Origin: Nitrospirota bacterium
GTDB lineage: Bacteria > Nitrospirota > Thermodesulfovibrionia > SZUA-242
Length of the DNA stretch: 64,000 nucleotides
Assembly (NCBI GenBank): GCA_027021335.1
Contig: JALUUO010000016.1
Location: 1,776 to 65,775 of the forward strand
Direction: 5' to 3'
Part shown: positions 1 to 64,000 of the stretch, one piece after another
How the letters are laid out: every line of letters starts with the position of its first letter
How positions within the stretch are numbered: position 1 is the first letter of the stretch
Position numbers and translations under genes: made by a program
The notes under the pieces: model-generated
What the model was told of the DNA's origin: nothing
Database searches by the model: none
Seen by the model: the letters and a program-made list of their open reading frames with translations, nothing else

Positions 1-960
1 GATATCATTCTCGTCTGTCTGGCTGTCACAATCATTATCAATGCCGTCGTCACAGACCTCTCTTGCCTCTGGATACCTTGCCGGATCGTTATCGTCGCAG
101 TCGCCGGCGCACCATGCTACACCATCACCATCTGCGTCCACATCAGTGGATGGCCTGGCTCCGTCACAGTTTGAATCCTTGCCGTCGCAGATCTCAACAG
201 CGCCTGGATAGACACTCGAGTCATTGTCGTCACAGTCTATAGGACCGCACGCCCCACCTGAAGTTGAATATCCGTCTCCGTCCACGTCTGTTTCCACGCA
301 GGTAAGGCAATTTGGATCTGTTGCACAAGATGAATAATCAGCGCAATCGCTAAGCCCGTCGCAGTTGTTATCCTTGCCGTCACCGCATAGCTCGATAGCT
401 CCTGCATACACATCAGGATCACTATCATCACAGTCGTCACCACCACAAATCGTTAATGAATGTCCGTCACCGTCGTTATCCGGACAAACACATCCTGCCT
501 CATCCAGGCTACCGTCGCAGTTGTTGTCTTTATTGTCTCCACAGATTTCAATGTTGCCGGGATATACTGATGCATCAAAATCGTTGCAGTCGGGCGGATT
601 GTCACAGAGCCTTACTCCATCTCCGTCTGGGTCTCTTTCGTTATAGGGCAGTATACCGTTACAGTCGTCATCAATTTTATTACATAGCTCTACCGCGCCG
701 GGATATCTCGCCGGATCGTTATCATCGCAGTCGCCGGCGCACCATGCTACACCGTCACCATCAGCATCCACGTCAATAAATGACTGATATCCGTCACAGT
801 TTGAATCCTTACCGTCACAGATCTCGGCTGCATTTGGATGTACTTTGGCATCCTGATCATCACAGTCGGTCTGGCTCCCGTTTAAGCAACTTGTATCTCC
901 GGGGTTGCCGTAGCCGTCTTGATCGATGTCAATACACTGCGCCCGAAGATTCGGAGCCCA
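1..960. repeat. Direct repeat copy 1. 960 bp are identical to 2817..3776 and cover the MopE-repeat coding region of the two tandem paralogs
   Basis: Base-by-base comparison of lines 1-960 with 2817-3776. Identity ends at ...ttcggagccca (about 960 and about 3776), after which the sequences diverge. Confidence 0.85.
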
Positions 961-1033
961 CATGCATAAAACAAAAACAGCCCACAACATTATGCTTGAA
1001 TACTTTAGTAGACTTTTTAATAGAGTTTTCATG
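1..1033 (-). CDS. Partial CDS (N-terminal about 344 aa; C-terminus lies beyond the window start). Secreted protein with MopE-like Cys/Asp-rich metal-binding repeats, paralog of the next gene and probably also a multiheme cytochrome
   Basis: Minus-strand ATG at 1033 preceded by GGAGG RBS. Translated N-terminus MKTLLKSLLKYSSIMLWAVFVLCMWAPNLRAQCIDIDQDGYGNPGDT... matches the N-terminus of the 1050..3827 protein. nt 1-960 are identical to nt 2817-3776. Confidence 0.6.
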
Positions 1034-1049
1034 AATTCTCCTTCCTTTT

Positions 1050-3827
1050 TTAACGGCGGCGTCCGGTACGTCGTCTGTCTCCCCCCATGCGCGGTGGTTG
1101 AAATCCACGCTCATGTTTATGACACATTGTGCAATCTCGTCCTGAATTATGTGCCTGACCGCCTGGGGCTGTTCCGTCGGCCTGATGATGATTTGTTTGA
1201 GTGTGGCATGTATTACATATGTAGTTTTCCGTGGACATGTCATCCGGACGATCTATCAGATCATAGGCAAAACTGTAGGGTCCTGTCCTGGCTTCGAACA
1301 CCACCGGGGTTCCGCGAACCAGACTGCGTATAAATGCCAGATTTATATTATTGCGGAAATTGACCTGTTGTCTCATCGGGTTGTGGCACTCGACGCAATT
1401 GAGAGAGGCTAGTTGGCCGGTATATGGATCTACGTATTTGTCACTGTAATGGGCTATAACTTTGATATCAGAACCGCCGTTCTGGGCATTCGGACTATCA
1501 GCTTTATGACAACCGTAGCATTTGCTGTTGTCGATAGGAGAGTCAAAGACAGCATCCACTATATCCCCGTTTTCATCCGCCGTGTGACATACCACGCAAT
1601 CAAAAACATTATGAGGAGGAGGAGGTTGCGTCGGTAGGAAGGCGTTACTATGTGAATGACAGTTAGTACACTTTTTACCGTCATTGTGTCCTATATAACC
1701 GAATTCGTCATTATCCGCAGGCGCGCCTCCATCATAGTGATGATGGTTGGTTATGGTATGACAGGTTTCACATACGTTTTCATTGTGAGGAGGGCCATCT
1801 GCAAACGAATCCTCTCCCTGATGGCTTGTGAAAACTATATTGCTATCCGGTATGACACTACCTGAAAGAGTTGATCGTATAAGCTTTATATTTGTTTGTT
1901 CGAACATGGGATTATGACAATCCACACAGGAATTGTTGTAGATATATTTGCCAGATCCGTTTTCCGAGGTGTGGGCAAGCACATCCGGCGCTTCCGGAAA
2001 GCTATCTTTTAATATGCCTAAAGGCGTATGGCACTGCTTGCATTTTGCACTTGGTATTTCAGCACTGTAATCAATAATTCCGTTCCAGTCATCCATGTGA
2101 CAATAGTTACAGTTACTCAGGAAATCCTCTGTATTATGCGGCGGCTGGGGTGTTGCTCCTGCCGGTGAGAAACCTGCGGAGTGGAGATGGCACTCAGTGC
2201 ATTTTTTGCCGTCATTATGCGACTGTCCACCCGGGGCTGTTCCGTCGTTTTGGTGATGATTGGTTCGGGTATGGCAGGTTTCGCATATGTTTTCATTATG
2301 AGGAGGACCGTCTGCAAACGAGCCCGGACCTTCACCGGCCGTAAATTCAACATAGCTTTCGTTATGTTTACCAGTGGCTTGGTTGTCTAAACAGATATAT
2401 TCTTTAATAAGCTTGCCGTATGATGTCCCGTACTTACGGTTCTGCTCCTGTTGGTGAGGGTTGTGACAAGTTACACAATGCATATCCCAGTCTCCATACT
2501 TGGTTCCCAGTGTCAACGAGGAGTGAACCTTTACGTTTGGAGCAGAGCCGAAGCCGTAGGGAAAAGGATCTGGATATTGTGCTTTTAGCACTCCGTTTAG
2601 AGGATCAGATGTGTCAGCCGGATCTGCATGACAACGTTGGCATTGATAGTTTCCGCCCGGTACCGCATTGCCTTCCGCATCTTTATAATGACACTTGCCG
2701 CAGCGCAGCTCTGTATTGTCAGGGTGCAGGGATTCGTCCGGATTAAGCAGGTCAGCCAGATGCGGCGGGTCTTTTGGTGTTGTTTTGGTTCCGCAGGTCG
2801 GTGGACCGCAGTCGGCGATATCATTCTCGTCTGTCTGGCTGTCACAATCATTATCAATGCCGTCGTCACAGACCTCTCTTGCCTCTGGATACCTTGCCGG
2901 ATCGTTATCGTCGCAGTCGCCGGCGCACCATGCTACACCATCACCATCTGCGTCCACATCAGTGGATGGCCTGGCTCCGTCACAGTTTGAATCCTTGCCG
3001 TCGCAGATCTCAACAGCGCCTGGATAGACACTCGAGTCATTGTCGTCACAGTCTATAGGACCGCACGCCCCACCTGAAGTTGAATATCCGTCTCCGTCCA
3101 CGTCTGTTTCCACGCAGGTAAGGCAATTTGGATCTGTTGCACAAGATGAATAATCAGCGCAATCGCTAAGCCCGTCGCAGTTGTTATCCTTGCCGTCACC
3201 GCATAGCTCGATAGCTCCTGCATACACATCAGGATCACTATCATCACAGTCGTCACCACCACAAATCGTTAATGAATGTCCGTCACCGTCGTTATCCGGA
3301 CAAACACATCCTGCCTCATCCAGGCTACCGTCGCAGTTGTTGTCTTTATTGTCTCCACAGATTTCAATGTTGCCGGGATATACTGATGCATCAAAATCGT
3401 TGCAGTCGGGCGGATTGTCACAGAGCCTTACTCCATCTCCGTCTGGGTCTCTTTCGTTATAGGGCAGTATACCGTTACAGTCGTCATCAATTTTATTACA
3501 TAGCTCTACCGCGCCGGGATATCTCGCCGGATCGTTATCATCGCAGTCGCCGGCGCACCATGCTACACCGTCACCATCAGCATCCACGTCAATAAATGAC
3601 TGATATCCGTCACAGTTTGAATCCTTACCGTCACAGATCTCGGCTGCATTTGGATGTACTTTGGCATCCTGATCATCACAGTCGGTCTGGCTCCCGTTTA
3701 AGCAACTTGTATCTCCGGGGTTGCCGTAGCCGTCTTGATCGATGTCAATACACTGCGCCCGAAGATTCGGAGCCCAGACTACCAGAACTAAAATACAACT
3801 CAGAAGTAGCTTTAAAAAAAACTTCAT
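1050..3827 (-). CDS. Secreted fusion protein: N-terminal MopE-like (DxDxDGDG / CxxDCDDxDxxxxPGAxExCdGxDnDCdG) putative metal-binding repeats plus a C-terminal multiheme c-type cytochrome with 15 CxxCH motifs
   Basis: The ORF track shows a 932-aa ORF. The likely true start is MKFFLK at 3827 with a GGAGG RBS, followed by a signal peptide. I counted 15 CxxCH motifs: CGKCH, CQRCH, CVTCH, CETCH, CTECH, CNYCH, CKQCH, CVDCH, CETCH, CTNCH, CVVCH, CYGCH, CVECH, CNTCH and CTMCH. The module FADGPPHNENxCETCH...HNDGKKCTxCH is triplicated. Confidence 0.75.
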   Translation of the reverse strand: MKFFLKLLLSCILVLVVWAPNLRAQCIDIDQDGYGNPGDTSCLNGSQTDCDDQDAKVHPNAAEICDGKDSNCDGYQSFIDVDADGDGVAWCAGDCDDNDPARYPGAVELCNKIDDDCNGILPYNERDPDGDGVRLCDNPPDCNDFDASVYPGNIEICGDNKDNNCDGSLDEAGCVCPDNDGDGHSLTICGGDDCDDSDPDVYAGAIELCGDGKDNNCDGLSDCADYSSCATDPNCLTCVETDVDGDGYSTSGGACGPIDCDDNDSSVYPGAVEICDGKDSNCDGARPSTDVDADGDGVAWCAGDCDDNDPARYPEAREVCDDGIDNDCDSQTDENDIADCGPPTCGTKTTPKDPPHLADLLNPDESLHPDNTELRCGKCHYKDAEGNAVPGGNYQCQRCHADPADTSDPLNGVLKAQYPDPFPYGFGSAPNVKVHSSLTLGTKYGDWDMHCVTCHNPHQQEQNRKYGTSYGKLIKEYICLDNQATGKHNESYVEFTAGEGPGSFADGPPHNENICETCHTRTNHHQNDGTAPGGQSHNDGKKCTECHLHSAGFSPAGATPQPPHNTEDFLSNCNYCHMDDWNGIIDYSAEIPSAKCKQCHTPLGILKDSFPEAPDVLAHTSENGSGKYIYNNSCVDCHNPMFEQTNIKLIRSTLSGSVIPDSNIVFTSHQGEDSFADGPPHNENVCETCHTITNHHHYDGGAPADNDEFGYIGHNDGKKCTNCHSHSNAFLPTQPPPPHNVFDCVVCHTADENGDIVDAVFDSPIDNSKCYGCHKADSPNAQNGGSDIKVIAHYSDKYVDPYTGQLASLNCVECHNPMRQQVNFRNNINLAFIRSLVRGTPVVFEARTGPYSFAYDLIDRPDDMSTENYICNTCHTQTNHHQADGTAPGGQAHNSGRDCTMCHKHERGFQPPRMGGDRRRTGRRR
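2817..3776. repeat. Direct repeat copy 2 (see 1..960)
   Basis: Identical ORF-track entries 237..446 vs 3053..3262 and 365..646 vs 3181..3462 (offset 2816). Confidence 0.85.
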
Positions 3828-3883
3828 GACTCCTCCATAGTGACGCATAATAGGGTGTTTTTTTGTTTTAGGTTACTTTTAGG

Positions 3884-5623
3884 TTAATAGCTGAAACCCC
3901 GATGATTGCGTCCATGGCACCGCAAGTAGCATCTGCCTTTGAATGTTCCTAAGTCTTCGAATTTTAACTCACCACTCATTCTTTCAGGAGAAACAACGGA
4001 TGTGTCAAAATTGATAAGATGTGCGTTATTAACAGCATTCCCCTGAGAACTGCTTATGCCGTGAGGGTCGTGACATATTGCACATGGCGCGTTTTGTCTT
4101 ACTATATGAAAGTAGTGCCTGGCAAAACTTTCGTTGCCCAGTATGCTGTTTCTGTCGTGGCACTTATAACATAGCGCGTAGTTGTCAGGGCTTTCACTTG
4201 TGTAATCATTCATTATGTATTGCCTTTCAAGAAGGTAAGGATTTTGTGAGCCGTGAGGTCCTGCCGGGCCTGACCCTCCGGCCCCGGGGCCATTGTTATT
4301 GCTGTGACAGTCGGTGCAGTAGATGACACTGGCTGTTGTGTATCCAGGCAGAAGACTTGGAACGTTTGGGTTTCGTCCAGGCCCTTCGACCGGATGGTAT
4401 GCCGGGTTACTTAAATCAAACTGAAGCCGTCTGTTTAACTGACGTATCTGTCTTGGCACCGCTGTTGTACCCTCGGCGCTGTCTCCATGACATTTAAAAC
4501 ATATCTCATATTGGTAAGAAGCTGTTTTTACGGGCACTCCCTGGGCATTTACTCCGGTTACTCCCATTTGCACGCCTTTTACGTTTGGGGCGCTTGCCTC
4601 TGAACTGTTCACCTGGTGGGGGTTATGGCAATCCATGCATTCCACGTGTCTTTGTACTGTCAGAAAATTTTCTTTTGGTTCATGAATTCCGGCTGTACTG
4701 GCCACAGGATGAAAGGAAAGTTTTGAAAACTGGCTCTCGATATTCAGGGCAGCCACATTCCCATTATGACAAGGGAAACAATTGTTTTCTTCTGCATACT
4801 CATTAAGCAACCTTTCTTGACTGCCGGCGCTGTGTGGACGGTGGCAGTTTTCACATGCATTTTCTGCGACAGTAGTCCATTCGGTATGTTTCCATGGATC
4901 TGGAGCTATTCCGTTCCAAGTGGACGTAGAAAGATTATGCGAGCAGGAAGACCATCCTGTTTTCTGATGGCACTTAAGGCATAAAGCCGATGATGAATTG
5001 ACCACTCTAAGAAACTTACCATTGGCGTTGTTATGTGGGTCATGGCATGAAATACACTGTAACTCATTGTTTTTATCCAGCTTGACTTCATCGATAAGCA
5101 GTGAAGGGTTTTTGAATTCAGGGTTTACTATCGAAAGATAGCTGTCATATACAAAAGAGATAGGATGATCGTCCGAAAGGTCACTGGTAAGTGCTGCTGG
5201 ACCTGAATCCAGGTATCGTTGTGTCATATCGATTTCAAGTAGTCTGGAGCCGAGATCACCTAATGCTATGGTTCCGTCATGACAAGTCAAGCAGAGCCTT
5301 GAAGCACCTGTTGGCTGTCCGATGTTTGTCTGAATTGTTGTGCTGCTATAAGGTATGTAGGTGGCGGTAGAGTCCCGCTTATTCCATAACAGCCCCACTC
5401 CTTGCGCTTTGTGCGGTGTGTGGCAGAAAACGCATACTTCGCCTTCACTTATAGCTTTTATGGTTCCCGGGCCGGAAACCGAAAGATTGTGCTTGGAATC
5501 CACGACACTCATTGATGAGGCCGGCAGAGCTGACAGCAGGAGGATCAGCGGCACGGCAACATAAAACAACCATGTTGTATTAGATGAATTTATGAATTTT
5601 TTATATATATACGGTCTCTTCAT
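3884..5623 (-). CDS. Multiheme c-type cytochrome (11 CxxCH plus one CxxxCH), secreted
   Basis: 579-aa ORF with an N-terminal hydrophobic segment. Motifs: CVFCH, CLTCH, CISCH, CLKCH, CENCH, CFPCH, CMDCH, CFKCH, CTDCH, CYKCH, CAICH and CYLRCH. Confidence 0.8.
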   Translation of the reverse strand: MKRPYIYKKFINSSNTTWLFYVAVPLILLLSALPASSMSVVDSKHNLSVSGPGTIKAISEGEVCVFCHTPHKAQGVGLLWNKRDSTATYIPYSSTTIQTNIGQPTGASRLCLTCHDGTIALGDLGSRLLEIDMTQRYLDSGPAALTSDLSDDHPISFVYDSYLSIVNPEFKNPSLLIDEVKLDKNNELQCISCHDPHNNANGKFLRVVNSSSALCLKCHQKTGWSSCSHNLSTSTWNGIAPDPWKHTEWTTVAENACENCHRPHSAGSQERLLNEYAEENNCFPCHNGNVAALNIESQFSKLSFHPVASTAGIHEPKENFLTVQRHVECMDCHNPHQVNSSEASAPNVKGVQMGVTGVNAQGVPVKTASYQYEICFKCHGDSAEGTTAVPRQIRQLNRRLQFDLSNPAYHPVEGPGRNPNVPSLLPGYTTASVIYCTDCHSNNNGPGAGGSGPAGPHGSQNPYLLERQYIMNDYTSESPDNYALCYKCHDRNSILGNESFARHYFHIVRQNAPCAICHDPHGISSSQGNAVNNAHLINFDTSVVSPERMSGELKFEDLGTFKGRCYLRCHGRNHRGFSY

Positions 5624-5673
5624 AGCCTTTTTGGACCTCCTTGTTTTTCGGTTACATATTCCAACTTCTTAGG

Positions 5674-6735
5674 TTATTCCTTCACGTACTGGAAAACCTG
5701 TATTCTTTGGTTAAATGAATCGGATACATATATGCGGTCGTTACTGTCAATTAAAATGCCTGCAGGTAAATAGAACTCGCCCGGTTTACGGCCTGGAGTT
5801 CCAAAATAAAGCAGAGCATGCCCTTTGGGGTTGAATATCTGAATATTGTTGAATTCTGCATCAACCACATATATGTGGTTGTCACTGTCCACAGCTATGC
5901 CTCTTGGCTTGGAAAACGCTCCGGGGCCGTCGCCTGCTATACCGAAACTACTTAGAAAACCGCCGTCATTACCAAAAATCTGAACTCGGAAGTTCATAGA
6001 GTCTGTAACATACAGGTTTCCTTTAGTATCCAGACATATATTTGTAGGGTAATTAAATTCACCAGGCTTCTCTCCACGTTGACCTAAGTCAAATAACAGC
6101 TTTCCATTAGTACGGTTATAAACACGTATTTTATGCGCCATGGTATCAACAACATAAAGTTTTTCAAGCAGGCTGTCTACGACCAGACCGGTAGGCCTCA
6201 TGAATTCACCAATTGTTGTTTCCAGCAATCCATCTCGGTTAAATACATAAACCTTCTTTGCCACAGAGTCTGATACATATATTTTCCCATCCTCGGCCAC
6301 ATCTACGTCGATTGGGGAAAGGAAAACCATATTATCTTTTTTGGCAGGGATCTGACGGTATTTACCGTCCGGCAGATGAAATATATGTACTAACCTGCCT
6401 CCTGTGTCAACAATAAGAAGATTATCTTTTTTATCCAAGGCTAACCCGTATGGACGGATAAGCAAAGGCATATTTTTACCTAAAAACAGTTCTTTAACCC
6501 GATTTAAAAAGCCTGTGCTTTTAGATATATCCCTTGGAAAGTTTATCTCTCTTTCAAAAACTATCCTTGCCTTTTGTGGTGGCGGTGGCCATGTGATGGC
6601 CTGACTGTTTTTTTCTTTTTGCTGGAGTTGAGTTGTTTCAGAACATCCTGCAAAAAAAGCGCTTACGAGTATTAACATGCAGAAGATCTTTATTGCCGGA
6701 AAAAACGAAAGCCTGGCTGTTTTTGAAATTAACAT
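5674..6735 (-). CDS. NHL-repeat (six-bladed beta-propeller) lipoprotein
   Basis: Repeated NHL-type motifs: LYVTDSMNFRVQIF, IYVVDAEFNNIQIFNPKG and IYVSDSFNQRIQVF. The lipobox-like segment is AFFAGCSE. The ORF track extends the ORF to 6843, overlapping the upstream gene, so the start is taken at the internal Met (MLISK...) about 6735. Confidence 0.7.
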   Translation of the reverse strand: MLISKTARLSFFPAIKIFCMLILVSAFFAGCSETTQLQQKEKNSQAITWPPPPQKARIVFEREINFPRDISKSTGFLNRVKELFLGKNMPLLIRPYGLALDKKDNLLIVDTGGRLVHIFHLPDGKYRQIPAKKDNMVFLSPIDVDVAEDGKIYVSDSVAKKVYVFNRDGLLETTIGEFMRPTGLVVDSLLEKLYVVDTMAHKIRVYNRTNGKLLFDLGQRGEKPGEFNYPTNICLDTKGNLYVTDSMNFRVQIFGNDGGFLSSFGIAGDGPGAFSKPRGIAVDSDNHIYVVDAEFNNIQIFNPKGHALLYFGTPGRKPGEFYLPAGILIDSNDRIYVSDSFNQRIQVFQYVKE

Positions 6736-6745
6736 CAATTGTGTT

Positions 6746-8716
6746 TTACCTCCTGCTTCCAAAGAGCCTTCGAGCTCTGAGGTAGATGCGCTCACGTTTT
6801 TCTTTTCCAATGGTTGTTTCCTGGTTTCGATTAAGGTTTTCATAGGTTAAGGTTATATCCAAAGTTCTGTAGCGCCAACGTAAATTAGTACGGAAGTTGA
6901 ATGAAACCTGTTTTTCACCCACAAGTTCCTGGTTGCGGTACTGTGTTTCAATATCACACTTTGCTCTGTATGGAAGGAATAAAAACAACTTTGCGGAAAC
7001 TGTACGGTCGATTGAATCCTCAATATACTCGAATGTGGATGTTTCAGAGTAGCTGGCGTTTAGATTTAAAACAGGGTTGAAATATCGTAAATTTTTTAAT
7101 CTGAAAATGAGGACTTCGGAGTATTTTGTGGTTTTATATGGATTTCTAACAGACTTATGAATAGTTTTTTCTGCTCTGGTTGTTGAATTTTTCCACTTTA
7201 TTTCAGTGCCGAATGACTTGTCTCTTATATCTTCAAGCCTGCCGATATCGTTTCCGCCTTTTAGCGATTGATCAGAACTGCCCGCATAGTAAAATACCCT
7301 CCAAGCCCTTTTTATATCCAGTTGTCCCCCATAAGTTTGAGTTCGCGTTTCGAATTCGATTGGAGGAGTAGGTTCAAAGTCGTAGCTTATATAAACTGTC
7401 TTACCTAACAGAAAATCTCCATATGCCGGTAAGAGTCTTATTTTGGTAAGTGTTCCGGATTTTTCCAGTCTGTAGTGAAGCCCTTCTTCAATAGGAAGTC
7501 CGGTTACTGGATCGGTGATCTCAAGGCTGTCTTTATCCTCTATTTTAATTGTCGCCTCATCTACAAGATCCCGTTTTAGAAGAATTACATCATCGCCCTC
7601 CGGGTTTTCTCCAAAAAAATGTTCTTCTCTTGAAATGTGGCTTTTGTCTTCAGAAAAGTTTTCATCTGTGTTTTCTATGAAAGTACGGTAGTTGAGAGTC
7701 AGCCTGCCAAAAGAAAGGCGTTTACGGTAATTGAAACGTAATTCTGCAGAAAGTGTATCTTTTTTGCCTGAGTTTAATGTGTAATTTTCTCCGTTTAGTT
7801 CGACACCTGTACTAAGGCTTTCATAAAGTTGGTGTTTCAGGCCGGCGCGGTACCGGTGTTGTTTTGTCACTTTGCCTACCAGCCTGGAATCCTCATAGTC
7901 GTAACGATAGTAGGAATCAAGGTTTTTTGTATGTCTAATATAGATGTTTTCTCCTACTGTAATATCTCTGTATGGAATTGTGCCTGTCTGGTCTCGCCAG
8001 CGAAACAGGCTTGTCAATGCATGCTGCTCTTTAGAACCGAAGTGGTAAGTGTTTGAGGCATTGACCAGATCTGTCTGTAAATCCAGATGTGCCACAGCTT
8101 GGGACCTTCTTTCGTTTTCATACCTTAAGGTACTTGTCCCTAGCATGCCTTCGTTACGAATGCTCAGGTATGCTCTGTTAAGTTTGTCATTGGTTTTGTC
8201 CTGTCCCTCTCCAACAGAGCTCAGCGTGTCATAACCAAGGTCTGTAGGAAACAATTTATGCCGGTAATGAAGAGCAACCCCTTTTTGGGTGGTAGTGAGA
8301 CGTTGGCTTTCGAAAAAACTGCTGTTTGTATCCTGAGTGTTTCTGTTTGCAAGCAGGGTCATTGATATGGGATGAGACTTTAAAATAAGCATTGATAGGT
8401 TGTAATCAGTGTACTTGTCTCTTAACTCCTGCTGAAACTGCATATTGGATGTTTCAGACTCCTGCTTGAAAATAAACTTCGTGTCGGCTTTGAATTCGAG
8501 AAGGCGTGGGTGATAGACGTAGCCATCCACGCCCAATCCCAGTTCTTCAAATAATGCTTCGTCCAGTTCTTTAATAGGCATGTTCGTCCGCAAATTTTCG
8601 CGGTAATCATTTTCCCGCTCAGCTCCAAGTCCGATAAAACCTCCTAGTCTATTAAAACTGACTGAAGTGATAGGGGTAGTCTGGTTTTGGGCCTGTAATA
8701 AAGGAACCTGTAACAT
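6746..8716 (-). CDS. Hypothetical beta-rich protein, possibly an outer-membrane beta-barrel/porin-like component of the cytochrome cluster
   Basis: 656-aa ORF rich in Y/R/N/T/S with alternating-residue segments typical of beta-barrels. In-frame upstream translation (…KRFKIAIITCFYII-MLQVPLLQA↓QNQ) reads like a signal peptide, but I found no canonical start codon upstream. Confidence 0.5.
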   Translation of the reverse strand: MLQVPLLQAQNQTTPITSVSFNRLGGFIGLGAERENDYRENLRTNMPIKELDEALFEELGLGVDGYVYHPRLLEFKADTKFIFKQESETSNMQFQQELRDKYTDYNLSMLILKSHPISMTLLANRNTQDTNSSFFESQRLTTTQKGVALHYRHKLFPTDLGYDTLSSVGEGQDKTNDKLNRAYLSIRNEGMLGTSTLRYENERRSQAVAHLDLQTDLVNASNTYHFGSKEQHALTSLFRWRDQTGTIPYRDITVGENIYIRHTKNLDSYYRYDYEDSRLVGKVTKQHRYRAGLKHQLYESLSTGVELNGENYTLNSGKKDTLSAELRFNYRKRLSFGRLTLNYRTFIENTDENFSEDKSHISREEHFFGENPEGDDVILLKRDLVDEATIKIEDKDSLEITDPVTGLPIEEGLHYRLEKSGTLTKIRLLPAYGDFLLGKTVYISYDFEPTPPIEFETRTQTYGGQLDIKRAWRVFYYAGSSDQSLKGGNDIGRLEDIRDKSFGTEIKWKNSTTRAEKTIHKSVRNPYKTTKYSEVLIFRLKNLRYFNPVLNLNASYSETSTFEYIEDSIDRTVSAKLFLFLPYRAKCDIETQYRNQELVGEKQVSFNFRTNLRWRYRTLDITLTYENLNRNQETTIGKEKRERIYLRARRLFGSRR

Positions 8717-8853
8717 TATTATATAAAAGCAGGTGATAATTGCTATTTTAAATCTTTTTACTATGTTGCACCTCGTACATCACGTATTGAATTATTTTTT
8801 GTTTATACTTCGCTGATAAAACCATTAAAAACCATTAAAATATTAAACCGGCC

Positions 8854-9504
8854 TCACTCTGTTTTAAGCATAAAACGGGCCTGGCTTCCATGAGGGTCAT
8901 GACACTCTGTACAGGCTGTATCGTCTATTTCCTCATGAATCACTGTTTTTAAAAGTCGATTTTCGTTGTGGCATTTAAAGCAGAGCTTCTGAATAGGCCA
9001 GATCTGCAGCATATACGGGTTTGCGGTTTCATGAGGATGATGACACTCCAAGCAAGCCCCGAATTGAACAGGTGCATGTACCCATGCAAAAGTTTTGCCC
9101 AAATCCTCTTGTGACATATAGTCATGACATCTAAGGCAAATTCTGAGTTTTTTATCTAAAAGGGTGAAACCAACCGGAGCTGCAATAGTCCTTTTTGTTG
9201 TCTGGTGGCATCCATAACACATTTTTACGGCATATGGTGGATGTTGAACCGTTGTAGGAGACAGCTCTACCGGAGCTTTAGTTTGATCCTGGGTGTTTCT
9301 TTTAGCGGCGGTATTAAATTCTTTCCGGTCGGTCGGTTTGATCTCCGGTGGTGTGTCAGTTGTTTTTTTTGTCTTTTGTATTGGCGGAACGCCATCGAAA
9401 AAAAAGGATAAAACACGGTGTTTCGTCATCTGGTCACAACCCTGTAGCATAAAAAAGGCTATGAAAATTGCCGCTATCAAAGTCAATATTTTTTTTTTGA
9501 TCAT
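8854..9504 (-). CDS. Pentaheme c-type cytochrome lipoprotein
   Basis: 216-aa ORF. Signal/lipobox MIKKKILTLIAAIFIAFFMLQGC. Motifs: CYGCH, CLRCH, CLECH, CFKCH and CTECH. Confidence 0.8.
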   Translation of the reverse strand: MIKKKILTLIAAIFIAFFMLQGCDQMTKHRVLSFFFDGVPPIQKTKKTTDTPPEIKPTDRKEFNTAAKRNTQDQTKAPVELSPTTVQHPPYAVKMCYGCHQTTKRTIAAPVGFTLLDKKLRICLRCHDYMSQEDLGKTFAWVHAPVQFGACLECHHPHETANPYMLQIWPIQKLCFKCHNENRLLKTVIHEEIDDTACTECHDPHGSQARFMLKTE

Positions 9505-9505
9505 G

Positions 9506-10699
9506 CTATTTTGTCTTTTTATTTTTTAACGCTTTTGGAGCTCCTGACCCATGTTTTTTACCATATTCTTTCTGATTCTCAACTTCCCCTTTTGCAAGGG
9601 GGCTTCCTTCTCTTGCATTACCAAATCCATAAATATTGATGTATGGCGGTCCGTATTGGCTTGTGACTAAAATCAGGTGTTCTAAAATGAAATCATCATG
9701 GCTGAGCGAATTAAAATAAGACAGCAGGCTTTTGTCTGTTGTAATTCCGGCTGGAAGCCAGAGAGCTCCGGGCACCATGGCGTCTCCCCATCCACCAAAG
9801 AAGAGAGCCGGTTTTCCCTCTGCTGTGAATATTTGAACATTTTCAAACGCTGAATCGACGACATAGATGAAACCTTTATCATCAACAGCAACTCCCTTTG
9901 GCCTGGCAAAGGTTCCAACAGCATCTCCGCATTGTCCAATAACAAGGAGGACATTTCCATCCGGGTCAAACTTCTGTATTCTGCAGTTGAGCGTGTCCGA
10001 AACGTAAAGATTTCCATCTTTGTCAATTGTTAGATTTGTCGGGTGATAAAACTGTCCTTCGTCCTGTCCAGGATCACCGATAATGCTTAAACGTTCTCCG
10101 GTTTTTTTATCCAGGACTTCAACTTCATGGTCTCTTGAATCAGCAACATACAACTTATCCCCAAAGACGGCAACATCAGTCGGCTTAAACTGTTCTTTAT
10201 TGCCAAAAGCCCGCTTGAAATTATTATCCTTATCAAACACAACGACCTGGTGGCGGTCATAGTCGGCAACATATTTTGTCCCGTTTTTATCAAAAGCAAT
10301 ATTTATAGGGCGAATTAGATTTCCGGCTCCCTGGTCGTGAAACCAGTCAAACTTGTTGTTTACAACGTCAATAACCATGACAGTTCCGAACTGGACGTCA
10401 CATACATAGATAATACCGTTATACACTTCTATTCCGTAAGGTTTCCCAAAGTTTCTAACGCTTTCTCCTCCAACAACAAAGGTTTCGAATGCGGAGCGTT
10501 TCTCTACATCCCTGGAAGATGAGATACGTTTAAGAAACTGTACTTTTGGCGGTTGAGGCGGAGGTGGAAAGAACCTGGTGCCAAGTTTTTGCCCGGTTGT
10601 TGCGCATCCACTCATAAGCAGAAGGGTAGACAGGCATGTAACCATTAAATAAAAGGGTGTAACAGTATGTGAAAGGAACTTTATAACTATGGTTTGCAT
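9506..10699 (-). CDS. NHL-repeat beta-propeller lipoprotein, paralog of 5674..6735
   Basis: NHL-type motifs: IYVCDVQFGTVMVIDV, YVADYDRHQVVVFDKD, LYVADSRDHEVEVLDKK, LYVSDTLNCRIQKFDPDGN and IYVVDSAFENVQIF. Lipobox LLLMSGC. Confidence 0.75.
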   Translation of the reverse strand: MQTIVIKFLSHTVTPFYLMVTCLSTLLLMSGCATTGQKLGTRFFPPPPQPPKVQFLKRISSSRDVEKRSAFETFVVGGESVRNFGKPYGIEVYNGIIYVCDVQFGTVMVIDVVNNKFDWFHDQGAGNLIRPINIAFDKNGTKYVADYDRHQVVVFDKDNNFKRAFGNKEQFKPTDVAVFGDKLYVADSRDHEVEVLDKKTGERLSIIGDPGQDEGQFYHPTNLTIDKDGNLYVSDTLNCRIQKFDPDGNVLLVIGQCGDAVGTFARPKGVAVDDKGFIYVVDSAFENVQIFTAEGKPALFFGGWGDAMVPGALWLPAGITTDKSLLSYFNSLSHDDFILEHLILVTSQYGPPYINIYGFGNAREGSPLAKGEVENQKEYGKKHGSGAPKALKNKKTK

Positions 10700-10791
10700 G
10701 CTCTTTCCTCCGGCTTTAATGTGCTTTATAATATATTGATTTTATTCAGTAATGTAAACTTTATTGCCAAAAAAAATCAAGGCATTATTTT

Positions 10792-10831
10792 GCCGAAAAA
10801 AAGCCCTGCGCTCTTAATCGGGGCACAGGGC
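10792..10831 (-). terminator. Rho-independent terminator or attenuator on the minus strand, immediately after the first cytochrome gene
   Basis: Minus-strand sequence GCCCTGTGC-(loop 12 nt)-GCGCAGGGC forms a 9-bp stem including one G-U pair, followed by TTTTTTT. Confidence 0.5.
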
Positions 10832-10858
10832 CATAAATATGGTTGCTACAAATGCTAT

Positions 10859-11569
10859 TTATTTTATATGACAGGTTAGGCAAAGTCCGCTGGCTGTTCC
10901 ACCTTGATTCGCTGATTGAGCTACTCTCAACAGGTGAGTGTTAGGAACGGACTCCTGGTCATGGACGTCATGGCATGAACTGCACTGTACCCTGCCGTTG
11001 TCCAGAACATCTGAGATGGTTCCTGAGAGCCCCATAACCCTGGTTGTCGGATCCCAGAGATTTGGATCAGCTACATTATTATATTCAATAGATATCGGAT
11101 GAGTGTTGCTCATGTTTTTGTCGCCGCTTACGTCCGGGATGCCGGGTATCTGGAACTGGCCGCCTGCAAAGCTGTCAATATAAATTGATCCGCTATTTCC
11201 GTCAAACTGATCAATGCCTATTGTTCCATCGTGGCAGCCCAGGCAGAGCTTCGAAACACCCATGGGTTCAGGTTCGGCAGCGCCGTCTATGAAGTTGGCA
11301 TGACTATCCTCCGCATACATAAGATAGGTAGAGGAGCTTAGATCGTGGTTCCATAAAAGTCCGAAATCAGCTCTGTTACTGCCGAAATCATGGGGTACAT
11401 GGCATACACGGCATATTTCACCGCTGGTATTCCATGTTCTATCGCTAAAATCATGAGGAGATCCAACAATTCCTGCTCCGTTACCTTCTGCAAAAGAGAT
11501 GGTTGCAGTCATGCCTATTACCATTATTGCTGTACAACACAATGTAGCTAATTTTTTCATTTGTAACAC
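10859..11569 (-). CDS. Tetraheme c-type cytochrome, secreted. First gene of the operon
   Basis: 236-aa ORF. Signal peptide MLQMKKLATLCCTAIMVIGMTATISFA. Motifs: CRVCH, CLGCH, CSSCH and CLTCH. Confidence 0.8.
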   Translation of the reverse strand: MLQMKKLATLCCTAIMVIGMTATISFAEGNGAGIVGSPHDFSDRTWNTSGEICRVCHVPHDFGSNRADFGLLWNHDLSSSTYLMYAEDSHANFIDGAAEPEPMGVSKLCLGCHDGTIGIDQFDGNSGSIYIDSFAGGQFQIPGIPDVSGDKNMSNTHPISIEYNNVADPNLWDPTTRVMGLSGTISDVLDNGRVQCSSCHDVHDQESVPNTHLLRVAQSANQGGTASGLCLTCHIK

Positions 11570-11734
11570 CTTCCCTTAACTTAGTATTTAATTTAAAATT
11601 TATTTTGAAACTATATATGTATTTCTTAAATATTTTTACGTAAAATTAAAATATTATCAGAACCCTTCACCTCCTTTATTTTTATTAAAAACTATCCCTC
11701 CAAAATATTTTTATAGTTGATTTGCTTTTGTAAC

Positions 11735-11750
11735 TGCAATTACCGGGCCA
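11735..11750 (-). promoter_or_regulatory. Candidate sigma-54 (RpoN) -24/-12 promoter driving the cytochrome/NHL operon
   Basis: Minus-strand sequence is TGGCCCGGTAATTGCA, against the consensus TGGCAC-N5-TTGCW. There is one mismatch and the spacing is exact. It lies about 165 nt upstream of the ATG at 11569. Confidence 0.5.
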
Positions 11751-11859
11751 TGATTGGGTTTATCAGGTGACCTGCTAGAAAGCCTTGCTATAATTAAGAT
11801 AATTATAGAGAGTTTGATTGTTGTTAATGATCGGGAAAGAAAAGAAGTGCGTGTTATTT

Positions 11860-11893
11860 CCCACCAACTGAGCCAAAGCGCTCAGTTGGTGGG
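11860..11893. promoter_or_regulatory. 14-bp perfect inverted repeat (CCCACCAACTGAGC-N6-GCTCAGTTGGTGGG). Candidate enhancer-binding-protein (UAS) site or terminator hairpin
   Basis: Perfect palindrome read directly from the sequence. It is centred about 130 bp upstream of the sigma-54 candidate and about 60 nt downstream of the stop of the upstream cytochrome gene. Confidence 0.45.
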
Positions 11894-11955
11894 TGTAAGT
11901 AAAGGTCTTTTGTGCCGCTTATTTTCAGGATAAGAAGTGGTTTTCGACCCCAGAT

Positions 11956-13359
11956 TCAACGATTTTTCACAGCTTTTTCCCTGTTATACTTTCTTGGAAA
12001 GTGACATGCTGGTGCGCATCCGCCGCCGTTGTCATCTATCTTGAAGTTAAGTGGAAACTGCCATTTACCGAATTTTGTGATTTCCCTGATATGCTTTGGC
12101 CCTTTAGATCCATGGATATCATGACATACAACACATCTTCGTCCCTTTTTGGGGTCTTTCTTAACATGAACGTAATGGAGATTGGTTGTTCCGTTTCTAA
12201 AACCGGTGCTCTCGGATGTCTCCTTTTCTTGAACGAGTTCCTCATCATGGCAGCCGAAACATAGGCTATACTTTTCCGGCGCAAACTTGGTGTAAAACGT
12301 GGATGGAAACGCTCTGCGTAACATTCTCCATTCGTTTGAGCCATGAGGATTGTGGCAGGCGGCACAATCACCATCCATCAAAATCGGACCATGAAGTTGC
12401 GGGCGCTCTTTAAGCCATCTTTTCATGTTTATTAGTCTGCCTTTGTCGGTTTTTATTGCACGGTTATGACACTTCAGGCAGAGGTCCATAGTCTCCTCGG
12501 CTTTGAGCTGCTTTGGGAAATCTGATGCGTGTGGATCATGGCAGTTTACGCAGCTTCCCTCGGCCTGGATGGCTCCGTGTGGGGTCTTTACCTGTGTTAT
12601 ATGTTCTTCTTTATCCGAATGGCAGCCATAGCATAGCTCTGGTGGTGATAGAAGGAGTTGGTATTTATTTTCGGTGCCGTGTGGACTATGACATCCGGTG
12701 CACCCAACCATCTCAATGGCTGCGTGGACATACTTCTTGGTTGTAATTGCCTCTTCTTTATCGACATGGCACATAAGACAGACATCTTTGCCTTCAGCAG
12801 GCAGCCGGAAAGGATAGGGGGACTCGTGTGGATCGTGACATATTGTGCACTCTCCTGCTGCCACAGGAGCATGAACATATTTGTGTGTAGTTTTATCATC
12901 CTCATGACAGTTAAAGCAAAGCTTGCTGACCGGAGAGTCTAAAAGTTGATATGGGTTGGGTGATTGGTGAGGACTGTGACACATGGTACAGTCTCCGGAT
13001 GCCACCGGTACATGAACCTCTTTTTGAGTGTTTTTCGGATCATGACACATGTAGCACAAGACGTCACCGGTATCGATAACTTTAAATTTATTGTCTTTTG
13101 TAAGTTCATGACATACCGTGCAGTCCCCCATGGCAAAGGCGGCGTGAACATAGCCGTCTGGTGGAGGGGTGGCAAGATCTTTGTGACATTTAAAGCAGGT
13201 TGCAGGGTTTGAAGCATCAAGTCCTGCATGGCCGGCTTCAGCTGAAAAAGCAGCTTGTGGACTAAAGAGGAAAAGCCGGGAAATAAGTATGCCGGCAAAG
13301 ATAATTAAAGTTTTTTTCAAAAAGTGGTTATTGTTTAGATAATATTTTGGATACAGCAC
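11956..13359 (-). CDS. Multiheme c-type cytochrome (14 CxxCH plus one CxxxCH)
   Basis: 467-aa ORF starting at GTG. The likely real start is TTG at about 13321, giving MKKTLIIFAGILISRLFLFSPQAAFSA. Motifs: CFKCH, CTVCH, CYMCH, CTMCH, CFNCH, CTICH, CLMCH, CTGCH, CYGCH, CVNCH, CLKCH, CAACH, CFGCH, CVVCH and CAPACH. Confidence 0.8.
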   Translation of the reverse strand: MLYPKYYLNNNHFLKKTLIIFAGILISRLFLFSPQAAFSAEAGHAGLDASNPATCFKCHKDLATPPPDGYVHAAFAMGDCTVCHELTKDNKFKVIDTGDVLCYMCHDPKNTQKEVHVPVASGDCTMCHSPHQSPNPYQLLDSPVSKLCFNCHEDDKTTHKYVHAPVAAGECTICHDPHESPYPFRLPAEGKDVCLMCHVDKEEAITTKKYVHAAIEMVGCTGCHSPHGTENKYQLLLSPPELCYGCHSDKEEHITQVKTPHGAIQAEGSCVNCHDPHASDFPKQLKAEETMDLCLKCHNRAIKTDKGRLINMKRWLKERPQLHGPILMDGDCAACHNPHGSNEWRMLRRAFPSTFYTKFAPEKYSLCFGCHDEELVQEKETSESTGFRNGTTNLHYVHVKKDPKKGRRCVVCHDIHGSKGPKHIREITKFGKWQFPLNFKIDDNGGGCAPACHFPRKYNREKAVKNR

Positions 13360-13702
13360 TCCTGACCTCGTTTACCTGAAAAGGTTTATTAATAAAAGTA
13401 GTGACTCCGGCTCTTTTCGCTTCTTCTTTATCTAGCAGCGAATCGTATGCTGTCATCATTATAATTTTTGTGCTTGGTTGTAGTTCCATGGTTTTTTTCG
13501 CCACTTCTATGCCGTCGCAATCGGGCATGACAAAGTCGGTTATGATTACATCAAAATGTTTCTGTTTTATTTTTTCTATGGCTTCGGTTCCGTCCGAGGC
13601 CGAGACAACGTTGAATTTATCTTTGCCCATGGACTCTTGAATGGACCACCTCACAAGTTTTTCATCATCCACAATGAGTAAATTCATTTTATCTCTCATC
13701 AT
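13328..13702 (-). CDS. Single-domain response regulator (CheY-like receiver)
   Basis: LLIVDDEKLVRWSI...DVIITDFVMPDCDGIEV...KIIMMTAYDS, with the receiver-domain Asp residues present. Confidence 0.8.
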   Translation of the reverse strand: MMRDKMNLLIVDDEKLVRWSIQESMGKDKFNVVSASDGTEAIEKIKQKHFDVIITDFVMPDCDGIEVAKKTMELQPSTKIIMMTAYDSLLDKEEAKRAGVTTFINKPFQVNEVRSAVSKILSKQ

Positions 13703-13791
13703 GGCCTTGTTTATATGACTTTAGAGGGGTATCCATGTTTAGTTATATGCAATATCAATGCCACATGTTTTGCCCCTCCGTTTTTACCCGC

Positions 13792-15162
13792 TCAGAGAAG
13801 GTAGTATTTTTTCATGCGATATCTAAGGGCGTCTCTGCCCATGCTGAGCAGCTTTGCAGCATGGACCTGATTGCCATGTGCCGCTGCGAGAGCTTGTTGA
13901 ATAAGCTCTTTTTCGACCTCTTCAAGTGAAACGCCTTCAGAGGGAAGGCTGACGGTAGAGCTTGCCGCGCTTAACGCCTTTTCAGGTTGAGTGATTTCGA
14001 TAGGCAGGTGCTCAGGCAGAATAACCTCTTCGTTTTCTAGGATGATTGCACGCTCTATCACGTTTTTCAGTTCACGCACATTTCCGGGCCAGCGATAGCG
14101 TAACATCATTTCTTCAGCTTTTTGAGAGATTCCTTGAACTTTCTTTTTGAAATCCCTGTTAAAAACATTTATGAAATGTTGAATCAAAAGCGGGATATCC
14201 TCTTTACGCTTACGCAGTGGTGGCAGGAATATTGGAAATACCTTCAGACGATAATATAGATCTTCCCGAAAAGTGCCTTTTGCAGAGGCTTCTTTTAAAT
14301 CTTCGTTGGTTGCGGCTATAATTCTGGCATTCACCACGGTCTCCTTTATACCGCCCAGGCGTTTGAATGATTTGCTTTCGATCACTCTAAGAAGTTTTGC
14401 CTGTGTACTCATAGGCATGGCTCCAATCTCATCAAGTAAGATTGTTCCGCTGTCAGCCAGTTCAAAAAACCCTTTTTTCATGGCCTTTGCATCTGTGTAG
14501 GCGCCTTTTTCGTGGCCGAAGAGTTCACTCTCGATAAGGGTTTCTGGAAGAGAAGTGCAATTAATTTCCAGGTAAGGGTTTTCTGCTCTCTTGCTCTGGT
14601 AGTGAATCGCCTTGGCGATCACATCCTTTCCCGTCCCGCTTTCTCCTTGCAGAAGCACTGTTGTTGCATCACTCTTGGCTATTTTTTCAACCATTTCGAA
14701 TACATTTTTCATGGCCTCAGTCTGCCCTACGATGTTTTGCATTCCGTAAAGGCTTTTCTGCTGATTCTTAAAGACATGGACTTCCTTTTTTAGGCTTACA
14801 GTTTCGAGAGCCTTGGAGATAGTTATCTTCAATTTCTCAAAATTAAAAGGTTTTTCGATGAAATCATATGCTCCAAGCTTCATGGCTTTTACCGATGTAT
14901 TGACGTCTCCGTACGCAGTCATCATTATAACCAGCGAATCTTCACGCAGTTTCTTTACCTTTTCCAGGATTTCTATTCCATCGGCTCCTGGAAGTTTGAT
15001 ATCTTGAAGAATAAGATCAGGACGTTCCTGTTCTATGATTTCCATGGCTTCCTCTCCGCTGTTTGCGGTCAGAACTTCGTAGTCTTCCTTCTGCAGGTTT
15101 TCTTTAAGAGACCAGCAGATTAATTTTTCATCGTCCACTACCAGGATGGTTGCTTTAGACAT
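13792..15162 (-). CDS. Sigma-54-dependent transcriptional response regulator (NtrC/AtoC family: receiver, AAA+ sigma-54 activation and Fis-type HTH domains)
   Basis: ILVVDDEKLICWSL...; Walker A GESGTGKDVIAKAIH; GAYTDA motif; C-terminal HTH AAHGNQVHAAKLLSMGRDALRYRMKKY. Confidence 0.85.
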   Translation of the reverse strand: MSKATILVVDDEKLICWSLKENLQKEDYEVLTANSGEEAMEIIEQERPDLILQDIKLPGADGIEILEKVKKLREDSLVIMMTAYGDVNTSVKAMKLGAYDFIEKPFNFEKLKITISKALETVSLKKEVHVFKNQQKSLYGMQNIVGQTEAMKNVFEMVEKIAKSDATTVLLQGESGTGKDVIAKAIHYQSKRAENPYLEINCTSLPETLIESELFGHEKGAYTDAKAMKKGFFELADSGTILLDEIGAMPMSTQAKLLRVIESKSFKRLGGIKETVVNARIIAATNEDLKEASAKGTFREDLYYRLKVFPIFLPPLRKRKEDIPLLIQHFINVFNRDFKKKVQGISQKAEEMMLRYRWPGNVRELKNVIERAIILENEEVILPEHLPIEITQPEKALSAASSTVSLPSEGVSLEEVEKELIQQALAAAHGNQVHAAKLLSMGRDALRYRMKKYYLL

Positions 15163-15165
15163 TTC

Positions 15166-15528
15166 TTAACTATGCTCCTTTGTATATCTGGCAATATACT
15201 CCGCTAGGAGTTTCCGGCAGTGCTCATCACACTTTGTAAACCGGATACCTTTGCCAAAGACGGATTTTCCCCCTTTTTCAGCTTCTCCGGACCAGACTAC
15301 TTGCCCGGATATCCGCAACGGTTTTATTCCTCCAGGAGGGAGTGAAAATTCAAGTTGTATCTCGGTGCCTATTCCCATAGGAATGTCTGTTTTTATAAAA
15401 ATTCCCCCCTCTCCTATATTAACCGCTTCCACCTCATATACTTCCTTTCTTTCTTGCTGTCGTACCCAGTATGTTACAATAATCGACAGCGGTACACGCA
15501 GTGATAACCTTTTTTCCCTAAAGCTCAT
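15166..15528 (-). CDS. PilZ-domain protein (c-di-GMP-binding type)
   Basis: RLSLRVPL...(RxxxR) and ...VNIGEGGIFIKTD (DxSxGG-like). The start is taken at the internal MSFREK to avoid overlap with the upstream kinase. Confidence 0.55.
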   Translation of the reverse strand: MSFREKRLSLRVPLSIIVTYWVRQQERKEVYEVEAVNIGEGGIFIKTDIPMGIGTEIQLEFSLPPGGIKPLRISGQVVWSGEAEKGGKSVFGKGIRFTKCDEHCRKLLAEYIARYTKEHS

Positions 15529-15541
15529 ATGTCTAATCTTG

Positions 15542-17035
15542 TCACTTTGTCTTTTTGGCTGGAAGCAGAACTGTAAAACATGTTCCCTCCCCAATACGGC
15601 TGTTTACTTCTATCCTTCCGTTGTGTTGCTGGACAATCTTCTGGCTGATGGAGAGTCCCAGGCCAGTTCCGGTATGGCGTGTTGTGAAGAAGGGGGTAAA
15701 AATTCTGGACATGTCTTGAGGATATATTCCTTTGCCGGAATCTTTGACCCATATCTCTACAAAGCGTTCTTTGTCTGAGGCCTTCCAGCCTTTCGAAAAT
15801 ATTCTTAAAACTCCACCGTTGGGCATGGCCTGAATTCCGTTGAGCCCAAGGTTTACCAGTACTTGCTGAATCTGTTTCTCGTCTATTTCGACCTTTGGAA
15901 TGGTTTCGTCAAGTTCTGTAACCACCTCTACTCCCTTCTGTGCTGCTCGTTCTTGGATCAGAAACACCACTTGGCGGATCACATCGTTGATGTTGTGTTC
16001 AGCAAGAGCTGGTTTCGCGGTTTTTGCATAGCTTAATAGATCCTTGATGTTTTGATCTATCCGGTCGATCTGTTTCAAAATCTCTTCAAATATTTCGCGC
16101 CTGGGATCATTTTCAGGCAGATCTCCCATCAGGATTTGCATCGCTCCGCTAATACCGGCGATCGGGTTTTTAATTTCATGGGCGATACCGGCTGAAAGTT
16201 CACCCAATGTCGCAAGTCTGTCTGCGCGCTGCATTCGTTGTTCATGAAGTTTCTTTAAATCCTTCTGAGCCGTTTCCAGTTTTGAGATCATTGAGTTGAA
16301 GTTTCGGCCCAACTCTCCGAACTCTACTGTTTCATCCGGTTTGACTCTGGCCGTCAGATCTCCTTTTTCAGCTTTGCGCATAGTGGTTATCAGGCTTTTT
16401 ATAGGGCGGTTAACCAAGTATGACAACAAAAACACAATCGAGATGACTAGTGCAAAAAGAGTGACCAAAACAGAGATGATCATGAATCTTCGAACAGTAG
16501 AGATGCGTTCGTGAAACTTTTCCATGGAGACTTCAACTTCCAAAACCCCATTGATTTGATTAAGTACGGAACCGTGGCAACGAAAACATGGCGGTTGATT
16601 TCTGATAGGCTTGATGATATAGAAAACCGGCTGCTCAAAATTTTTCTGTTCAAATATAGTGTTGAAACTCTGCCGGTGAAAGGTTTCCAGCTCATCTGAG
16701 TTTACTTTCCTTCCTTTTTCTTCAGGAAGGCTGGAGAGCAGGATAGTTCCGTCTTTTGAAAAAATCCTAACCTTCTCAAAATCCGGAAGGGTTCCCACGG
16801 CTTCAATTATATTTCTAACCTCATTGCTCCATCCGTTCAACATGAAGGTTTTAAGGGTTGTCTCGACAGTTTCAGCAATATCCATCAGCCTTTCTTTCGA
16901 AACATCCATGAGTTGATTGTACTGGATACGAAGATGGAGATATGAAGAGACACTGATGGCAAGTGTCAGAATCAGGGTGAGAAAAACTATGAACCTGACT
17001 TTAAGGCTTCGATTTAGTTGTTTAAATGTTTCCAT
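15542..17035 (-). CDS. Sensor histidine kinase (TM, periplasmic domain, TM, HAMP, HisKA, HATPase) with a CxxCH heme-c binding motif in the periplasmic sensor domain
   Basis: H-box AHEIKNPIAGI; G-boxes GTGLGLSIS; periplasmic segment ...QPPCFRCHGSVLNQ... between two hydrophobic segments. Confidence 0.8.
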   Translation of the reverse strand: METFKQLNRSLKVRFIVFLTLILTLAISVSSYLHLRIQYNQLMDVSKERLMDIAETVETTLKTFMLNGWSNEVRNIIEAVGTLPDFEKVRIFSKDGTILLSSLPEEKGRKVNSDELETFHRQSFNTIFEQKNFEQPVFYIIKPIRNQPPCFRCHGSVLNQINGVLEVEVSMEKFHERISTVRRFMIISVLVTLFALVISIVFLLSYLVNRPIKSLITTMRKAEKGDLTARVKPDETVEFGELGRNFNSMISKLETAQKDLKKLHEQRMQRADRLATLGELSAGIAHEIKNPIAGISGAMQILMGDLPENDPRREIFEEILKQIDRIDQNIKDLLSYAKTAKPALAEHNINDVIRQVVFLIQERAAQKGVEVVTELDETIPKVEIDEKQIQQVLVNLGLNGIQAMPNGGVLRIFSKGWKASDKERFVEIWVKDSGKGIYPQDMSRIFTPFFTTRHTGTGLGLSISQKIVQQHNGRIEVNSRIGEGTCFTVLLPAKKTK

Positions 17036-17256
17036 AAGACAGAGTTACAATCGCGCTGTATCAGATTGCTGTATGGATGCTATAACCTGTAAATGTTAAC
17101 ATAAAAGAACCTGTAACACCCCGGTTTTTCTTAAGTCTGGGTTTAGTTGCAGCTTATATATGAGTTGACTTTTTATTCCGTTTTGTGATAAACACTCTGA
17201 AGTCAAAGCAGCTTTGGCTGTGAAATTTAAAAAATTAAGGAGGGGATGGTAGAGAA

Positions 17257-17778
17257 ATGAAGATGAAAACCTGGATGGTAATTGTGATGGCTGCGATGTT
17301 GGCGTTTGCAGTAGCAGATGGTGTAGATGCTGCTGATTATGTGGGGGTAAAAAAATGTAAGATGTGCCATATGAAACAGTACAAAAGCTGGAGCAAAACC
17401 AGAATGTCAAAGGCTTTTGAACTTCTGAAACCGGGCGTCGCAGCAGAGGCCAAGAAGGCTGCAGGTGTAGACCCAAACAAGGACTATACTGCAGATGCTT
17501 CGTGCCTGGGATGCCACACGACCAATGGAAAAGCTGATATGCCTGGTGTTCAGTGTGAGGCTTGTCACGGTGCTGGATCGGACTTCATGAAAGTCATGAT
17601 GACCAATCGGAACTATAAGCGTGAGGATATTAAGAAGAAGGGGTTGAATCCGGTGCCTGATGAAGCTGTATGTAAGAAGTGTCATAACAAGTCGAGTCCG
17701 TTTTATAAAGAGTTCAATTATGCTGAGCGTGTAAAAAAAGGAACACACGAGCACTTTCCGTTGAAAAAGCAGCATTAA
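17257..17778 (+). CDS. Tetraheme c-type cytochrome (c3/c7-like), periplasmic
   Basis: RBS AAGGAGGGG. Signal peptide MKMKTWMVIVMAAMLAFAVA. Motifs: CKMCH, CLGCH, CEACH and CKKCH. Confidence 0.8.
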   Translation: MKMKTWMVIVMAAMLAFAVADGVDAADYVGVKKCKMCHMKQYKSWSKTRMSKAFELLKPGVAAEAKKAAGVDPNKDYTADASCLGCHTTNGKADMPGVQCEACHGAGSDFMKVMMTNRNYKREDIKKKGLNPVPDEAVCKKCHNKSSPFYKEFNYAERVKKGTHEHFPLKKQH

Positions 17779-17815
17779 TACTTGCGGACAATATAAACTG
17801 TTTTAGTAGCTAAAG

Positions 17816-17852
17816 AAAGCCGGGTATATCGAATTCCGATACCCGGCTTTCT
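17816..17852 (+). terminator. Hairpin terminator after the tetraheme cytochrome gene
   Basis: AAAGCCGGGTAT-(loop)-ATACCCGGCTTT forms a 12-bp perfect stem followed by a T-containing tail. Confidence 0.5.
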
Positions 17853-17893
17853 TAATCAAAATGGAAATCTAAAAAAAAAAGGGGGACAAACTC

Positions 17894-18370
17894 GTGACAA
17901 TAGCTGAAGAACTTATACGTAGCAATTTATTTAGAGGGCTTTCAACCAGTGAGCTGGAGAAGGTGGCTGTAATTGCTAAAGAGGTTACTTTTCCTGCTGG
18001 CTTCCGAATATTTTCAGAAGGTGAAAGGGCCGAAACTCTTTATGTTATTAAAGAAGGTATTATAGACCTGACGTTTGGCTTTAAGCTAGGTAAGGTCAAA
18101 AGTGAAATTACCATAGAAACCAAAGGCCAAGGTGATTCGGTAGGTTGGTCCGCACTTATTCCACCTCATATCTATACCCTTTCCGGTGTAAGCCGAAACT
18201 TTGTACAGGCTCTGGTTTTTGATGGGAAATCCATGCTCCAGGTTTGCAAGGAAGATTCAAAATTCGGGGCCGTCTTTATGCAAAATGTTGCGGAACTGGT
18301 TGGGAACAGGCTTACACGGCTCCAATCCATGTTTATTCAAGAGGTTCAACGCGGAGTTTCTGTTATATAA
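17894..18370 (+). CDS. Cyclic-nucleotide-binding (cNMP/Crp-like effector domain) protein without an HTH
   Basis: FRGLSTSELEKVAVIAKEVTFPAGFRIFSEGERAETLYVIKEGIID..., a cNMP-binding domain signature. Confidence 0.65.
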   Translation: MTIAEELIRSNLFRGLSTSELEKVAVIAKEVTFPAGFRIFSEGERAETLYVIKEGIIDLTFGFKLGKVKSEITIETKGQGDSVGWSALIPPHIYTLSGVSRNFVQALVFDGKSMLQVCKEDSKFGAVFMQNVAELVGNRLTRLQSMFIQEVQRGVSVI

Positions 18371-18493
18371 AAAGATTTGAGCATCTCTTTTTATAATACC
18401 CGCCTTCAGACATATCCTTTCCTTAGCTGGATGCCGAATGTGTCAGTCCCGGCTAATGCCGGGAAGCATGACACTTTAAGTATCTGATTATAA

Positions 18494-18763
18494 TTATTTG
18501 TCTTTGTTCTTGAAGATTGAAGACGTCTCGTCCGACAACAGTCCGCATGCCGTGTAATTGACCACCCATAGAAGAATACTAGCTAGTGGGATAGCCACGA
18601 TTGCCAGACCTGTTCCTGGTCCGGTAGATTCGTGCAGCAGACTGGCAGAATGAATCATGTAAAAAAACCAGCTGAAGAACGAGAGAATAAAGGTGTTAAA
18701 ACCAAGCACCATTAGAATTTGAACAAAGTAGGCGCTTTTACTGTGCTTTGAAGTTTTAGTCAT
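18494..18763 (-). CDS. Small hypothetical membrane protein (two TM segments)
   Basis: Strong RBS AGGAGG 6 nt before the internal ATG (MTKTSKHSKSAYFVQILMVLGF...) and two hydrophobic stretches. The ORF-track version, 18494..18829, overlaps the upstream gene. Confidence 0.45.
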   Translation of the reverse strand: MTKTSKHSKSAYFVQILMVLGFNTFILSFFSWFFYMIHSASLLHESTGPGTGLAIVAIPLASILLWVVNYTACGLLSDETSSIFKNKDK

Positions 18764-20018
18764 TTGGAGATCCTCCTTGATTAGGTAGTTTTTTGCTGCT
18801 GTTGGAATTAGCCTGAATAACTTTTTCATCCCTGTCGATATGAATTTTCATTTCGGTCTTATGAATCAAGACAGGGTTGTAAAGATAACTCACAGAGGCA
18901 CTGACAATAACACTCTGATCCGCAGAAACCATAAACTTGAATTCTTCGGTTCGGGTCTCATTTGGGGTAAGACGGTTGTCATCAATAACCCGGCAAGGCT
19001 TCAACATAAGATCTGAATCATCTGTAAGTTCTTGCCCGTTTTTTTTGTATACAACTCTTTTTTTGTAAATTTGTCGGCGGATCATGGTTTCACCTTTTGG
19101 AGGTGTCCTGACTTCACAGACAAGAATGAGGCCTCGACTCGGCATGCCTGTGGGAATCATATGCCCGTAACCTGTATTTGTAACCTGTACAACTACTTTT
19201 AGATGTCCGCCGTTTCTTTCAACTTTATTTATTTTGACACTGATGTCATAGTCTATTATATTGAAACCGGAACTGTTTTGAGAACCTGTCTGCATGGCTT
19301 CTGCTTGACTAGGCAGGTCCTCCCTGAACTTCACCATTCGATGATCTTTCAGGTCATCTTTTTGTTTAGGCATATGACAATCCTGACATTCCACACCTTG
19401 TGCAGGATAGGGTCCTTTTTTCCACTCTGTAAATGTTCCCATCAAAACAACGTCATTTTCGTTTGTATAGTCGTGACAGCCGGCACAGAATTCTGATGAG
19501 TTGAGAATATCTGACTGTTTACTGCCATGGGACCAAGGATCTATCCCCCCAGCAGGTACGGCTTTCATCTGACTTTGCTCTATAACAAATGGATTTTTCC
19601 GGTTAGAGAGGTCGATCCCGGTTACTGTATGACAGAAGTCACAGGTAACCCCTTCCCGGGTAATTTCTAGTTCCTGATTAAAATCTCCAGTGATAATAGT
19701 CGTGGGTGCGTGACACCTCAGACATACTTTTGCAGCCCTTCCCCATGTTTTAGTATACGCTAGCGCATAAGTCGCTTTGAATATAGGATCATCCATTGCA
19801 TGAGCATGCATTGAGTTATTCCACATGGTGTATATTTTGGGATGACACTCCCTACAGACCTTAGCCGAGACGTAATCTCTTTTTTTTATTTTTTTATTTA
19901 TTTTGCTTTTTACAGCAATGTTGTCTTCAGCTTCAGCGCAGGCATATGTTGGTGCCAATACCTGAGCCGTAGATATAAGCATAATAAGAACTCCAAACAA
20001 GAATGATATCGAAAACAT
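18756..20018 (-). CDS. Membrane-anchored pentaheme c-type cytochrome with a C-terminal non-heme domain
   Basis: Motifs: CRECH, CLRCH, CDFCH, CAGCH and CQDCH. N-terminal TM helix MFSISFLFGVLIMLISTA. Confidence 0.7.
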   Translation of the reverse strand: MFSISFLFGVLIMLISTAQVLAPTYACAEAEDNIAVKSKINKKIKKRDYVSAKVCRECHPKIYTMWNNSMHAHAMDDPIFKATYALAYTKTWGRAAKVCLRCHAPTTIITGDFNQELEITREGVTCDFCHTVTGIDLSNRKNPFVIEQSQMKAVPAGGIDPWSHGSKQSDILNSSEFCAGCHDYTNENDVVLMGTFTEWKKGPYPAQGVECQDCHMPKQKDDLKDHRMVKFREDLPSQAEAMQTGSQNSSGFNIIDYDISVKINKVERNGGHLKVVVQVTNTGYGHMIPTGMPSRGLILVCEVRTPPKGETMIRRQIYKKRVVYKKNGQELTDDSDLMLKPCRVIDDNRLTPNETRTEEFKFMVSADQSVIVSASVSYLYNPVLIHKTEMKIHIDRDEKVIQANSNSSKKLPNQGGSPND

Positions 20019-20425
20019 TAATTGTAGTGGCTTACAATAATATTTAATGTTGCAACGGTTGTGCCACCTTAATCCCATTTTTTATTAAACATTAAAACAT
20101 ACTGTTTTTCAAGGGTTTTTATTAAAAGTAGTCTATTTTTAACTAGTGTCCGTAAATCGGACAGTGTCTAATAATTGTAAATCTTGTATTTAGTCTTTAT
20201 TTTCAGTGTGTTGTTTATGAATTTTCTTTCTGTTTTCAGATCGGTGTACGAAATTCGGTCAATATGCTGTGTAGGGGAGATGATAAGGTTAAAAGAGATA
20301 CTTTATTTTATAAAACAATAGGTTAGATACTATTTTTAGTTGTGCTCATAGTGTTGGCATATGACTTGCTTAATATCAGGACATTAAAGTATTTCGTGAC
20401 ATCAACTTGTGATGGAAGGGTGTGT

Positions 20426-20920
20426 ATGAGACAAAACCTGTTTAAGACGATATTTTTTACTTTGGTTTGTATCTTTTTTATTGGAGAAGGTGCAGGTGCG
20501 ACTGAGCAACCTATTCAGTATAACCACTACAAGCACACCCAGGAACTGGAGCTGGAATGCAGTATGTGTCACCAGGGGGTAAAAGACAAGGTTCGGGCTA
20601 CGATTCCCAGTGTTGAGGTCTGTATAGAGTGTCACTCTGAACCGGTTACAGACAGCCCTGAAGAAGAAAAGATTCGAGAGTTTTACTCAAAAGGTGAAGA
20701 GATTCCCTGGCAGCGGCTTTTTCGGGTTCCTGAGCATGTTTTCTTTTCCCATAGACGGCATGTGACTGTGGCTGGTATTGAGTGTGAGAATTGTCATGGA
20801 GACATGGCAAAAAGAACAAAGCCGCCTTCTAAGGCTCCTATGAAGATAAGCATGAATAAATGTCTTGCGTGTCACAGGAAGCTTCAGGCTAAAACAGATT
20901 GTGTTTCGTGTCATCGTTGA
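20426..20920 (+). CDS. Pentaheme c-type cytochrome subunit (QrcA/ActA-like) of a quinone-interacting respiratory complex
   Basis: Motifs: CSMCH, CIECH, CENCH, CLACH and CVSCH. It lies immediately upstream of the molybdopterin, FeS and NrfD genes. The start is taken at MRQNLFKTIFFTLVCIFF (signal/anchor). Confidence 0.7.
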   Translation: MRQNLFKTIFFTLVCIFFIGEGAGATEQPIQYNHYKHTQELELECSMCHQGVKDKVRATIPSVEVCIECHSEPVTDSPEEEKIREFYSKGEEIPWQRLFRVPEHVFFSHRRHVTVAGIECENCHGDMAKRTKPPSKAPMKISMNKCLACHRKLQAKTDCVSCHR

Positions 20921-20967
20921 TCCGGTGTATAAACGGTGCGGTTTGAGATTTTGACACTTTAAACGAG

Positions 20968-23463
20968 GTGAAGATGAGTAATATACGGAGAAGGGACTTT
21001 TTAAAGATCCTGACAGGCGCTTCATCCTTTGGTCTTGCATACAGCTATGGGTTGTTCCCTAATATCGTTGAGGGAAAAACACTGGCAAAACAGATGGCTG
21101 ATGCCTCGCTTAGGCCACCAGAGGAAAAATGGGTATCGTCGCTTTGTCAACAGTGTTCGGGCGGTTGTGGTATTCTTGTCCGCGTTTATGGAGACAGGGC
21201 GGTTAAGATTGATGGAAACCCCCTTCATCCCATCAACAGGGGGAAAGTCTGTGCCAGGGGGCAGTCAGGCCTTCAATATTTGTATGATCCTGACAGGATA
21301 AAGGGCCCCATGCTTCGAGTAGGGGAACGGGGTTCTGGAAACTGGAAGCAGATATCTTGGGATGAGGCGCTTGTTTCCGCCGGTGAGAAGCTGAAAGAGC
21401 TTCGTAAGCAGGGCAAGCCGAACTCGGTTGTTATGTTGACAGGCTCACAGGATAAGCTTGCTCAAGATGTTTCAGAGCGCTTTATGGCGGCTTATGGTTC
21501 TCCTAACCTGGTGCATTGTGGTTCAGACCATGCTGCAACCGGAATGGTGCCGGCTATTAATATGATGCAGGGTTGGGAGGCTGGTGTTGTATATGATATT
21601 GAGGCATCTTCCTTAATTGTCTCATTTAATAGTGCTTTTCTTGAGACACCGTGGTCTCCTGTGCAGACATTTCAGGCCTTTGGTAAGTTTCGTAGAGGGC
21701 AGGATGATGTTCGTGGAAAACTCATTCAGATTGAGCCTCGTCTTTCAGTGACTGGAGCAAAAGCAGATACATGGGTTCCGATCCGCCCGGGAACCGAAGG
21801 CGTTCTTGCCTTGGGTATTGCTTCGATGCTGGTACTTGAAAGAAATTATGATGAAGATTTTATGGCCAATAGAACATTTGGTTTTGAGGACTGGACGGAT
21901 AAAAAAGGGGTTCTTCACCCTGGTTTTAAAACTATGCTTATCCAGGAGTATCCCATAAGCAGAGTTGTCCGGGAAACCGGTGTGCCAAGAGATACCATAA
22001 TAAGTATATCCAGGGATCTTGCCAGGCATCAACCGGCATTGGTTATAGGCAATGACGCTGACGGTGTTGGTAATCAAGGTATTTATAACCGCATGGCTAT
22101 ACATGCATTAAACGCATTGATTGGTAGTATTCAGAAAACAGGAGGAGTGCTTTCACGTGCGAGAACTCCGGATTTATCGTTTCTTGCGCCATTTAAGCCG
22201 GATGCCGTAGCTGCCGCAGGATTATCCAGGCCCAGGGTAGATGGCGCTGGAAAAGACGTCTACTCATTAGCCCGGAATGTTCCGGCACGACTGGCCGAGC
22301 GGATTCAGAAGAAGCAGCCGTACCCTGTTGAAGCTCTTCTTCTAAACGGAGCTAATCCTCTTTTTAACAGCCATGACCCTGAGCAGTTCTTGTTGGCGAT
22401 AAAACGCCTGCCGACAATTATCAGTTTTTCTTCATTTATGGACGAAACAACACAGTATGCTGACCTTATTTTACCGGATTCGACTTACCTGGAAAAATGG
22501 CAATTGAGCAGTGCTCATACATTAAAAGGCAATCCGGTGGTCAGTATAGGTCAGCCGGTGATTGATCCTGTTTACGATACTCGTGACAGCGCCGAGGTTT
22601 TGATGTCTCTGGCTCAAACAATGGACAAGTCTGTTGCTGGTGCATTTCCAACTGCAAAATCTCAAGATCTTATAAAAAGCTCGATGAAGACACTTCACAA
22701 GGCCGGCAAGGGAACGTCTTTTGGGGCTCCTTTGGAAGAGCTGTGGACCAAACTATTGGAGCGAAGTGGCTGGAAGGTTCGGAGTCATGAACAGTTTGAA
22801 AAGTTTCTGATGGATGTTCAGGGGCAAGGAGGGTGGTGGGACCCTGTTTATTATCAGTGGGAGTGGAAACGTGTTTTAGGTACTCCGTCAGGAAAATTCG
22901 AGTTCTACTCTCTTGCAGCCAGTAAGTATATTCGTAGTTTGAAAAGCATGGAAAAAGATGTCTTTCTTGAAAAAACAACAGAAATGACCCATCTTGACAA
23001 AACGGACACAGCTTGCATGCCGCATGGTGATCCAGGTGTTCTCAAGGGTAATGAGTCGGTTTATAACCTTGAGTTGAATCCCTACTCTATTCCTATCTTA
23101 AGCGGGCTTTCCCATACAAACCAGGCCTGGCTTCAGGATATCACGGGTTTTCACGTTTATCAGAATTGGCATACCTGGGTGGAAATCAATCCTGAAACAG
23201 CTCATAAAGCAGGTGTTCATAATGGGGATAAGGTTTGGGTTGAGTCTTTGCAGGGTAAAATAGTTGCGAAGGTCCGGATTTATGACGGCGTAATGCCGGA
23301 TGTAATTAATCTGCCGGTTGGGCTGGGACATAAAACCGGTGGAAGATGGACTGAAGGAATTGGTGAGAATGTTCTTCAGATTCTGCAGTACAAGAAGGAA
23401 CCCTTTACCGGTGAAATAAGATTTACAAGATGCCGTGCCCGGTTAATAAAAGCAACGGCGTAA
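20968..23463 (+). CDS. Molybdopterin oxidoreductase-family catalytic-type subunit with a Tat signal (QrcB/ActB1/PsrA-like)
   Basis: Twin-arginine motif RRRDFLKILTGASSFGLA. N-terminal Cys cluster CQQCSGGCGILV...C. 831 aa. Confidence 0.8.
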   Translation: MKMSNIRRRDFLKILTGASSFGLAYSYGLFPNIVEGKTLAKQMADASLRPPEEKWVSSLCQQCSGGCGILVRVYGDRAVKIDGNPLHPINRGKVCARGQSGLQYLYDPDRIKGPMLRVGERGSGNWKQISWDEALVSAGEKLKELRKQGKPNSVVMLTGSQDKLAQDVSERFMAAYGSPNLVHCGSDHAATGMVPAINMMQGWEAGVVYDIEASSLIVSFNSAFLETPWSPVQTFQAFGKFRRGQDDVRGKLIQIEPRLSVTGAKADTWVPIRPGTEGVLALGIASMLVLERNYDEDFMANRTFGFEDWTDKKGVLHPGFKTMLIQEYPISRVVRETGVPRDTIISISRDLARHQPALVIGNDADGVGNQGIYNRMAIHALNALIGSIQKTGGVLSRARTPDLSFLAPFKPDAVAAAGLSRPRVDGAGKDVYSLARNVPARLAERIQKKQPYPVEALLLNGANPLFNSHDPEQFLLAIKRLPTIISFSSFMDETTQYADLILPDSTYLEKWQLSSAHTLKGNPVVSIGQPVIDPVYDTRDSAEVLMSLAQTMDKSVAGAFPTAKSQDLIKSSMKTLHKAGKGTSFGAPLEELWTKLLERSGWKVRSHEQFEKFLMDVQGQGGWWDPVYYQWEWKRVLGTPSGKFEFYSLAASKYIRSLKSMEKDVFLEKTTEMTHLDKTDTACMPHGDPGVLKGNESVYNLELNPYSIPILSGLSHTNQAWLQDITGFHVYQNWHTWVEINPETAHKAGVHNGDKVWVESLQGKIVAKVRIYDGVMPDVINLPVGLGHKTGGRWTEGIGENVLQILQYKKEPFTGEIRFTRCRARLIKATA

Positions 23464-23476
23464 AGGAGTAATACGA

Positions 23477-24160
23477 ATGGCAAAATGGGGGATGGTAATA
23501 GATCTGGATAAATGTTCAGCATGTCAGGCATGTGTTGTTGCCTGTCAAGCCGAAAACAATATCCCAAATTCGAATCCTGAAAGTGCAGCCAAGGGAAGAA
23601 ATATTCACTGGCTGGAGATGATACCTTTTATCGAGGAAGAGTATCCAAATACACAGATGAAGCTTGTGCCTCGTCCCTGTATGCATTGTGAACACCCACC
23701 TTGTATCAAGGTTTGTCCGGTTGGGGCAACCCAAATCAGCTCTGAAGGTATTGTTGGTCAGATTAACGCCCGGTGTATCGGATGCCGTTATTGTACCGCA
23801 GCATGTCCATATACGGTGAAGTCGTTTAACTGGTTTAAACCTCAATGGGCAAAAGGTATGGAGAGAGCCCTTAATCCAGATGTAACTGTTCGCTACAATG
23901 GTGTAGTGGAAAAGTGTACTTTTTGTCATCACAGGTTGCAAAAAGCCAAGGACAAGGCTCGTTATGAGGGACGTGAGTTGGGGCCGGATGACTACATACC
24001 TGCATGTGTTCAGACTTGTCCCAGTGAGGCAATGTACTTTGGAGATCTGGATAATCCTAAATCTAAGGTGGCTATTCTTGCGCGAAGCAGACGAGCTTTT
24101 CAGTTATTGGAAGACCTTGGTACCCATCCCAAGGTGATTTATTTAAATGAAGGAGTATGA
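23477..24160 (+). CDS. 4Fe-4S ferredoxin-type iron-sulfur subunit (QrcC/ActB2/PsrB-like)
   Basis: Four Cys clusters: CSACQACVVAC, CMHCEHPPCIKVCP, CIGCRYCTAACP and CTFCHHR...CVQTCP. Confidence 0.85.
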   Translation: MAKWGMVIDLDKCSACQACVVACQAENNIPNSNPESAAKGRNIHWLEMIPFIEEEYPNTQMKLVPRPCMHCEHPPCIKVCPVGATQISSEGIVGQINARCIGCRYCTAACPYTVKSFNWFKPQWAKGMERALNPDVTVRYNGVVEKCTFCHHRLQKAKDKARYEGRELGPDDYIPACVQTCPSEAMYFGDLDNPKSKVAILARSRRAFQLLEDLGTHPKVIYLNEGV

Positions 24161-25556
24161 CATGGACCTGAGCAAGGCCTTTGAACATGATGAAAAGATT
24201 CTCCTCAAGCCCATTCAAGAGGCGAATCGTAACTTTTACATTACAGTTGGTCTCCTTTCTCTTATTGTGGGTTGGGGATTTTATGCTTATTTTCAGCAGT
24301 TCCAAAATGGACTTGGTGTTACTGGTCTAAACCGACCGGTATACTGGGGATTTTATATCACTAACTTCGTTTTTTTCATAGGCATAAGTCATGCCGGAAC
24401 TCTGATATCGGCTATTCTTAGAATTGCCCAAGCCGAGTGGCGCCGGGCGATCACCCGATCCGCGGAAGTTATAACGGTAATGGTGATTCTGTTTGGCGTG
24501 GCCAGTATTTTGATGGATCTTGGCCGTCCGGACCGGATAATTAATATAATAAAGTTCGGGCGTTTTCAATCACCTCTTCTTTGGGACGTTACGAGTATAA
24601 CCATCTACTTGACCGGTAGTACGGTCTATCTGTATCTACCCCTGATTCCGGATATCGCTATTATGCGCGACAAGACCAAAAAGAGAAAGTGGTTATACAC
24701 TGTTTTGGCCCTGGGATGGGAAGGTACTCCAAAGCAGTGGCATCGCCTGGAGTTGGCTATTTCGGTTATGGCGATTCTTGTTATTCCTGTTGCTGTTTCG
24801 GTGCATACAGTGGTTTCTTTTGTCTTTGCGATGACTGTTCAGCCTATGTGGCATTCGGCAATCTTTGGACCCTATTTCGTGGTCGGGGCTATATATTCGG
24901 GTATTGCAGCTTTAATTGTTGCTATGGCTTTAATTCGCTGGGTGTACAAGTTGGATGATTACCTGAAAGACATTCATTTTACGAACCTGGGAATACTGCT
25001 CTTTGTGTTTACTTTGTTATGGACATACTTTACCTTTGCAGAGTACCTAACTACTTTTTACGGGGCAGAGCCCACCCATATGGCAGTTTTTTGGTCCAAG
25101 TTTAACGGAGAATACAAATATGAATTTTGGGGAATGGTGGTTTGTTGCCTTGTCATACCGGGTATCATTTTAAGCAATCGGAAGTTGCGTACTATTAAGG
25201 GGAGTGTTTTTGCATCCTTGGCCATTACAGTTGGAATGTGGTTAGAGCGCTTTATTATTGTGGTTCCTACCCTTGCCAACCCACGCCTTCCTTATGAACG
25301 CGGGGTTTATCACCCAACCTGGGTGGAATTGTCACTTCTGGCTGGTTGTTTTGCTTTCTTCATTCTGTTGTATGTGCTGTTTACCAAGTTTTTCCCTATT
25401 GTCTCGATTTGGGAAATAGCGGAGGGAAGAAAGCATGCGGTTGCTGAGGTGGCTGGCAGGGTTAAAACATACCTGCCCGATACCTATGGAGAGATGCACG
25501 GGGTGGTAGTCTCTGGGCAGGAAGAAAAAACCATTCTGAAAGACATTCAACAGTAA
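24147..25556 (+). CDS. NrfD/PsrC-family integral membrane quinone-interacting subunit (QrcD/ActC-like)
   Basis: 469 aa, highly hydrophobic with multiple TM helices. Its position after the FeS subunit fits the assignment. Confidence 0.75.
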   Translation: MKEYDMDLSKAFEHDEKILLKPIQEANRNFYITVGLLSLIVGWGFYAYFQQFQNGLGVTGLNRPVYWGFYITNFVFFIGISHAGTLISAILRIAQAEWRRAITRSAEVITVMVILFGVASILMDLGRPDRIINIIKFGRFQSPLLWDVTSITIYLTGSTVYLYLPLIPDIAIMRDKTKKRKWLYTVLALGWEGTPKQWHRLELAISVMAILVIPVAVSVHTVVSFVFAMTVQPMWHSAIFGPYFVVGAIYSGIAALIVAMALIRWVYKLDDYLKDIHFTNLGILLFVFTLLWTYFTFAEYLTTFYGAEPTHMAVFWSKFNGEYKYEFWGMVVCCLVIPGIILSNRKLRTIKGSVFASLAITVGMWLERFIIVVPTLANPRLPYERGVYHPTWVELSLLAGCFAFFILLYVLFTKFFPIVSIWEIAEGRKHAVAEVAGRVKTYLPDTYGEMHGVVVSGQEEKTILKDIQQ

Positions 25557-25558
25557 AA

Positions 25559-26839
25559 GTGTTCCGGGGGTATAACATTATGATAAAAAAACATCAGGTC
25601 AAATTATTAAAAGCGATCCCTTACCTTGTTTTTGTTACGCTCTGGACATTGGTTTGGACGGGGATCTCCATGTTTCCCGGTCTCCAAAGGGATGCAGTAG
25701 CCGTAGAGGACGTCTCGTTGGTTTTTCCCGAGGACGCCAGTACGGGGTGGAAGCTCTTTCTTTCTAAAAATTGTATTCGTTGCCATTCAATCTGGGGGCA
25801 GGGAGATGCTGTTATCGGGCCAGATCTTGGCAGGATACATATAAGTCACCTTTCTGAGGGGCAGCTTGCTACCAATATTGTCAATCATCTGCCTCAGATG
25901 TGGGAAAAAATGAGAGAAGAGGGAATCCGTTACCAATCTATGACCGAAGATGAAATGGCCTCTTTATTCTCGTTTCTTTACTTTATTCGCTATGTGGACG
26001 AGCCGGGTGATCCTGCAAAGGGGAAACTCTTATTGTCTGCCAAAGGATGTACAACCTGTCATTCTATTCTGGGCAAAGGCGGTAAGATCGGACCTGATTT
26101 GACCAAGTGGGGACTTTATATTAACCCTATCGTCTGGGCCCAAAAGATGTGGCAACATGCTCCTCAGATGGAAAAAGAGATGAAGAAGAGGGGGATTTCA
26201 TGGCCCAATCTTAATGCAAAAGATATGGTCAACCTGGTGGCATATGTTCAGACTATTGGGGGGAAAATCCAAGAGGAGTACCATCTGGAACCAGGATCGC
26301 CGGTACGTGGAAGAAAACTTTTTGCAAAAAATGGATGTAAGGATTGCCATTCTGTAGAGGGTTCGGGTGCACACGTGGGGCCTGATTTTGGAAAGATAGA
26401 GTTTCCAAGAACCTTAGCGGATATGGCATCTCGGATGTGGAATCATTCTCCGGATATGATGCGGATGATGAAGATCAAGAACATAAAAAGGAGGGATCTA
26501 ACACCTCAGGCAATGGCGGATGTTATCGCCTATCTATTTGCCGTACGTTACTTTGATCCACCAGGGGATGTTCTTCGTGGTGAAAAAATATTTGAAGAAA
26601 AAAACTGTGTTATTTGTCACACGGTGGGACCGGGTGGAAGAAACGGCTCTATTGGTCCGAACTTAAGTCGTCTTCCTAATATCTCTACGATAAAAATAAC
26701 ACAGTCCATATGGAATCACGGCCCTAAAATGATGAAAACAATGCGTGATTATGGTTTTTCATGGCCGGTTCTTAAAGGCACTGACATGAACGATATCGTG
26801 GCCTTTTTAAAGTCAGTAAGCGTCCATAAAAAGAAATAA
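25559..26839 (+). CDS. Membrane-anchored cytochrome c with four class-I monoheme domains
   Basis: N-terminal TM. Motifs CIRCH, CTTCH, CKDCH and CVICH, each about 100 aa apart. An alternative start is possible at MIKKHQ (25580). Confidence 0.7.
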   Translation: MFRGYNIMIKKHQVKLLKAIPYLVFVTLWTLVWTGISMFPGLQRDAVAVEDVSLVFPEDASTGWKLFLSKNCIRCHSIWGQGDAVIGPDLGRIHISHLSEGQLATNIVNHLPQMWEKMREEGIRYQSMTEDEMASLFSFLYFIRYVDEPGDPAKGKLLLSAKGCTTCHSILGKGGKIGPDLTKWGLYINPIVWAQKMWQHAPQMEKEMKKRGISWPNLNAKDMVNLVAYVQTIGGKIQEEYHLEPGSPVRGRKLFAKNGCKDCHSVEGSGAHVGPDFGKIEFPRTLADMASRMWNHSPDMMRMMKIKNIKRRDLTPQAMADVIAYLFAVRYFDPPGDVLRGEKIFEEKNCVICHTVGPGGRNGSIGPNLSRLPNISTIKITQSIWNHGPKMMKTMRDYGFSWPVLKGTDMNDIVAFLKSVSVHKKK

Positions 26840-26873
26840 AACTCCCTTTAAAATATTTAAGCATTATTCTATT

Positions 26874-26917
26874 GGCTTGCATAAAAGTACTTATTTTTAT
26901 GCAAGCCTCTTTTTTTA
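26874..26917. terminator. Rho-independent terminator, bidirectional, between convergent genes
   Basis: GGCTTGCATAAAA-(loop)-TTTTATGCAAGCC followed by TCTTTTTTT. Confidence 0.6.
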
Positions 26918-27116
26918 GTGAAATTGCTTGATTTGTTATGCAGAAAAAATGCGGGATTGTAGTCACAACGGCTGCTCGTTCCTTCCCCCGGTATGTACCC
27001 TTGGTGCGATATGCAAGAAGACAGTCAGCATCCGGTGATTCAACCTCTAAACTCCTGTTTGTTTGTTGAATTTACTTGCTGAATTAATCCGACTCGTGAA
27101 GTATTATAGGGGATGA

Positions 27117-27596
27117 TCAGTTCGTATCGCTTGTACGGATCTCTATCCAGGCAGGTGGACCTTCAAGCTGTTGTTCCGGGGCATCAACAAGCAGAGTCAC
27201 CTTATACTTGTAGGTAGCTCCTCGATCTACGTTTTGGTCTGAAAATGATGGCTGGAAAACAATTTTGCAGGTTTTTGAGCCGTCTTTTTCCATACGGCAT
27301 ACTCTGTACCTGCCTGAACCGGACCTCTCAACAGGCAATGACCATAAAAGGTAGATGGTGCCGTCCACAAATAAGCCCTTCAGGTTTTCAGGTGCGCCAG
27401 GTGCTATAGCAGAGGATGGCTTGGAAGCAGTGGTAACTGTTTCCTCAGGTTCTTTATCTTTCTCAAAGCTGGCAGCAGAGGAGGAGCTAGTAGCTTCTGC
27501 CGACATACGCCTGGAAGCATCAGGGGGGAGAGTTAAGGGGCCTTTTTTACCACAAGAAAAAAGGCATGGAATGAGAAGCAGTCCACCTATGGCCAA
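27117..27596 (-). CDS. Hypothetical lipoprotein
   Basis: The ORF-track version overlaps argH by more than 100 nt. A TTG start at about 27596 gives MAIGGLLLIPCLFSCGKKG, which has a lipobox. The C-terminal region is beta-rich. Confidence 0.4.
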   Translation of the reverse strand: MAIGGLLLIPCLFSCGKKGPLTLPPDASRRMSAEATSSSSAASFEKDKEPEETVTTASKPSSAIAPGAPENLKGLFVDGTIYLLWSLPVERSGSGRYRVCRMEKDGSKTCKIVFQPSFSDQNVDRGATYKYKVTLLVDAPEQQLEGPPAWIEIRTSDTN

Positions 27597-27606
27597 AAAG
27601 CTTCGG

Positions 27607-29001
27607 CTAACGCTTTTTGCCCTTGAGTTCTTTAAGTCTTGCAATAACGAGTTCCTTGGCCGTTCCGCCAAAAGATTTTCTGCGTGCCGCTGATCCTTCA
27701 ACCGAAAGCCAGTCATATACATCCTGAGTTACTCCGCCGGCAAACAGAGCCAGCTCCTCCAGGCTGAGGTCCTCAAGCTTTTTACCATTTTTATTTCCAG
27801 CTCCATGTTGTTTCAAACAGTATGCAACCAGTTTGCCTGCCGCTTCATGAGCCTGCCTGAAAGGCATTCCTGAGGCAGTCAGGTAATCTGCAAAATCCGT
27901 GGCGGTTGTAAAACCTCCAAGCGCTGCTTCTTTCATCCTATGTCTGTTTATCTTGAGTTTTTGAAGCATTCGTCCCATAAGGTCTAAGGCTGCCTTAACA
28001 GTGTCCACAGAATCGAAAAGAGCTTCTTTGTCTTCCTGCATGTCACGATTATACGCAAGTGGCAGTCCCTTCATAACTGTAAGAAGGGCAAAAAGATTGC
28101 CATAGACTCTTCCTGTCTTTCCCCTTGTAAGTTCGGCTACGTCCGGGTTTTTTTTCTGCGGCATAATGGAGGAGCCGGTTGCAAATGCATCCGGAAGTTC
28201 TATAAATCCAAATTCACCTGACGCCCACAGTATGATTTCCTCGCTGAGACGGGACAGATGCATCATGAGCACGGAACAGGCAGATAGAAACTCTATTACA
28301 AAATCCCTGTCGGATACAGTATCGATACTGTTTTTAGAAACATCCGGAAAACCAAGCTGCTTAGCCACGTAATGCCTATCAATAGGAAATGATGTTCCTG
28401 CCAAGGCTGCTGCTCCAAGCGGCATAACATTTATGCGTTGAAGTGCATCCTGGAAGCGTTCTGCATCTCTGTCAGCCATTTCGTAATATGCCAGTAGGTG
28501 GTGAGCAAACAGAACAGGCTGGGCCCTTTGAAGATGTGTGTAGCCCGGAAGAACCGCATCTATATTTTTCTCGGCAAGCTTGACCAAAGATTTCTTAAAC
28601 CGGCTAAGAAGGTTAATGATGGACTCTGTTTCTTCGCGAAGATAGAGCCGCGTATCAAGAGCCACCTGATCGTTTCGGCTTCTTGCTGTATGGAGTTTTC
28701 CACCGAGAGGCCCTATTTTCTCTGTAAGCCTTGCCTCGATATTCATGTGTATATCTTCGTGTTCTTTTCTGAACTGGAACTCGCCGCTACTTATTTCAGC
28801 AGCAATCTCTCGTAGCGCAGCCACTATCCTATCGGCCTCAGACTTCTTGATGATTTTCTGGCGGCCAAGCATTCTGGCGTGGGCAATGCTGCCTTTTATG
28901 TCGTACTGCCAGAGTCGGTAATCATATGAGATGGATTCGGTGTAAGATTCCACAATATCGTCAGTGGTATTGTTGAATCTTCCGGCCCAAAGTTTTTTCA
29001 T
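27607..29001 (-). CDS. argH: Argininosuccinate lyase
   Basis: 464 aa. Fumarate-lyase signature [17 protein letters not shown]-terminus MKKLWAGRF... Confidence 0.92.
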
Positions 29002-29280
29002 GATTTTATATTTTTAATTAAAAAATCCAAAGAATAAATTTTCCAAAGTTTGGTTGCTGTAAGTAATGCTGCAAACAGAAAAGTCGGCATCCAAGCAAAA
29101 AATATCTCAACTTGGGTAAAAACTTTTCGCATCAAAATATTAGCATATTTCATCGCTACAAATCATCACGGTTTAAGTAGAGTAATAAATGGCTCTATAC
29201 CAGCCGGTGGCGACCGACGGCTTGACAAACCAGCTGCCTGGCCTTGCCTTTTAGGGCGTCTTTAATTATACTTAATTGTC

Positions 29281-29952
29281 ATGCTTCAGTTTATGCAAAA
29301 ACATGCGAAGTGGTTCTTTCTGCCATTTCTGATGATAATCGTTACATTTATTTTCTGGGGAGTCGGTACCAATAACGCTAACCCTGTCCAGGTAGTGGCG
29401 GAAGTCGGCCCATACACAATAGATTCCCAGAGTTACTGGCGTAATTATGAGCGTATGCAAGATCTTTACCGGAATATTTTTCAAGGCCGGCTTACAGAAG
29501 AGATGCGGAAGAGTCTGGACTTAAAAAACAGGACCTTGGAAGAAATGATTTCTCAGAAGATTCTGCTTATAGCCGCGAAAGAAAATGGTATTCGAATAAG
29601 CGACAAGGAGCTTCAGAAAGCTATAATAAACGATCCTAACTTCATGCGTGACGGCCGCTTTGACAGGGATTTTTACCTAAATAGACTTAGGTTGAACAGA
29701 AGTACTGCTGCGCAGTATGAACAGTTACTCAGGGAGGATATGGCTGCTGACAGGATCAGAAAGATGGTAATGGAAGCCTTTATGCCGTATTCTTCCAAAG
29801 AGGCTTCTGGTGATAAAGACAATAAAATAGACAAAGCTCCGATGCTTAAGCGGCAGCAGACAGCTCTTAAAGCCTATATTGAAGGCTATAAAAGAAAACT
29901 GAGAAGACAAGGCGAGTACACTCTGAATCTGGACGTCATTTCCTCTTCTTAG
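29281..29952 (+). CDS. SurA N-terminal-domain-like periplasmic chaperone fragment (PpiD/SurA family). It appears short, so it is possibly truncated
   Basis: N-terminal TM MLQFMQKHAKWFFLPFLMIIVTFIFW, followed by a domain resembling the SurA/PpiD N-terminal chaperone domain. Confidence 0.4.
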   Translation: MLQFMQKHAKWFFLPFLMIIVTFIFWGVGTNNANPVQVVAEVGPYTIDSQSYWRNYERMQDLYRNIFQGRLTEEMRKSLDLKNRTLEEMISQKILLIAAKENGIRISDKELQKAIINDPNFMRDGRFDRDFYLNRLRLNRSTAAQYEQLLREDMAADRIRKMVMEAFMPYSSKEASGDKDNKIDKAPMLKRQQTALKAYIEGYKRKLRRQGEYTLNLDVISSS

Positions 29953-30033
29953 TAGAACTCAAAGCCGGTATCTTCTAAGCACAAAGATTATTTCAAAAAA
30001 AAGCCTTGACAGACAGACCTTGCAGGTATGCCT

Positions 30034-30519
30034 CTATTTGGGTAGCGCCTTAAACTCCCCGCTTTTCCCTCCCCGTTTTTCGAGCAGGTGTATATTGGTT
30101 ATAGAGATTCTACGGTCTACGGATTTACACATATCATAGATCGTAAGGGCGGCTGTTGAAACGGCTACAAGGGCTTCCATTTCCACACCGGTTCGTCCGT
30201 TTATTCTTACTGTAGAACGGATTTCTATTTGAGGAGGAATTTGCTTTACTTCGATGTCAACAGTTACAAAATTAATGTTTAAAGGGTGACAAAGAGGAAT
30301 CAGAGAAGATGTTTTTTTTGCCGCCATAATGCCGGCTAAACGGGCTACTGCCAGAACATCACCCTTTGCTATACCACCCTTCTGTATCAACCGCAGGGTT
30401 TCAGGTGCCATATTTACGATCCCTGCAGCCACAGCTTCACGTAGAGTGACCGGCTTTTCGCCCACATCGACCATACGGCAACATCCGTGTTCATCCAGGT
30501 GCGTTAGTTTATTATCCAC
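30034..30519 (-). CDS. moaC: Cyclic pyranopterin monophosphate synthase accessory protein MoaC
   Basis: 161 aa with a MoaC-family sequence (...[22 protein letters not shown]...). Confidence 0.9.
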
Positions 30520-30556
30520 CAGAAAATAGCCTCAGATTCTGCGCAAAGACAACCCC

Positions 30557-31489
30557 TTACCTCGTCGTTTTGCTGATAGCCTTGAGTTTTCTTTTTGCAA
30601 GCTCTGCCTGGTGGGTTCCCGGAAACTTCTTCTCTACTCCATCGAGTAAAACTCTGGCAGTGCGCTCATCGCCGAGTTCTACAAAGGCGTAACCCTGTTT
30701 AAGCATAGCTGCTGGTACTTTTTCGCTCTGCCTGTACTTTCTGAGGACATCTTCGTATGCCAGTATAGCGTTTTCATAATCCTTTTCGGAGTAATATGTT
30801 TCGCCGATCCAGAACTGTGCATTTCCAGCATATTCATGGTTCGGAAATTTTTCTAGAAATGCTTTAAATGTCTCACGAGCTTTTACAAAATCCTTGGATT
30901 TATAAAGGTTATGCCCACGTTTGTATAAAGCCAGCGCTGATTCATCGGGTGTTTGGTCAATAACCTCCTCTTTCCCTTTAATTCCAGGAGATGCTGTTTC
31001 AGCAGCCGGTTGCGTGGGTAATGGTGGTGTTTGGGTGGAGGGTGTTGGCGAGAAAAGCCTAAATCTTTCCTCAAGGGCGCTGATTCTTATCATCAGCAGA
31101 TCTTTCTGATCGTTGAGTTTGTTAAGAGCCTGTTCCGTGTTGTATTGCATTTCGTCCAGGCGGCCCAGAAGCGATCTTGTTTCTCGATACAGATCTTCCA
31201 GCCGGAGTCCTAACTCTGCCTGGCTCTGTCTTATGTTCGTAAGAACTCCATTGTCGTCTGTAGCTGGCTTGTCAAATGCCTGGCGACCTGTTTCGCTTAT
31301 AGCAATACGATCACTTATTTCACGAACCTTGTTACGGTTTTCATAGGCAATTCTACGAGCTTCGTTTAAGTCGGCCTGCACTGTTCGCAAATCTTCAGTC
31401 GTAGCGCAACCGGCTATTGAAAATATGATGCAGACAGATGCCGCAAGCAATAAGCAGCGGCTGGAACCGACCCTATATGCGTTTTTCAT
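30557..31489 (-). CDS. ybgF: Tol-Pal system protein YbgF/CpoB (coiled-coil plus TPR)
   Basis: Signal peptide with lipobox-like AGC, a coiled-coil region and C-terminal TPR repeats. It lies downstream of pal. Confidence 0.75.
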   Translation of the reverse strand: MKNAYRVGSSRCLLLAASVCIIFSIAGCATTEDLRTVQADLNEARRIAYENRNKVREISDRIAISETGRQAFDKPATDDNGVLTNIRQSQAELGLRLEDLYRETRSLLGRLDEMQYNTEQALNKLNDQKDLLMIRISALEERFRLFSPTPSTQTPPLPTQPAAETASPGIKGKEEVIDQTPDESALALYKRGHNLYKSKDFVKARETFKAFLEKFPNHEYAGNAQFWIGETYYSEKDYENAILAYEDVLRKYRQSEKVPAAMLKQGYAFVELGDERTARVLLDGVEKKFPGTHQAELAKRKLKAISKTTR

Positions 31490-31501
31490 TTATTTATCTG
31501 T

Positions 31502-32089
31502 TTATTCTATTATGACAAAGTGACCGCGGCGGTTTTTTCTCCAGGCTTCCTCGTTATGTCCAGGGTCAAGTGGCCGTTCTTCACCATAAGTAATTGTTGC
31601 TATACGGTCTTTATCGACTCCTGAGGCTAAAAGATAGTTTTTTGCAGCCCTTGCCCGGCGTTCTCCGAGTGCAAGATTGTATTCGTCGGTGCCTCGTTCG
31701 TCGCAATGCCCTTCAATAGTAACCTTGCTATATGGGTTTTTTATCATCCAATCTGCCAAACGTGCCAACGTGGCTTGATCTTCAGGTCTTATATCATACT
31801 TGTCGTAATCGAAGTGAATGTCTTTAAAGTCTTTCTGAATTTTTTCTTCTTCCACGACGGCAGGAGGCTGTGTGCCAACATCAATCTGTTCACGAGGGAC
31901 TCCTGCAACCTCCACTTCCTCCGGGCTTATAGGTTCTACTACCTCCACTCCTGAAACAGCCGGTTCAGCCTGGACATCTTCCTGTTGCTGCGGTTCCGGT
32001 TGAACCACAGTATGTTTCTTTGAACAAGAACTGAAGAGAACTGCTGTTGCAAGCAGAATCAATCCTGTGTAAAATCCTCTTTTCATCAT
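31502..32089 (-). CDS. pal: Peptidoglycan-associated lipoprotein (OmpA-like domain)
   Basis: Lipobox LFSSCS. OmpA-C motif IEGHCDERGTDEYNLALGERRA. Confidence 0.9.
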   Translation of the reverse strand: MMKRGFYTGLILLATAVLFSSCSKKHTVVQPEPQQQEDVQAEPAVSGVEVVEPISPEEVEVAGVPREQIDVGTQPPAVVEEEKIQKDFKDIHFDYDKYDIRPEDQATLARLADWMIKNPYSKVTIEGHCDERGTDEYNLALGERRARAAKNYLLASGVDKDRIATITYGEERPLDPGHNEEAWRKNRRGHFVIIE

Positions 32090-32261
32090 TATTATTATCC
32101 TCCATTAAGATTTAGTTGTTTGTGTTTGTTCGGACGCTGCTTTGTCGTTCGAAACTAAAACGTAACATTCATTTTATATTAAATGTTTTTTTTGCTCAAG
32201 TCTGTTGGCTTTTTTTCTTTCTTTAATCAAAATTACAATACTTATTTTTTAATTGTTTAAC

Positions 32262-33551
32262 TCAAAAACGAAGCAACGGCGACCAGCTGGGTGATGTGGC
32301 ATTCTGGCCTTTTGACGATATACGGCGTTTTTTATCACCGTTTGCCAGCATTATGTAAATAGAGCTTTCACCTTTCCAGCCCGACGAGAAAGCTATGTAA
32401 CGTCCATCCGGGGACCATGCCGGAGAGTCGTTCGACCTTTTACTGGTAAGTTGTGTAAGCGCATTTCCCTCAGGAGTGACCGTAAATATATGCAAGGCTC
32501 CATCTGTTCTTCCGACAAAAGCGATCCTGTCACCCCTTGGAGACCAAGCTGGGGATGTATTGTAATTGCCTTTGAATGTTATGCGCTTGGCAGGACCGCC
32601 TCTTACGCTCATAACATAAATCTGGGGTGTCCCACCCCTGTCTGAAACAAAAGCTATTCGCCTTCCATCAGGGCTTACCGTAGGAGATACATCAATTCCT
32701 ATGTCGTTAGTGATTTTTCTCAAATTTTTGCCGTTCAGTCCTATTCTGAACAGTTTTGTACCCCCTTTTTGCGAGGCTGAGAAATACAGGGTTTGGCTGT
32801 CAGGATCGAATGAACCGGGCAGGCTTAGATTGCTGTTTCCGTAGAGAAGACGTTCGTCCGCCTTTGAAAGGTCCAGCAGGTAAAGCCCCCACCTGCCTTG
32901 ACGAAGTGATGAGTATGCCATGTAACGTCCTGTCCGAGACCATTTTGGAAGCATTGTAAGGGTATGGGTTCTCGTCATTCTTCTGGCACGTTTGCCATCC
33001 CAGTCCATGAGATAGATTTCTTTACCGCTGCCTGATTTTACCACGTAGGCTATCCTGGTACGAAAAACACTATCATGCCCGGTAAGCGCTTCATACACGT
33101 CACTCGAAATCTGGTGGGCCAGGCTTCTTAGCAGTGTAACATCGCTTTGATACTGACGCTGGAAAATAGCACGGTTTTCTATTGGGTCGTACAAAGAGGC
33201 CTCAGCCAGAAGTTTCTGGCCTGTTTTATCAAACTTTACAGTACCTTTCAGCACTGCTTCAACATTTAAAGGTAACCAGTTGTCCTGAGAAAAGGGAGAA
33301 CCTGGAGACTCTAAATATGCTTTTGGATTGATCACCTGAAATGCATGTGTGAACTCAAGGTCACTCCGTATTATTGCTGCCAGGCCGGGATCTGATGTGA
33401 AGTTTGAAATAGCCACCGGCATACGAATGTCAAAAGATGTGATATCAATATATACCCTGGCCAAGCCACGCACCGGCGAAAGAAAAACGACGGCTGCAAC
33501 AACAACTTGAAAACAAAGCTTCAGAAGATATTGAAATTTTGATTTATACAT
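32262..33551 (-). CDS. tolB: Tol-Pal system beta-propeller protein TolB
   Basis: 429 aa with a signal peptide and repeated WD40-like/TolB beta-propeller motifs (PAWSPDGRYIAF, SPSWSP). Confidence 0.88.
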   Translation of the reverse strand: MYKSKFQYLLKLCFQVVVAAVVFLSPVRGLARVYIDITSFDIRMPVAISNFTSDPGLAAIIRSDLEFTHAFQVINPKAYLESPGSPFSQDNWLPLNVEAVLKGTVKFDKTGQKLLAEASLYDPIENRAIFQRQYQSDVTLLRSLAHQISSDVYEALTGHDSVFRTRIAYVVKSGSGKEIYLMDWDGKRARRMTRTHTLTMLPKWSRTGRYMAYSSLRQGRWGLYLLDLSKADERLLYGNSNLSLPGSFDPDSQTLYFSASQKGGTKLFRIGLNGKNLRKITNDIGIDVSPTVSPDGRRIAFVSDRGGTPQIYVMSVRGGPAKRITFKGNYNTSPAWSPRGDRIAFVGRTDGALHIFTVTPEGNALTQLTSKRSNDSPAWSPDGRYIAFSSGWKGESSIYIMLANGDKKRRISSKGQNATSPSWSPLLRF

Positions 33552-34364
33552 TTATTGAATATCTTCAGGCCTGAACCTGAATTGGATCTCAGTGTCTACA
33601 CCTTCCGGCGGTGGTGGAAACGGAGAGGCTTTGGCTATCGCTCTTAGCACAGAACGGTCGAAGTCTGGATTTCCTGAACTTTTTACAATACTTTGTTTCT
33701 GCACGCCACCCTGTTTACTTAATGAAATAAGCACTTCAGCCTCCAGCCTGTCAACTGCTTTTCCGGTGTAGACCCACCGCTCAAGCACTCGATATCGAAT
33801 TATACCGTAGTAAACCGCTGTAGCCTCCGGCGAGATGGTTTTTTGCCTTTTGGCCGCAGTCTCCTCACCCTCTTTTTCCAGTTTGTATCCGCCGATAGAA
33901 GCCCTCAACTTTTTCAGCCGTTCAAGCCGGTCAATTTTTTTAAGCCTCTCTATTTTGTTCCTAACTATTTCTTCGGGCGACTCTTTCGACTCGGGTTCCG
34001 GCTTTTTTGTACGATTGTTGCGGAGCGCCGGACTGCTGTCCGGCTTAACTGCAGGGGGTTTCTTTTTTGCTTTGGCTGCTGGTTTCTTCTTTGTTGCCTT
34101 TTTTGTTTTCTTAGCCGCCGGCTTTTTTTTCTTTTTTATCGATTTTGGTGCTGGTTTCTTTTTTTTTGCCGTTTTTGCCGATTTCTTTGGTATTTTTTTA
34201 GCCGGCTGCGATGGCGTTACCAGGTTTACAAAATAAGGATTTGGAGTCACATAACGGCGTGTCTTAAAGGAAAAGGTCAGTCCTGAAAGCAAAATGACCG
34301 CAGCATGCACCAGTAGCGATACGAAAGCCATCCTTCCAAACGAGGGATCACGTCTTAAAAACAC
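33552..34364 (-). CDS. tolA: TolA (TonB-family energy transducer, with a Lys/Pro/Ala-rich linker and TonB_C-like domain)
   Basis: N-terminal TM, a KKKKPAPKSIKKKKKPAAKK... linker and a C-terminal TonB/TolA domain. It lies between tolR and tolB. Confidence 0.75.
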   Translation of the reverse strand: MFLRRDPSFGRMAFVSLLVHAAVILLSGLTFSFKTRRYVTPNPYFVNLVTPSQPAKKIPKKSAKTAKKKKPAPKSIKKKKKPAAKKTKKATKKKPAAKAKKKPPAVKPDSSPALRNNRTKKPEPESKESPEEIVRNKIERLKKIDRLERLKKLRASIGGYKLEKEGEETAAKRQKTISPEATAVYYGIIRYRVLERWVYTGKAVDRLEAEVLISLSKQGGVQKQSIVKSSGNPDFDRSVLRAIAKASPFPPPPEGVDTEIQFRFRPEDIQ

Positions 34365-34370
34365 CCTGTT

Positions 34371-34775
34371 TTACCTCTGAAGGGGCTCTGTTACCATCCC
34401 CAGTTTATCTATTCCAGCCTCCCGTATCTCACCCATAACCGTTGCGACCAAACCATAGGGTATGTTTTTATCCGCTTTTAGGAAAATTTCTTTGTTTTCC
34501 CTGTTTGCGAAAATCAGCTTAAGTTTTTTTTGAAGTTCAGGCACTGCAATTTCCGCCTTATTGATGTAGACCTTCGAGTTTTTCTTTATGGTAACAACAA
34601 CCCTTTCCTTGGCCGGCAGGGCTTTTCCCTTGGCTTGGGGAAGGTTTACATCCACGCCTTGCTGTAACATGGGTGCGGTAACCATAAATATGACCAGAAG
34701 AACCATCATGACGTCAACGAAAGGCGTCACATTGATTTCAGACATGGCACGGCCTCTTAATCTATTGCTCTGCAT
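34371..34775 (-). CDS. tolR: TolR/ExbD biopolymer transport protein
   Basis: 134 aa. ExbD/TolR family, with a single TM VTPFVDVMMVLLVIFMV. Confidence 0.85.
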   Translation of the reverse strand: MQSNRLRGRAMSEINVTPFVDVMMVLLVIFMVTAPMLQQGVDVNLPQAKGKALPAKERVVVTIKKNSKVYINKAEIAVPELQKKLKLIFANRENKEIFLKADKNIPYGLVATVMGEIREAGIDKLGMVTEPLQR

Positions 34776-35388
34776 CGCTCCTCGTGAAGTACTCCACCAG
34801 CGCCTGGTCGAAGTCTTCCATCTGTATTGTGATCAGCCGTACTCGGCTGAGATAGTAGTTATATGCTATTACTGCAGGTATAGCGGCCACAAGACCGGCT
34901 GCGGTGGCGATTAGAGCTTCCGCTATACCAGGGGCTACCACAGCCAGGTTGGCTGCTCCAGCAGCGCCTATACCGCGAAACGAGTTCATAATTCCCCATA
35001 CTGTTCCGAAAAGCCCGATAAAAGGGGTGGTCGACCCCGTAGTCGCCAGAAAATTAAGGTATCGCTCCATCCTGGCTGTTTCAAGCCCTTCCACTCGTCT
35101 GACAATATGCCGATATTCGTCCCGGTCTGTTCCTGGCGGTTCTTCGGCCATAGCTCTGAACAGGGTGGCCATAGGGCTGTAACGCATTCCACGAATTAGA
35201 CTTTCGATGTTCTTGTGCCGCTGGAAATTTCGGGTAAACTTATCGTTTTCCTTTTCTACCCGTCTGAGAAATGAGAATTTATACAGTATAATCGCCCAAG
35301 AATAAACAGAGAAGAACAAAAGAAGCGCCATGACCCCCTTGACCACAAAGTCGGCGTTTGAGATAAGATGGAAAATACTGGTATTCAT
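34762..35388 (-). CDS. tolQ: TolQ/ExbB proton-channel protein
   Basis: 208 aa. MotA/TolQ/ExbB family with three TM helices. Confidence 0.85.
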   Translation of the reverse strand: MNTSIFHLISNADFVVKGVMALLLFFSVYSWAIILYKFSFLRRVEKENDKFTRNFQRHKNIESLIRGMRYSPMATLFRAMAEEPPGTDRDEYRHIVRRVEGLETARMERYLNFLATTGSTTPFIGLFGTVWGIMNSFRGIGAAGAANLAVVAPGIAEALIATAAGLVAAIPAVIAYNYYLSRVRLITIQMEDFDQALVEYFTRSDAEQ

Positions 35389-35512
35389 AGCTCCTTGTTA
35401 AAACCTCAATGAAAAAAATGAATTGTTATGGTGCCGGTGTTTCATTTACACCCAGGCGCAATCTATAATAACAGAAAGTAAAAAATATGTTGACCCAAGA
35501 AGTTAATTTAAT

Positions 35513-36907
35513 ATGATTGACAAATTTCACGAGGAATGCGGTGTTTTAGGTGTTTACAACCACAGTGAAGCCGCCAACCTGGCGTATCTGGGTCTTTACG
35601 CACTCCAGCACCGCGGGCAAGAGGGCGCCGGTATCTGCTCATCGGACGGCAAACAGCTGCATCTTGAGAAAGGCATGGGTCTTGTAGCGGATATTTTTAC
35701 CGAGAGACGTCTTCAAAAGCTTCATGGACATATGGCGGTAGGACATAACCGTTACTCCACGGCCGGTTCTTCGGCTTTGAAGAACGTTCAGCCTATACTG
35801 GTCAACTACTCGCTTGGTTCTTTAACCATAGCTCACAACGGAAACCTCATAAATGCTTCTGAAATTAGAAAAGAACTGGAAGAAGAAGGAGCTATATTTC
35901 AATCGAACTCCGACAGCGAGGTAATTGTTCACCTGATTGCTCATGCCAAGTCGGGTGATCTGCATGAACGCATAGTAGAGGCGGTAAAACGAATATCAGG
36001 CGCTTTCAGTCTGATTCTGATGACGGAAAGAGAAATGATCGTAGTGCGTGATCCGTATGGTTTTCGGCCCCTCTCCATAGGCGAACATGATGGCGCCTGG
36101 ATTATCAGCTCTGAAACCTGTGCTTTTGACCTGGTCGGAGCCCAATATGTGCGGGATGTGGAACCGGGGGAGATACTGATAATCAACGAGAACGGTCTTC
36201 AATCTCTAACGTTTTCAAACGCGCAGCGGCAGACGCACTGCATATTTGAGTTTATCTATTTTTCCAGGCCTGACAGCAATATTTTTGGAAACCTGAGCGT
36301 GAATGAAATCCGGAAGGACCTTGGGCGTGAATTAGCCCGTAACTACGGTGTGGAGGCTGATCTTGTTATTCCGGTGCCTGATTCAGGTGTGCCTGCCGCT
36401 CTTGGATATGCTGAAGCCAGCGGTATTCCTTTTGACTTCGGACTTGTGCGTAACCATTATGTCGGTCGTACGTTTATCGAGCCGCGGCAGACTATCAGAC
36501 ATTTTGGGGTGAAGATAAAACTTAATCCTGTCCGAAAGCTTCTTGAAGGCAGGCGGGTTGTTGTTGTGGATGATTCTATCGTGCGGGGTACCACAAGCAA
36601 GAAGATTGTTAAGATGCTAAAAGAGAGCGGCGGCGCAAAAGAAGTGCATATGCGAATCAGTTCACCACCGACAATTGCTCCATGCTATTATGGTATTGAT
36701 ACGCCAAGCAAAAGAGAGTTGATAGCATCAAACCACAGTATTGAAGAGATAAAAAAATACATAACCGCAGATTCCATGGCTTACCTGAATACTGAAAACC
36801 TTCTGAGTGTGGTTCCAAACCCGGATGACTACTGCACAGCCTGTTTCGACAACCAGTACCCGCTCAGGTTTCCGCTTCAGCAACTTAACCAAATGTCGTT
36901 GTTTTAA
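35513..36907 (+). CDS. purF: Amidophosphoribosyltransferase
   Basis: N-terminal M-CGVLGVY (Ntn glutaminase Cys). PRTase motif VVVVDDSIVRGTT. C-terminal FeS cysteines CYYG...C..C. Confidence 0.92.
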   Translation: MIDKFHEECGVLGVYNHSEAANLAYLGLYALQHRGQEGAGICSSDGKQLHLEKGMGLVADIFTERRLQKLHGHMAVGHNRYSTAGSSALKNVQPILVNYSLGSLTIAHNGNLINASEIRKELEEEGAIFQSNSDSEVIVHLIAHAKSGDLHERIVEAVKRISGAFSLILMTEREMIVVRDPYGFRPLSIGEHDGAWIISSETCAFDLVGAQYVRDVEPGEILIINENGLQSLTFSNAQRQTHCIFEFIYFSRPDSNIFGNLSVNEIRKDLGRELARNYGVEADLVIPVPDSGVPAALGYAEASGIPFDFGLVRNHYVGRTFIEPRQTIRHFGVKIKLNPVRKLLEGRRVVVVDDSIVRGTTSKKIVKMLKESGGAKEVHMRISSPPTIAPCYYGIDTPSKRELIASNHSIEEIKKYITADSMAYLNTENLLSVVPNPDDYCTACFDNQYPLRFPLQQLNQMSLF

Positions 36908-37037
36908 AACAGAAATTGAGTATATTCTTATATGTAATATTTACTGGTTTAGGATTGATTGGCTTTATGAGATTGACGTGGCTTATTTAGTAAATCAACC
37001 AGTGTATCTCCTTGGCGGTTTTATACTTATTTTCGTT

Positions 37038-37547
37038 CTACTTATAGCGGTTTACACTAAAACGCTGAATTTCAACGTTAGTGTCTGAAGGATCTATGCC
37101 GGCCTTGCGCTTAGCAATATCGATTTGTTCCAAAGCAGTCTCAACACCTTCGATGTCCGGAAGAAGCAGGCCTCGTGCATTTCCTTTTGTTACAATAACT
37201 CCGAAACGTTTAGGATCAAGATCCTCAGGCCCTGTAACTGGCTCTGAAGGCCCAAGAACGTCTACAGTATAGCTGAGTTCACTGAGTTCCTCCGGTCTGA
37301 CAGCAGGAAAGCGCGGGTCTTTTGAGCATGCACTGATCGCATTTTCGATAACTTCATCGGCCATAGAAGGTTGTTTTGGTGTAAGTGTGCCTATACAGCC
37401 ACGCAGCTGTGCTGATTTTTTAATACAGATAAAAACGGCAGAAGGCCTAAGAAACTCGTCTGCTATATCTTCAGGAACAGCTAACCGCTCTTTGTGTTCA
37501 ACAAATGTTTCAACCGCTTTTTTTGCGAGCTTTACAAGCGGATGCAT
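37038..37547 (-). CDS. AMMECR1-domain protein
   Basis: AMMECR1-like core (...AVFICIKKSAQLRGCIGT...). The start is taken at the internal MHPLVKLAKK, just after the ispB-like stop. Confidence 0.6.
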   Translation of the reverse strand: MHPLVKLAKKAVETFVEHKERLAVPEDIADEFLRPSAVFICIKKSAQLRGCIGTLTPKQPSMADEVIENAISACSKDPRFPAVRPEELSELSYTVDVLGPSEPVTGPEDLDPKRFGVIVTKGNARGLLLPDIEGVETALEQIDIAKRKAGIDPSDTNVEIQRFSVNRYK

Positions 37548-37548
37548 G

Positions 37549-38535
37549 TTAGTGTTCCCGGTATAGGGCGTAATCTGCAATAGCCAAAAGCGAATCTTTG
37601 GCGCGGGATGGCGGAAAATCACTCAGCATTGCCTTTGCTTCCTCCATGATTTCCCTGGCACGTGCAAGGGAAGTCTCCAGGGTGCCATACTTATTGAATA
37701 ATCCCATTATATAGTCCAGGTCTGATTCTTCCAGTGTGTCCGAGGCGATAATGCTGCTTACACGCGAGTGTTCCGAGGGGTTGGCTTCGCGAAGAAGGTA
37801 TATAACAGGCAAGGTGATTTTCCCTTCGGCAAGGTCTTTGCCCAGGCTTTTGCCCAGTTTGTCTTCCGCCGCCTTATAGTCGAGAAGGTCATCCGCTATC
37901 TGAAAAGCAATGCCCAACTTCAACCCGAAACCGGCCAAGGCCTCTTCCTGCCATGAAGGACCTTTAGAGAGTATCGGCCCCATACGGCAAGCGGCTGATA
38001 TCAACGCTGCTGTTTTTCCTCTTACTATCTGCATATAGTCGTCTTCAACAATAGATGGATCGCCTATCCTTGATAGTTGCAGGAGTTCAGCTTCGGTCAT
38101 GCGGGTTGTGGCCTCTGAGAGAGTGTCCATTATTTTCTGGCTTTTAAGGGAAACTGCAATTCTGAGGGCGTTTGAGTACATGAAGTCTCCTACAAGCACT
38201 ATCACTTCGTTTCCCCACACGGAGTGGGCCGCAGGCTTACCGCGCCTGACAACGGCATCATCCACGATATCGTCATGAAGCAGAGATGCGGTATGAATGG
38301 TTTCGATAACACTGCCAAGCACTTTGGTGTACTTGCCGGTATAACCGGATATTTCAGCGCCGAGTATGACAAGAAACGGCCGCAGGCGTTTGCCGCCGCA
38401 TACAAGGTACCTGCCTATGGCTGGAATCTGAGGAACAGGTGAAGACAGGTCCTTAAGAATCTGCTCGTCTACCTCGTCCAGAGTCTGCCGGTATGCATCC
38501 CAGATATCCTGGATGGTCATGTCTTTCACAATCAT
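37549..38535 (-). CDS. ispB: Polyprenyl diphosphate synthase (trans-IPPS; octaprenyl/heptaprenyl type)
   Basis: First DDxxD motif LLHDDIVDDAVVRRG and second DDxxD motif FQIADDLLD. 328 aa. Confidence 0.8.
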   Translation of the reverse strand: MIVKDMTIQDIWDAYRQTLDEVDEQILKDLSSPVPQIPAIGRYLVCGGKRLRPFLVILGAEISGYTGKYTKVLGSVIETIHTASLLHDDIVDDAVVRRGKPAAHSVWGNEVIVLVGDFMYSNALRIAVSLKSQKIMDTLSEATTRMTEAELLQLSRIGDPSIVEDDYMQIVRGKTAALISAACRMGPILSKGPSWQEEALAGFGLKLGIAFQIADDLLDYKAAEDKLGKSLGKDLAEGKITLPVIYLLREANPSEHSRVSSIIASDTLEESDLDYIMGLFNKYGTLETSLARAREIMEEAKAMLSDFPPSRAKDSLLAIADYALYREH

Positions 38536-39653
38536 GATTTAGATCTCGCAGCGGTCGCATCATTCGCGGTGGTCGCACCACTTGAGACCGTATCAATACG
38601 GATTGCTTCCAGGTCCTGGGCAGGGTCTTTTAGTTTTTTCAGGTCTGACGGACGAAAGGCTCCTTTTTCCGTAAAAAAAGCAGCTACATAGCGTGCCGGT
38701 GTAACATCAAAGGCCGGGTTGCGCACCTTGACACCCTCAGGGGCGATTCTACATCGTCCGAAAACGTTAGTCACCTCTTCGCTGTCTCGTTCCTCTATTG
38801 GTATCATAGCGCCGTTTTTTATAGAAAGGTCGATACTGCTCAGAGGAGCGGCTACATAAAATGGAATACCGTTTTCAGCGGCCAGCACAGCGACGGGGTA
38901 AGTGCCTATTTTATTAGCAACGTCTCCATTTCTTACTGTTCTGTCCGTGCCCACAATGACAAGATCGACTTCGCCATTAAGCATCAGGCTGCCGGCCGCA
39001 ACATCAGAGATCAGTGTTACGTCTATTCCGTCTTCCATGAGTTCCCACGCTGTAAGACGCGCACCTTGAAGCACAGGTCGTGTTTCATCCGCAATCACCT
39101 TTATTTTTTTTCCTTGCTCATGCGCTACACGGATAGCTGCTGTAGCGGTTCCGTAATAGCCTCCAGTGGCCAGGGAGCCTGCATTGCAGTGTGTAAGAAT
39201 TGTATCTCCGTCACGTATAAATGATGCGCCGGCTTCACCGATTGCGCGGTTGATCTCTATGTCTTCCTCCAGAATCTTCTGCGATTCGTCTTTCAAGCGT
39301 TTTTTAAGCGCTTCTATCGACTCATTCCTGTGTTTTTCCAGCATATCGAACATGTGTTCCATGGCCCATTGTATATTGACTGCTGTAGGACGGGTGGCAA
39401 GAATAGAATCACGTACCGGCGCCAGTTTCTTTATGAACTCTTCGTATGTTTCTGCCGAAAGATCGGATGCTCCCAGGGCAAGACCCATGGCTGCGGCTAT
39501 GCCTATGGCGGGAGCTCCCCTTATCCAGAGCTTTTGAATGCCTTCCGCCACTTTAATGTAGTCATCACAGTCAACATAGATGGTCTCAAGGGGAAGGCGG
39601 CTCTGATCAAGCATCTTTACGATACCGTTTTCCCAGTATATTGTTTTTATCAT
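38532..39653 (-). CDS. mtnA: S-methyl-5-thioribose-1-phosphate isomerase (eIF-2B-related)
   Basis: MIKTIYWENGIVKMLDQSRLPLETIYVDC...RGAPAIGIAAAMG, the MtnA/eIF2B family. Confidence 0.85.
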   Translation of the reverse strand: MIKTIYWENGIVKMLDQSRLPLETIYVDCDDYIKVAEGIQKLWIRGAPAIGIAAAMGLALGASDLSAETYEEFIKKLAPVRDSILATRPTAVNIQWAMEHMFDMLEKHRNESIEALKKRLKDESQKILEEDIEINRAIGEAGASFIRDGDTILTHCNAGSLATGGYYGTATAAIRVAHEQGKKIKVIADETRPVLQGARLTAWELMEDGIDVTLISDVAAGSLMLNGEVDLVIVGTDRTVRNGDVANKIGTYPVAVLAAENGIPFYVAAPLSSIDLSIKNGAMIPIEERDSEEVTNVFGRCRIAPEGVKVRNPAFDVTPARYVAAFFTEKGAFRPSDLKKLKDPAQDLEAIRIDTVSSGATTANDATAARSKS

Positions 39654-39836
39654 TACTCCTGCTCCCCCTTCTTGTTTAATAAAACTTATCGTTTAAAATT
39701 TTGGATACCGCCACGAAACAACACGGCTATAATTTTAGCACTAAGGAAGCCTTACAGGCAATAAGCTCCGGGCTTATAGATTTAGAGCTATTTGCCGAAA
39801 CAATAATATAAGGGTAAAATTGTAACGTTTATAGCT

Positions 39837-40178
39837 ATGGATAATAATGATAATTCCTACATAGTTGTTCTGGTAACGGCTTCATCCCCGGATGAAGCGG
39901 CAGGTATTGCTAAAAAGCTTGTGGCCGACCGTCTTGCGGCCTGTGTAAACATTCTGCCTTCAATCCGTTCCATATACAGGTGGCAGGGCAAGATCTGTGA
40001 TGATTCGGAAGTGTTGCTTGTAATAAAAACGCAAGATCGCAAGCTGGATCGTCTTATGGATAGAATCAAGGAGATTCATAGCTACGACTTACCTGAGATG
40101 ATAGTCTTACCCATAATCGGGGGATGGGAGCCATACCTTGCGTGGCTGAAAAAGGAAACAGCCGATGATTGTCTGTAG
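39837..40178 (+). CDS. cutA: Divalent-cation tolerance protein CutA
   Basis: 113 aa. CutA1 family (...VLVTASSPDEAAGIAKKLVADRLAACVNI...). Confidence 0.85.
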   Translation: MDNNDNSYIVVLVTASSPDEAAGIAKKLVADRLAACVNILPSIRSIYRWQGKICDDSEVLLVIKTQDRKLDRLMDRIKEIHSYDLPEMIVLPIIGGWEPYLAWLKKETADDCL

Positions 40179-40232
40179 TAACAGCCTTAGAGTCAGCTTA
40201 TATAATTACCTTCTTAAATAGATATTTTTTTA

Positions 40233-41825
40233 ATGATGATAAGTAAAGCTAATAAGCAGACTTTGGTTCCAGCCGGAGGAACATTTCCGGGAGTTCTTCT
40301 GGAGTGCATGGATGAGGCAGTGTTTGCAGTTGACTGCGATGGAAACATCTGCCTTGCAAATACGGCAGCCGTCTCTATATCCGGTTATACGGTGGAAGAG
40401 CTAAATGGAGCGAAAATATCAAGTATAGTTCCCTTTCTGGCTGATGACTTAAGAAGCACAATGGCTGGCTGTACTAATTCAGCGGTCCCCCAGACTTCAG
40501 TGGCAGACAGTTCTACTTCGTTGGCCGAGGGGCTTCTTAGAAAAAAAACATCTGAGACAATCGAGGTCTTACTCCGCTTGAGTCGATTTTTGCATGAAGG
40601 AGAAGACCTGCTTCTTGTTCTGGTACGGGATATAAGCGAGCTTAAAGGGGCTAAACACGAGTGCGAAGAATTGAGGCGGCAGGTCATACGAGCCCAGAGG
40701 CTGGAGTCCATAGGAACTCTGACAGGAGGTATAGCCCATGATTTCAACAATCTACTTGGAGGAATACTTGGTTATGCGTCCTTCTCTAAAACGTTTGTTG
40801 ATAAAAACAGCCGTGTTTTTAGAGCAATAAGCGCCATAGAGACCACAGCAATTAGGGCTGCAGCTCTTACCAGGCAGTTGCTCGGTATGATTCGTGGAGA
40901 TACATATGAAGTACGACCGACCGACCTTAATAAGGTCGTTATGGAGGTGGTGCGTCTTCTGAGCCGAACAATCAACAAGAACATCTCGATCGAAACTTTT
41001 TTAGAGGATAATCTGCCGGTTGTGAAGGCTGATGATGGGCAGATCCAGCAGGTGCTTCTTAATATCTGTATAAATGCCAGGGATGCCATGCCGGATGGAG
41101 GCAGGCTTATTATCAGCACGAAATCTTTCGAGATGGATGACGAGTTCTGCCGTATGAACGAAGGTGCCAAATCTGGAAAGTATGTTTACATAGTTGTAGC
41201 TGACACCGGTATTGGAATGGATGACTTGACCAGAAGCAAGATATTCGAACCCTTCTTCACCACCAAGGACAAGAACTTTGGCACAGGTCTCGGCCTTTCC
41301 ATGGTATGGAGCATAGTGAAAAATCACAAGGGATATATAAAAGTTGAGACCAAGCCGGGAGAGGGGAGCACGTTTCATATTTACCTGCCTGTAACGGATT
41401 TACGAGCCGGTTATAAAGACTTGCCCGGGAAGGACCGCCCGATTCAAAGCGGCAGTGAAACAATTCTTGTGGTTGATGATGAAGAGGTGATTCGTGAGAT
41501 GACACGGCAGGCTCTGGAAGGATATGGTTACAAGGTTCTGACCTGTTCATCAGGGCAATCGGCGATTGATATATTCAAGAATAGGCATGATGAAATTGAT
41601 CTTGTTATCATCGATAGGATTATGCCGGATATGAGTGGAAAAGAAACTTTTATAGAGCTTGAAAAGATATCCCCTGACGTAAAAGCTCTTCTTATTACCG
41701 GTTATGGAGCCGAATCCGAAGTCCGGGAAGAGTTGGGGTTGGGTATTCGTGGGTTTATGCAGAAACCGTTTCAGATAGCAGATCTCTGCGAGGAAATAAG
41801 ACTAATAATCGAGGAAAAAGATTGA
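40233..41825 (+). CDS. Hybrid sensor histidine kinase/response regulator (PAS, HisKA, HATPase and REC domains)
   Basis: H-box GGIAHDFNNLLGGI; G-boxes GIGMD and GTGLGLSMV; C-terminal receiver ILVVDDEEVIREM...DLVIIDRIMPDMSG. Confidence 0.85.
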   Translation: MMISKANKQTLVPAGGTFPGVLLECMDEAVFAVDCDGNICLANTAAVSISGYTVEELNGAKISSIVPFLADDLRSTMAGCTNSAVPQTSVADSSTSLAEGLLRKKTSETIEVLLRLSRFLHEGEDLLLVLVRDISELKGAKHECEELRRQVIRAQRLESIGTLTGGIAHDFNNLLGGILGYASFSKTFVDKNSRVFRAISAIETTAIRAAALTRQLLGMIRGDTYEVRPTDLNKVVMEVVRLLSRTINKNISIETFLEDNLPVVKADDGQIQQVLLNICINARDAMPDGGRLIISTKSFEMDDEFCRMNEGAKSGKYVYIVVADTGIGMDDLTRSKIFEPFFTTKDKNFGTGLGLSMVWSIVKNHKGYIKVETKPGEGSTFHIYLPVTDLRAGYKDLPGKDRPIQSGSETILVVDDEEVIREMTRQALEGYGYKVLTCSSGQSAIDIFKNRHDEIDLVIIDRIMPDMSGKETFIELEKISPDVKALLITGYGAESEVREELGLGIRGFMQKPFQIADLCEEIRLIIEEKD

Positions 41826-41920
41826 AATCCACTTAACAATCACAATTAAAAATCTCACTCATCACTCAGGGCGCCCTCTGTGATTTTTATTTATCACAGA
41901 GGGCGCAAAGACCGTAAAGG

Positions 41921-44900
41921 TTACTGAATCACCACTACCTGTAGTGGTGTTGAACTGCAGTATGATGGCGCACATGCGTATGCTTCGATGCACTCTTCAA
42001 TTGTTTCTGCTCCCAGTTGGCCGCTTCCGTTACTTCCCCATATCCATACTGTGCCATCGGCTCTTAAAGAAACAGTATGACGGTCTCCTGCGGCTACGGC
42101 TACGACATCTGTTAGTCCACTTATCTGTAGTGGCGTGGTGTTGCGAACCGTCGTTTCATTTCCCAGTTGTCCTAATGAATTCTCTCCCCATGTCCATACT
42201 GTCCCGTCGGTTTTAACCACAATGGAAAGATGGCCGTCACTTATTCCTCCGCCCGCAATAGTGGCTGCGTCTGCAATGCCGCTTACCTGTTCCGGGATTA
42301 CAGCATATATCAATTCTCCATTTTCCAATATACCTAACTCGTTGTTTCCCCACATCCATACCGTGCCGTCGGTTTTAAGCGCAAGCGTATGATAAGATCC
42401 GGCTGAGATGGCTGCTATGTTTGTAAGCCCGCTTACCTGAACAGGTGTGAAGCTGTCTATAGTCGTGCCGTCGCCAAGTTGGCCGTACTGGTTATTTCCC
42501 CATGCCCATACCGTGCCGTCGCTTTTAAGCGCGATAACATGACGGTCTCCGACCGTTATTGATGTAACGTTTGTTAGGGCGTTTATTTGTACAGGAGTGT
42601 AGCTGGATGTTGTTGTTTCGTCACCAAGTTGACCATATAAATTATTACCCCATGCCCATACTGTACCATCGTTTTTAAGTGCTACGGTATTGTGACCTCC
42701 GGCTGCGACTGCTGTGATGCCTGTAAGGCCGCTTACCTGAACAGGTGTGAGACTCATTGTAGTGGTTCCATCTCCAAGTTGACCGTAGATATTCATGCCC
42801 CATGCCCATACCGTGCCGTCGCTTTTAAGTGCTATGGTATGAGCTACTCCAGCGGCCACGGCAGTGACACCGGTAAGGCCTTCTACTTGTACAACCACGG
42901 AGCCGCCTATTCTTGTTCCGTCACCAAGTTGACCATATCCATTATTCCCCCACGCCCATACCGTACCATCGGTTCTAATCGAAACGGTATGGTTACTGCC
43001 TGCGGCTATGGCTGTGACATCCGTAAATACATTGAAACATATGATATTTATATCGGTTACATTTGCGGCGTTAACTCTTCCGCTGGTGACACTACTGCAT
43101 ACCTGATCTAGTGGCTGGTTTAAAATTGTTACCTCATAAACTTCGAGGTCTGCAAGTTCTGCAGTAAAGGTGAACGGTCCATCTGCCGTAATCGTAATAT
43201 CGTCTACATTGTTGTTTTGAAGTACCAGCGTACCAGTAAGACCGCTTACCGTGCCGCCAATACTGTAAAGGTTGGTTGTGCTTTCTCTTGTTGACACAGC
43301 AGTTAAACTGCAGTTGACATCAGAGTTATCACCACATAAATCAGTTGTTACTGCGCCTAGTTGTCCTGAACTGTTATCTCCCCACGTCCATACCGTGCCG
43401 GTTGCGTTAAACGCGACAGAATGGGTCATGCCGGCAGCTATACCGCTTGTGCCTGTAAGGCCGCTTATCTGCAACGGTATGAGGCTGTTCGTAATTGTTC
43501 CATCTCCCAGTTGGCCGTACTGGTTATTACCCCATGCCCAGATTGTGCCATCGGTTCTTTGTGCAATAGTATGACTATCTCCGGCTGCTATGGCTGCGAT
43601 ATTTGTGATGCCGCTTACTTGTACCGGAATGGTGCTTCTTTCTATTGTTCCGTTACCCAGTTGCCCTGCGTTGTTATCGCCCCATGCCCATACAGTACCG
43701 TCGGTTTTAAAGGCAACGGTATGGAATCGTCCTGATGCTATGCCGGTAACTTCTGTAAGACCGCTTACTTGTACCGGTGTGATGCTGTCGATCTTTGTGC
43801 CGTCTCCCAGTTGTCCGCGCCAGTTATTTCCCCACGCCCATACAGTACCGTCGGCTTTAAGCGCGAGTGAATGTACTCCTCCGCTTTCTATGGAAGTTAC
43901 ATCTGTAAGCAGGGCTGTCTCTACCGGTATGGTGCTGCAGGCTATAGAGTAACTACATGTTTCTGTTGTTTCAGCTCCAAGTTGGCTGTATTGGTTGCTT
44001 CCCCATGCCCATACAGTACCGTCGGCTTTAAGCGCGAGTGAATGAGCGCCTCCGCCGGCAACGGCAACAACATCAGTCAATTCCGATACTTGAACCGGAA
44101 TGGTGGAGCAAGGCACGTGTGCGTAACATGTTTCTGTTGTTGTAACTCCGAGTTGGCTGTATTCGTTCCTGCCCCAAGTCCATACGGTACCATCGGCTTT
44201 AACCGCAATAGTATGGTCTTCTCCTGCGGCTATAGCGATAATGCCTGTAAGCCCGCTTACCTGTATTGGGGCCGGACTGTTCGTTATTGTTCCGTCACCA
44301 AGCTGGCCGTACTGGTTATTTCCCCAGGCCCACACTCTGCCGTCTGACCTAAGTTCAATTGAATGAGAACGTCCACCCACTATTTCGATGGTTTTTGCAA
44401 GCAAAGTGGAGTCAAAACAATTAATCTGTATGTCTGTTACATCTGTGGCTTTAATGCTTCCAGTGTTGCTGTTTATGACTTCGCAGGCCTGACCATCCGG
44501 CTGACCTGAAATTGTTATTTCGTAAACAGCAAGATTTTCAAGCTTTGTTGCAAATGTAAACGGACCGTTTTCTGTGATTATCAGACTATCTCCGCCATTG
44601 TTTTGAAGTTCCAGTGTTCCGAGAAGTCCGCTCACTGTGCCACCTACGCTGTAAGTAACCTTAACCTTTACAGGTGTAACGCTGTCCGTTGTTGTTCCAT
44701 CGCCCAACTGTCCACTGCTGTTGCCACCCCATGACCAAACATCCCCACTGCTTTTAAGGGCTACGGAATGGAAAGTGCCGCCTGCTATGGCGGTTGCATA
44801 ACTAATGCCGCTTACCTGCAAAGGAGTCGACTCATACGTTGTCGGTCCATAGCCAAGCTGAGCTGAGTCGTTTCTGCCCCATGCCCATACAGTAGTGTCG

Positions 44901-45811
44901 CTTTTAATTACGATCGTATGAGATGTTCCGGTTGCAAGACTTACGACATCTGTGATTCCGCTTACCTGTACAGGCGTGAGTTGATTATTTCTTCCCCACT
45001 CCCATACAGTGCCGTCTGTTTTAAGCGCGCTGGAAAATGAAAGTCCCCCGGCAATCACTCTTATGCCTGTAAGGTTGTTTACTTGTACCGGCGTTGTACT
45101 GTATATATTTGTTCCGTTTCCAAGCTGCCCTGAGCTGTTATCTCCCCAAGCCCATACAGTGCCGTCTGTTTTAAGCGCGAGTGAGTGAGCGCCTCCGCCG
45201 GAAATTCTTGCAACACTTATAAGACTGCTTACTTGTACCGGCGTTGTACTGTATATATTTGTTCCGTTTCCAAGCTGCCCTGAACTGTTATCCCCCCAAG
45301 CCCATACAGTGCCGTCTGTTTTAAGCGCGAGTGAATGAGCGCCTCCGCCGGAGACTGCTATGACATTGGCAAGGTTGCTTACCTTAACAGGTGTGGTTCT
45401 ATCTGTTGTTGTCCCGTCACCCAATTGTCCTGAACTGTTATCCCCCCAAGCCCATACAGTGCCGTCTGTTTTAAGCGCGAGTGAATGAGCGCCTCCGCCG
45501 GAGACTGCTATGACATTGGCAAGGTTGCTTACCTTAACAGGTGTGGTTCTATCTGTTGTTGTCCCGTCACCCAATTGTCCTGAACTGTTACTTCCCCATG
45601 TCAAGACAGTCCCTCCACTTATAATTGCGATTGTATGCGCATTTCCAGAGGCAATGGCAACAAACTCTGTATGTGGATAGCGATGCCTATGGTCTCCCCT
45701 TCGTCTCGTATCACTGTGCCGTGCTTCTGCAAAATCTCCGGCAATCCACAAACCGGCAAAAAGAAGAACAAGTGTACTCATAAAAACAATAAACCAGGTT
45801 TTTTTCACCAT
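41921..45811 (-). CDS. Giant secreted RCC1-repeat (beta-propeller) protein, 1296 aa
   Basis: Signal peptide. More than 20 repeats of GGxHSLALKxDGTVWAWGxNxxGQLGDGTxxxxxTPVQVSGL, the RCC1/BLIP-II signature. Confidence 0.8.
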   Translation of the reverse strand: MVKKTWFIVFMSTLVLLFAGLWIAGDFAEARHSDTRRRGDHRHRYPHTEFVAIASGNAHTIAIISGGTVLTWGSNSSGQLGDGTTTDRTTPVKVSNLANVIAVSGGGAHSLALKTDGTVWAWGDNSSGQLGDGTTTDRTTPVKVSNLANVIAVSGGGAHSLALKTDGTVWAWGDNSSGQLGNGTNIYSTTPVQVSSLISVARISGGGAHSLALKTDGTVWAWGDNSSGQLGNGTNIYSTTPVQVNNLTGIRVIAGGLSFSSALKTDGTVWEWGRNNQLTPVQVSGITDVVSLATGTSHTIVIKSDTTVWAWGRNDSAQLGYGPTTYESTPLQVSGISYATAIAGGTFHSVALKSSGDVWSWGGNSSGQLGDGTTTDSVTPVKVKVTYSVGGTVSGLLGTLELQNNGGDSLIITENGPFTFATKLENLAVYEITISGQPDGQACEVINSNTGSIKATDVTDIQINCFDSTLLAKTIEIVGGRSHSIELRSDGRVWAWGNNQYGQLGDGTITNSPAPIQVSGLTGIIAIAAGEDHTIAVKADGTVWTWGRNEYSQLGVTTTETCYAHVPCSTIPVQVSELTDVVAVAGGGAHSLALKADGTVWAWGSNQYSQLGAETTETCSYSIACSTIPVETALLTDVTSIESGGVHSLALKADGTVWAWGNNWRGQLGDGTKIDSITPVQVSGLTEVTGIASGRFHTVAFKTDGTVWAWGDNNAGQLGNGTIERSTIPVQVSGITNIAAIAAGDSHTIAQRTDGTIWAWGNNQYGQLGDGTITNSLIPLQISGLTGTSGIAAGMTHSVAFNATGTVWTWGDNSSGQLGAVTTDLCGDNSDVNCSLTAVSTRESTTNLYSIGGTVSGLTGTLVLQNNNVDDITITADGPFTFTAELADLEVYEVTILNQPLDQVCSSVTSGRVNAANVTDINIICFNVFTDVTAIAAGSNHTVSIRTDGTVWAWGNNGYGQLGDGTRIGGSVVVQVEGLTGVTAVAAGVAHTIALKSDGTVWAWGMNIYGQLGDGTTTMSLTPVQVSGLTGITAVAAGGHNTVALKNDGTVWAWGNNLYGQLGDETTTSSYTPVQINALTNVTSITVGDRHVIALKSDGTVWAWGNNQYGQLGDGTTIDSFTPVQVSGLTNIAAISAGSYHTLALKTDGTVWMWGNNELGILENGELIYAVIPEQVSGIADAATIAGGGISDGHLSIVVKTDGTVWTWGENSLGQLGNETTVRNTTPLQISGLTDVVAVAAGDRHTVSLRADGTVWIWGSNGSGQLGAETIEECIEAYACAPSYCSSTPLQVVVIQ
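45091..45600. repeat. Tandem array of about 150-bp repeats inside the RCC1-repeat gene. The last two copies (45301-45450 and 45451-45600) are nearly identical
   Basis: Lines 45301-45450 and 45451-45600 are nearly identical. Copies at about 45091-45300 are about 90% identical. Confidence 0.8.
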
Positions 45812-46169
45812 AACAAACTTCTCCCTTTCTTCCCCCCCAGTTAAGTTGTTCTCTTTTTTAATTTGCGTTAATCTTTGGTCGATAAGGTTTTAGAACAGAG
45901 TTTTCTGACAAATTACTCAACCTGAAACTAAATTAAAGTTTTACATTAAGTCTACCCAGTTTACAGTTAGGTGGCTAATGTAAGTTATTGACTTGATTTA
46001 CCCGGGAATTTGTCTGAAATATCAAGTTCTAAAAATTGACTTTTTGAATATCTTATATTATTATATATTATTCTAATAGTTTCTGCTAGTTTCTGTTTAT
46101 TGCACTCTCTAGCTATATTCAGAATTATCAATATAAACAAGAGATTTATTTAATTAAGGAAATGTATTA

Positions 46170-47150
46170 ATGATACTTGTTGTTGGTGGGGCAGGTTATA
46201 TCGGTTCACATATAAATAAACTTTTAAATAAAAAAGGTTATAAAACAGCTGTATTTGACAACTTGATCTATGGTCATAGAGAGTTTGTTAAGTGGGGAGA
46301 TTTCATCTTAGGGGATCTGGCTGATATTGAACAGATCAGGCTCGTCTTTAAGAAAAATCCTATTAAGGCTGTTATGCATTTTGCAGCTCTTGCATATGTT
46401 GGAGAATCGGTTGAAGATCCACAAAAATATTATATAAATAATGTTGCTAATACATTAAATATCTTGCGGGTAATGAGAGAGTTTAATGTAAAGTTTTTTA
46501 TCTTTTCATCAACTTGTGCAACCTATGGTAATCCGATAGAAACTCCAATAGTTGAGAATCACCCTCAGAATCCTATAAATCCGTATGGACAGAGTAAATT
46601 AATGGTGGAGAAGATTCTTTCCGACTATAATAATGCCTATGGACTAAAATACGCTACTTTAAGATATTTCAATGCTGCGGGTGCAGATCCAGATAATGAA
46701 ATTGGAGAGTGGCATGAACCTGAAACTCATTTAATTCCATTGGTATTGGATGCTGCTATTGGTAAAAGGGAAGACATAAAAATCTTTGGAACAGACTATG
46801 ATACGCCTGACTCGACATGTATAAGAGACTACATACATGTTACAGATTTGGCAGACGCTCACATATTAGCTTTAGAATACCTGTTTAATGGTGGAAAAAG
46901 TGAGGTTTTTAACCTTGGAAACGGCAATGGGGTTTCAGTTATAGAAGTTATAGAAACAGCAAGAAGAGTAACTGGAAAAAATATTAAGAGTGTTGAGTCT
47001 CCAAGAAGACCCGGAGACCCGGCAGTACTTGTGGGAAGTGCTCGGAAGGCAACAGAGATTTTAAATTGGCAACCAAGATACTTCGGGTTAAACAATATAA
47101 TTGAAACCGCTTGGTCTTGGCATCAAAAACAGCAGAACATTCAGGACTGA
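46170..47150 (+). CDS. galE: UDP-glucose 4-epimerase
   Basis: MILVVGGAGYIGSH (NAD-binding) and YGQSK catalytic motif. 326 aa. Low GC. Confidence 0.88.
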   Translation: MILVVGGAGYIGSHINKLLNKKGYKTAVFDNLIYGHREFVKWGDFILGDLADIEQIRLVFKKNPIKAVMHFAALAYVGESVEDPQKYYINNVANTLNILRVMREFNVKFFIFSSTCATYGNPIETPIVENHPQNPINPYGQSKLMVEKILSDYNNAYGLKYATLRYFNAAGADPDNEIGEWHEPETHLIPLVLDAAIGKREDIKIFGTDYDTPDSTCIRDYIHVTDLADAHILALEYLFNGGKSEVFNLGNGNGVSVIEVIETARRVTGKNIKSVESPRRPGDPAVLVGSARKATEILNWQPRYFGLNNIIETAWSWHQKQQNIQD

Positions 47151-47164
47151 ATAAGGAATAATTA

Positions 47165-48268
47165 ATGTATCTAATAATAGGCTCAGGCCTGTCAGGTATT
47201 GTAATTGCCGAAAGAATAGCAAACGTATTAAAAAAAGAGGTATTGATAATTGAAAAGAGAAATCATATTGCCGGTAATATTTATGATTTCAAAGATGAAA
47301 ATGGAATTTTTATCCATAAATATGGACCTCACGCATTTCATACCAATAGTAAAAAGGTCTGGGATTATTTAAGTAGATTTACAGGTTGGTATCCATACTT
47401 CCATAAAGTCAGAGCCGTAGTTGATGGCATAGAAGTGCCGCTCCCCTTTAATTTAAACTCTATCTATAAGGCGTTTCCACCCACCCTTGCCGCTAAATTG
47501 GAAGCTAAGCTTATTGATAGCTTTGGTTACAATGAAAAAATTCCGATTCTTAAGTTGAAAGAGTTTGATGATAAGGATTTACAATTTTTATCAAACTATA
47601 TTTATGAGAAAGTATTTCTTGGATACACTTTAAAACAGTGGGGACTAAGCCCGGAAAAACTTTATTCTTCCGTTACTGCAAGGGTGCCTGTATATATAAG
47701 TAGGGATGACAGGTATTTTCAGGATAAATACCAGGGAATTCCTGAGAACGGCTATACCGCCATGGTCGAAAATATCAGGGATAATCCTCTTATAAAAATT
47801 GAGCTGAACACGGATTATAAGGATATTAAAAATAAACTCAAATTTGAAAAACTTATATATACAGGTTGTATTGATGAGTTTTTTGACTTTAAGTTCGGAG
47901 AGCTTTGCTACAGAAGTCTTAACTTTAAACCCAAAACTTATGATGTTGAGTTTTTTCAGTCCCTGGCACAAATGAATTATCCTGAAAATCATGACTACAC
48001 AAGAGTTACGGAGTATAAATATTTTTTAAATACACAAGCTTCCGCAACAACTGTTTCATTCGAATATCCTCAAAAATATGAGACCGGTAAAAATGATCCT
48101 TACTATCCCATACCAAACGATGATAATAACAATATGTATATAAAATACAAAGAAGAAGCTGAGAAGCTTGATGATGTAATTTTCGTCGGAAGGCTAGCGG
48201 AATACAAATACTATAACATGGACCAGATTATAGCAAGGGCGCTGGAAGTGTTCGAGACGGTTTTTTAA
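47165..48268 (+). CDS. glf: UDP-galactopyranose mutase
   Basis: FAD-binding N-terminus MYLIIGSGLSGIVIAERIA. Typical Glf length (367 aa) and motifs. Low GC. Confidence 0.8.
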   Translation: MYLIIGSGLSGIVIAERIANVLKKEVLIIEKRNHIAGNIYDFKDENGIFIHKYGPHAFHTNSKKVWDYLSRFTGWYPYFHKVRAVVDGIEVPLPFNLNSIYKAFPPTLAAKLEAKLIDSFGYNEKIPILKLKEFDDKDLQFLSNYIYEKVFLGYTLKQWGLSPEKLYSSVTARVPVYISRDDRYFQDKYQGIPENGYTAMVENIRDNPLIKIELNTDYKDIKNKLKFEKLIYTGCIDEFFDFKFGELCYRSLNFKPKTYDVEFFQSLAQMNYPENHDYTRVTEYKYFLNTQASATTVSFEYPQKYETGKNDPYYPIPNDDNNNMYIKYKEEAEKLDDVIFVGRLAEYKYYNMDQIIARALEVFETVF

Positions 48269-49204
48269 ATGCTTGAGACGGAATTACCCTTACTAACCGT
48301 TAATATACTTGCATATAACAGGAAAGAAGAGGTAAAAACGACTTTAAATAATATCATAAATAAGCTTGATTATCCAGGAGAAAAATTAGAGATTATAGTC
48401 AACGATAATGCCTCAGTTGATGGAACATCTGAGATGATTTCAGATGAGTTCCCTCAGGTTAAACTGATAAGGATACCCGAAAATGTAGGAATTGCAGGAT
48501 GGAATTATGGTTTTGTAAATGGTAGGGGGGAGTATTTTATTGTCTTGGATGATGATTCTCATCCTGTTGGGGGGGTAAAGGATGCTGTTGTTTTTATGGA
48601 AGAGAACAAAAATATAGGCATTCTGGCATGTAAAATAATAGGGGGAGCTTTTAAAACAGAGGGCCTTACAGATCTGCAGGATTGGATAGGATTTATAGGC
48701 GCTGGAGCAATAATTAGAAAAGATGTTATCACTAAAGTTGGTGGTTACGGGAGCTGGATGTTTATATACTCTCACGAGTGGGAGTATGGAATAAGGGTAT
48801 TAGATGCAGGATTTGATATTAAATATTTCGAAAAGTGTGTTGTAAATCACAGGACTTCAACCATAAACAGAAGTTTCAAACGTTTGAGAACCTATACGAC
48901 AAGAAATGAGCTGGCAATAATTTATTTATCTTTTCCGTGGAGGAAAATCCCTGCGCTGCTTTTCCGGACTGTTTTCTGGAATATGTTGAGATTCAGAAGG
49001 GAAGGGATCAATAGTCTTTTTTATCCTTTAAAAGGATTTATCTTGTTTCTAACGATCATTCCTGAAATTAGGGTAAAAAGAAAGGTTGTAAATGATAATG
49101 TACAAAACATTTATAGTTCAACCTTCTGGTCTGTTCGACCAGTTTTAGGACGAGTGCCTAAAAAAATAAAATCACTAATTGTTGGACGATCAAGTCATGT
49201 TTGA
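48269..49204 (+). CDS. Family-2 glycosyltransferase (likely galactofuranosyl transferase)
   Basis: GT-A motifs NDNASVDGTSE and VLDDDSHP. It immediately follows glf. Confidence 0.7.
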   Translation: MLETELPLLTVNILAYNRKEEVKTTLNNIINKLDYPGEKLEIIVNDNASVDGTSEMISDEFPQVKLIRIPENVGIAGWNYGFVNGRGEYFIVLDDDSHPVGGVKDAVVFMEENKNIGILACKIIGGAFKTEGLTDLQDWIGFIGAGAIIRKDVITKVGGYGSWMFIYSHEWEYGIRVLDAGFDIKYFEKCVVNHRTSTINRSFKRLRTYTTRNELAIIYLSFPWRKIPALLFRTVFWNMLRFRREGINSLFYPLKGFILFLTIIPEIRVKRKVVNDNVQNIYSSTFWSVRPVLGRVPKKIKSLIVGRSSHV

Positions 49205-49241
49205 TTAATAGCATGGGGTTTGAATATTAATAAGGATAATT

Positions 49242-50702
49242 ATGACAAATACAAATAACAATACGCTACCATTTGTTGCCGTTCTTGTAAATAACTGGAA
49301 TAGAAAAACGGACCTTCTTAATCTTTTTAGCGCACTACGAAAAATAGAATACGACCGTAACCGATATAAAATAGTTCTTGTGGACAATGCGTCTACAGAC
49401 GGATCAGTGGAAGCTGTAAGAGAGCAGTTTCCAGAGGTAATAGTACTCCAGAACAAAGAAAACCTCGGCAGTACCGGCGGTTTTGATTCAGGCCTTAGGT
49501 ATATTCTGCAAGGGACAGCTGGCGAGTTTGACTATATCTGGCTTCTTGACAATGATGCGCTGGTTGAGCCATCGGCACTTAGAGAGCTGGTAAATGTTGC
49601 AGAGCTGGACCCGAATATTGGATTGGTCGGGTCGAAGATAATGAATCCTGATATGCCAGACAATATTGTGGAGATTGGAGTGCATATGAGTTGGCGGTAC
49701 GGAACCGTTTTACCCAACCTGAGGAATATCCCAAACAGGGAAGGGTTGAAAGATTATTATGACGTTACAGCGGTTGCAGGATGTTCTGCAATGGCAAGGG
49801 TTTCAGCTATTAAAAAAGTCGGACTCATGGATGAACGGTGTTTTGTTTACTGGGATGATATGGAATGGGGGATTTCGTTTAGGCGTCACGGATATCGAGT
49901 GGTAGCCGTTACTAAGTCGGCTGTTTATCATCGTTCATTTTCTGAAAGACGCGTCTGGTCTCCTGCCAATGGATATTATGAGGTTAGAAACCGCTTGTTG
50001 GTTTTCAGCAAACATACAAGAGGGGTGAGCCGTATTTTATCCCTCTTTAATATTGTTCGTACGGCTACGAAGAAGAACTGTTCACTCTGGATTTCCGGTA
50101 GGACCAAGATGGCTAAGCTTCAAATGTTATCTTTTCTAGATTTTATTCGCAACAAATGGGGAAAGTATAGTTACGATACGAGTTTGCCTAATAACAATAA
50201 TTATATAAAAAATTTCTCCGATTATAAGCGGTTTATAGTCATACCTTCAGGCGATATATCATCGTTTGAAAATACGATTAAACAGATTCGGGAACAAGTA
50301 AAAAATCCTTATATATGTTTGTTGGTTACGATAAATCGTCTCAATCTTTTTTCGGACGCTGATGCTGATGAAACAATAGTTTTGGATTTCACGAAAAAGA
50401 ATGCCTATTTAAAGACTTTAATTACTCTTCTGCGGAAAAAATTTGATATCGCTGTAGTTCCTCCGCACGGAACACTGGGAACCTTTAATTATCTTGCCTA
50501 TACGGTGAAGAAAACCTGTGTGTTAGATGAAGATAAAAACCTTTTCAGGCTGGATCAGCCGGGCGGCAAGTTATGGAAGCTACCGCTGTCGATAATTGTA
50601 GGAGAAGTCTTTTCATGCCTTATATTTCCGATCATTTTCTTGTCCAGTTTTCGTTACAAGACCAAAATTGTTGACGAAACACTTCTTGATAACAGAAACT
50701 AA
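49242..50702 (+). CDS. Family-2 glycosyltransferase (larger, two-domain)
   Basis: VDNASTDGS and LLDNDAL motifs. 486 aa. Confidence 0.7.
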   Translation: MTNTNNNTLPFVAVLVNNWNRKTDLLNLFSALRKIEYDRNRYKIVLVDNASTDGSVEAVREQFPEVIVLQNKENLGSTGGFDSGLRYILQGTAGEFDYIWLLDNDALVEPSALRELVNVAELDPNIGLVGSKIMNPDMPDNIVEIGVHMSWRYGTVLPNLRNIPNREGLKDYYDVTAVAGCSAMARVSAIKKVGLMDERCFVYWDDMEWGISFRRHGYRVVAVTKSAVYHRSFSERRVWSPANGYYEVRNRLLVFSKHTRGVSRILSLFNIVRTATKKNCSLWISGRTKMAKLQMLSFLDFIRNKWGKYSYDTSLPNNNNYIKNFSDYKRFIVIPSGDISSFENTIKQIREQVKNPYICLLVTINRLNLFSDADADETIVLDFTKKNAYLKTLITLLRKKFDIAVVPPHGTLGTFNYLAYTVKKTCVLDEDKNLFRLDQPGGKLWKLPLSIIVGEVFSCLIFPIIFLSSFRYKTKIVDETLLDNRN

Positions 50703-50817
50703 CTTATCAGATAACCTAATTATTGCATAAACTTTTGTATTGAGAGCGTTTTCCGATAGTGTGTTTTGATAGTCACTGTTGACATTCCGACAATTTGATA
50801 TTACTCAGGTATAGTGC

Positions 50818-51462
50818 ATGATAATAGCAATAGATGGGCCTGCCGGTGCCGGCAAAAGCACTGTTGCACGCCTGCTGGCAGATAAACTTGGTTTTGCCTA
50901 CCTTGATACCGGGGCTTTGTACAGGGCTTCGGCGCTTAAGGCCAAAAGGATGAACCTCTCATTTGAGGAGTCACCTGAAATACGAACTATGATGTCTGAA
51001 ATCGATATTCGTTTTGAAGGGGATAGGGTTTATCTGGATGGTGAAGATGTGAGTGAGGAAATCCGGACTCCTCAGGTAAGCCATCTTGCTTCGGTTATAT
51101 CGGCTATACCTTCTGTGCGCGAGCTGCTTCTTCCGCTTCAGCGTCGTGTTGGGCATGCGCAAAACACCGTGGCTGACGGCCGTGATATGGGAACGGTGGT
51201 TTTTCCCGACGCAGAGAATAAGATTTTTCTTGATGCATCATTAAAAGAAAGAGCAAGAAGGAGGTTTCTGGAGCTGCTTCAAAAAGGAGAAAAAAACAGT
51301 TCAGAAAAAGAGGTGGCGCAGGAAATAAAGATACGTGATGAACGCGATTCCTCACGGGTAGCAGCCCCTCTTAGGCGGGCTGTGGATGCAGTATATATAA
51401 ATACGGATAAACTGAACATAGACAAGGTCTTGGAAAAGATGCTGGAGTATATTGTTCTGTGA
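50818..51462 (+). CDS. cmk: Cytidylate kinase
   Basis: MIIAIDGPAGAGKSTVARLLA P-loop. 214 aa. Confidence 0.92.
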   Translation: MIIAIDGPAGAGKSTVARLLADKLGFAYLDTGALYRASALKAKRMNLSFEESPEIRTMMSEIDIRFEGDRVYLDGEDVSEEIRTPQVSHLASVISAIPSVRELLLPLQRRVGHAQNTVADGRDMGTVVFPDAENKIFLDASLKERARRRFLELLQKGEKNSSEKEVAQEIKIRDERDSSRVAAPLRRAVDAVYINTDKLNIDKVLEKMLEYIVL

Positions 51463-52316
51463 AGGTTATAACAGCAGGTAAGGCGGGGTTCTGTTTCGGT
51501 GTCAAAAGAGCTATTCAGATAGCTTTTGACACTGCTAAAGCTGATCCGACCGGAGTATTTACACTTGGTCCGATTATACATAACCCACAGGTGGTTGAGA
51601 AACTTAAGCTCGAAGGTGTGGGTGTGCTTGATGTAATGGATAATTTTGACGATGTTCGTGTTGTAATAGTTCGCTCTCACGGTGTTTCGCCGTTTGTTCA
51701 CGAAGAGATAAAAAATAAGGGATGCAAGGTGATTGATGCCACCTGTCCTTTTGTTAAGAAGGCCCAGGGTTATGCCCGAGGTCTGCACAAGGAAGGGTAC
51801 CAGGTGCTTATTGTGGGGGAAGAGGCGCATCCTGAGGTGCAGGGAATACTCGGCTATGCTGGTGGAGACGCTTTGGTTGTCGGGAAAGACGTTCATCTTG
51901 ATAATTTTTCAATCAAGCCTAAAATTGGTATAATTGCTCAGACAACTCAATCGTTCGGAAACTTGCAACGGGTTGTTAACGCTGCTTTACCCAGAGTAGC
52001 CGAACTTAAGGTTTATAACACCACATGTAACGCTACCAGAAAGCGACAGTTGGAAACAGCAAGGTTGGCCGGACAGGTTAACCTGATGTTTGTGGTGGGC
52101 GGCAAGAACAGCGCTAACACCAAGCGGTTAAAGACTATATGCGTGGAGAAGGGTGTGCATGTTTATCACGTGGAAACGGCCGAAGAGATAAAACCGGAAT
52201 GGCTGGAAGGCATCGAAACCGTGGGCATAACCGGAGGCGCCTCCACGCCTGACTGGATCATCCAGCAGGTGGAGAATCGACTTAAGGAGGTTAGCCAGAC
52301 TATCAACAATGACTGA
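51459..52316 (+). CDS. ispH: 4-hydroxy-3-methylbut-2-enyl diphosphate reductase
   Basis: LytB family with conserved Cys residues (CPFV..., ...TCNAT...). It lies in the conserved cmk-ispH-rpsA order. Confidence 0.88.
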   Translation: MKVITAGKAGFCFGVKRAIQIAFDTAKADPTGVFTLGPIIHNPQVVEKLKLEGVGVLDVMDNFDDVRVVIVRSHGVSPFVHEEIKNKGCKVIDATCPFVKKAQGYARGLHKEGYQVLIVGEEAHPEVQGILGYAGGDALVVGKDVHLDNFSIKPKIGIIAQTTQSFGNLQRVVNAALPRVAELKVYNTTCNATRKRQLETARLAGQVNLMFVVGGKNSANTKRLKTICVEKGVHVYHVETAEEIKPEWLEGIETVGITGGASTPDWIIQQVENRLKEVSQTINND

Positions 52317-53931
52317 GCCAAGAGAAAAAGAAACCGAAAAAGAAACATCAAAAGATGCTGGGCTGGAGGCGCTTTATGCCGAAAGTCTGAAACCTCTTGA
52401 GTCAGGCACAATTGTAAGAGGTGTGGTGGTTGATGTAAATCCCACCGGAGTAATGGTTGATATCGGATACAAGTCCGAAGGTGTGGTGCCTGCCGGAGAG
52501 TTTTCGGAAGAGGAGATTAAATCACTTAAACCCGGTGATGATATTTCTGTTTTTATTGTACATGTGAATGAATCCGAGGGAATAGTCTCTCTTTCCAAGG
52601 AGAGGGCCCGCAACGTTGAACTCTGGGATCGCCTGGAGGATGCATTTGCCAATAAAACGCCTGTGGAAGGTTCTATCGTGGCTAAGGTGAAGGGTGGAAT
52701 GAGTGTGGATATAGGCGGCGAGACGGTATTTCTTCCAGGTTCGCATATAAGTTTGAAGGTAGTTCATAACATGGATGAGTATCTCGGTTTGAAATGTCCC
52801 TTCAGAGTTATAAAAATAAATAAACATCGAAGAAATGCTATTGTTTCCAGAAGAATACTGCTTGAAGAAGATGTTCGCAAAAAAAGAGAGCAGACTATAG
52901 CCTCTCTTAAAGAGGGGGCTGTTATTGAAGGCACCGTTAAAAACATTACTGATTACGGTGTTTTTGTCGATTTAGGCGGTATTGACGGTCTTCTTCATAT
53001 TTCTGATATTTCCTGGGGGCGCATAAAACATCCATCTGAAAAATTTTCGGTGGGTGATTCAGTTTCTGTAGAGGTTTTAAGCTACAACCGGGAATCTGGA
53101 AAAGTAGCGCTTGGATACAAGAAAACCCCGGATCCATGGATTTCTGTAAACGAACGTTATTCTGCAGGAGACAGGGTTAAGGGCATAGTAAGAGGACTCA
53201 CAAATTATGGCATTTTTGTAGAGATAGAGGAAGGGGTCGAGGGGCTTGTCCATGTTTCAGAGCTGGTTTGGGGAGCCCGTCCCCGGCATGCCTCAGAGCT
53301 TTTCTCAAAGGGTGATACAGTTGAAGCGCTTGTCCTTAAGGTTGATAGTCAGAATAGACGAATCTCCCTCAGCATGAAGCGTCTTCAGCCTAATCCGTGG
53401 GAGACTGTACATGAACGTTACCACGAAGGGCAGTTGGTTCGTGGCCGAATTAAGAATCTTACAGATTTTGGGGCATTTGTGGGGCTCGAAAACGGAATCG
53501 ACGGGCTTATACATGTATCCGACATGTCCTGGACCAAGCACATAAGGCATCCCTCAGAAATATTGAAGAAGGGTGATGAGGTGGAAGCGATGACGCTGTC
53601 AGTTGAACCGGCAAGGGAGCGTATAGCTTTGGGGTTGAAGCAGTTGAGTCCCGATCCATGGCTTGCCGGACTTCCACAGCGTTTGAAGGTTGGGGATGTC
53701 TTCCCGGGACGTGTGATCAAAATGGTCGATTTCGGAATATTTGTAGAAATAGAAGATGCGGTAGAAGGCCTTGTTTACTCGTCTGAAATAGACCAGGAAC
53801 TGAATAAGGATCTACGGGAAAAAATTCACCCCGGAGACGTTATTAACGTTCGTGTTATTAAAGTTGATGCGAATGAGAGAAAGATAGGGCTCAGTATACA
53901 AGGGATGTCTCAGCAACATAATCAACAGTAG
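52309..53931 (+). CDS. rpsA: 30S ribosomal protein S1
   Basis: Multiple S1 RNA-binding domains (GxV...DxGGxDGLLHISD repeats). 540 aa. Confidence 0.92.
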   Translation: MTEPREKETEKETSKDAGLEALYAESLKPLESGTIVRGVVVDVNPTGVMVDIGYKSEGVVPAGEFSEEEIKSLKPGDDISVFIVHVNESEGIVSLSKERARNVELWDRLEDAFANKTPVEGSIVAKVKGGMSVDIGGETVFLPGSHISLKVVHNMDEYLGLKCPFRVIKINKHRRNAIVSRRILLEEDVRKKREQTIASLKEGAVIEGTVKNITDYGVFVDLGGIDGLLHISDISWGRIKHPSEKFSVGDSVSVEVLSYNRESGKVALGYKKTPDPWISVNERYSAGDRVKGIVRGLTNYGIFVEIEEGVEGLVHVSELVWGARPRHASELFSKGDTVEALVLKVDSQNRRISLSMKRLQPNPWETVHERYHEGQLVRGRIKNLTDFGAFVGLENGIDGLIHVSDMSWTKHIRHPSEILKKGDEVEAMTLSVEPARERIALGLKQLSPDPWLAGLPQRLKVGDVFPGRVIKMVDFGIFVEIEDAVEGLVYSSEIDQELNKDLREKIHPGDVINVRVIKVDANERKIGLSIQGMSQQHNQQ

Positions 53932-53975
53932 GGGGTATTTCTACTGATGAAAAAAGCTGTTTACGGTGATATATT

Positions 53976-54857
53976 ATGAAAAAAGGTTGTATTATAGCTG
54001 CGGGATTCATAGCTTTTTTAATCATAGTGAGCTTGGGTTTAACGCTGATTAGCGGGAGTCCGTCATCGGTTTTAAAGGGTAAGGTTGCTCTTGTAAAGAT
54101 AGAGGGAGTTCTGGGTATGGATGTTGATGCTTCTTCGATTATCGAGCAAGTGAAACAGTACCGTAAGGATTCCTCCATTAAGGCCATGGTGCTTCGTGTA
54201 AACAGCCCTGGTGGAGCGGTTGCTCCGGCTCAGGAGATTTATGCAGAGCTAAGAAAGTTCAGTGAGGAAAAAAGCATTGTTGCATCTATGGGAACCCTTG
54301 CCGCATCCGGAGGATACTATGTGTCTATTGCTGCCGAAAAAATATTAGCTAATCCCGGCACTATGACAGGCTCTATAGGTGTTATAATGGAAATCCCAAA
54401 TGTTGAGGGATTAATGAGTAAAGTTGGTATAAAAACCGAAGTCATAAAAAGCGGACGGCATAAAGATATGGCTTCTATGTTCCGCAGAATGTCAAAAGAG
54501 GAGAGGGATCTTCTTCAATCTCTTCTGGATGATGTTCATGATCAATTTATCGAGGCTGTTGCCGAGGGAAGGAACATGGATGTTGCTGATGTTCGTAAAA
54601 TTGCGGACGGAAGAGTTTTTACGGGTCGGCAGGCTATGAAGATGGGTCTGGTTGATGAATTGGGAACTCTTGAAGACGCGATTCTTATGGCCGCACAGTT
54701 TGGAGGAATAGAAGGAGAGCCGGAGGTTGTATCCAGGAAACGACATTTTTCAATAATGGATTTTTTGCGGGGGGATCTAAACGAAATGTTTGCTCACCTG
54801 GTTGGAAGAAGAGGTGTAATTCCGGCAATAGGATTGAAGTTCCTTTTCTCACCATAA
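53976..54857 (+). CDS. sppA: Signal peptide peptidase SppA (S49 family, 36K type)
   Basis: N-terminal TM. Catalytic region MGTLAASGGYYVSIAAEKI... Confidence 0.85.
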   Translation: MKKGCIIAAGFIAFLIIVSLGLTLISGSPSSVLKGKVALVKIEGVLGMDVDASSIIEQVKQYRKDSSIKAMVLRVNSPGGAVAPAQEIYAELRKFSEEKSIVASMGTLAASGGYYVSIAAEKILANPGTMTGSIGVIMEIPNVEGLMSKVGIKTEVIKSGRHKDMASMFRRMSKEERDLLQSLLDDVHDQFIEAVAEGRNMDVADVRKIADGRVFTGRQAMKMGLVDELGTLEDAILMAAQFGGIEGEPEVVSRKRHFSIMDFLRGDLNEMFAHLVGRRGVIPAIGLKFLFSP

Positions 54858-54966
54858 CGGCTTGGGCTAAAATAATTAATTAATACGGATAAAAACATGT
54901 ATTGCGATATGCCTTTGCAGCTTTTTAATTTTCAGTCTAAATATCAAATTAAAGGAGAATTGGATT

Positions 54967-55263
54967 ATGACTAGATCAGAACTTATGCGTCTTGTGTCGG
55001 AAAAGGTGCCTGGTTTTACCAAGCGTGAGATCGAAAATATAGTCAAGGAGATTCTCGAAGGCATAAAAGAGGCGCTTGCAATGGGAGAAAAGGTTGAAAT
55101 TCGTGGATTTGGAAATTTCAAGTTACGTCACCGCCGCGAACGTAGGGGCAGAAATCCTAAAACAGGAGATACCGTGAATGTCCCTGTAAAAAAGGTTCCA
55201 TTTTTCAAGGTAGGCAAAGAGTTCAGAGAGATGGTTAACCGGAAATCCTCTGCCGGTGACTGA
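54967..55263 (+). CDS. ihfB: Integration host factor beta subunit / HU-family DNA-binding protein
   Basis: MTRSELMRLVSEKVPGFTKREIENIVKEILEGIKEAL...GRNPKTGDTVNVPVKKVPFFKVGKEFRE. It lies downstream of rpsA, as in many proteobacteria. Confidence 0.85.
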   Translation: MTRSELMRLVSEKVPGFTKREIENIVKEILEGIKEALAMGEKVEIRGFGNFKLRHRRERRGRNPKTGDTVNVPVKKVPFFKVGKEFREMVNRKSSAGD

Positions 55264-55275
55264 GGACTCTCTTAG

Positions 55276-55677
55276 ATGGGGAACTCTCTGCGTGATATGC
55301 TCAAAGAATTAAATAGCATTCAGCACGGTCTGAGCCGACTGGTTGATGATGTAAGGTTGCGGCAGAACGAACGTTTGCAGGGGGGGGCATGGTGCCCTGC
55401 TGCTGATGTTTACGAATCTGAGAGCACCGTGGTTGTGAAGTTGGAAGTTCCTGGTGTGCAGCTTAATAATCTTGAAATATCATTTAAACACAACAGGCTT
55501 ATGCTTCGCGGCGAGAGGCGGTTTTCGAAAGACAGGGATCTGGAGAATTATCACCGTCTGGAGCGGCCCTACGGGGCTTTTAATAGGATTTTTCTGTTGC
55601 CAATCATTCCTGACCCCTCGTCTGTAAAGGCTGAGTACAAAGACGGCCTGCTAACTATTACAATACCTTTTTTGTAA
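55276..55677 (+). CDS. Small heat-shock protein (Hsp20/alpha-crystallin family)
   Basis: 133 aa with an alpha-crystallin domain (...VPGVQLNNLEISFKHNRLMLRGER...YGAFNRIFLLP...). Confidence 0.8.
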   Translation: MGNSLRDMLKELNSIQHGLSRLVDDVRLRQNERLQGGAWCPAADVYESESTVVVKLEVPGVQLNNLEISFKHNRLMLRGERRFSKDRDLENYHRLERPYGAFNRIFLLPIIPDPSSVKAEYKDGLLTITIPFL

Positions 55678-55704
55678 GAAAGGGTTGAACGGGTAGGTTT
55701 GCCA

Positions 55705-56631
55705 CTATAATTTTCTGCCAAGCAACTTGCGCATAAAGTTAGGTACCAGCGATGTTTTTTCTTTTAAAAGGTGTTTGATAGCCGGTAGCGATCTCTCTGC
55801 AGCCTCTTGTCCTTTCTGTACGCATTCTTCAAAGGACTCAAAGTCCGCCCAACTGATCTCCGGAATTTCCGGGACAATAAGAAAATCCGCATCCTTAGCC
55901 TGAAGATTGCTGAGGGTATAGCGGGTTATAGCGTTAGTTCTGCGTAGGATATCAAGAGCATTGTCAAGGGAATAGTCTTGTTCCAGCTTTCTGGCCACAT
56001 CTACGGCTATAACTATATTTGCTCCCAGCTTCCGGCATGGACCTACCGGAAGTTGGTCCACCCATCCTCCGTCCACGAGCAACCTGCCGTCAAAGTCTAT
56101 TGGCGGGAATATGCCGGGAATGGCTGAGGATGCAGCAACAGCCGGTCTTAAAGGGCCTTCTGTTAAGACCATTTCTTCGCCGGTATTGATATTTGTGCAG
56201 ATTACAGCAAGTGGAACTCTGGTATCCTGTATGGATATGTCATCAATTACGGAAGATATGTTTAGCATGTAGTTTTCGATGCTGACATAGGACTGCCTGG
56301 TCATTGAGACGCTGTAAAATATGCTTTTCTTCAGGTAGCGGGAAACCGCGGCAAAAAGACCATCTTCTACCGCAGCCTCATCTGCTACTTTCAGGAGATC
56401 GAATTTGATTTTACTGAATTTATCACTGCTTAAATATTCCCTGATTCTGCCAAGGATGATATCCGTATCCATATGCACGGCAAAGAGTGAGGCGATTATG
56501 GCTCCCATGCTTGTGCCGACAATTATATCGGGCCTTATGCCTTCTCTGAGAAGGACTTTAAGCACGCCTATGTGGGCAAACCCCCTGGCGGCTCCTCCAC
56601 CCAGAACAATACCTATTTTTTTATGTTTCAT
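55705..56631 (-). CDS. Patatin-like phospholipase
   Basis: GxGxxG (GIVLGGGAARG), GTSMGA serine nucleophile and a DGG motif. Confidence 0.85.
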   Translation of the reverse strand: MKHKKIGIVLGGGAARGFAHIGVLKVLLREGIRPDIIVGTSMGAIIASLFAVHMDTDIILGRIREYLSSDKFSKIKFDLLKVADEAAVEDGLFAAVSRYLKKSIFYSVSMTRQSYVSIENYMLNISSVIDDISIQDTRVPLAVICTNINTGEEMVLTEGPLRPAVAASSAIPGIFPPIDFDGRLLVDGGWVDQLPVGPCRKLGANIVIAVDVARKLEQDYSLDNALDILRRTNAITRYTLSNLQAKDADFLIVPEIPEISWADFESFEECVQKGQEAAERSLPAIKHLLKEKTSLVPNFMRKLLGRKL

Positions 56632-56651
56632 AATCAGGTGATTTGGGTGAT

Positions 56652-57194
56652 CTATTTTCCGGTTACTCCGCCGGATACTATGAATGTCATTACCCTGCCG
56701 CTTTCGGCGTCAAGCGGCGTCACCTTGTCTTTCGGCACCAAAATCAAGTTGCCTGCAAAGTTGTAGGATTGCGGCAGGTAGACCGCCACACGGTCGGCAT
56801 GTCCCCACTCTGCCATCGACTCCCTTGTGACAAAACCTGCAACCTTAATGCAGCCGTCTCCTGTTAATGTTACCAGCACGGGCTTATCAAAACTTTTTTT
56901 GTCGCCCACAAAGGCGCTCACAAGATCTTTTATAGAGGAGTACAGGAGCTTGATAAGAGGAAGTCGATTAAATATTTTATCCAGTAATCCCAGCAGCCGG
57001 CGTGTAAGTATGTTGGATGCCAAAAATCCTATTACCGTGATTACTGCGATCGTTACAAGGAAACCTGCGCCTGGAACAGGCAAGTCGATGAAGTTGTCAA
57101 TTTTAAGAAATGCAATATAGAAAACATAAACAGTAACAGCTAGAGGCACAAGAAACAGTAGTCCTTCAAAAAAATATTTTGTAAGTCTCTTCAC
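56652..57194 (-). CDS. DUF502-family membrane protein
   Basis: 180 aa with two N-terminal TM helices, resembling the DUF502 family. Confidence 0.6.
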   Translation of the reverse strand: MKRLTKYFFEGLLFLVPLAVTVYVFYIAFLKIDNFIDLPVPGAGFLVTIAVITVIGFLASNILTRRLLGLLDKIFNRLPLIKLLYSSIKDLVSAFVGDKKSFDKPVLVTLTGDGCIKVAGFVTRESMAEWGHADRVAVYLPQSYNFAGNLILVPKDKVTPLDAESGRVMTFIVSGGVTGK

Positions 57195-57481
57195 GTTTCA
57201 ATCTCCTTATTTAAAAGATCAAGACAATTATACAAATTAAAATTATAGTCTTGCTTTACGAATATAACACCTGCCTTTGTGCAAGTTAAAAAGCACCGGA
57301 CCGTTATGTGCTAAAACATGATACTTTTTTCTTGACATACATGGTACAGGATGCTAGTTTGATACTATCCATGATACGGTAAAACCGGCAATCACGGTGC
57401 CTGCTGTTTTATGAGTTTTTTATGAATTGTTATTAATTACAGGACCGGCTGTTGTGCCTGCCCCGTTTAAAGGAGAAGAAC

Positions 57482-58009
57482 ATGGAACCACCTGTTGTTG
57501 AGTATCGTTTTGTAAACTCATTCCATAAAATTTTTTTATTGTTAGTCTTAATCTTGTTGTTTAGTTATCCTGTTTTGTTTCCTGTGTATGTTTCATCTGG
57601 AGAGCCGCAGCAACAAACTAAGAAAGAAAAAGAAGAAGCTATATTAATTCTTCAAGTAGGGATAAGTTTAATTAAGCAAGAAATTAAGAGGGATCAGTCG
57701 ATTGTTTCTGCCGGTATCAGGGTTTCAAGGGACATAAGGAGAGTTAGGGAAACTTTAAGAAACGGTATAGCTAAAAAAGAAAAATTAATAGTTGACCTTA
57801 GATCATCGTTAGCCTCCAGTCTGCCTGCTGAAATTGATGCTTTGCAGGAGAATCTTGACCAGGAAAAAGAAATCTCGGGTGGTTTCATAACTTCCTCCAG
57901 AGTAAGAAGGCTGACTACGGAGACTATTAAACAATCTATCCCTGTAAAGCAGGATGTTTTGGCTGCTTTTGAACAGTTATTGTCAGAGTTAAAGCAGGAT
58001 TCAACTTAA
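57482..58009 (+). CDS. Hypothetical secreted/membrane coiled-coil protein
   Basis: AAGGAG RBS before ATG (MEPPVVEYRF...), a TM/signal segment and charged coiled-coil-like repeats. Confidence 0.45.
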   Translation: MEPPVVEYRFVNSFHKIFLLLVLILLFSYPVLFPVYVSSGEPQQQTKKEKEEAILILQVGISLIKQEIKRDQSIVSAGIRVSRDIRRVRETLRNGIAKKEKLIVDLRSSLASSLPAEIDALQENLDQEKEISGGFITSSRVRRLTTETIKQSIPVKQDVLAAFEQLLSELKQDST

Positions 58010-58206
58010 GTTTTTTCACAGTCATCCCATAAGCTCGTAAAGCAGGCCTAAAACTCCTTAGTCCCTAGCGAATTTCCTTAATTTGTCTCGCAGTTTTACT
58101 TGACATGTGTAGTTTAGAGTGATAGTTTTGTTGTACAAATACATGATTCAGAGTGGCGGCTATTTAGTAGTTGGTGCGGTCTTTCTTTGCCTGGAGGTTT
58201 GTTTCT

Positions 58207-58464
58207 ATGCAGAAGAAAGTTATTCTCCTGGTAGAGGATAATGCAGATGATGAAGATCTTACTTTACGTGCGCTTAAGAAAAGTAATATTCTGAATGAAG
58301 TTGTGATTCTTACATCATCAGATCAGGGTAAGGATGTTGTTAAAAGTTATGATTTAGGCTGTAACAGCTATATACGCAAACCTGTGGGTTTTACCCAATT
58401 TCACGAAGCGGTTCGGCATCTGGGTTTGTACCGGCTCCTGCTGAACATTGCTCCATCCAGGTAG
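58207..58464 (+). CDS. Single-domain response regulator receiver
   Basis: [26 protein letters not shown]... Confidence 0.65.
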
Positions 58465-58476
58465 GGGGGCTTAATA

Positions 58477-59763
58477 ATGGGTAGACCAATTCGTGTTTTA
58501 ACTGTTGAAGATTCTGAAGACGACGCTCTGTTGCTTGTGCGTGAATTGCGGCGTGGCGGTTATGAGCCGTCTTTTAAACGCGTAGAGACAGGTGAAACGT
58601 TTTCTTCGGCCCTGGAAAATGAAACATGGGATGTCATCATTTCTGATTATTCGATGCCTGGATTCAGCTCGCCTGCTGCACTGGAACTCTTGAAAAAAAG
58701 CGGGCTTGATCTGCCGTTTATTATTGTTTCCGGAAAGATAGGTGAGGATACTGCTGTTGCAGCCATGAAGGCAGGGGCGCATGACTATATTATGAAGGAC
58801 AATATGGCACGGCTTATCCCTGTGGTCGACCGGGAGCTGCGCGAGGCGGAAGTGCGCAGGCAGAGAAAGCGTGCGGAAGAGCAGTTTTTACAATCACAAA
58901 AGATGGAGTCTATCGGCAGGCTGGCCGGAGGTATCGCCCATGATTTCAATAACCTGTTAACGAGCATTCTGGGTTATGGTGACTTGGCGCTCAGGCAGTC
59001 CAGCAAGAATAGTCCTCTTTATAGGGATATTAAAGAAATGATAAAAGCGGGTGAGAGGGCTGCAGTATTGACACGCCAGCTTCTGGCTTTCAGCCGTAAG
59101 CAGATTCTTGAACCAAATGTATTGCAGTTAAACAGTATTGTATCCGGCATAAACAAAATGTTCAGCCGTTTGATCGGCAAGGATATTGAGCTTGTTACGA
59201 TACTTGATCCTAAGTTGGGACGTATTAAAGCTGACTCCGGACAGATTGAGCAGGTAATTATGAACCTTGTCATCAATGCACGCGACGCCATGCCTCGGGG
59301 CGGAAAGCTCACTATCCAGACAAGTAACGTCTGCCTGGATGAAACATCTGTTCTTACGCATGATGAGGATATGCCGCCGGGCCGTTACGTAATGATGAGT
59401 GTTTCCGATACGGGAGTTGGTATGAACCATAAAGTTATGGCTCATATCTTCGAGCCTTTTTTTACCACAAAGGAACAGGGTAAGGGAACGGGGCTGGGAC
59501 TTTCGACTGTTTACGGAATTATAAAGCAGAGCGGAGGCTTTGTTTCTGTTGAAAGTATGCCGGGTATGGGAACAACATTTAATGTATACCTGCCGGACGT
59601 GGAAAAAGCGGCTCCGGTTGTTATGCATGAAGAATATCGAACCAACTCTTCTCACGGCAGCGAGACTGTTCTGGTGGTGGAGAATGAGGAGAGTGTTCGG
59701 GAATTGGTCTGTAGAGTTTTAAAGATGCAGGGCTATAATGTTCAACAGAAGTTTAAGAGATAA
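58477..59763 (+). CDS. Hybrid histidine kinase (N-terminal REC, HisKA, HATPase). The C-terminal second receiver domain is cut off after about 30 residues, so the gene is possibly truncated
   Basis: IRVLTVEDSEDDALLL...DVIISDYSMPGFS; GGIAHDFNNLLTSI; GVGMN; GTGLGLSTV. It ends ...VLVVENEESVRELVCRVLKMQGYNVQQKFKR*. Confidence 0.8.
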   Translation: MGRPIRVLTVEDSEDDALLLVRELRRGGYEPSFKRVETGETFSSALENETWDVIISDYSMPGFSSPAALELLKKSGLDLPFIIVSGKIGEDTAVAAMKAGAHDYIMKDNMARLIPVVDRELREAEVRRQRKRAEEQFLQSQKMESIGRLAGGIAHDFNNLLTSILGYGDLALRQSSKNSPLYRDIKEMIKAGERAAVLTRQLLAFSRKQILEPNVLQLNSIVSGINKMFSRLIGKDIELVTILDPKLGRIKADSGQIEQVIMNLVINARDAMPRGGKLTIQTSNVCLDETSVLTHDEDMPPGRYVMMSVSDTGVGMNHKVMAHIFEPFFTTKEQGKGTGLGLSTVYGIIKQSGGFVSVESMPGMGTTFNVYLPDVEKAAPVVMHEEYRTNSSHGSETVLVVENEESVRELVCRVLKMQGYNVQQKFKR

Positions 59764-59830
59764 AGTCTCTTTCTGTCTGTAACCCCGCAGGAGACTCTAT
59801 ATCTATTAATAACTGTCGCCTGATGAATTC

Positions 59831-59859
59831 TTGACATTAAAAGTTTTATTATATTATTT
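59831..59859 (+). promoter_or_regulatory. Candidate sigma-70 promoter for the TonB-dependent receptor (TTGACA -35 plus an AT-rich -10)
   Basis: cTTGACAttaaaagttttatTATATTATtt. The exact -10 position is ambiguous. Confidence 0.35.
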
Positions 59860-59932
59860 CACACAAAAGCAGGTACCCACACCTGCAGGTCTGCCCTTAC
59901 TGCGAACTCTGCCTAGGAAAAGTAAAAACTTT

Positions 59933-61933
59933 ATGACACGACATTCAAAAATAGATCTGGTTATTTGCCGAGAGCTTCTCGTTCGGCCTGGGGGCTTTCG
60001 GCGAACAGGCCCAACAGTCAGAAAAGACGTTTCGTTTCTCATCTGTCTGGCCGTATTATTGTTTTTGTTTACCACGCCTGCGGTTGCTATCGATGGTCTT
60101 TCGGAAGAAGAACTGACAACACTGTCCATGTTCTATGATGAGAAAGACCTTGTGGTCACGCCCACCAGGGCGCCGAAGCCCATCTCGCAGGTTGCCGAAA
60201 ACATGACCATCATCACTGCCAAGGAAATAGAGCAGATGAACGCCCACACCGTGGCCGAAGTGCTTAACCGCGTCACAGGGGTGTTTGTGGATTTTAACGG
60301 CCAGGATTTCGGGAGCGCCTCTATGTTAAAGATTCAGGGTTCTAGCGAACAGCAAGTTCTTGTTCTGCTTGATGGTATACCCTGGAATTATTTTAATTCT
60401 GCTACTGCCGAGACAAACACTGTTCCCATACACGCTGTTGAACGCATAGAGATCATCAAGGGGCCGGCATCCTCGGCCTGGGGTTCATCCCTGGGTGGCG
60501 TAATAAATATCGTAACCAAATCGACAGGCAAGACAAAAAAACCAAAAGGCACTGTGAGCGCCTCGTACGGCGAGCAAAGCTCTATGGAGCAATTCGCTGA
60601 TCTATATGGAAAATCAGGCGCGGTCGGGTATTACCTGTATGCCGGAGGGCAGACGTCAAACGGTCTTAGGGACAATAGATATTTTGATAATTACAGCTTC
60701 TATTCCAAACTGAAAATAAATACAGGCAGCGATTCCGCTGTTACGCTTACAGCCGGCTACAGCGAGCCGCACCTGAAGTGGGGGGATTTCCCGGACAACG
60801 ATCTTACCTCGAGCGGCATCCTTCGCATATTCTTGACAACGGCATCTTTTGAGGCCGGCCTTACTGAGGGGCTTGATCTTTATGTGTCTCTTTACAGGTT
60901 CGAACAGAAATTTGTACAGATGAACGATGTGCTCGGCATGGGCATGTACGGCAATGCAGGGGATCTTTTCATGGACAATATCTATGATGAGGAGACCACA
61001 GGCGTACGTAGCCGGCTGGTATGGAGAAAGGGAAGGCAGACCCTGGTTGTGGGCGTAGATTACAGGTACGGAAAACTGGACTATACATCCAATAACGGGC
61101 CCTGGCTTCAACAGGGAGGTGGCCTGCCGGCCGCTTCCACGGCAACACCGGACCTGGAGGAATGGGCTGTATATGCAAACGATTCCATAGCCGTTGGTAA
61201 ATGGTCGGTTACTCCGGGAATCCGCCACGACCACAACAACATAAGCGGCCCTTTTACAAGCCCGAGCCTCGGCATAACATACAGGCTTTCGCCTGACACC
61301 ATCCTTCGCACCTCGGCAGCCCGCGGATTCACATCACCTTCACTTGCCCAAACATCCACAGGAGGGTTATGGCTTAATCCAAACCCTGATCTTGACCCTG
61401 AAATGGTCTGGTCTTACCAGGCCGGGGTCGAATCCGTGCTGGGCAAGCATCTCAAGGCAAAGGCCACGGCCTTCCAGCACGACCAGAAAGACAAACTGAC
61501 GGTCGATACAGACATTACGGTAAACGGCGGGAAGGTCAGGCGCCGGGGCGGCGAGGTAGAGGCTGAAACAGTGCCGGTTCTGAATATATCGTTCAAGGGC
61601 GGCTTTGCCTACGTAGACTCAAAGGACTTCACAACGTCAGAAACATCAAACAGATATACCTGGAACCTGGGGCTTGCCTACGACGATCTCCGATCGATCA
61701 GGGCAGAGATCTTCGGCCATTACGTCTGGTGGGACAAGAAAGCATCATTCGAGGCCGAATACAGCGATTTTCTCTGGGATCTAAATATTATTAAAAGACT
61801 AACAACCTTCTCCAGCATAAAAACCGAACTGTTTTTTACGGTCCGTAATATTCTAAATGGCGAGCAATACAGCGCTGCTTATGCCAAAAATCCAGAGAGA
61901 TGGATCGAGAGCGGCATCAGGGCCAGGTTCTGA
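59933..61933 (+). CDS. TonB-dependent outer-membrane receptor
   Basis: Signal peptide ...VSFLICLAVLLFLFTTPAVAIDG. Plug domain (...DLVVTPTRAPKPISQVAENMTIITAKEIEQ...), a 22-strand barrel region and a C-terminal aromatic (…GIRARF). The ORF-track start at 59831 lies inside the promoter, so ATG 59933 is preferred. Confidence 0.8.
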   Translation: MTRHSKIDLVICRELLVRPGGFRRTGPTVRKDVSFLICLAVLLFLFTTPAVAIDGLSEEELTTLSMFYDEKDLVVTPTRAPKPISQVAENMTIITAKEIEQMNAHTVAEVLNRVTGVFVDFNGQDFGSASMLKIQGSSEQQVLVLLDGIPWNYFNSATAETNTVPIHAVERIEIIKGPASSAWGSSLGGVINIVTKSTGKTKKPKGTVSASYGEQSSMEQFADLYGKSGAVGYYLYAGGQTSNGLRDNRYFDNYSFYSKLKINTGSDSAVTLTAGYSEPHLKWGDFPDNDLTSSGILRIFLTTASFEAGLTEGLDLYVSLYRFEQKFVQMNDVLGMGMYGNAGDLFMDNIYDEETTGVRSRLVWRKGRQTLVVGVDYRYGKLDYTSNNGPWLQQGGGLPAASTATPDLEEWAVYANDSIAVGKWSVTPGIRHDHNNISGPFTSPSLGITYRLSPDTILRTSAARGFTSPSLAQTSTGGLWLNPNPDLDPEMVWSYQAGVESVLGKHLKAKATAFQHDQKDKLTVDTDITVNGGKVRRRGGEVEAETVPVLNISFKGGFAYVDSKDFTTSETSNRYTWNLGLAYDDLRSIRAEIFGHYVWWDKKASFEAEYSDFLWDLNIIKRLTTFSSIKTELFFTVRNILNGEQYSAAYAKNPERWIESGIRARF

Positions 61934-62088
61934 AATCATGAGCCAACCTTGTGATTTTGCAGAACCTTTATGATATTTGTTTGTCGAGCTTACTAAAGTC
62001 TTCAATGTTAGTGACGATATGTAAGGTAAGACCCAAGCGGGCACCCTGTCTTTCGACAGGCTGATACTTTTATTTGAAGGAGGAAAAA

Positions 62089-62202
62089 GTGGAAGGAAAA
62101 AAGATTATCGTGCTTGACACCGGTATTGATATGGATGAGATAAGCTTGAGCTTCGGCTGCTGTTCTGGAGCAGTGTCGCCGTTAAAACCAGGCGACGATT
62201 AG
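62089..62202 (+). CDS. Small 37-aa peptide, candidate RiPP precursor: V/MEGKKIIVLDTGIDMDEISLSFGCCSGAVSPLKPGDD
   Basis: GTG start 5 nt after a strong AAGGAGG RBS (62077-62083). The ORF is 114 nt and is absent from the ORF track because it is under 60 aa. A perfect terminator hairpin follows it, then a radical SAM/SPASM gene. Confidence 0.55.
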   Translation: MEGKKIIVLDTGIDMDEISLSFGCCSGAVSPLKPGDD

Positions 62203-62209
62203 AAAACCA

Positions 62210-62240
62210 GCGGGGAGCTTTACGCTCCCCGCGTATTTCT
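62210..62240 (+). terminator. Rho-independent terminator/attenuator between the precursor peptide and the rSAM maturase
   Basis: GCGGGGAGC-TTTAC-GCTCCCCGC gives a perfect 9-bp GC-rich stem with a 5-nt loop, followed by GTATTTCT. Confidence 0.65.
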
Positions 62241-62259
62241 CTGAATTACGTTAAATTTT

Positions 62260-63561
62260 ATGCATTTATCCCGCTATTTAAAAATCTACCCATACGAAGA
62301 AAAGCCAGGCTACCTGCTTCTTTTCTCCACTAAAAAAACCTCCAAGGTTCTCATCACTGAAGAAACATACCGGGCCGCCAAGGCCGGTACGTTATCAGAT
62401 TCCGACCAGAAGCTTCTAATAAAGCTCGGCATGCTTGTGCCGGACAGAGATGTTGAAAAACAGGAAATGCTCGGTTTTGTGGATGAGCTTAACCGCAGAA
62501 ACACCAGCCTCAACATCACGGTTGTTTTAAACCTCGACTGCAACTTCGCCTGCCTCTATTGCTACGAGGGCGGCATAAAAGGCAAGCTTTACATGTCGGA
62601 TAAAACCGCTGATTCAGTTATAGACTTTATAAAAGCCAGGCTTACAAACGGTAAAAAATTTCTTAACATCGACTTCTACGGTGGTGAGCCGCTTCTTGCT
62701 GTTGATACTATTAAGAGGATAACCGGGACGCTGAAAAAACAGGCTGAAACCATTGGAGCATCCTTCAGCTTTACACTTGTGACAAACGGTTCCCTGCTTA
62801 CTCGCAATAGAGTTGAGGAGCTGGTTCCACTTGGCTTAAAAGGGGTAAAGATTACCCTGGACGGCCCGCCGGAAAACCATAACCGGTACAGGCCATTTAA
62901 GAGCGGTGCTGGAAGTTTTGACGTAATTATCCAAAATATAAAGGATTCTTGCGATATTCTTAAAATAGGTGTGGGCGGCAACTACGACAGAAATAATTAC
63001 GAACAATTCACCAACCTGCTTGATCTTCTTGAGGCCGAAGGTCTCACGCCTGACCGGCTTGCCAGTGTGAAGTTCGATCCGGTAATGAAACACCCTGAAG
63101 GGGAAGAAGCTCCAAGCGACTACCGTGACGGCTGTATGTCGGTTAACGAACTTTGGATTACAGAGGCAGAAAAACTGCTGCGCGGTGCAATAATCAAAAA
63201 AGGCTACAATACTTCTTCGCAGAGGCCATCGCCATGCCAAATAGAGTTTGGTGAGATGCATGTGATCAACTTTGACGGCAGATTGTATAAATGCCCGGCC
63301 TTTATCGGCAAGGAAGGATTTGATCTGGGCGATATAAAAACAGGCATGGCCGGCGACATAAACAGCGTATACAGGCCCGGCATATGGAAAAACGAGGAGA
63401 AATGTTTTGACTGTGAATACCTGCCCTTATGCTTTGGCGGCTGCCGATACATGGCTTATCTTCAAAATGGAAGCCTGGACAAACTCGACTGTAAGAAGGA
63501 GTATCTCGACCGCTCCCTGGAGATCTCGATAAAACAGGATATTTTAAACAGTCCAGGTTGA
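62260..63561 (+). CDS. Radical SAM / SPASM-domain peptide-modifying enzyme (anSME-like maturase) with a putative N-terminal peptide-recognition domain
   Basis: CX3CX2C radical SAM motif CNFACLYC. GGEPLL motif. C-terminal SPASM Cys cluster C...CPAF...CFDCEYLPLCFGGC. An N-terminal extension of about 85 aa precedes the rSAM core. Confidence 0.8.
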   Translation: MHLSRYLKIYPYEEKPGYLLLFSTKKTSKVLITEETYRAAKAGTLSDSDQKLLIKLGMLVPDRDVEKQEMLGFVDELNRRNTSLNITVVLNLDCNFACLYCYEGGIKGKLYMSDKTADSVIDFIKARLTNGKKFLNIDFYGGEPLLAVDTIKRITGTLKKQAETIGASFSFTLVTNGSLLTRNRVEELVPLGLKGVKITLDGPPENHNRYRPFKSGAGSFDVIIQNIKDSCDILKIGVGGNYDRNNYEQFTNLLDLLEAEGLTPDRLASVKFDPVMKHPEGEEAPSDYRDGCMSVNELWITEAEKLLRGAIIKKGYNTSSQRPSPCQIEFGEMHVINFDGRLYKCPAFIGKEGFDLGDIKTGMAGDINSVYRPGIWKNEEKCFDCEYLPLCFGGCRYMAYLQNGSLDKLDCKKEYLDRSLEISIKQDILNSPG

Positions 63562-63616
63562 TCTTTTTTCCTGCCTTTGAACTGTTTTTTCCACTTAAAG
63601 AAAAATATATTTATGT

Positions 63617-64000
63617 TTACGACCTCTCTACTGGAAGGAATATTTTTACTCCCCTGGGAAGTTTTTTAAAATCCTTGATTTTATCTCCTGTTTTTAATGT
63701 TTTATTCGGAAACAGGTAAACCGTTTTATGGTGGTTGTACCTAGTCCCTGCAACTTTACCGGGAGGCTTTCTTTTTGTAATCCTGTAGGGACCGTGATAT
63801 CCGACTATTATCCTGGTATGCATGGGCAGTTCATCCCAGTCGGAGATACGCCTGCCACTTTTTATTTTGCCATCCGGGAAAAAGTAGAACGTGGTCTTTT
63901 TTTTATACTCGGCACCGGCAAAAGTCCAGGCTGTCAGTCCATTTGTTATTGTCTTAACAGGTCCTTCGGATAGCTTAATGTTTGACTTACGTTCCTGGTT
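63617..64000 (-). CDS. 3' part of a hypothetical protein whose gene continues past the window end
   Basis: The open minus-strand frame runs from the window end to a stop at 63617 (…ITKRKPPGKVAGTRYNHHKTVYLFPNKTLKTGDKIKDFKKLPRGVKIFLPVERS*). It contains the 68-aa ORF-track entry. Confidence 0.4.
   Translation of the reverse strand, partial: NQERKSNIKLSEGPVKTITNGLTAWTFAGAEYKKKTTFYFFPDGKIKSGRRISDWDELPMHTRIIVGYHGPYRITKRKPPGKVAGTRYNHHKTVYLFPNKTLKTGDKIKDFKKLPRGVKIFLPVERS

Follow-up and report, generated by a model that had tools for sequence, protein, structure and literature searches.

Gene organization of the locus

The window, by which we mean the whole 64,000-nucleotide stretch of Nitrospirota DNA that was analysed, contains a sensor histidine kinase gene set among genes for multihaem c-type cytochromes, oxidoreductases and regulators. 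The coordinates of the kinase, its domains and the features around it are collected in Table 1. Downstream of the kinase on the same strand lie genes for a PilZ-domain protein, an NtrC/AtoC-type activator that begins 3 nt after the PilZ gene, a small response regulator and a 14-haem cytochrome, the last of which gives a sub-threshold DmsE/GSU2203-like match and has a perfect hairpin of 14 bp after it, at 11860–11893. Beyond it, a 4-haem cytochrome/NHL/cytochrome cluster that includes a putative porin spans 1050–11569, and this cytochrome cluster may perform extracellular electron transfer. On the other side of the kinase, an operon at 20426–26839 encodes a c7-like cytochrome, a molybdopterin oxidoreductase, a 4Fe-4S protein, NrfD and a cytochrome c.

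The c554-like cytochrome gene that adjoins the kinase is also found beside it in the related loci L002, L003, L004 and L006, at 64–90% identity. The cytochrome neighbourhood is kept only in a subclade of the Nitrospirota, and distant homologues of the kinase adjoin unrelated genes.

Table 1 Features of the kinase locus, in window coordinates.
Feature	Position	Strand	Basis and remarks
Sigma-54 promoter-like site, one mismatch, TGGCCC-N5-TTGCA	11735..11750	(-)	Pattern match; upstream of 4-haem cytochrome/NHL/cytochrome cluster
Multihaem c-type cytochrome, 467 aa, 14 CxxCH	11956..13359	(-)	Paired_CXXCH_1 4e-72; overlaps end of response regulator gene
Single-domain response regulator, 124 aa	13328..13702	(-)	Pfam Response_reg 5e-29; conserved in L002, L004, L006
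Sigma-54 promoter-like site TGGCAT-N5-TTGCA	13748..13763	(-)	Pattern match; 46 nt upstream of small response regulator gene
NtrC/AtoC-type response regulator, sigma-54 enhancer-binding (REC/AAA+/HTH_8)	13792..15162	(-)	Pfam Sigma54_activat 9e-68, Response_reg 7e-31, HTH_8 9e-16
PilZ-domain protein, 120 aa from M23 of listed ORF	15166..15528	(-)	Pfam PilZ 9e-12; called start
Sensor histidine kinase, 497 aa (TM1/sCache_heme/TM2/HAMP/HisKA/HATPase_c)	15542..17035	(-)	ORF list, Pfam
HATPase_c catalytic domain, N/G1/F/G2 boxes intact	15554..15883	(-)	Pfam PF02518, E 5e-24
HisKA/DHp, phospho-accepting H286 (codon 16178-16180)	16022..16207	(-)	Pfam PF00512; H286 invariant; translation IAHEI
HAMP, aa 204-254	16274..16426	(-)	Pfam PF00672, E 7.9e-13
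TM2, about aa 184-206	16418..16486	(-)	Hydropathy up to 3.1
Periplasmic sensor domain, predicted haem-c single-Cache, about aa 33-183	16487..16939	(-)	Pfam, family profile, AF2, Foldseek
CFRCH haem-c attachment motif (C150, C153; H154 predicted proximal ligand)	16574..16588	(-)	Translation, conservation, alignment
M65, predicted distal haem ligand	16841..16843	(-)	Met in 273/279 domain instances; aligns with Met60 of GSU0935
TM1, about aa 14-32	16940..16996	(-)	Kyte-Doolittle, 19-aa window >1.6; four K/R in aa 1-14
4-haem c554-like periplasmic cytochrome, divergent from and adjoining kinase	17257..17778	(+)	Pfam Cytochrome_C554 3e-17
Sigma-54 promoter-like site TGGCAC-N5-TTGCA	20051..20066	(-)	Pattern match; upstream of 5-haem cytochrome gene (true start 20018 or 19982)
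Sigma-54 promoter-like site TGGCAT-N5-TTGCT	20355..20370	(+)	Pattern match; upstream of c7-like cytochrome/molybdopterin-oxidoreductase operon

Architecture and topology of the kinase

The kinase reading frame begins with ATG, and its N-terminus matches that of 35 full-length homologues. The HAMP, HisKA and HATPase_c domains are recognized by Pfam with E-values of 8e-13, 3e-14 and 5e-24, respectively, and the residues expected of an active kinase core are invariant across 36 full-length homologues: H286 within AHEIKNP, N395 and N399, D432-G-K-G436, F446-P-F-F, and G456-T-G-L-G-L. The core is closest to the AtoS/ZraS type, as judged from its best NCBIfam and PDB matches (PDB 9jfj, E 3e-43).

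Kyte-Doolittle hydropathy reveals two hydrophobic segments, and these flank the sensor domain. Because there are two transmembrane segments, with four K/R residues before TM1 and the HAMP domain directly after TM2, the loop of about 150 residues that carries the CxxCH motif is predicted to be periplasmic, and the sensor domain thus has the extracytoplasmic location needed for attachment of a c-type haem. The reading frame, the Pfam domains and the hydropathy profile all agree with the earlier sequence-only reading, which had described a histidine kinase with a CxxCH motif in a periplasmic sensor domain, and the motif falls in the loop between TM1 and TM2, as that description calls for, with HAMP following TM2.

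The sensor is a predicted haem-c single-Cache domain

The kinase contains three cysteines (C150, C153 and C486), and its translation confirms that C150-F-R-C153-H154 is, as had been noted, the sole CxxCH of the protein. The number of such motifs expected by chance in 497 residues is about 7e-4, given the composition of the non-cytochrome ORFs of the window. Homologues were found by a full-length search and by an exhaustive search (293 cluster representatives, E <= 1e-3); a word-index search with the periplasmic domain alone returned nothing despite the existence of identical proteins, which reflects a limit of the index and not an absence of homologues. The motif is found in 272 of 273 homologous domain instances (267 homologues), and a chance occurrence is thereby ruled out. 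Among ungapped domain instances, the column counts are 275/275 for C150, 274/275 for C153 and 274/274 for H154, and these three residues, along with M65, are invariant across the 36 full-length homologues, down to 38% identity.

A profile built from the domain family reaches two crystallized and spectroscopically studied chemoreceptor sensor domains of Geobacter sulfurreducens in the PDB, GSU0935 and GSU0582 (3B42, E 4.5e-12; 3B47, E 2.6e-9), with the whole domain covered and with both the CxxCH motif and Met60 aligned. The profile was needed for this match, as a single-sequence search of the PDB found kinase cores only. H154 aligns with the proximal histidine of the CQSCH motif in the two proteins (His144/His143), and M65 aligns with position 26 of the 3B42 chain, which at the level of the alignment corresponds to residue 60 when the offset is set by His144 at chain position 110. 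Pfam family PF11845 (Tll0287-like, cut-off 24.1 bits) scores 24.9 bits with the isolated domain and 23.0 with the whole protein. For PF21563 (Mcp40H-20_sensor), to which the Geobacter domains belong, the isolated kinase domain scores 16.9 bits against a cut-off of 27, and 31 of the 36 full-length homologues match at E <= 0.01. The family profile did not reach Tll0287 itself (5B82) at E <= 10, so the link of the kinase to the Tll0287 branch rests on the marginal Pfam match and on the literature.

An AlphaFold2 model of the domain (pLDDT 78, pTM 0.68) adopts a Cache fold, in which a strand (residues 108–116) is followed by a short helix bearing the CxxCH (119–125) and a further strand (132–141). 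This is the single-Cache, PAS-like arrangement, with the CXXCH helix between late strands, of the published family description (PMC12889525). A Foldseek search with the model returned the WalK sCache domain (E 1e-6, TM 0.65–0.70), 3B42 (E 6e-5), and also CitA, DcuS and DctB. As judged from its sequence and modelled fold, the kinase sensor is most probably a haem-c single-Cache domain of the GSU0582/GSU0935 type and part of a family that is already described and widespread.

The likeness to GSU0935 and GSU0582 extends to the position of the domain between two transmembrane helices with HAMP next, its size of roughly 130–150 residues, its PAS-like/Cache fold with one CxxCH near the C-terminal end, and the alignment of the proximal histidine and the Met60-equivalent distal methionine. 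Identity between these chains and the kinase domain is only 14–18% in the Foldseek alignments, and whereas the Geobacter proteins have a chemoreceptor signaling domain, the output here is a HisKA/HATPase core paired with a sigma-54 activator. In their crystals, the Geobacter domains form a domain-swapped dimer. The kinase also resembles the signaling-associated 'Cluster 2' of the sCache_heme family in its Cache fold, in the short CXXCH helix between late beta strands and in its extracytoplasmic location, and it shares with the wider family the HAMP-HisKA-HATPase_c fusion and a host phylum, the Nitrospirota, in which the family is enriched. Cys/His ligation is found in Tll0287 and in the P. putida protein, both of them stand-alone, while the clade of the kinase instead has a distal methionine.

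The sCache_heme (DUF3365, Tll0287-like) family comprises more than 20,000 sequences in which CXXCH is 99% conserved, is encoded in more than 50% of Nitrospirota genomes, and has the HAMP-HisKA-HATPase_c fusion among its commonest architectures (PMC12889525). With such numbers the sensor family is not rare, contrary to what had been proposed for haem-c sensor domains, and the domain in itself is nothing new in kind. By analogy with its homologues, the domain is almost certain to bind haem c covalently, and the earlier suggestion of a redox or haem-based periplasmic sensor is backed by sequence and fold homology to GSU0935/GSU0582 and by the conservation of both axial ligand positions. In the Geobacter sensor domains the iron is ligated by His and Met, the spin state switches with the redox state, CO and NO are bound, and the midpoint potentials are -156 and -251 mV (PMC8396549); the same His/Met ligation and ligand switch may operate in the kinase domain.

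A sigma-54 activator and promoter-like sites accompany the kinase

In each of the nine relatives examined, five of them near (L002–L006) and four distant (L011–L014; 38–41% identity), the kinase gene is followed by one for a homologous sigma-54 activator. The NtrC/AtoC-type activator is therefore the likely cognate partner of the kinase, with phosphotransfer between the two suggested by gene context. The PilZ protein, through which the sequence-only reading had routed the signal, does not hold the same position, as its gene is kept in L003–L006 and deleted in L002, the closest relative. PilZ is thus dispensable, and this deletion rules it out as an obligatory relay. The PilZ protein scores 61.9 bits with TIGR02266, under the cut-off of 68.7; its RxxxR motif reads R-L-S-L-R, and its second motif is N-I-G-E-G-G, with Gly replacing the Ser of (D/N)xSxxG, where the L004 orthologue keeps the canonical N-V-S-E-G-G.

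Three exact matches to TGGYAY-N5-TTGCW are observed where 0.31 would be expected, and a count of three arises in 1% of simulations. Each of the three is correctly oriented and lies 35–60 nt before a start codon, and their positions are conserved in L002, L004 and L006. The site before the small response regulator has a counterpart at the matching position in L002 (3869–3884) and L006 (17110–17125), and the one-mismatch site corresponds in position to exact sites in L004 (19105) and L006 (19084). The 14-haem cytochrome gene beside the small regulator is probably part of its own sigma-54-dependent unit. The proposal that the kinase is wired to a sigma-54 activator and to cytochrome genes accordingly holds up in silico, on conserved adjacency and on promoter-like sites upstream of cytochrome genes, and control of the neighboring cytochrome genes by the kinase is a plausible, putative regulon that this context suggests. 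The rpoN gene was not seen among the ORFs scanned within the 64-kb window, and scans for sigma-70 promoters and terminators performed no better than on shuffled sequence. The interval between the divergent promoters contains two related palindromes, at 20147–20163 and 20245–20261, which were recognized post hoc and for which no counterparts were found at the other promoters or in the other loci.

Proposed mechanism and alternatives

We consider it probable that the haem-c Cache kinase acts through the sigma-54 activator on the cytochrome and oxidoreductase units. In such a mechanism, the cytochrome c maturation system would attach haem to the exported domain at C150 and C153, with H154 as the proximal iron ligand and M65, at the end of a long N-terminal helix that continues TM1, as the distal ligand in the ferrous state. 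Oxidation would free the methionine in a low-spin to high-spin transition, or NO or CO would displace it, as in the Geobacter domains. The TM helices and HAMP could relay the resulting helix movement to the DHp/CA core, altering autophosphorylation at H286, and the phosphoryl group would then pass to the NtrC/AtoC-type activator encoded two genes downstream of the kinase. The activator would turn on the sigma-54 promoters of three units: the small response regulator with the 14-haem cytochrome, the downstream cytochrome/NHL-propeller/putative porin cluster, and the divergently oriented operons for the 5-haem cytochrome and for molybdopterin-oxidoreductase/NrfD.

The motif could in principle be incidental or metal-binding in an ordinary Cache domain for small molecules. 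The motif is single, the whole-protein Pfam score is marginal, and the best Foldseek matches are haem-free WalK Cache domains. Such a reading is very hard to reconcile with a motif kept in 272 of 273 instances against a chance of 7e-4, profile homology along the full length of the domain to two crystallized domains with covalent haem c, a conserved Met ligand, and a family of over 20,000 members with 99% CXXCH conservation in which haem has been shown experimentally in four (PMC12889525, PMC8396549), and we regard it as highly improbable. A haem-sensing kinase might instead direct its main output to the single-domain response regulator or to PilZ and c-di-GMP, leaving the sigma-54 sites to another activator. 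Besides a PilZ protein, the cluster does encode two receiver proteins, of which the small regulator is also kept in L002, L004, L006 and L013, and since the palindromes are absent upstream of the response-regulator promoter at 13763, one activator may not serve all the sigma-54 sites. This alternative is improbable when set against the activator following the kinase in 9/9 relatives examined, including the four at 38–41% identity in which the other neighbors differ, and against the deletion of PilZ in L002. The small regulator itself sits behind a sigma-54-like promoter, and it is therefore a better fit as a target or feedback element than as the primary partner.

A different question is what the haem responds to. 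Because NO is sensed by a signaling-type member of the family (PMC12889525), something other than redox potential may be the stimulus; with the same architecture and haem, the signal would be a diatomic gas, NO or possibly CO, that displaces the distal ligand, and the cytochromes and oxidoreductases would be induced by nitrosative or denitrification intermediates. The sCache_heme-HAMP receptor of P. azotoformans binds NO with a koff of ~6e-4 s-1, like H-NOX and NosP (PMC12889525), and NO binds to GSU0582/GSU0935 whether these are oxidized or reduced, CO only to their reduced form, with displacement of Met60 (PMC8396549). Among the products of neighboring genes are c554-like cytochromes, a cytochrome that gives weak NrfA/NapC-like matches, and a cytochrome c with a NorB-cytochrome-c-like match. 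However, the P. azotoformans protein, a Cluster 2 member, differs from the kinase here in having no kinase output and neither a Met nor a Cys sixth ligand, water being the ligand proposed (PMC12889525). The clade of the kinase keeps a near-invariant Met at the Met60 position, which in Geobacter is the feature connected with the redox-linked switch, and no gene for a dedicated NO reductase or nitrite reductase was found within the window. A gas signal thus appears rather unlikely. Returning to redox sensing, we tentatively propose, as a possibility in which we have limited confidence, that the redox state of the electron pool in the periplasm is what the kinase senses, maybe via the conserved, divergent c554-like cytochrome, and that the activator feeds back on the ~50-haem cytochrome/NHL-propeller/putative porin cluster and on the quinol-linked molybdopterin-oxidoreductase complex.

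Relation to known regulatory systems

The pairing resembles AtoS/AtoC, ZraS/ZraR and NtrB/NtrC, with a kinase core nearest AtoS/ZraS, a regulator nearest AtoC/NtrC/ZraR and sigma-54 -24/-12 sites nearby. All scores lie well under the equivalog cut-offs (277 against 646 bits for AtoS), and the sensor domains of AtoS, ZraS and NtrB are unrelated to that of the kinase. The haem-c Cache members characterized so far comprise chemoreceptors, one receptor with HAMP only, and proteins that stand alone. G. sulfurreducens, a host rich in multihaem cytochromes, also has two-component sensors in which a c-type haem motif is placed in the periplasm, and by their description (PMC8396549) GSU0283, GSU0303, GSU0356, GSU0599, GSU1302, GSU2314, GSU2816 and GSU2916 are of this kind. 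In the searchable literature we found no regulon for any haem-c Cache kinase, these Geobacter proteins included, and no functional study of the Geobacter haem-motif kinases or of haem kinases controlling extracellular electron transfer.

If the proposed control is correct, the kinase would be the first kinase of the sCache_heme family to have its regulon defined, and it would control, by redox feedback, an electron-transfer conduit outside the Desulfuromonadota. Its confirmation would show how an uncultured, cytochrome-rich lineage fits electron-transfer gene expression to periplasmic redox conditions. The locus offers a compact case, with one kinase, one sigma-54 activator and three or four promoter-like sites before multihaem cytochrome and oxidoreductase operons, and this arrangement is conserved in several Nitrospirota genomes.

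Architecture and topology of the kinase

The kinase is 497 residues long, and its N-terminus agrees with those of 35 full-length homologues in an alignment. Hydropathy reveals two hydrophobic segments (residues ~14–32 and ~184–206), with four Lys/Arg residues ahead of the first. The kinase core, in which the H, N, G1, F and G2 boxes are all intact in the homologue alignment, is most like AtoS and ZraS by sequence comparison. The whole protein contains three cysteines and exactly one CxxCH, C150-F-R-C153-H154. Because the HAMP domain must be cytoplasmic and directly follows the second transmembrane segment, the 150-residue loop bearing this motif is periplasmic. The lone CxxCH in a periplasmic sensor domain claimed in a sequence-only reading is thereby confirmed, with hydropathy and HAMP position placing the loop in the periplasm and not in the cytoplasm. 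The motif is conserved and far above chance, as ~7e-4 of proteins of this length would be expected to carry one given the amino-acid composition of the window's non-cytochrome ORFs.

A search with the full-length kinase returned hundreds of proteins at 97–100% coverage, and in an alignment of 36 homologues, with identity down to 38%, C150, C153, H154 and M65 are among the periplasmic residues that never vary. When the periplasmic domain was used by itself in an exhaustive search, 293 cluster representatives were retrieved at E ≤ 1e-3. Among 267 collected proteins, CxxCH is present in 272 of the 273 domain instances spanning the site, and 273 of 279 have Met at the M65 position.

Positions of features in the window and of domains in the kinase
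Feature	Position	Strand	Remark
Kinase	15542-17035	-	
CxxCH of kinase	16574-16588	-	
HAMP	aa 204-254		Pfam
HisKA	aa 277-338		Pfam
HATPase_c	aa 385-494		Pfam
PilZ	15166-15528	-	
Sigma-54 activator	13792-15162	-	
Sigma-54 promoter-like site	13748-13763	-	exact; before small regulator and 14-haem cytochrome
Sigma-54 promoter-like site	20051-20066	-	exact; before 5-haem cytochrome
Sigma-54 promoter-like site	20355-20370	+	exact; before c7-like cytochrome/molybdopterin oxidoreductase operon
Sigma-54-like site	11735-11750	-	one mismatch; before 4-haem cytochrome cluster
Palindrome TGTCCGTAAATCGGACA	20147-20163		
Palindrome TGTACGAAATTCGGTCA	20245-20261		
c554-like cytochrome	17257-17778	+	
158-aa protein	17894-18370	+	
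Oxidoreductase operon	20426-26839	+	
932-aa protein	1050-3848	-	
656-aa protein	6746-8716	-	
NHL beta-propeller proteins	9506-10699; 5674-6843		
RCC1-repeat protein	41921-45811	-	
Low-GC region	46001-50000		

Identity of the sensor domain

A profile built from 38 periplasmic domains matches, end to end, the haem-c sensor domains of the Geobacter sulfurreducens chemoreceptors GSU0935 (PDB 3B42, E 4.5e-12) and GSU0582 (PDB 3B47, E 2.6e-9). In these alignments the CxxCH of the kinase family falls on the CQSCH of both proteins, and M65 falls on Met60 of GSU0935, a pairing that depends on using the published proximal ligands, His144 and His143, to set the numbering offset (PMC8396549). Met60 is the distal haem ligand seen in GSU0935 (PMC8396549). 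The Pfam results are consistent with this identity but marginal: the isolated domain narrowly passes as Tll0287-like (PF11845; 24.9 bits, cut-off 24.1) and is sub-threshold for PF21563 (16.9 bits), though the whole model is covered and 31 of 36 homologues match it. An AlphaFold2 model of the domain (pLDDT 78, pTM 0.68) contains a long N-terminal helix and a beta sheet, with a short helix that bears the CxxCH lying between strands 108–116 and 132–141. In a Foldseek search the best match is the extracellular single-Cache domain of WalK (E 1e-6, TM 0.65–0.70); 3B42, 3B47 and the Cache domains of CitA, DcuS and DctB are also retrieved. The reading of the kinase as a periplasmic haem sensor is essentially right.

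The kinase is a further member of a described sensor-domain family. Crystal structures and spectroscopy of the Geobacter domains have already been reported (reviewed in PMC8396549), and the first account of Tll0287 (PDB 5B82) appeared in 2017 (a paper that PMC12889525 cites). The sCache_heme description, which dates from 2026, covers >20,000 sequences with 99% conservation of CXXCH, enriched in Nitrospirota and Desulfobacterota (>50% of genomes), and HAMP-HisKA-HATPase_c is among the frequent fusions (PMC12889525). Since the family is this large and such haem motifs are carried by eight two-component proteins in G. sulfurreducens alone (PMC8396549), the view that haem-c sensor domains are rare is outdated.

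Oxidised haem in GSU0582 and GSU0935 is high-spin, whereas the reduced form is low-spin with His-Met ligation, and CO and NO displace the Met ligand (PMC8396549). Their midpoint potentials lie at -156 and -251 mV, and a redox-linked ligand switch has been proposed as the signal (PMC8396549). Because both ligand positions of GSU0935-type domains are conserved in the kinase alignment, and M65 is located at the end of the helix continuing from the first transmembrane segment, the kinase would by analogy use the same switch, which would be relayed through the transmembrane helices to HAMP and the kinase core. The stimulus may instead be NO, for which P. azotoformans has a selective sensor in a family member of the signalling type; that protein, however, lacks a Met/Cys sixth ligand (PMC12889525), whereas the kinase clade retains Met.

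The kinase–activator pair

Only 13 nt separate the kinase from the PilZ gene, and 3 nt separate PilZ from the activator, which is most like AtoC, NtrC and ZraR by sequence comparison. The nearest kinase relatives are from uncultured Nitrospirota genomes (87% and 63–66% identity), and those with enough contig share the order c554-like cytochrome (divergent), kinase, PilZ, activator, small regulator, multihaem cytochrome, 4-haem cytochrome and NHL propeller. The neighbourhoods of four distant homologues (38–41% identity) differ, yet a sigma-54 activator directly follows the kinase in all four, and therefore the kinase–activator pair is the conserved core of the system. PilZ is outside this core: in L002, the locus with the 87% identical kinase, the gene between kinase and activator has been deleted, leaving only a 3'-end remnant (2301-2433). 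Of the proposed wiring through PilZ and a sigma-54 activator, the link to the activator, which follows the kinase in all nine relatives examined, is plausible, and PilZ as an obligatory relay is rejected.

In two near relatives (L004, 11769-15349, and likewise L006), PilZ and activator are separated by two additional genes, one for a 594-aa periplasmic-binding-protein-like protein and one for another membrane sensor, of 664 aa, that has HAMP and PAS-like regions. In L013, a distant locus, the kinase/activator/small regulator trio (4395-6919) is directly downstream of genes for ResB and CcsA, of cytochrome c biogenesis (system II).

A candidate regulon

The pattern TGGYAY-N5-TTGCW has three exact occurrences in the window against 0.31 expected, a number reached in 1% of simulations, and all three are correctly oriented, 35–60 nt ahead of a start codon. 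The cluster behind the one-mismatch site encodes a 4-haem cytochrome, NHL propellers, a 5-haem cytochrome, the 656-aa protein, and 11-haem and 15-haem cytochromes. Sigma-54-like sites are present at equivalent positions in L002, L004 and L006. All of these sites are matches to a sequence pattern, from which we infer promoter use and binding by the activator. Two related palindromes, 98 bp apart between two divergent promoter-like sites, are candidate enhancer-binding sites; they were identified post hoc, and no counterparts were found at the other promoters or in the other loci. We found no defined regulon for any haem-c Cache kinase in the searchable literature, and the locus gives a testable regulon hypothesis in which a periplasmic haem sensor is linked to multihaem cytochrome operons in uncultured Nitrospirota.

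Neighbouring genes

The divergent gene directly adjoining the kinase encodes a 4-haem c554-like periplasmic cytochrome, and does so in L002, L003, L004 and L006 as well (64–90% identity). As a redox partner, this cytochrome could bring the sensor haem into equilibrium with the electron pool of the periplasm. Between it and the 5-haem cytochrome gene is a stand-alone 158-aa cyclic-nucleotide-binding-domain protein without a DNA-binding domain. The oxidoreductase operon (c7-like 5-haem cytochrome, 831-aa molybdopterin oxidoreductase, 4Fe-4S protein, NrfD-type membrane subunit and 426-aa multi-domain cytochrome c) resembles quinol-linked complexes of the alternative-complex-III or Psr type.

The 932-aa protein, encoded where the cytochrome cluster ends distally, is an unusual fusion in which six putative Cu-binding motifs of MopE type (PF11617, E 3e-62) are joined to a C-terminal multihaem part with 15 CxxCH. 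The 656-aa protein, flanked by multihaem cytochromes and two NHL beta-propeller proteins, has no Pfam match and no obvious signal peptide in the listed ORF; its composition, with much Y, R, N, T and S, looks like that of a beta-barrel, and the protein is a possible porin for a porin-cytochrome conduit. Elsewhere, a 1296-aa protein consists almost entirely of RCC1 repeats (17–20 repeat matches), and a smaller RCC1-repeat protein is near the homologous kinase in L012, a distant locus. In the low-GC region GC falls to 0.34–0.39 against ~0.44–0.48 elsewhere in the window, and this region may be an acquired or surface-polysaccharide island.

Follow-up and report, generated by a model that had tools for sequence, protein, structure and literature searches.

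The window, a 64,000-nt stretch of Nitrospirota DNA, carries on its plus strand a set of genes and elements that together resemble a RiPP locus. A gene for a REC-HisKA-HATPase kinase (58477–59763, assigned from its Pfam domains) lies immediately 5' of a gene for a 666-aa TonB-dependent outer-membrane receptor (59933–61933, Pfam Plug and barrel domains). Downstream is an AAGGAGG Shine–Dalgarno element (62077–62083), read from the sequence, which is separated by a 5-nt spacer from the GTG start codon of a small ORF (62089–62202) encoding a 37-aa peptide. This is followed by a terminator-like hairpin and its tail (62210–62242) and by the gene for a 433-aa radical SAM/SPASM enzyme (62260–63561). 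An earlier note had proposed this arrangement, and the small ORF, ribosome-binding site, hairpin, maturase and upstream receptor were all found where it placed them. The note had also taken the system to be an unrecognized one, and here our results differ. The enzyme belongs to the NCBIfam family TIGR04280, and the only family match of the peptide is TIGR04229, 'geopeptide'. The locus is a new, unannotated member of a database-defined family, not a new kind of locus. The word unannotated suits the peptide: it does not occur among 15 billion collected proteins, and no gene call covers it. That word does not suit the enzyme family, whose members carry the curated NCBI name 'geopeptide radical SAM maturase'. 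The geopeptide system itself has been defined in silico only (TIGRFAMs/NCBIfam, type 'hypoth_equivalog'), and its chemistry and role are putative.

The precursor and its maturase

The product of the 37-codon ORF is MEGKKIIVLDTGIDMDEISLSFGCCSGAVSPLKPGDD. Its leader, MEGKKIIVLDTGIDMDEISLSFG, contains the family motif I-I-V-L-D-x-G-I-D, and its core is CCSGAVSPLKPGDD. The ORF listing offers an alternative TTG start at 62074, which has no ribosome-binding site. Because the GTG at 62089 has such a site, and homologues start where it lies, we favor GTG as the start codon. Against TIGR04229, its sole NCBIfam match, the peptide scored 18 bits (E = 0.002), short of the cut-off of 30. However, this cut-off was missed by all 10 family precursors tried, each from a locus that encodes a bona fide TIGR04280 enzyme. 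Of the nine from outside the window, seven gave no match even at E = 10 and two scored 11–13 bits. These data suggest that the model is too narrow rather than that the window peptide is foreign to the family.

For comparison, we surveyed 98 related loci (99 counting the window). A homologous small ORF was found beside the maturase in 75 of the 87 loci with enough upstream sequence, the window included, so the ORF is conserved in homologous loci. Overall, 80/99 loci yielded precursor ORFs, giving 96 unique peptides. The only invariant feature among these is a Cys-Cys pair, encoded by TG[C/T] codons with a wobble of about 50:50 and variation at the third position only. The earlier note had pointed to a GCC motif; its two cysteines are indeed invariant, whereas the preceding residue is often Gly or Ala. 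The tail after the pair follows a genuine, if loose, consensus (G at +2, P/A at +6, K/R at +8) and is conserved in length and pattern, mostly comprising 8–10 residues and often ending in K/R. The family core can be written CC-x-G-x-x-x-P/A-hydrophobic-K/R, which CCSGAVSPLK of the window fits. Leaders are of two types, I/V-V-L-D-x-G-x-D or basic. No acceptor residue for a cross-link is conserved across the 96 peptides, and this holds for acidic residues after the Cys-Cys pair. Several loci have tandem precursor copies (2–9), with nine in L006, three in L002 and two each in L027, L028 and L057. Maturases across the surveyed loci are only 42–64% identical, yet the precursor motifs are conserved. 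In the window, the precursor stands 57 nt 5' of the maturase on the same strand; the two ORFs share a reading frame, with two stop codons between them.

An HMM search of the 433-aa enzyme returned TIGR04280 at 557.2 bits (cut-off 400, E = 2.6e-167), covering residues 1–428. With precursor homologues found beside related maturases, this bears out the precursor–maturase pair of the earlier note. A CX3CX2C motif is present at C94/C98/C101 (62539–62562), and Pfam Radical_SAM scored 56.5 bits. The C-terminal SPASM domain (residues 326–408; TIGR04085, 53.7 bits versus a cut-off of 27) goes with a 7-Cys region (63235–63492) of the form C326-X13-G-X4-C345, C382-X2-C385-X5-C391-X3-C395 and C411. All of these cysteines are invariant, and they make up the full SPASM pattern (CX9-15GX4C ... 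CX2CX5CX3C ... C) for two auxiliary [4Fe-4S] clusters. Altogether, ten maturase cysteines are unchanged both across 44 homologues and across 19. The description of the enzyme as a radical SAM protein with a C-terminal SPASM domain is thus confirmed.

An AF2 model of the maturase (pLDDT 82, pTM 0.81) was compared with solved structures using Foldseek. The best PDB fold match was CteB (5WHY/5WGG), over the full length (E = 4e-19, TM 0.66), and CteB was also the best PDB match by sequence (E = 6e-24). Anaerobic sulfatase maturase formed the second-best fold group. Among NCBIfam models of other families, the enzyme scored 153.5 bits for PapB (cut-off 340), 121.7 for the SCIFF maturase TIGR03974 (425) and 101.5 for QhpD (453), in each case below the cut-off. 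We take these three characterized enzymes to be thioether synthases, with PapB presumably the highest-scoring characterized enzyme. By analogy, thioether chemistry would be the putative activity of the window enzyme.

Residues ~1–80 of the maturase (62260–62499) form a β-β-β-α-α domain. In the AF2 model, residues 7–80 comprise three strands and two to three helices, with pLDDT ~90. The Foldseek alignment to CteB spans 448–471 columns and therefore takes in the N-terminal RRE of CteB. Pfam PqqD found no sequence match in this domain, and a profile of the domain matched no solved RRE in the PDB. Hence, of the RRE/PqqD-like element suggested in the earlier note, the predicted fold was right and a sequence match to known RREs was not found. 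Going by its predicted fold, the domain may be a true PqqD-type RRE.

The hairpin and the intergenic regions

The hairpin downstream of the precursor, GCGGGGAGC-TTTAC-GCTCCCCGC (62210–62232), has nine pairs, eight of them G-C, and a 5-nt loop. Its coordinates had been given as 62210–62240; the stem-loop ends at 62232, and the longer span takes in the tail. The tail, GTATTTCTCT, had been described as T-rich. It is only moderately so, with 5 T in 9 nt; at most homologous loci the tail is stronger, with TTTTTT runs. The minimum free energy is −23.6 kcal/mol, versus −11.0 ± 2.7 for 200 shuffled sequences, none of which did as well (z = −4.6). Hence the architecture of a terminator or attenuator, a G+C stem-loop with a T-containing tail right after the precursor stop codon, is present.

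This feature is conserved in the family. Of the 99 family segments, 74 have a GC-rich stem after the precursor stop, compared with 86/495 random segments. When a T-rich tail was also considered, the counts were 41/99 for the family, 11/495 for random segments and 1/96 for segments after the maturase stop. The sequence of the stem varies between loci while the pairing is retained. Searching Rfam over 57000–64000 gave no family and only sub-threshold sRNA matches over the hairpin, which indicates that the hairpin belongs to no known RNA family. It is a putative attenuator or 3'-end stabilizer between precursor and maturase, at which transcription would partially terminate. In contrast to the precursor, which is highly translatable, the maturase has no purine-rich ribosome-binding site in the 20 nt 5' of its ATG (TCTGAATTACGTTAAATTTT).

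We also looked for promoters and structure 5' of the precursor. A candidate sigma-54 promoter (GGGCAC-N6-TTTC, 62038–62056) was rejected, as it recurred at the background rate (1 match in 73 loci). Likewise rejected was a structured leader between receptor and precursor (z = 0.16). Between 61933 and 62089, a sigma-70 scan gave no site on the plus strand, and the precursor and receptor may share a transcript.

The conserved neighborhood

The receptor scored 81.9 bits for Pfam Plug and 132.5 bits for TonB_dep_Rec_b-barrel. A signal peptide and a TonB-box-like DLVVTPTR are present, and the mature protein is without Cys. Its length of 666 aa is that of the gene as called on the source contig (L021); the ORF listing extends it to a TTG at 59831. 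The receptor passed no specific NCBIfam model, the best being of BtuB type (137 bits versus a cut-off of 600), and no receptor, binding protein or kinase considered here reached the cut-off of a specific NCBIfam name.

A homologous receptor adjoins the maturase in 30 of the 31 loci with ≥3.5 kb on both sides, in several gene orders. The link to a TonB receptor, which the earlier note had drawn from the window, is therefore conserved rather than accidental. In 26/31 loci an orphan PF04392 periplasmic binding protein is co-conserved, usually with a sensor kinase. This binding protein bears a signal peptide; ABC permeases and ATPases are not among the recurring neighbors. Only four families recur near geopeptide loci, namely the receptor, the binding protein, the maturase and kinase/receiver proteins. 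Among these recurrent neighbors there is no co-conserved exporter or leader peptidase, nor does any peptidase, oxidase or other tailoring enzyme recur. Taken together, the precursor, maturase, intervening hairpin and upstream receptor are kept across many Thermodesulfobacteriota and Nitrospirota loci, and the small ORF, hairpin and receptor each recur in dozens of independent loci.

Most relatives have a binding protein and an sCache kinase; the window has neither. The only binding-protein match in its 64 kb was at chance level, inside a sigma-54 activator gene. The core of the window kinase shares 47–54% identity with kinases from loci L026, L005 and L018. It aligns only to residues 270–566 of the 659-aa L005 kinase and thus lacks the periplasmic sCache/HAMP portion together with most of the C-terminal receiver. 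From these alignments, the window kinase is probably a remodeled remnant of the sensor kinase of geopeptide loci, and its association with the locus is possible.

Readings of the locus

We read the locus as a geopeptide-type RiPP module, in which a precursor and maturase work within a thioether, attenuation and uptake scheme, and give this reading a probability of about 0.8. In this scheme, the leader motif I-I-V-L-D-x-G-I-D would pair as a β-strand with the winged-helix (RRE-like) domain at the N terminus of the maturase, and the invariant Cys-Cys pair would be brought to the active site. As in CteB, auxiliary cluster I has just three invariant Cys ligands, and one Cys thiolate of the peptide would bind its open iron. 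The 5'-deoxyadenosyl radical would take a hydrogen from a carbon in the 8–10-residue tail, and one or two thioether cross-links would result, at −2 Da each. The hairpin would end or stabilize most transcripts after the precursor; this, and the lack of a ribosome-binding site at the maturase, would yield much precursor and little enzyme. The matured peptide would exit the cell, and the adjacent receptor would retake it across the outer membrane. In most relatives, sensing of the peptide would then fall to the orphan PF04392 binding protein and a hybrid histidine kinase; in the window this pair is absent and the neighboring kinase is truncated. Both the modification chemistry and the role of the receptor are thus putative parts of the scheme. 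Some observations sit less well with it. With no exporter or leader peptidase co-conserved, secretion is unexplained, and the N-terminal domain matches no RRE by sequence. In the window, the T-tract of the hairpin is weak, the peptide falls below the TIGR04229 cut-off, and the sensor pair is missing.

Known systems resemble the locus in part. It shares with the geopeptide system a maturase that passes TIGR04280 and a peptide directly upstream with TIGR04229 as its sole family match, but the window core adds a C-terminal PGDD extension and the binding-protein and sensor-kinase pair of most relatives is lacking. CteB, the thioether-forming maturase of SCIFF (thermocellin), shares the RRE-like, radical SAM and SPASM architecture and, likewise, a set of just three invariant Cys at auxiliary cluster I, a cluster that in CteB has an open site. 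Yet it is only ~20% identical to the window maturase, which falls well short of the TIGR03974 cut-off. With six Cys in 45 residues, SCIFF precursors also differ from the single Cys-Cys pair here, and SCIFF loci occur in Clostridia without a TonB receptor. PapB (freyrasin) and QhpD make Cys to Asp/Glu thioethers, and the window core ends in Asp-Asp, a possible acceptor. However, the maturase is below both cut-offs, and acidic residues in this region are not a family trait.

The absence of a conserved acceptor, with Cys-Cys as the sole invariant feature, means that modification of the cysteines themselves fits the precursors equally well. On this alternative, which we consider unlikely, the maturase would oxidize the cysteines to an SbtM-like thio- or seleno-oxazole or a sulfatase-maturase-like thioaldehyde or formylglycine, and the product would be a methanobactin-like metallophore using the receptor. 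Such oxidation (−4 Da per Cys for the SbtM type) would create an S- and N-rich metal-binding site. SbtM of the selenobiotic system is itself a radical SAM/SPASM maturase, acts on Cys/Sec in a short Gly-rich motif (Gly-Cys/Sec), reminiscent of the Gly or Ala that often precedes Cys-Cys here, and occurs in the same lineages (Geobacter, Desulfobacteria). The rank of anaerobic sulfatase maturase among fold matches also speaks for oxidation. Yet SbtM makes a thio(seleno)oxazole rather than a cross-link, the window precursor is without selenocysteine, and the SbtM family is not among the best 25 NCBIfam matches of the maturase, placing it below 53.7 bits. Sulfatase maturase scored 72.9 bits, compared with 101–153 for the thioether synthases, and the tail consensus suggests that the tail matters. 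Methanobactin operons (MbnA, MbnT, MbnE) pair a RiPP with its own TonB-dependent receptor, MbnT, and binding protein, MbnE, much as receptor and binding protein are co-conserved here. There is no homology, however; methanobactin is matured by MbnBC rather than a radical SAM enzyme, and the binding protein of geopeptide loci is partnered by a kinase, not an ABC importer.

Two further alternatives fare worse. The peptide might be the sacrificial precursor of a small cofactor excised from the Cys-Cys region and used within the cell, in the way that PQQ derives from PqqA and mycofactocin from MftA, with the receptor serving an unrelated nutrient. Multi-copy precursor genes and a hairpin after the precursor occur in pqq operons as they do here, and the lack of a conserved exporter would suit an intracellular product. 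We nonetheless regard this as very improbable: cofactor pathways need several enzymes, whereas no peptidase, oxidase or tailoring enzyme recurs; the receptor synteny in several gene orders argues for a shared function; and the tail is kept in length and pattern. The small ORF could also have arisen by chance, or mark a non-coding RNA element, beside a sulfatase-maturating or other non-RiPP radical SAM enzyme. The sub-cut-off TIGR04229 score and the lack of any gene call are in its favor. Against it, amino-acid motifs persist despite the divergence of the maturases, the Cys-Cys codons vary synonymously, and Rfam finds no family. The enzyme is far from the sulfatase maturase model TIGR03942 (72.9 versus a cut-off of 349 bits), and the 10 kb upstream of the locus and the 2 kb downstream contain no sulfatase gene. 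Family scores, precursor conservation and hairpin enrichment refute this reading, whose probability we put at next to nothing.

The geopeptide module reading can be extended, tentatively and against the odds, to a self-contained extracellular peptide circuit of anaerobic Gram-negatives made up of receptor, Cys-Cys RiPP, maturase, orphan binding protein and hybrid kinase. The model here is LuxP–LuxQ, in which an orphan binding protein signals to a hybrid histidine kinase; it is an analogy for the neighborhood, with no homology, and a functional link of the geopeptide to receptor or kinase is putative. The geopeptide would be released, re-imported by its own receptor and read in the periplasm by the LuxP/LuxQ-like pair, a course of events we likewise think possible rather than probable. 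It could act as a peptide autoinducer or a metal-loaded reporter, and the window version would be a reduced one that produces and imports the peptide but has no sensor. If true, this would be a signaling architecture not described for RiPPs in didermic bacteria.

Literature searches on geopeptide as a RiPP or on TIGR04280 found no paper on the system, and combinations of radical SAM, SPASM, TonB, Geobacter and Desulfobacterota returned nothing on it. Text matches to 'geopeptide' were apparently all to 'gageopeptides' from Bacillus, an unrelated string match, and a search for PF04392 or ABC_sub_bind with TonB gave nothing useful. No paper that we found reports the tie to a TonB receptor or the further tie, present at most loci, to an orphan binding protein that is usually accompanied by a sensor kinase. 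This link leads to a testable hypothesis about how anaerobes of the metal and sulfur cycles might take up or sense a peptide. The window locus itself adds one further family member and no new principle. The family is large, with at least 548 relatives in one metagenome scan, from Desulfobacterales, Desulfobulbaceae (including cable bacteria), Geobacteraceae and Nitrospirota. Even so, most of its precursors escape gene calling or carry the label 'hypothetical', a consequence of the overly narrow curated model of the peptide. The survey gives a usable description of them: leader type, invariant Cys-Cys and a tail that mostly comprises 8–10 residues and often ends in K/R.

The precursor gene and its family

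Every element described in the earlier note was found on reading the sequence from 61800 to 64000 and the ORF listing. A Shine–Dalgarno sequence (AAGGAGG, 62077-62083, plus strand) is followed by five A's and a GTG at 62089, which opens a 37-aa ORF, MEGKKIIVLDTGIDMDEISLSFGCCSGAVSPLKPGDD, ending at TAG 62200-62202. Mechanical ORF listing put the start at 62074, a TTG overlapping the ribosome-binding site; homologues start at the GTG equivalent, and hence the 37-aa reading is correct. Precursor and maturase share one reading frame (62089-63561) and lie 57 nt apart, separated by two stop codons, TAG 62200 and TGA 62242.

The sole NCBIfam match of the peptide was TIGR04229, 'geopeptide', at 18 bits versus a cut-off of 30. 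This 22-position model is narrow; ten of ten precursors tested, from loci with clear TIGR04280 enzymes ('geopeptide radical SAM maturase'), fell below 30 bits, which explains why geopeptide genes are uncalled or 'hypothetical' in public annotation. An Electrothrix homologue is entered as 'hypothetical protein', and the window peptide is absent from public collections although the exact maturase is present there, which means that gene calling had passed it over. Thus 'unannotated', the earlier description of the locus, is apt for the peptide but not for the enzyme, whose relatives NCBI names 'geopeptide radical SAM maturase'. The family is already curated in NCBIfam, its enzymes are routinely named, and this locus adds a member. 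Our literature search found nothing on the geopeptide system; the family exists only as database models and is not characterised by experiment. This, with the narrow peptide model, accounts for the peptide not having been recognised at first.

For comparison, we collected 18 genome and 80 metagenome loci with maturases 39–64% identical to that of the window. The earlier note proposed checking whether the small ORF is kept in homologous loci. It lies beside the maturase in 80/99 loci; counting only the 87 that have >250 nt upstream of the maturase, the figure is 75. The counts come from a pattern search that missed variants in several remaining loci. Among 96 unique peptides, Cys-Cys is the only invariant feature. 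Each of the two Cys codons reads TG[C/T], split 54:42 and 48:48 at the third position, indicating selection on the protein rather than on RNA. Leaders take three forms: acidic (I/V-V-L-D-x-G-x-D), to which the window peptide belongs, its acidic N-terminal part having been noted; basic (MKK-x-IVLKKGK-x-VK-x-VA), in Electrothrix and relatives; and a Lys-rich repeat. The last (KKKATKKKATKKK...) differs from the two main types; it stands ahead of the Cys-Cys core in precursors upstream of the maturase in three loci (L069, L070 and L098). The tail after the cysteines is mostly 8–10 residues, with G at +2 (43/96), P or A at +6 (49/96) and K or R at +8 (58/96). The window core, CCSGAVSPLK, matches this pattern, with PGDD added after.

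Precursors also occur in tandem: nine copies in L006 (4309-5741), three in L002 (5201-5616), and two each in L027, L028 and L057. Copies are identical in L006, L027 and L028, differ at one residue in L002 and diverge in L057. The L006 array has a 166-bp period, with its own hairpin after each copy. Such arrays imply high demand for the peptide. In two loci (L005, L052) the maturase is followed by a further precursor. One Desulfurivibrionaceae contig (L013; 788-2883 and 5836-7281) holds two complete precursor–maturase sets, one basic-leader and one acidic-leader, which suggests paralogous systems inside one genome.

The hairpin after the precursor

Seven bases past the precursor stop lies a hairpin, GCGGGGAGC-TTTAC-GCTCCCCGC (62210-62232, plus strand), with a predicted stability of -23.6 kcal/mol versus -11.0 ± 2.7 in shuffles (z = -4.6; 0/200 shuffles as stable). 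It had been described as a perfect 9-bp GC hairpin with a T-rich tail; it does have nine pairs, eight of them G-C, and the tail, GTATTTCTCT, is rich in T but lacks a clean T-run. A G+C-rich stem-loop follows the precursor stop in 15/17 genome loci. Most have a clean T-run behind the stem and many have a cUUCGg loop; stem sequences vary, with pairing maintained. GC-rich stems of at least six pairs follow the precursor stop in 74/99 cases, versus 86/495 random segments from the same loci and 19/96 sites after the maturase stop. Corresponding counts for a stem plus T-rich tail are 41/99, 11/495 and 1/96. This enrichment makes the hairpin a feature of the whole family. No Rfam family matches it. 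Judging from sequence, it may act in partial termination, 3'-end protection or both.

The maturase

The maturase gene (ATG 62260 to 63561, plus strand; ORF listing) encodes 433 aa. No purine-rich ribosome-binding site was seen in the 20 bases preceding its ATG. The profile search proposed in the earlier note identified a radical SAM maturase, with an end-to-end match to TIGR04280 (557 bits, cut-off 400). All other maturase families scored far under their own cut-offs: CefB (186 bits versus 600), PapB (153.5 versus 340), SCIFF maturase (121.7 versus 425) and QhpD (101.5 versus 453). Anaerobic sulfatase maturase scored 72.9 versus 349, which refutes that reading. Pfam gave generic Radical_SAM and Fer4_12 only. 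The radical SAM cluster and SPASM domain were both upheld: the SPASM model is passed (53.7 versus 27), and ten cysteines are invariant among homologues, namely C94/C98/C101 plus the seven that form the SPASM motif. C292, which would be an eighth, is substituted in about a quarter of homologues, leaving auxiliary cluster I with three assured ligands, like CteB. In CteB, the fourth site of this cluster binds the substrate cysteine.

Modelled with AlphaFold2 from 44 homologues (pLDDT 82, pTM 0.81), the enzyme is predicted to have an N-terminal domain, a radical SAM barrel and a SPASM region, in that order. Three CteB chains lead the PDB fold matches of the model (E = 4e-19 to 4e-18); with 448–471 aligned columns, the alignment takes in the N-terminal domain. 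Sulfatase maturase, ChlB, SuiB and SkfB follow, and CteB is also the top sequence match (E = 6e-24). The N-terminal domain (residues 7-80; three strands, two to three helices, pLDDT ∼90) may be an RRE. Here the earlier suggestion of an RRE/PqqD-like extension agrees with the predicted fold, but no sequence match to PqqD (Pfam) or solved RREs was found. A 723-aa maturase variant, with a C-terminal extension of ∼290 residues lacking any Pfam domain, occurs in L025 (2300-4471) and as protein P0061.

Neighbouring genes and possible mode of action

Upstream of the precursor is a TonB-dependent receptor gene (59933-61933), assigned by Pfam and generic at family level in NCBIfam. Its adjacency, pointed out earlier, is a recurrent trait: of the 31 loci that extend for 3.5 kb or more in both directions, 30 have a homologous receptor, 26 a PF04392 periplasmic binding protein and 15 the sensor portion of a hybrid histidine kinase of the sCache/HAMP type. 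The genes are ordered and oriented differently from locus to locus, which argues for association by function rather than inheritance. When every ORF in the 99 loci was clustered, only four families recurred: the maturase in 94 loci, the receptor in 72, and the binding protein and the kinase/receiver proteins in 46 each. The family after these reached 7 loci. No exporter, peptidase or ABC permease was recurrent. The survey thus gives the precursor family a working definition and ties it tightly to a receptor, an orphan binding protein and a kinase.

At the kinase position, relatives have the sCache/HAMP hybrid kinase and the PF04392 binding protein, both absent from the window. Beside its receptor is a REC-HisKA-HATPase kinase (58477-59763), 47–54% identical in its core to geopeptide-locus kinases; their periplasmic sensor is missing from it, and no more than ∼25 residues of its C-terminal receiver remain. 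Upstream, a 97-aa ORF (58171-58464) carries just half a receiver domain, the C-terminal one. The kinase thus looks remodelled (58171-59763). Downstream, the source contig has an Amidase_2 gene in the opposite orientation, so that the module comes down here to receptor, precursor and maturase.

Comparison across loci establishes that the precursor is conserved and, by its sequence, translated, that the enzyme is a radical SAM/SPASM protein of TIGR04280, and that hairpin and receptor are conserved too. The N-terminal domain of the maturase would recognise the leader, and the Cys-Cys pair would be modified. Thioether cross-links to the tail are likeliest, since the nearest fold, and those of the maturase's matches known to be characterised enzymes, are thioether synthases. 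Precursor excess would arise from the hairpin and from the strong ribosome-binding site of the precursor versus none for the maturase. The product would be released, then re-imported via the receptor and, in most relatives, sensed in the periplasm. Such an uptake or sensing circuit, favoured by the receptor/binding-protein/kinase link, is speculative; we give it about one chance in four.

The same genes may instead carry out a cysteine-centred oxidation that creates a metal-binding site, the peptide serving as a metallophore. This main rival draws on the invariance of CC alone in the precursor family, and on SbtM, which occurs in the same lineages and is likewise a radical SAM/SPASM enzyme; it converts Gly-Cys/Sec to a thio(seleno)oxazole, the mass falling by 4 Da. 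A cofactor-precursor role is unlikely, given the lack of a peptidase among the recurrent families.

Receptors of the window, L005, L012 and L014 have weak N-terminal matches (48–95 bits) to NCBIfam U-motif TonB-dependent-receptor models (CU, PCPU, PUIUD and FCYXU types), where U presumably denotes selenocysteine. The mature window receptor has no Cys and so is not of this type. Elsewhere in the window, a multihaem cytochrome c (11956-17035, minus strand), with six paired-CXXCH matches and an MtrC/MtrF-like domain, has a HAMP histidine kinase and a sigma-54 activator as neighbours, in keeping with a metal-respiring organism similar to Geobacter or the Desulfobacterales.
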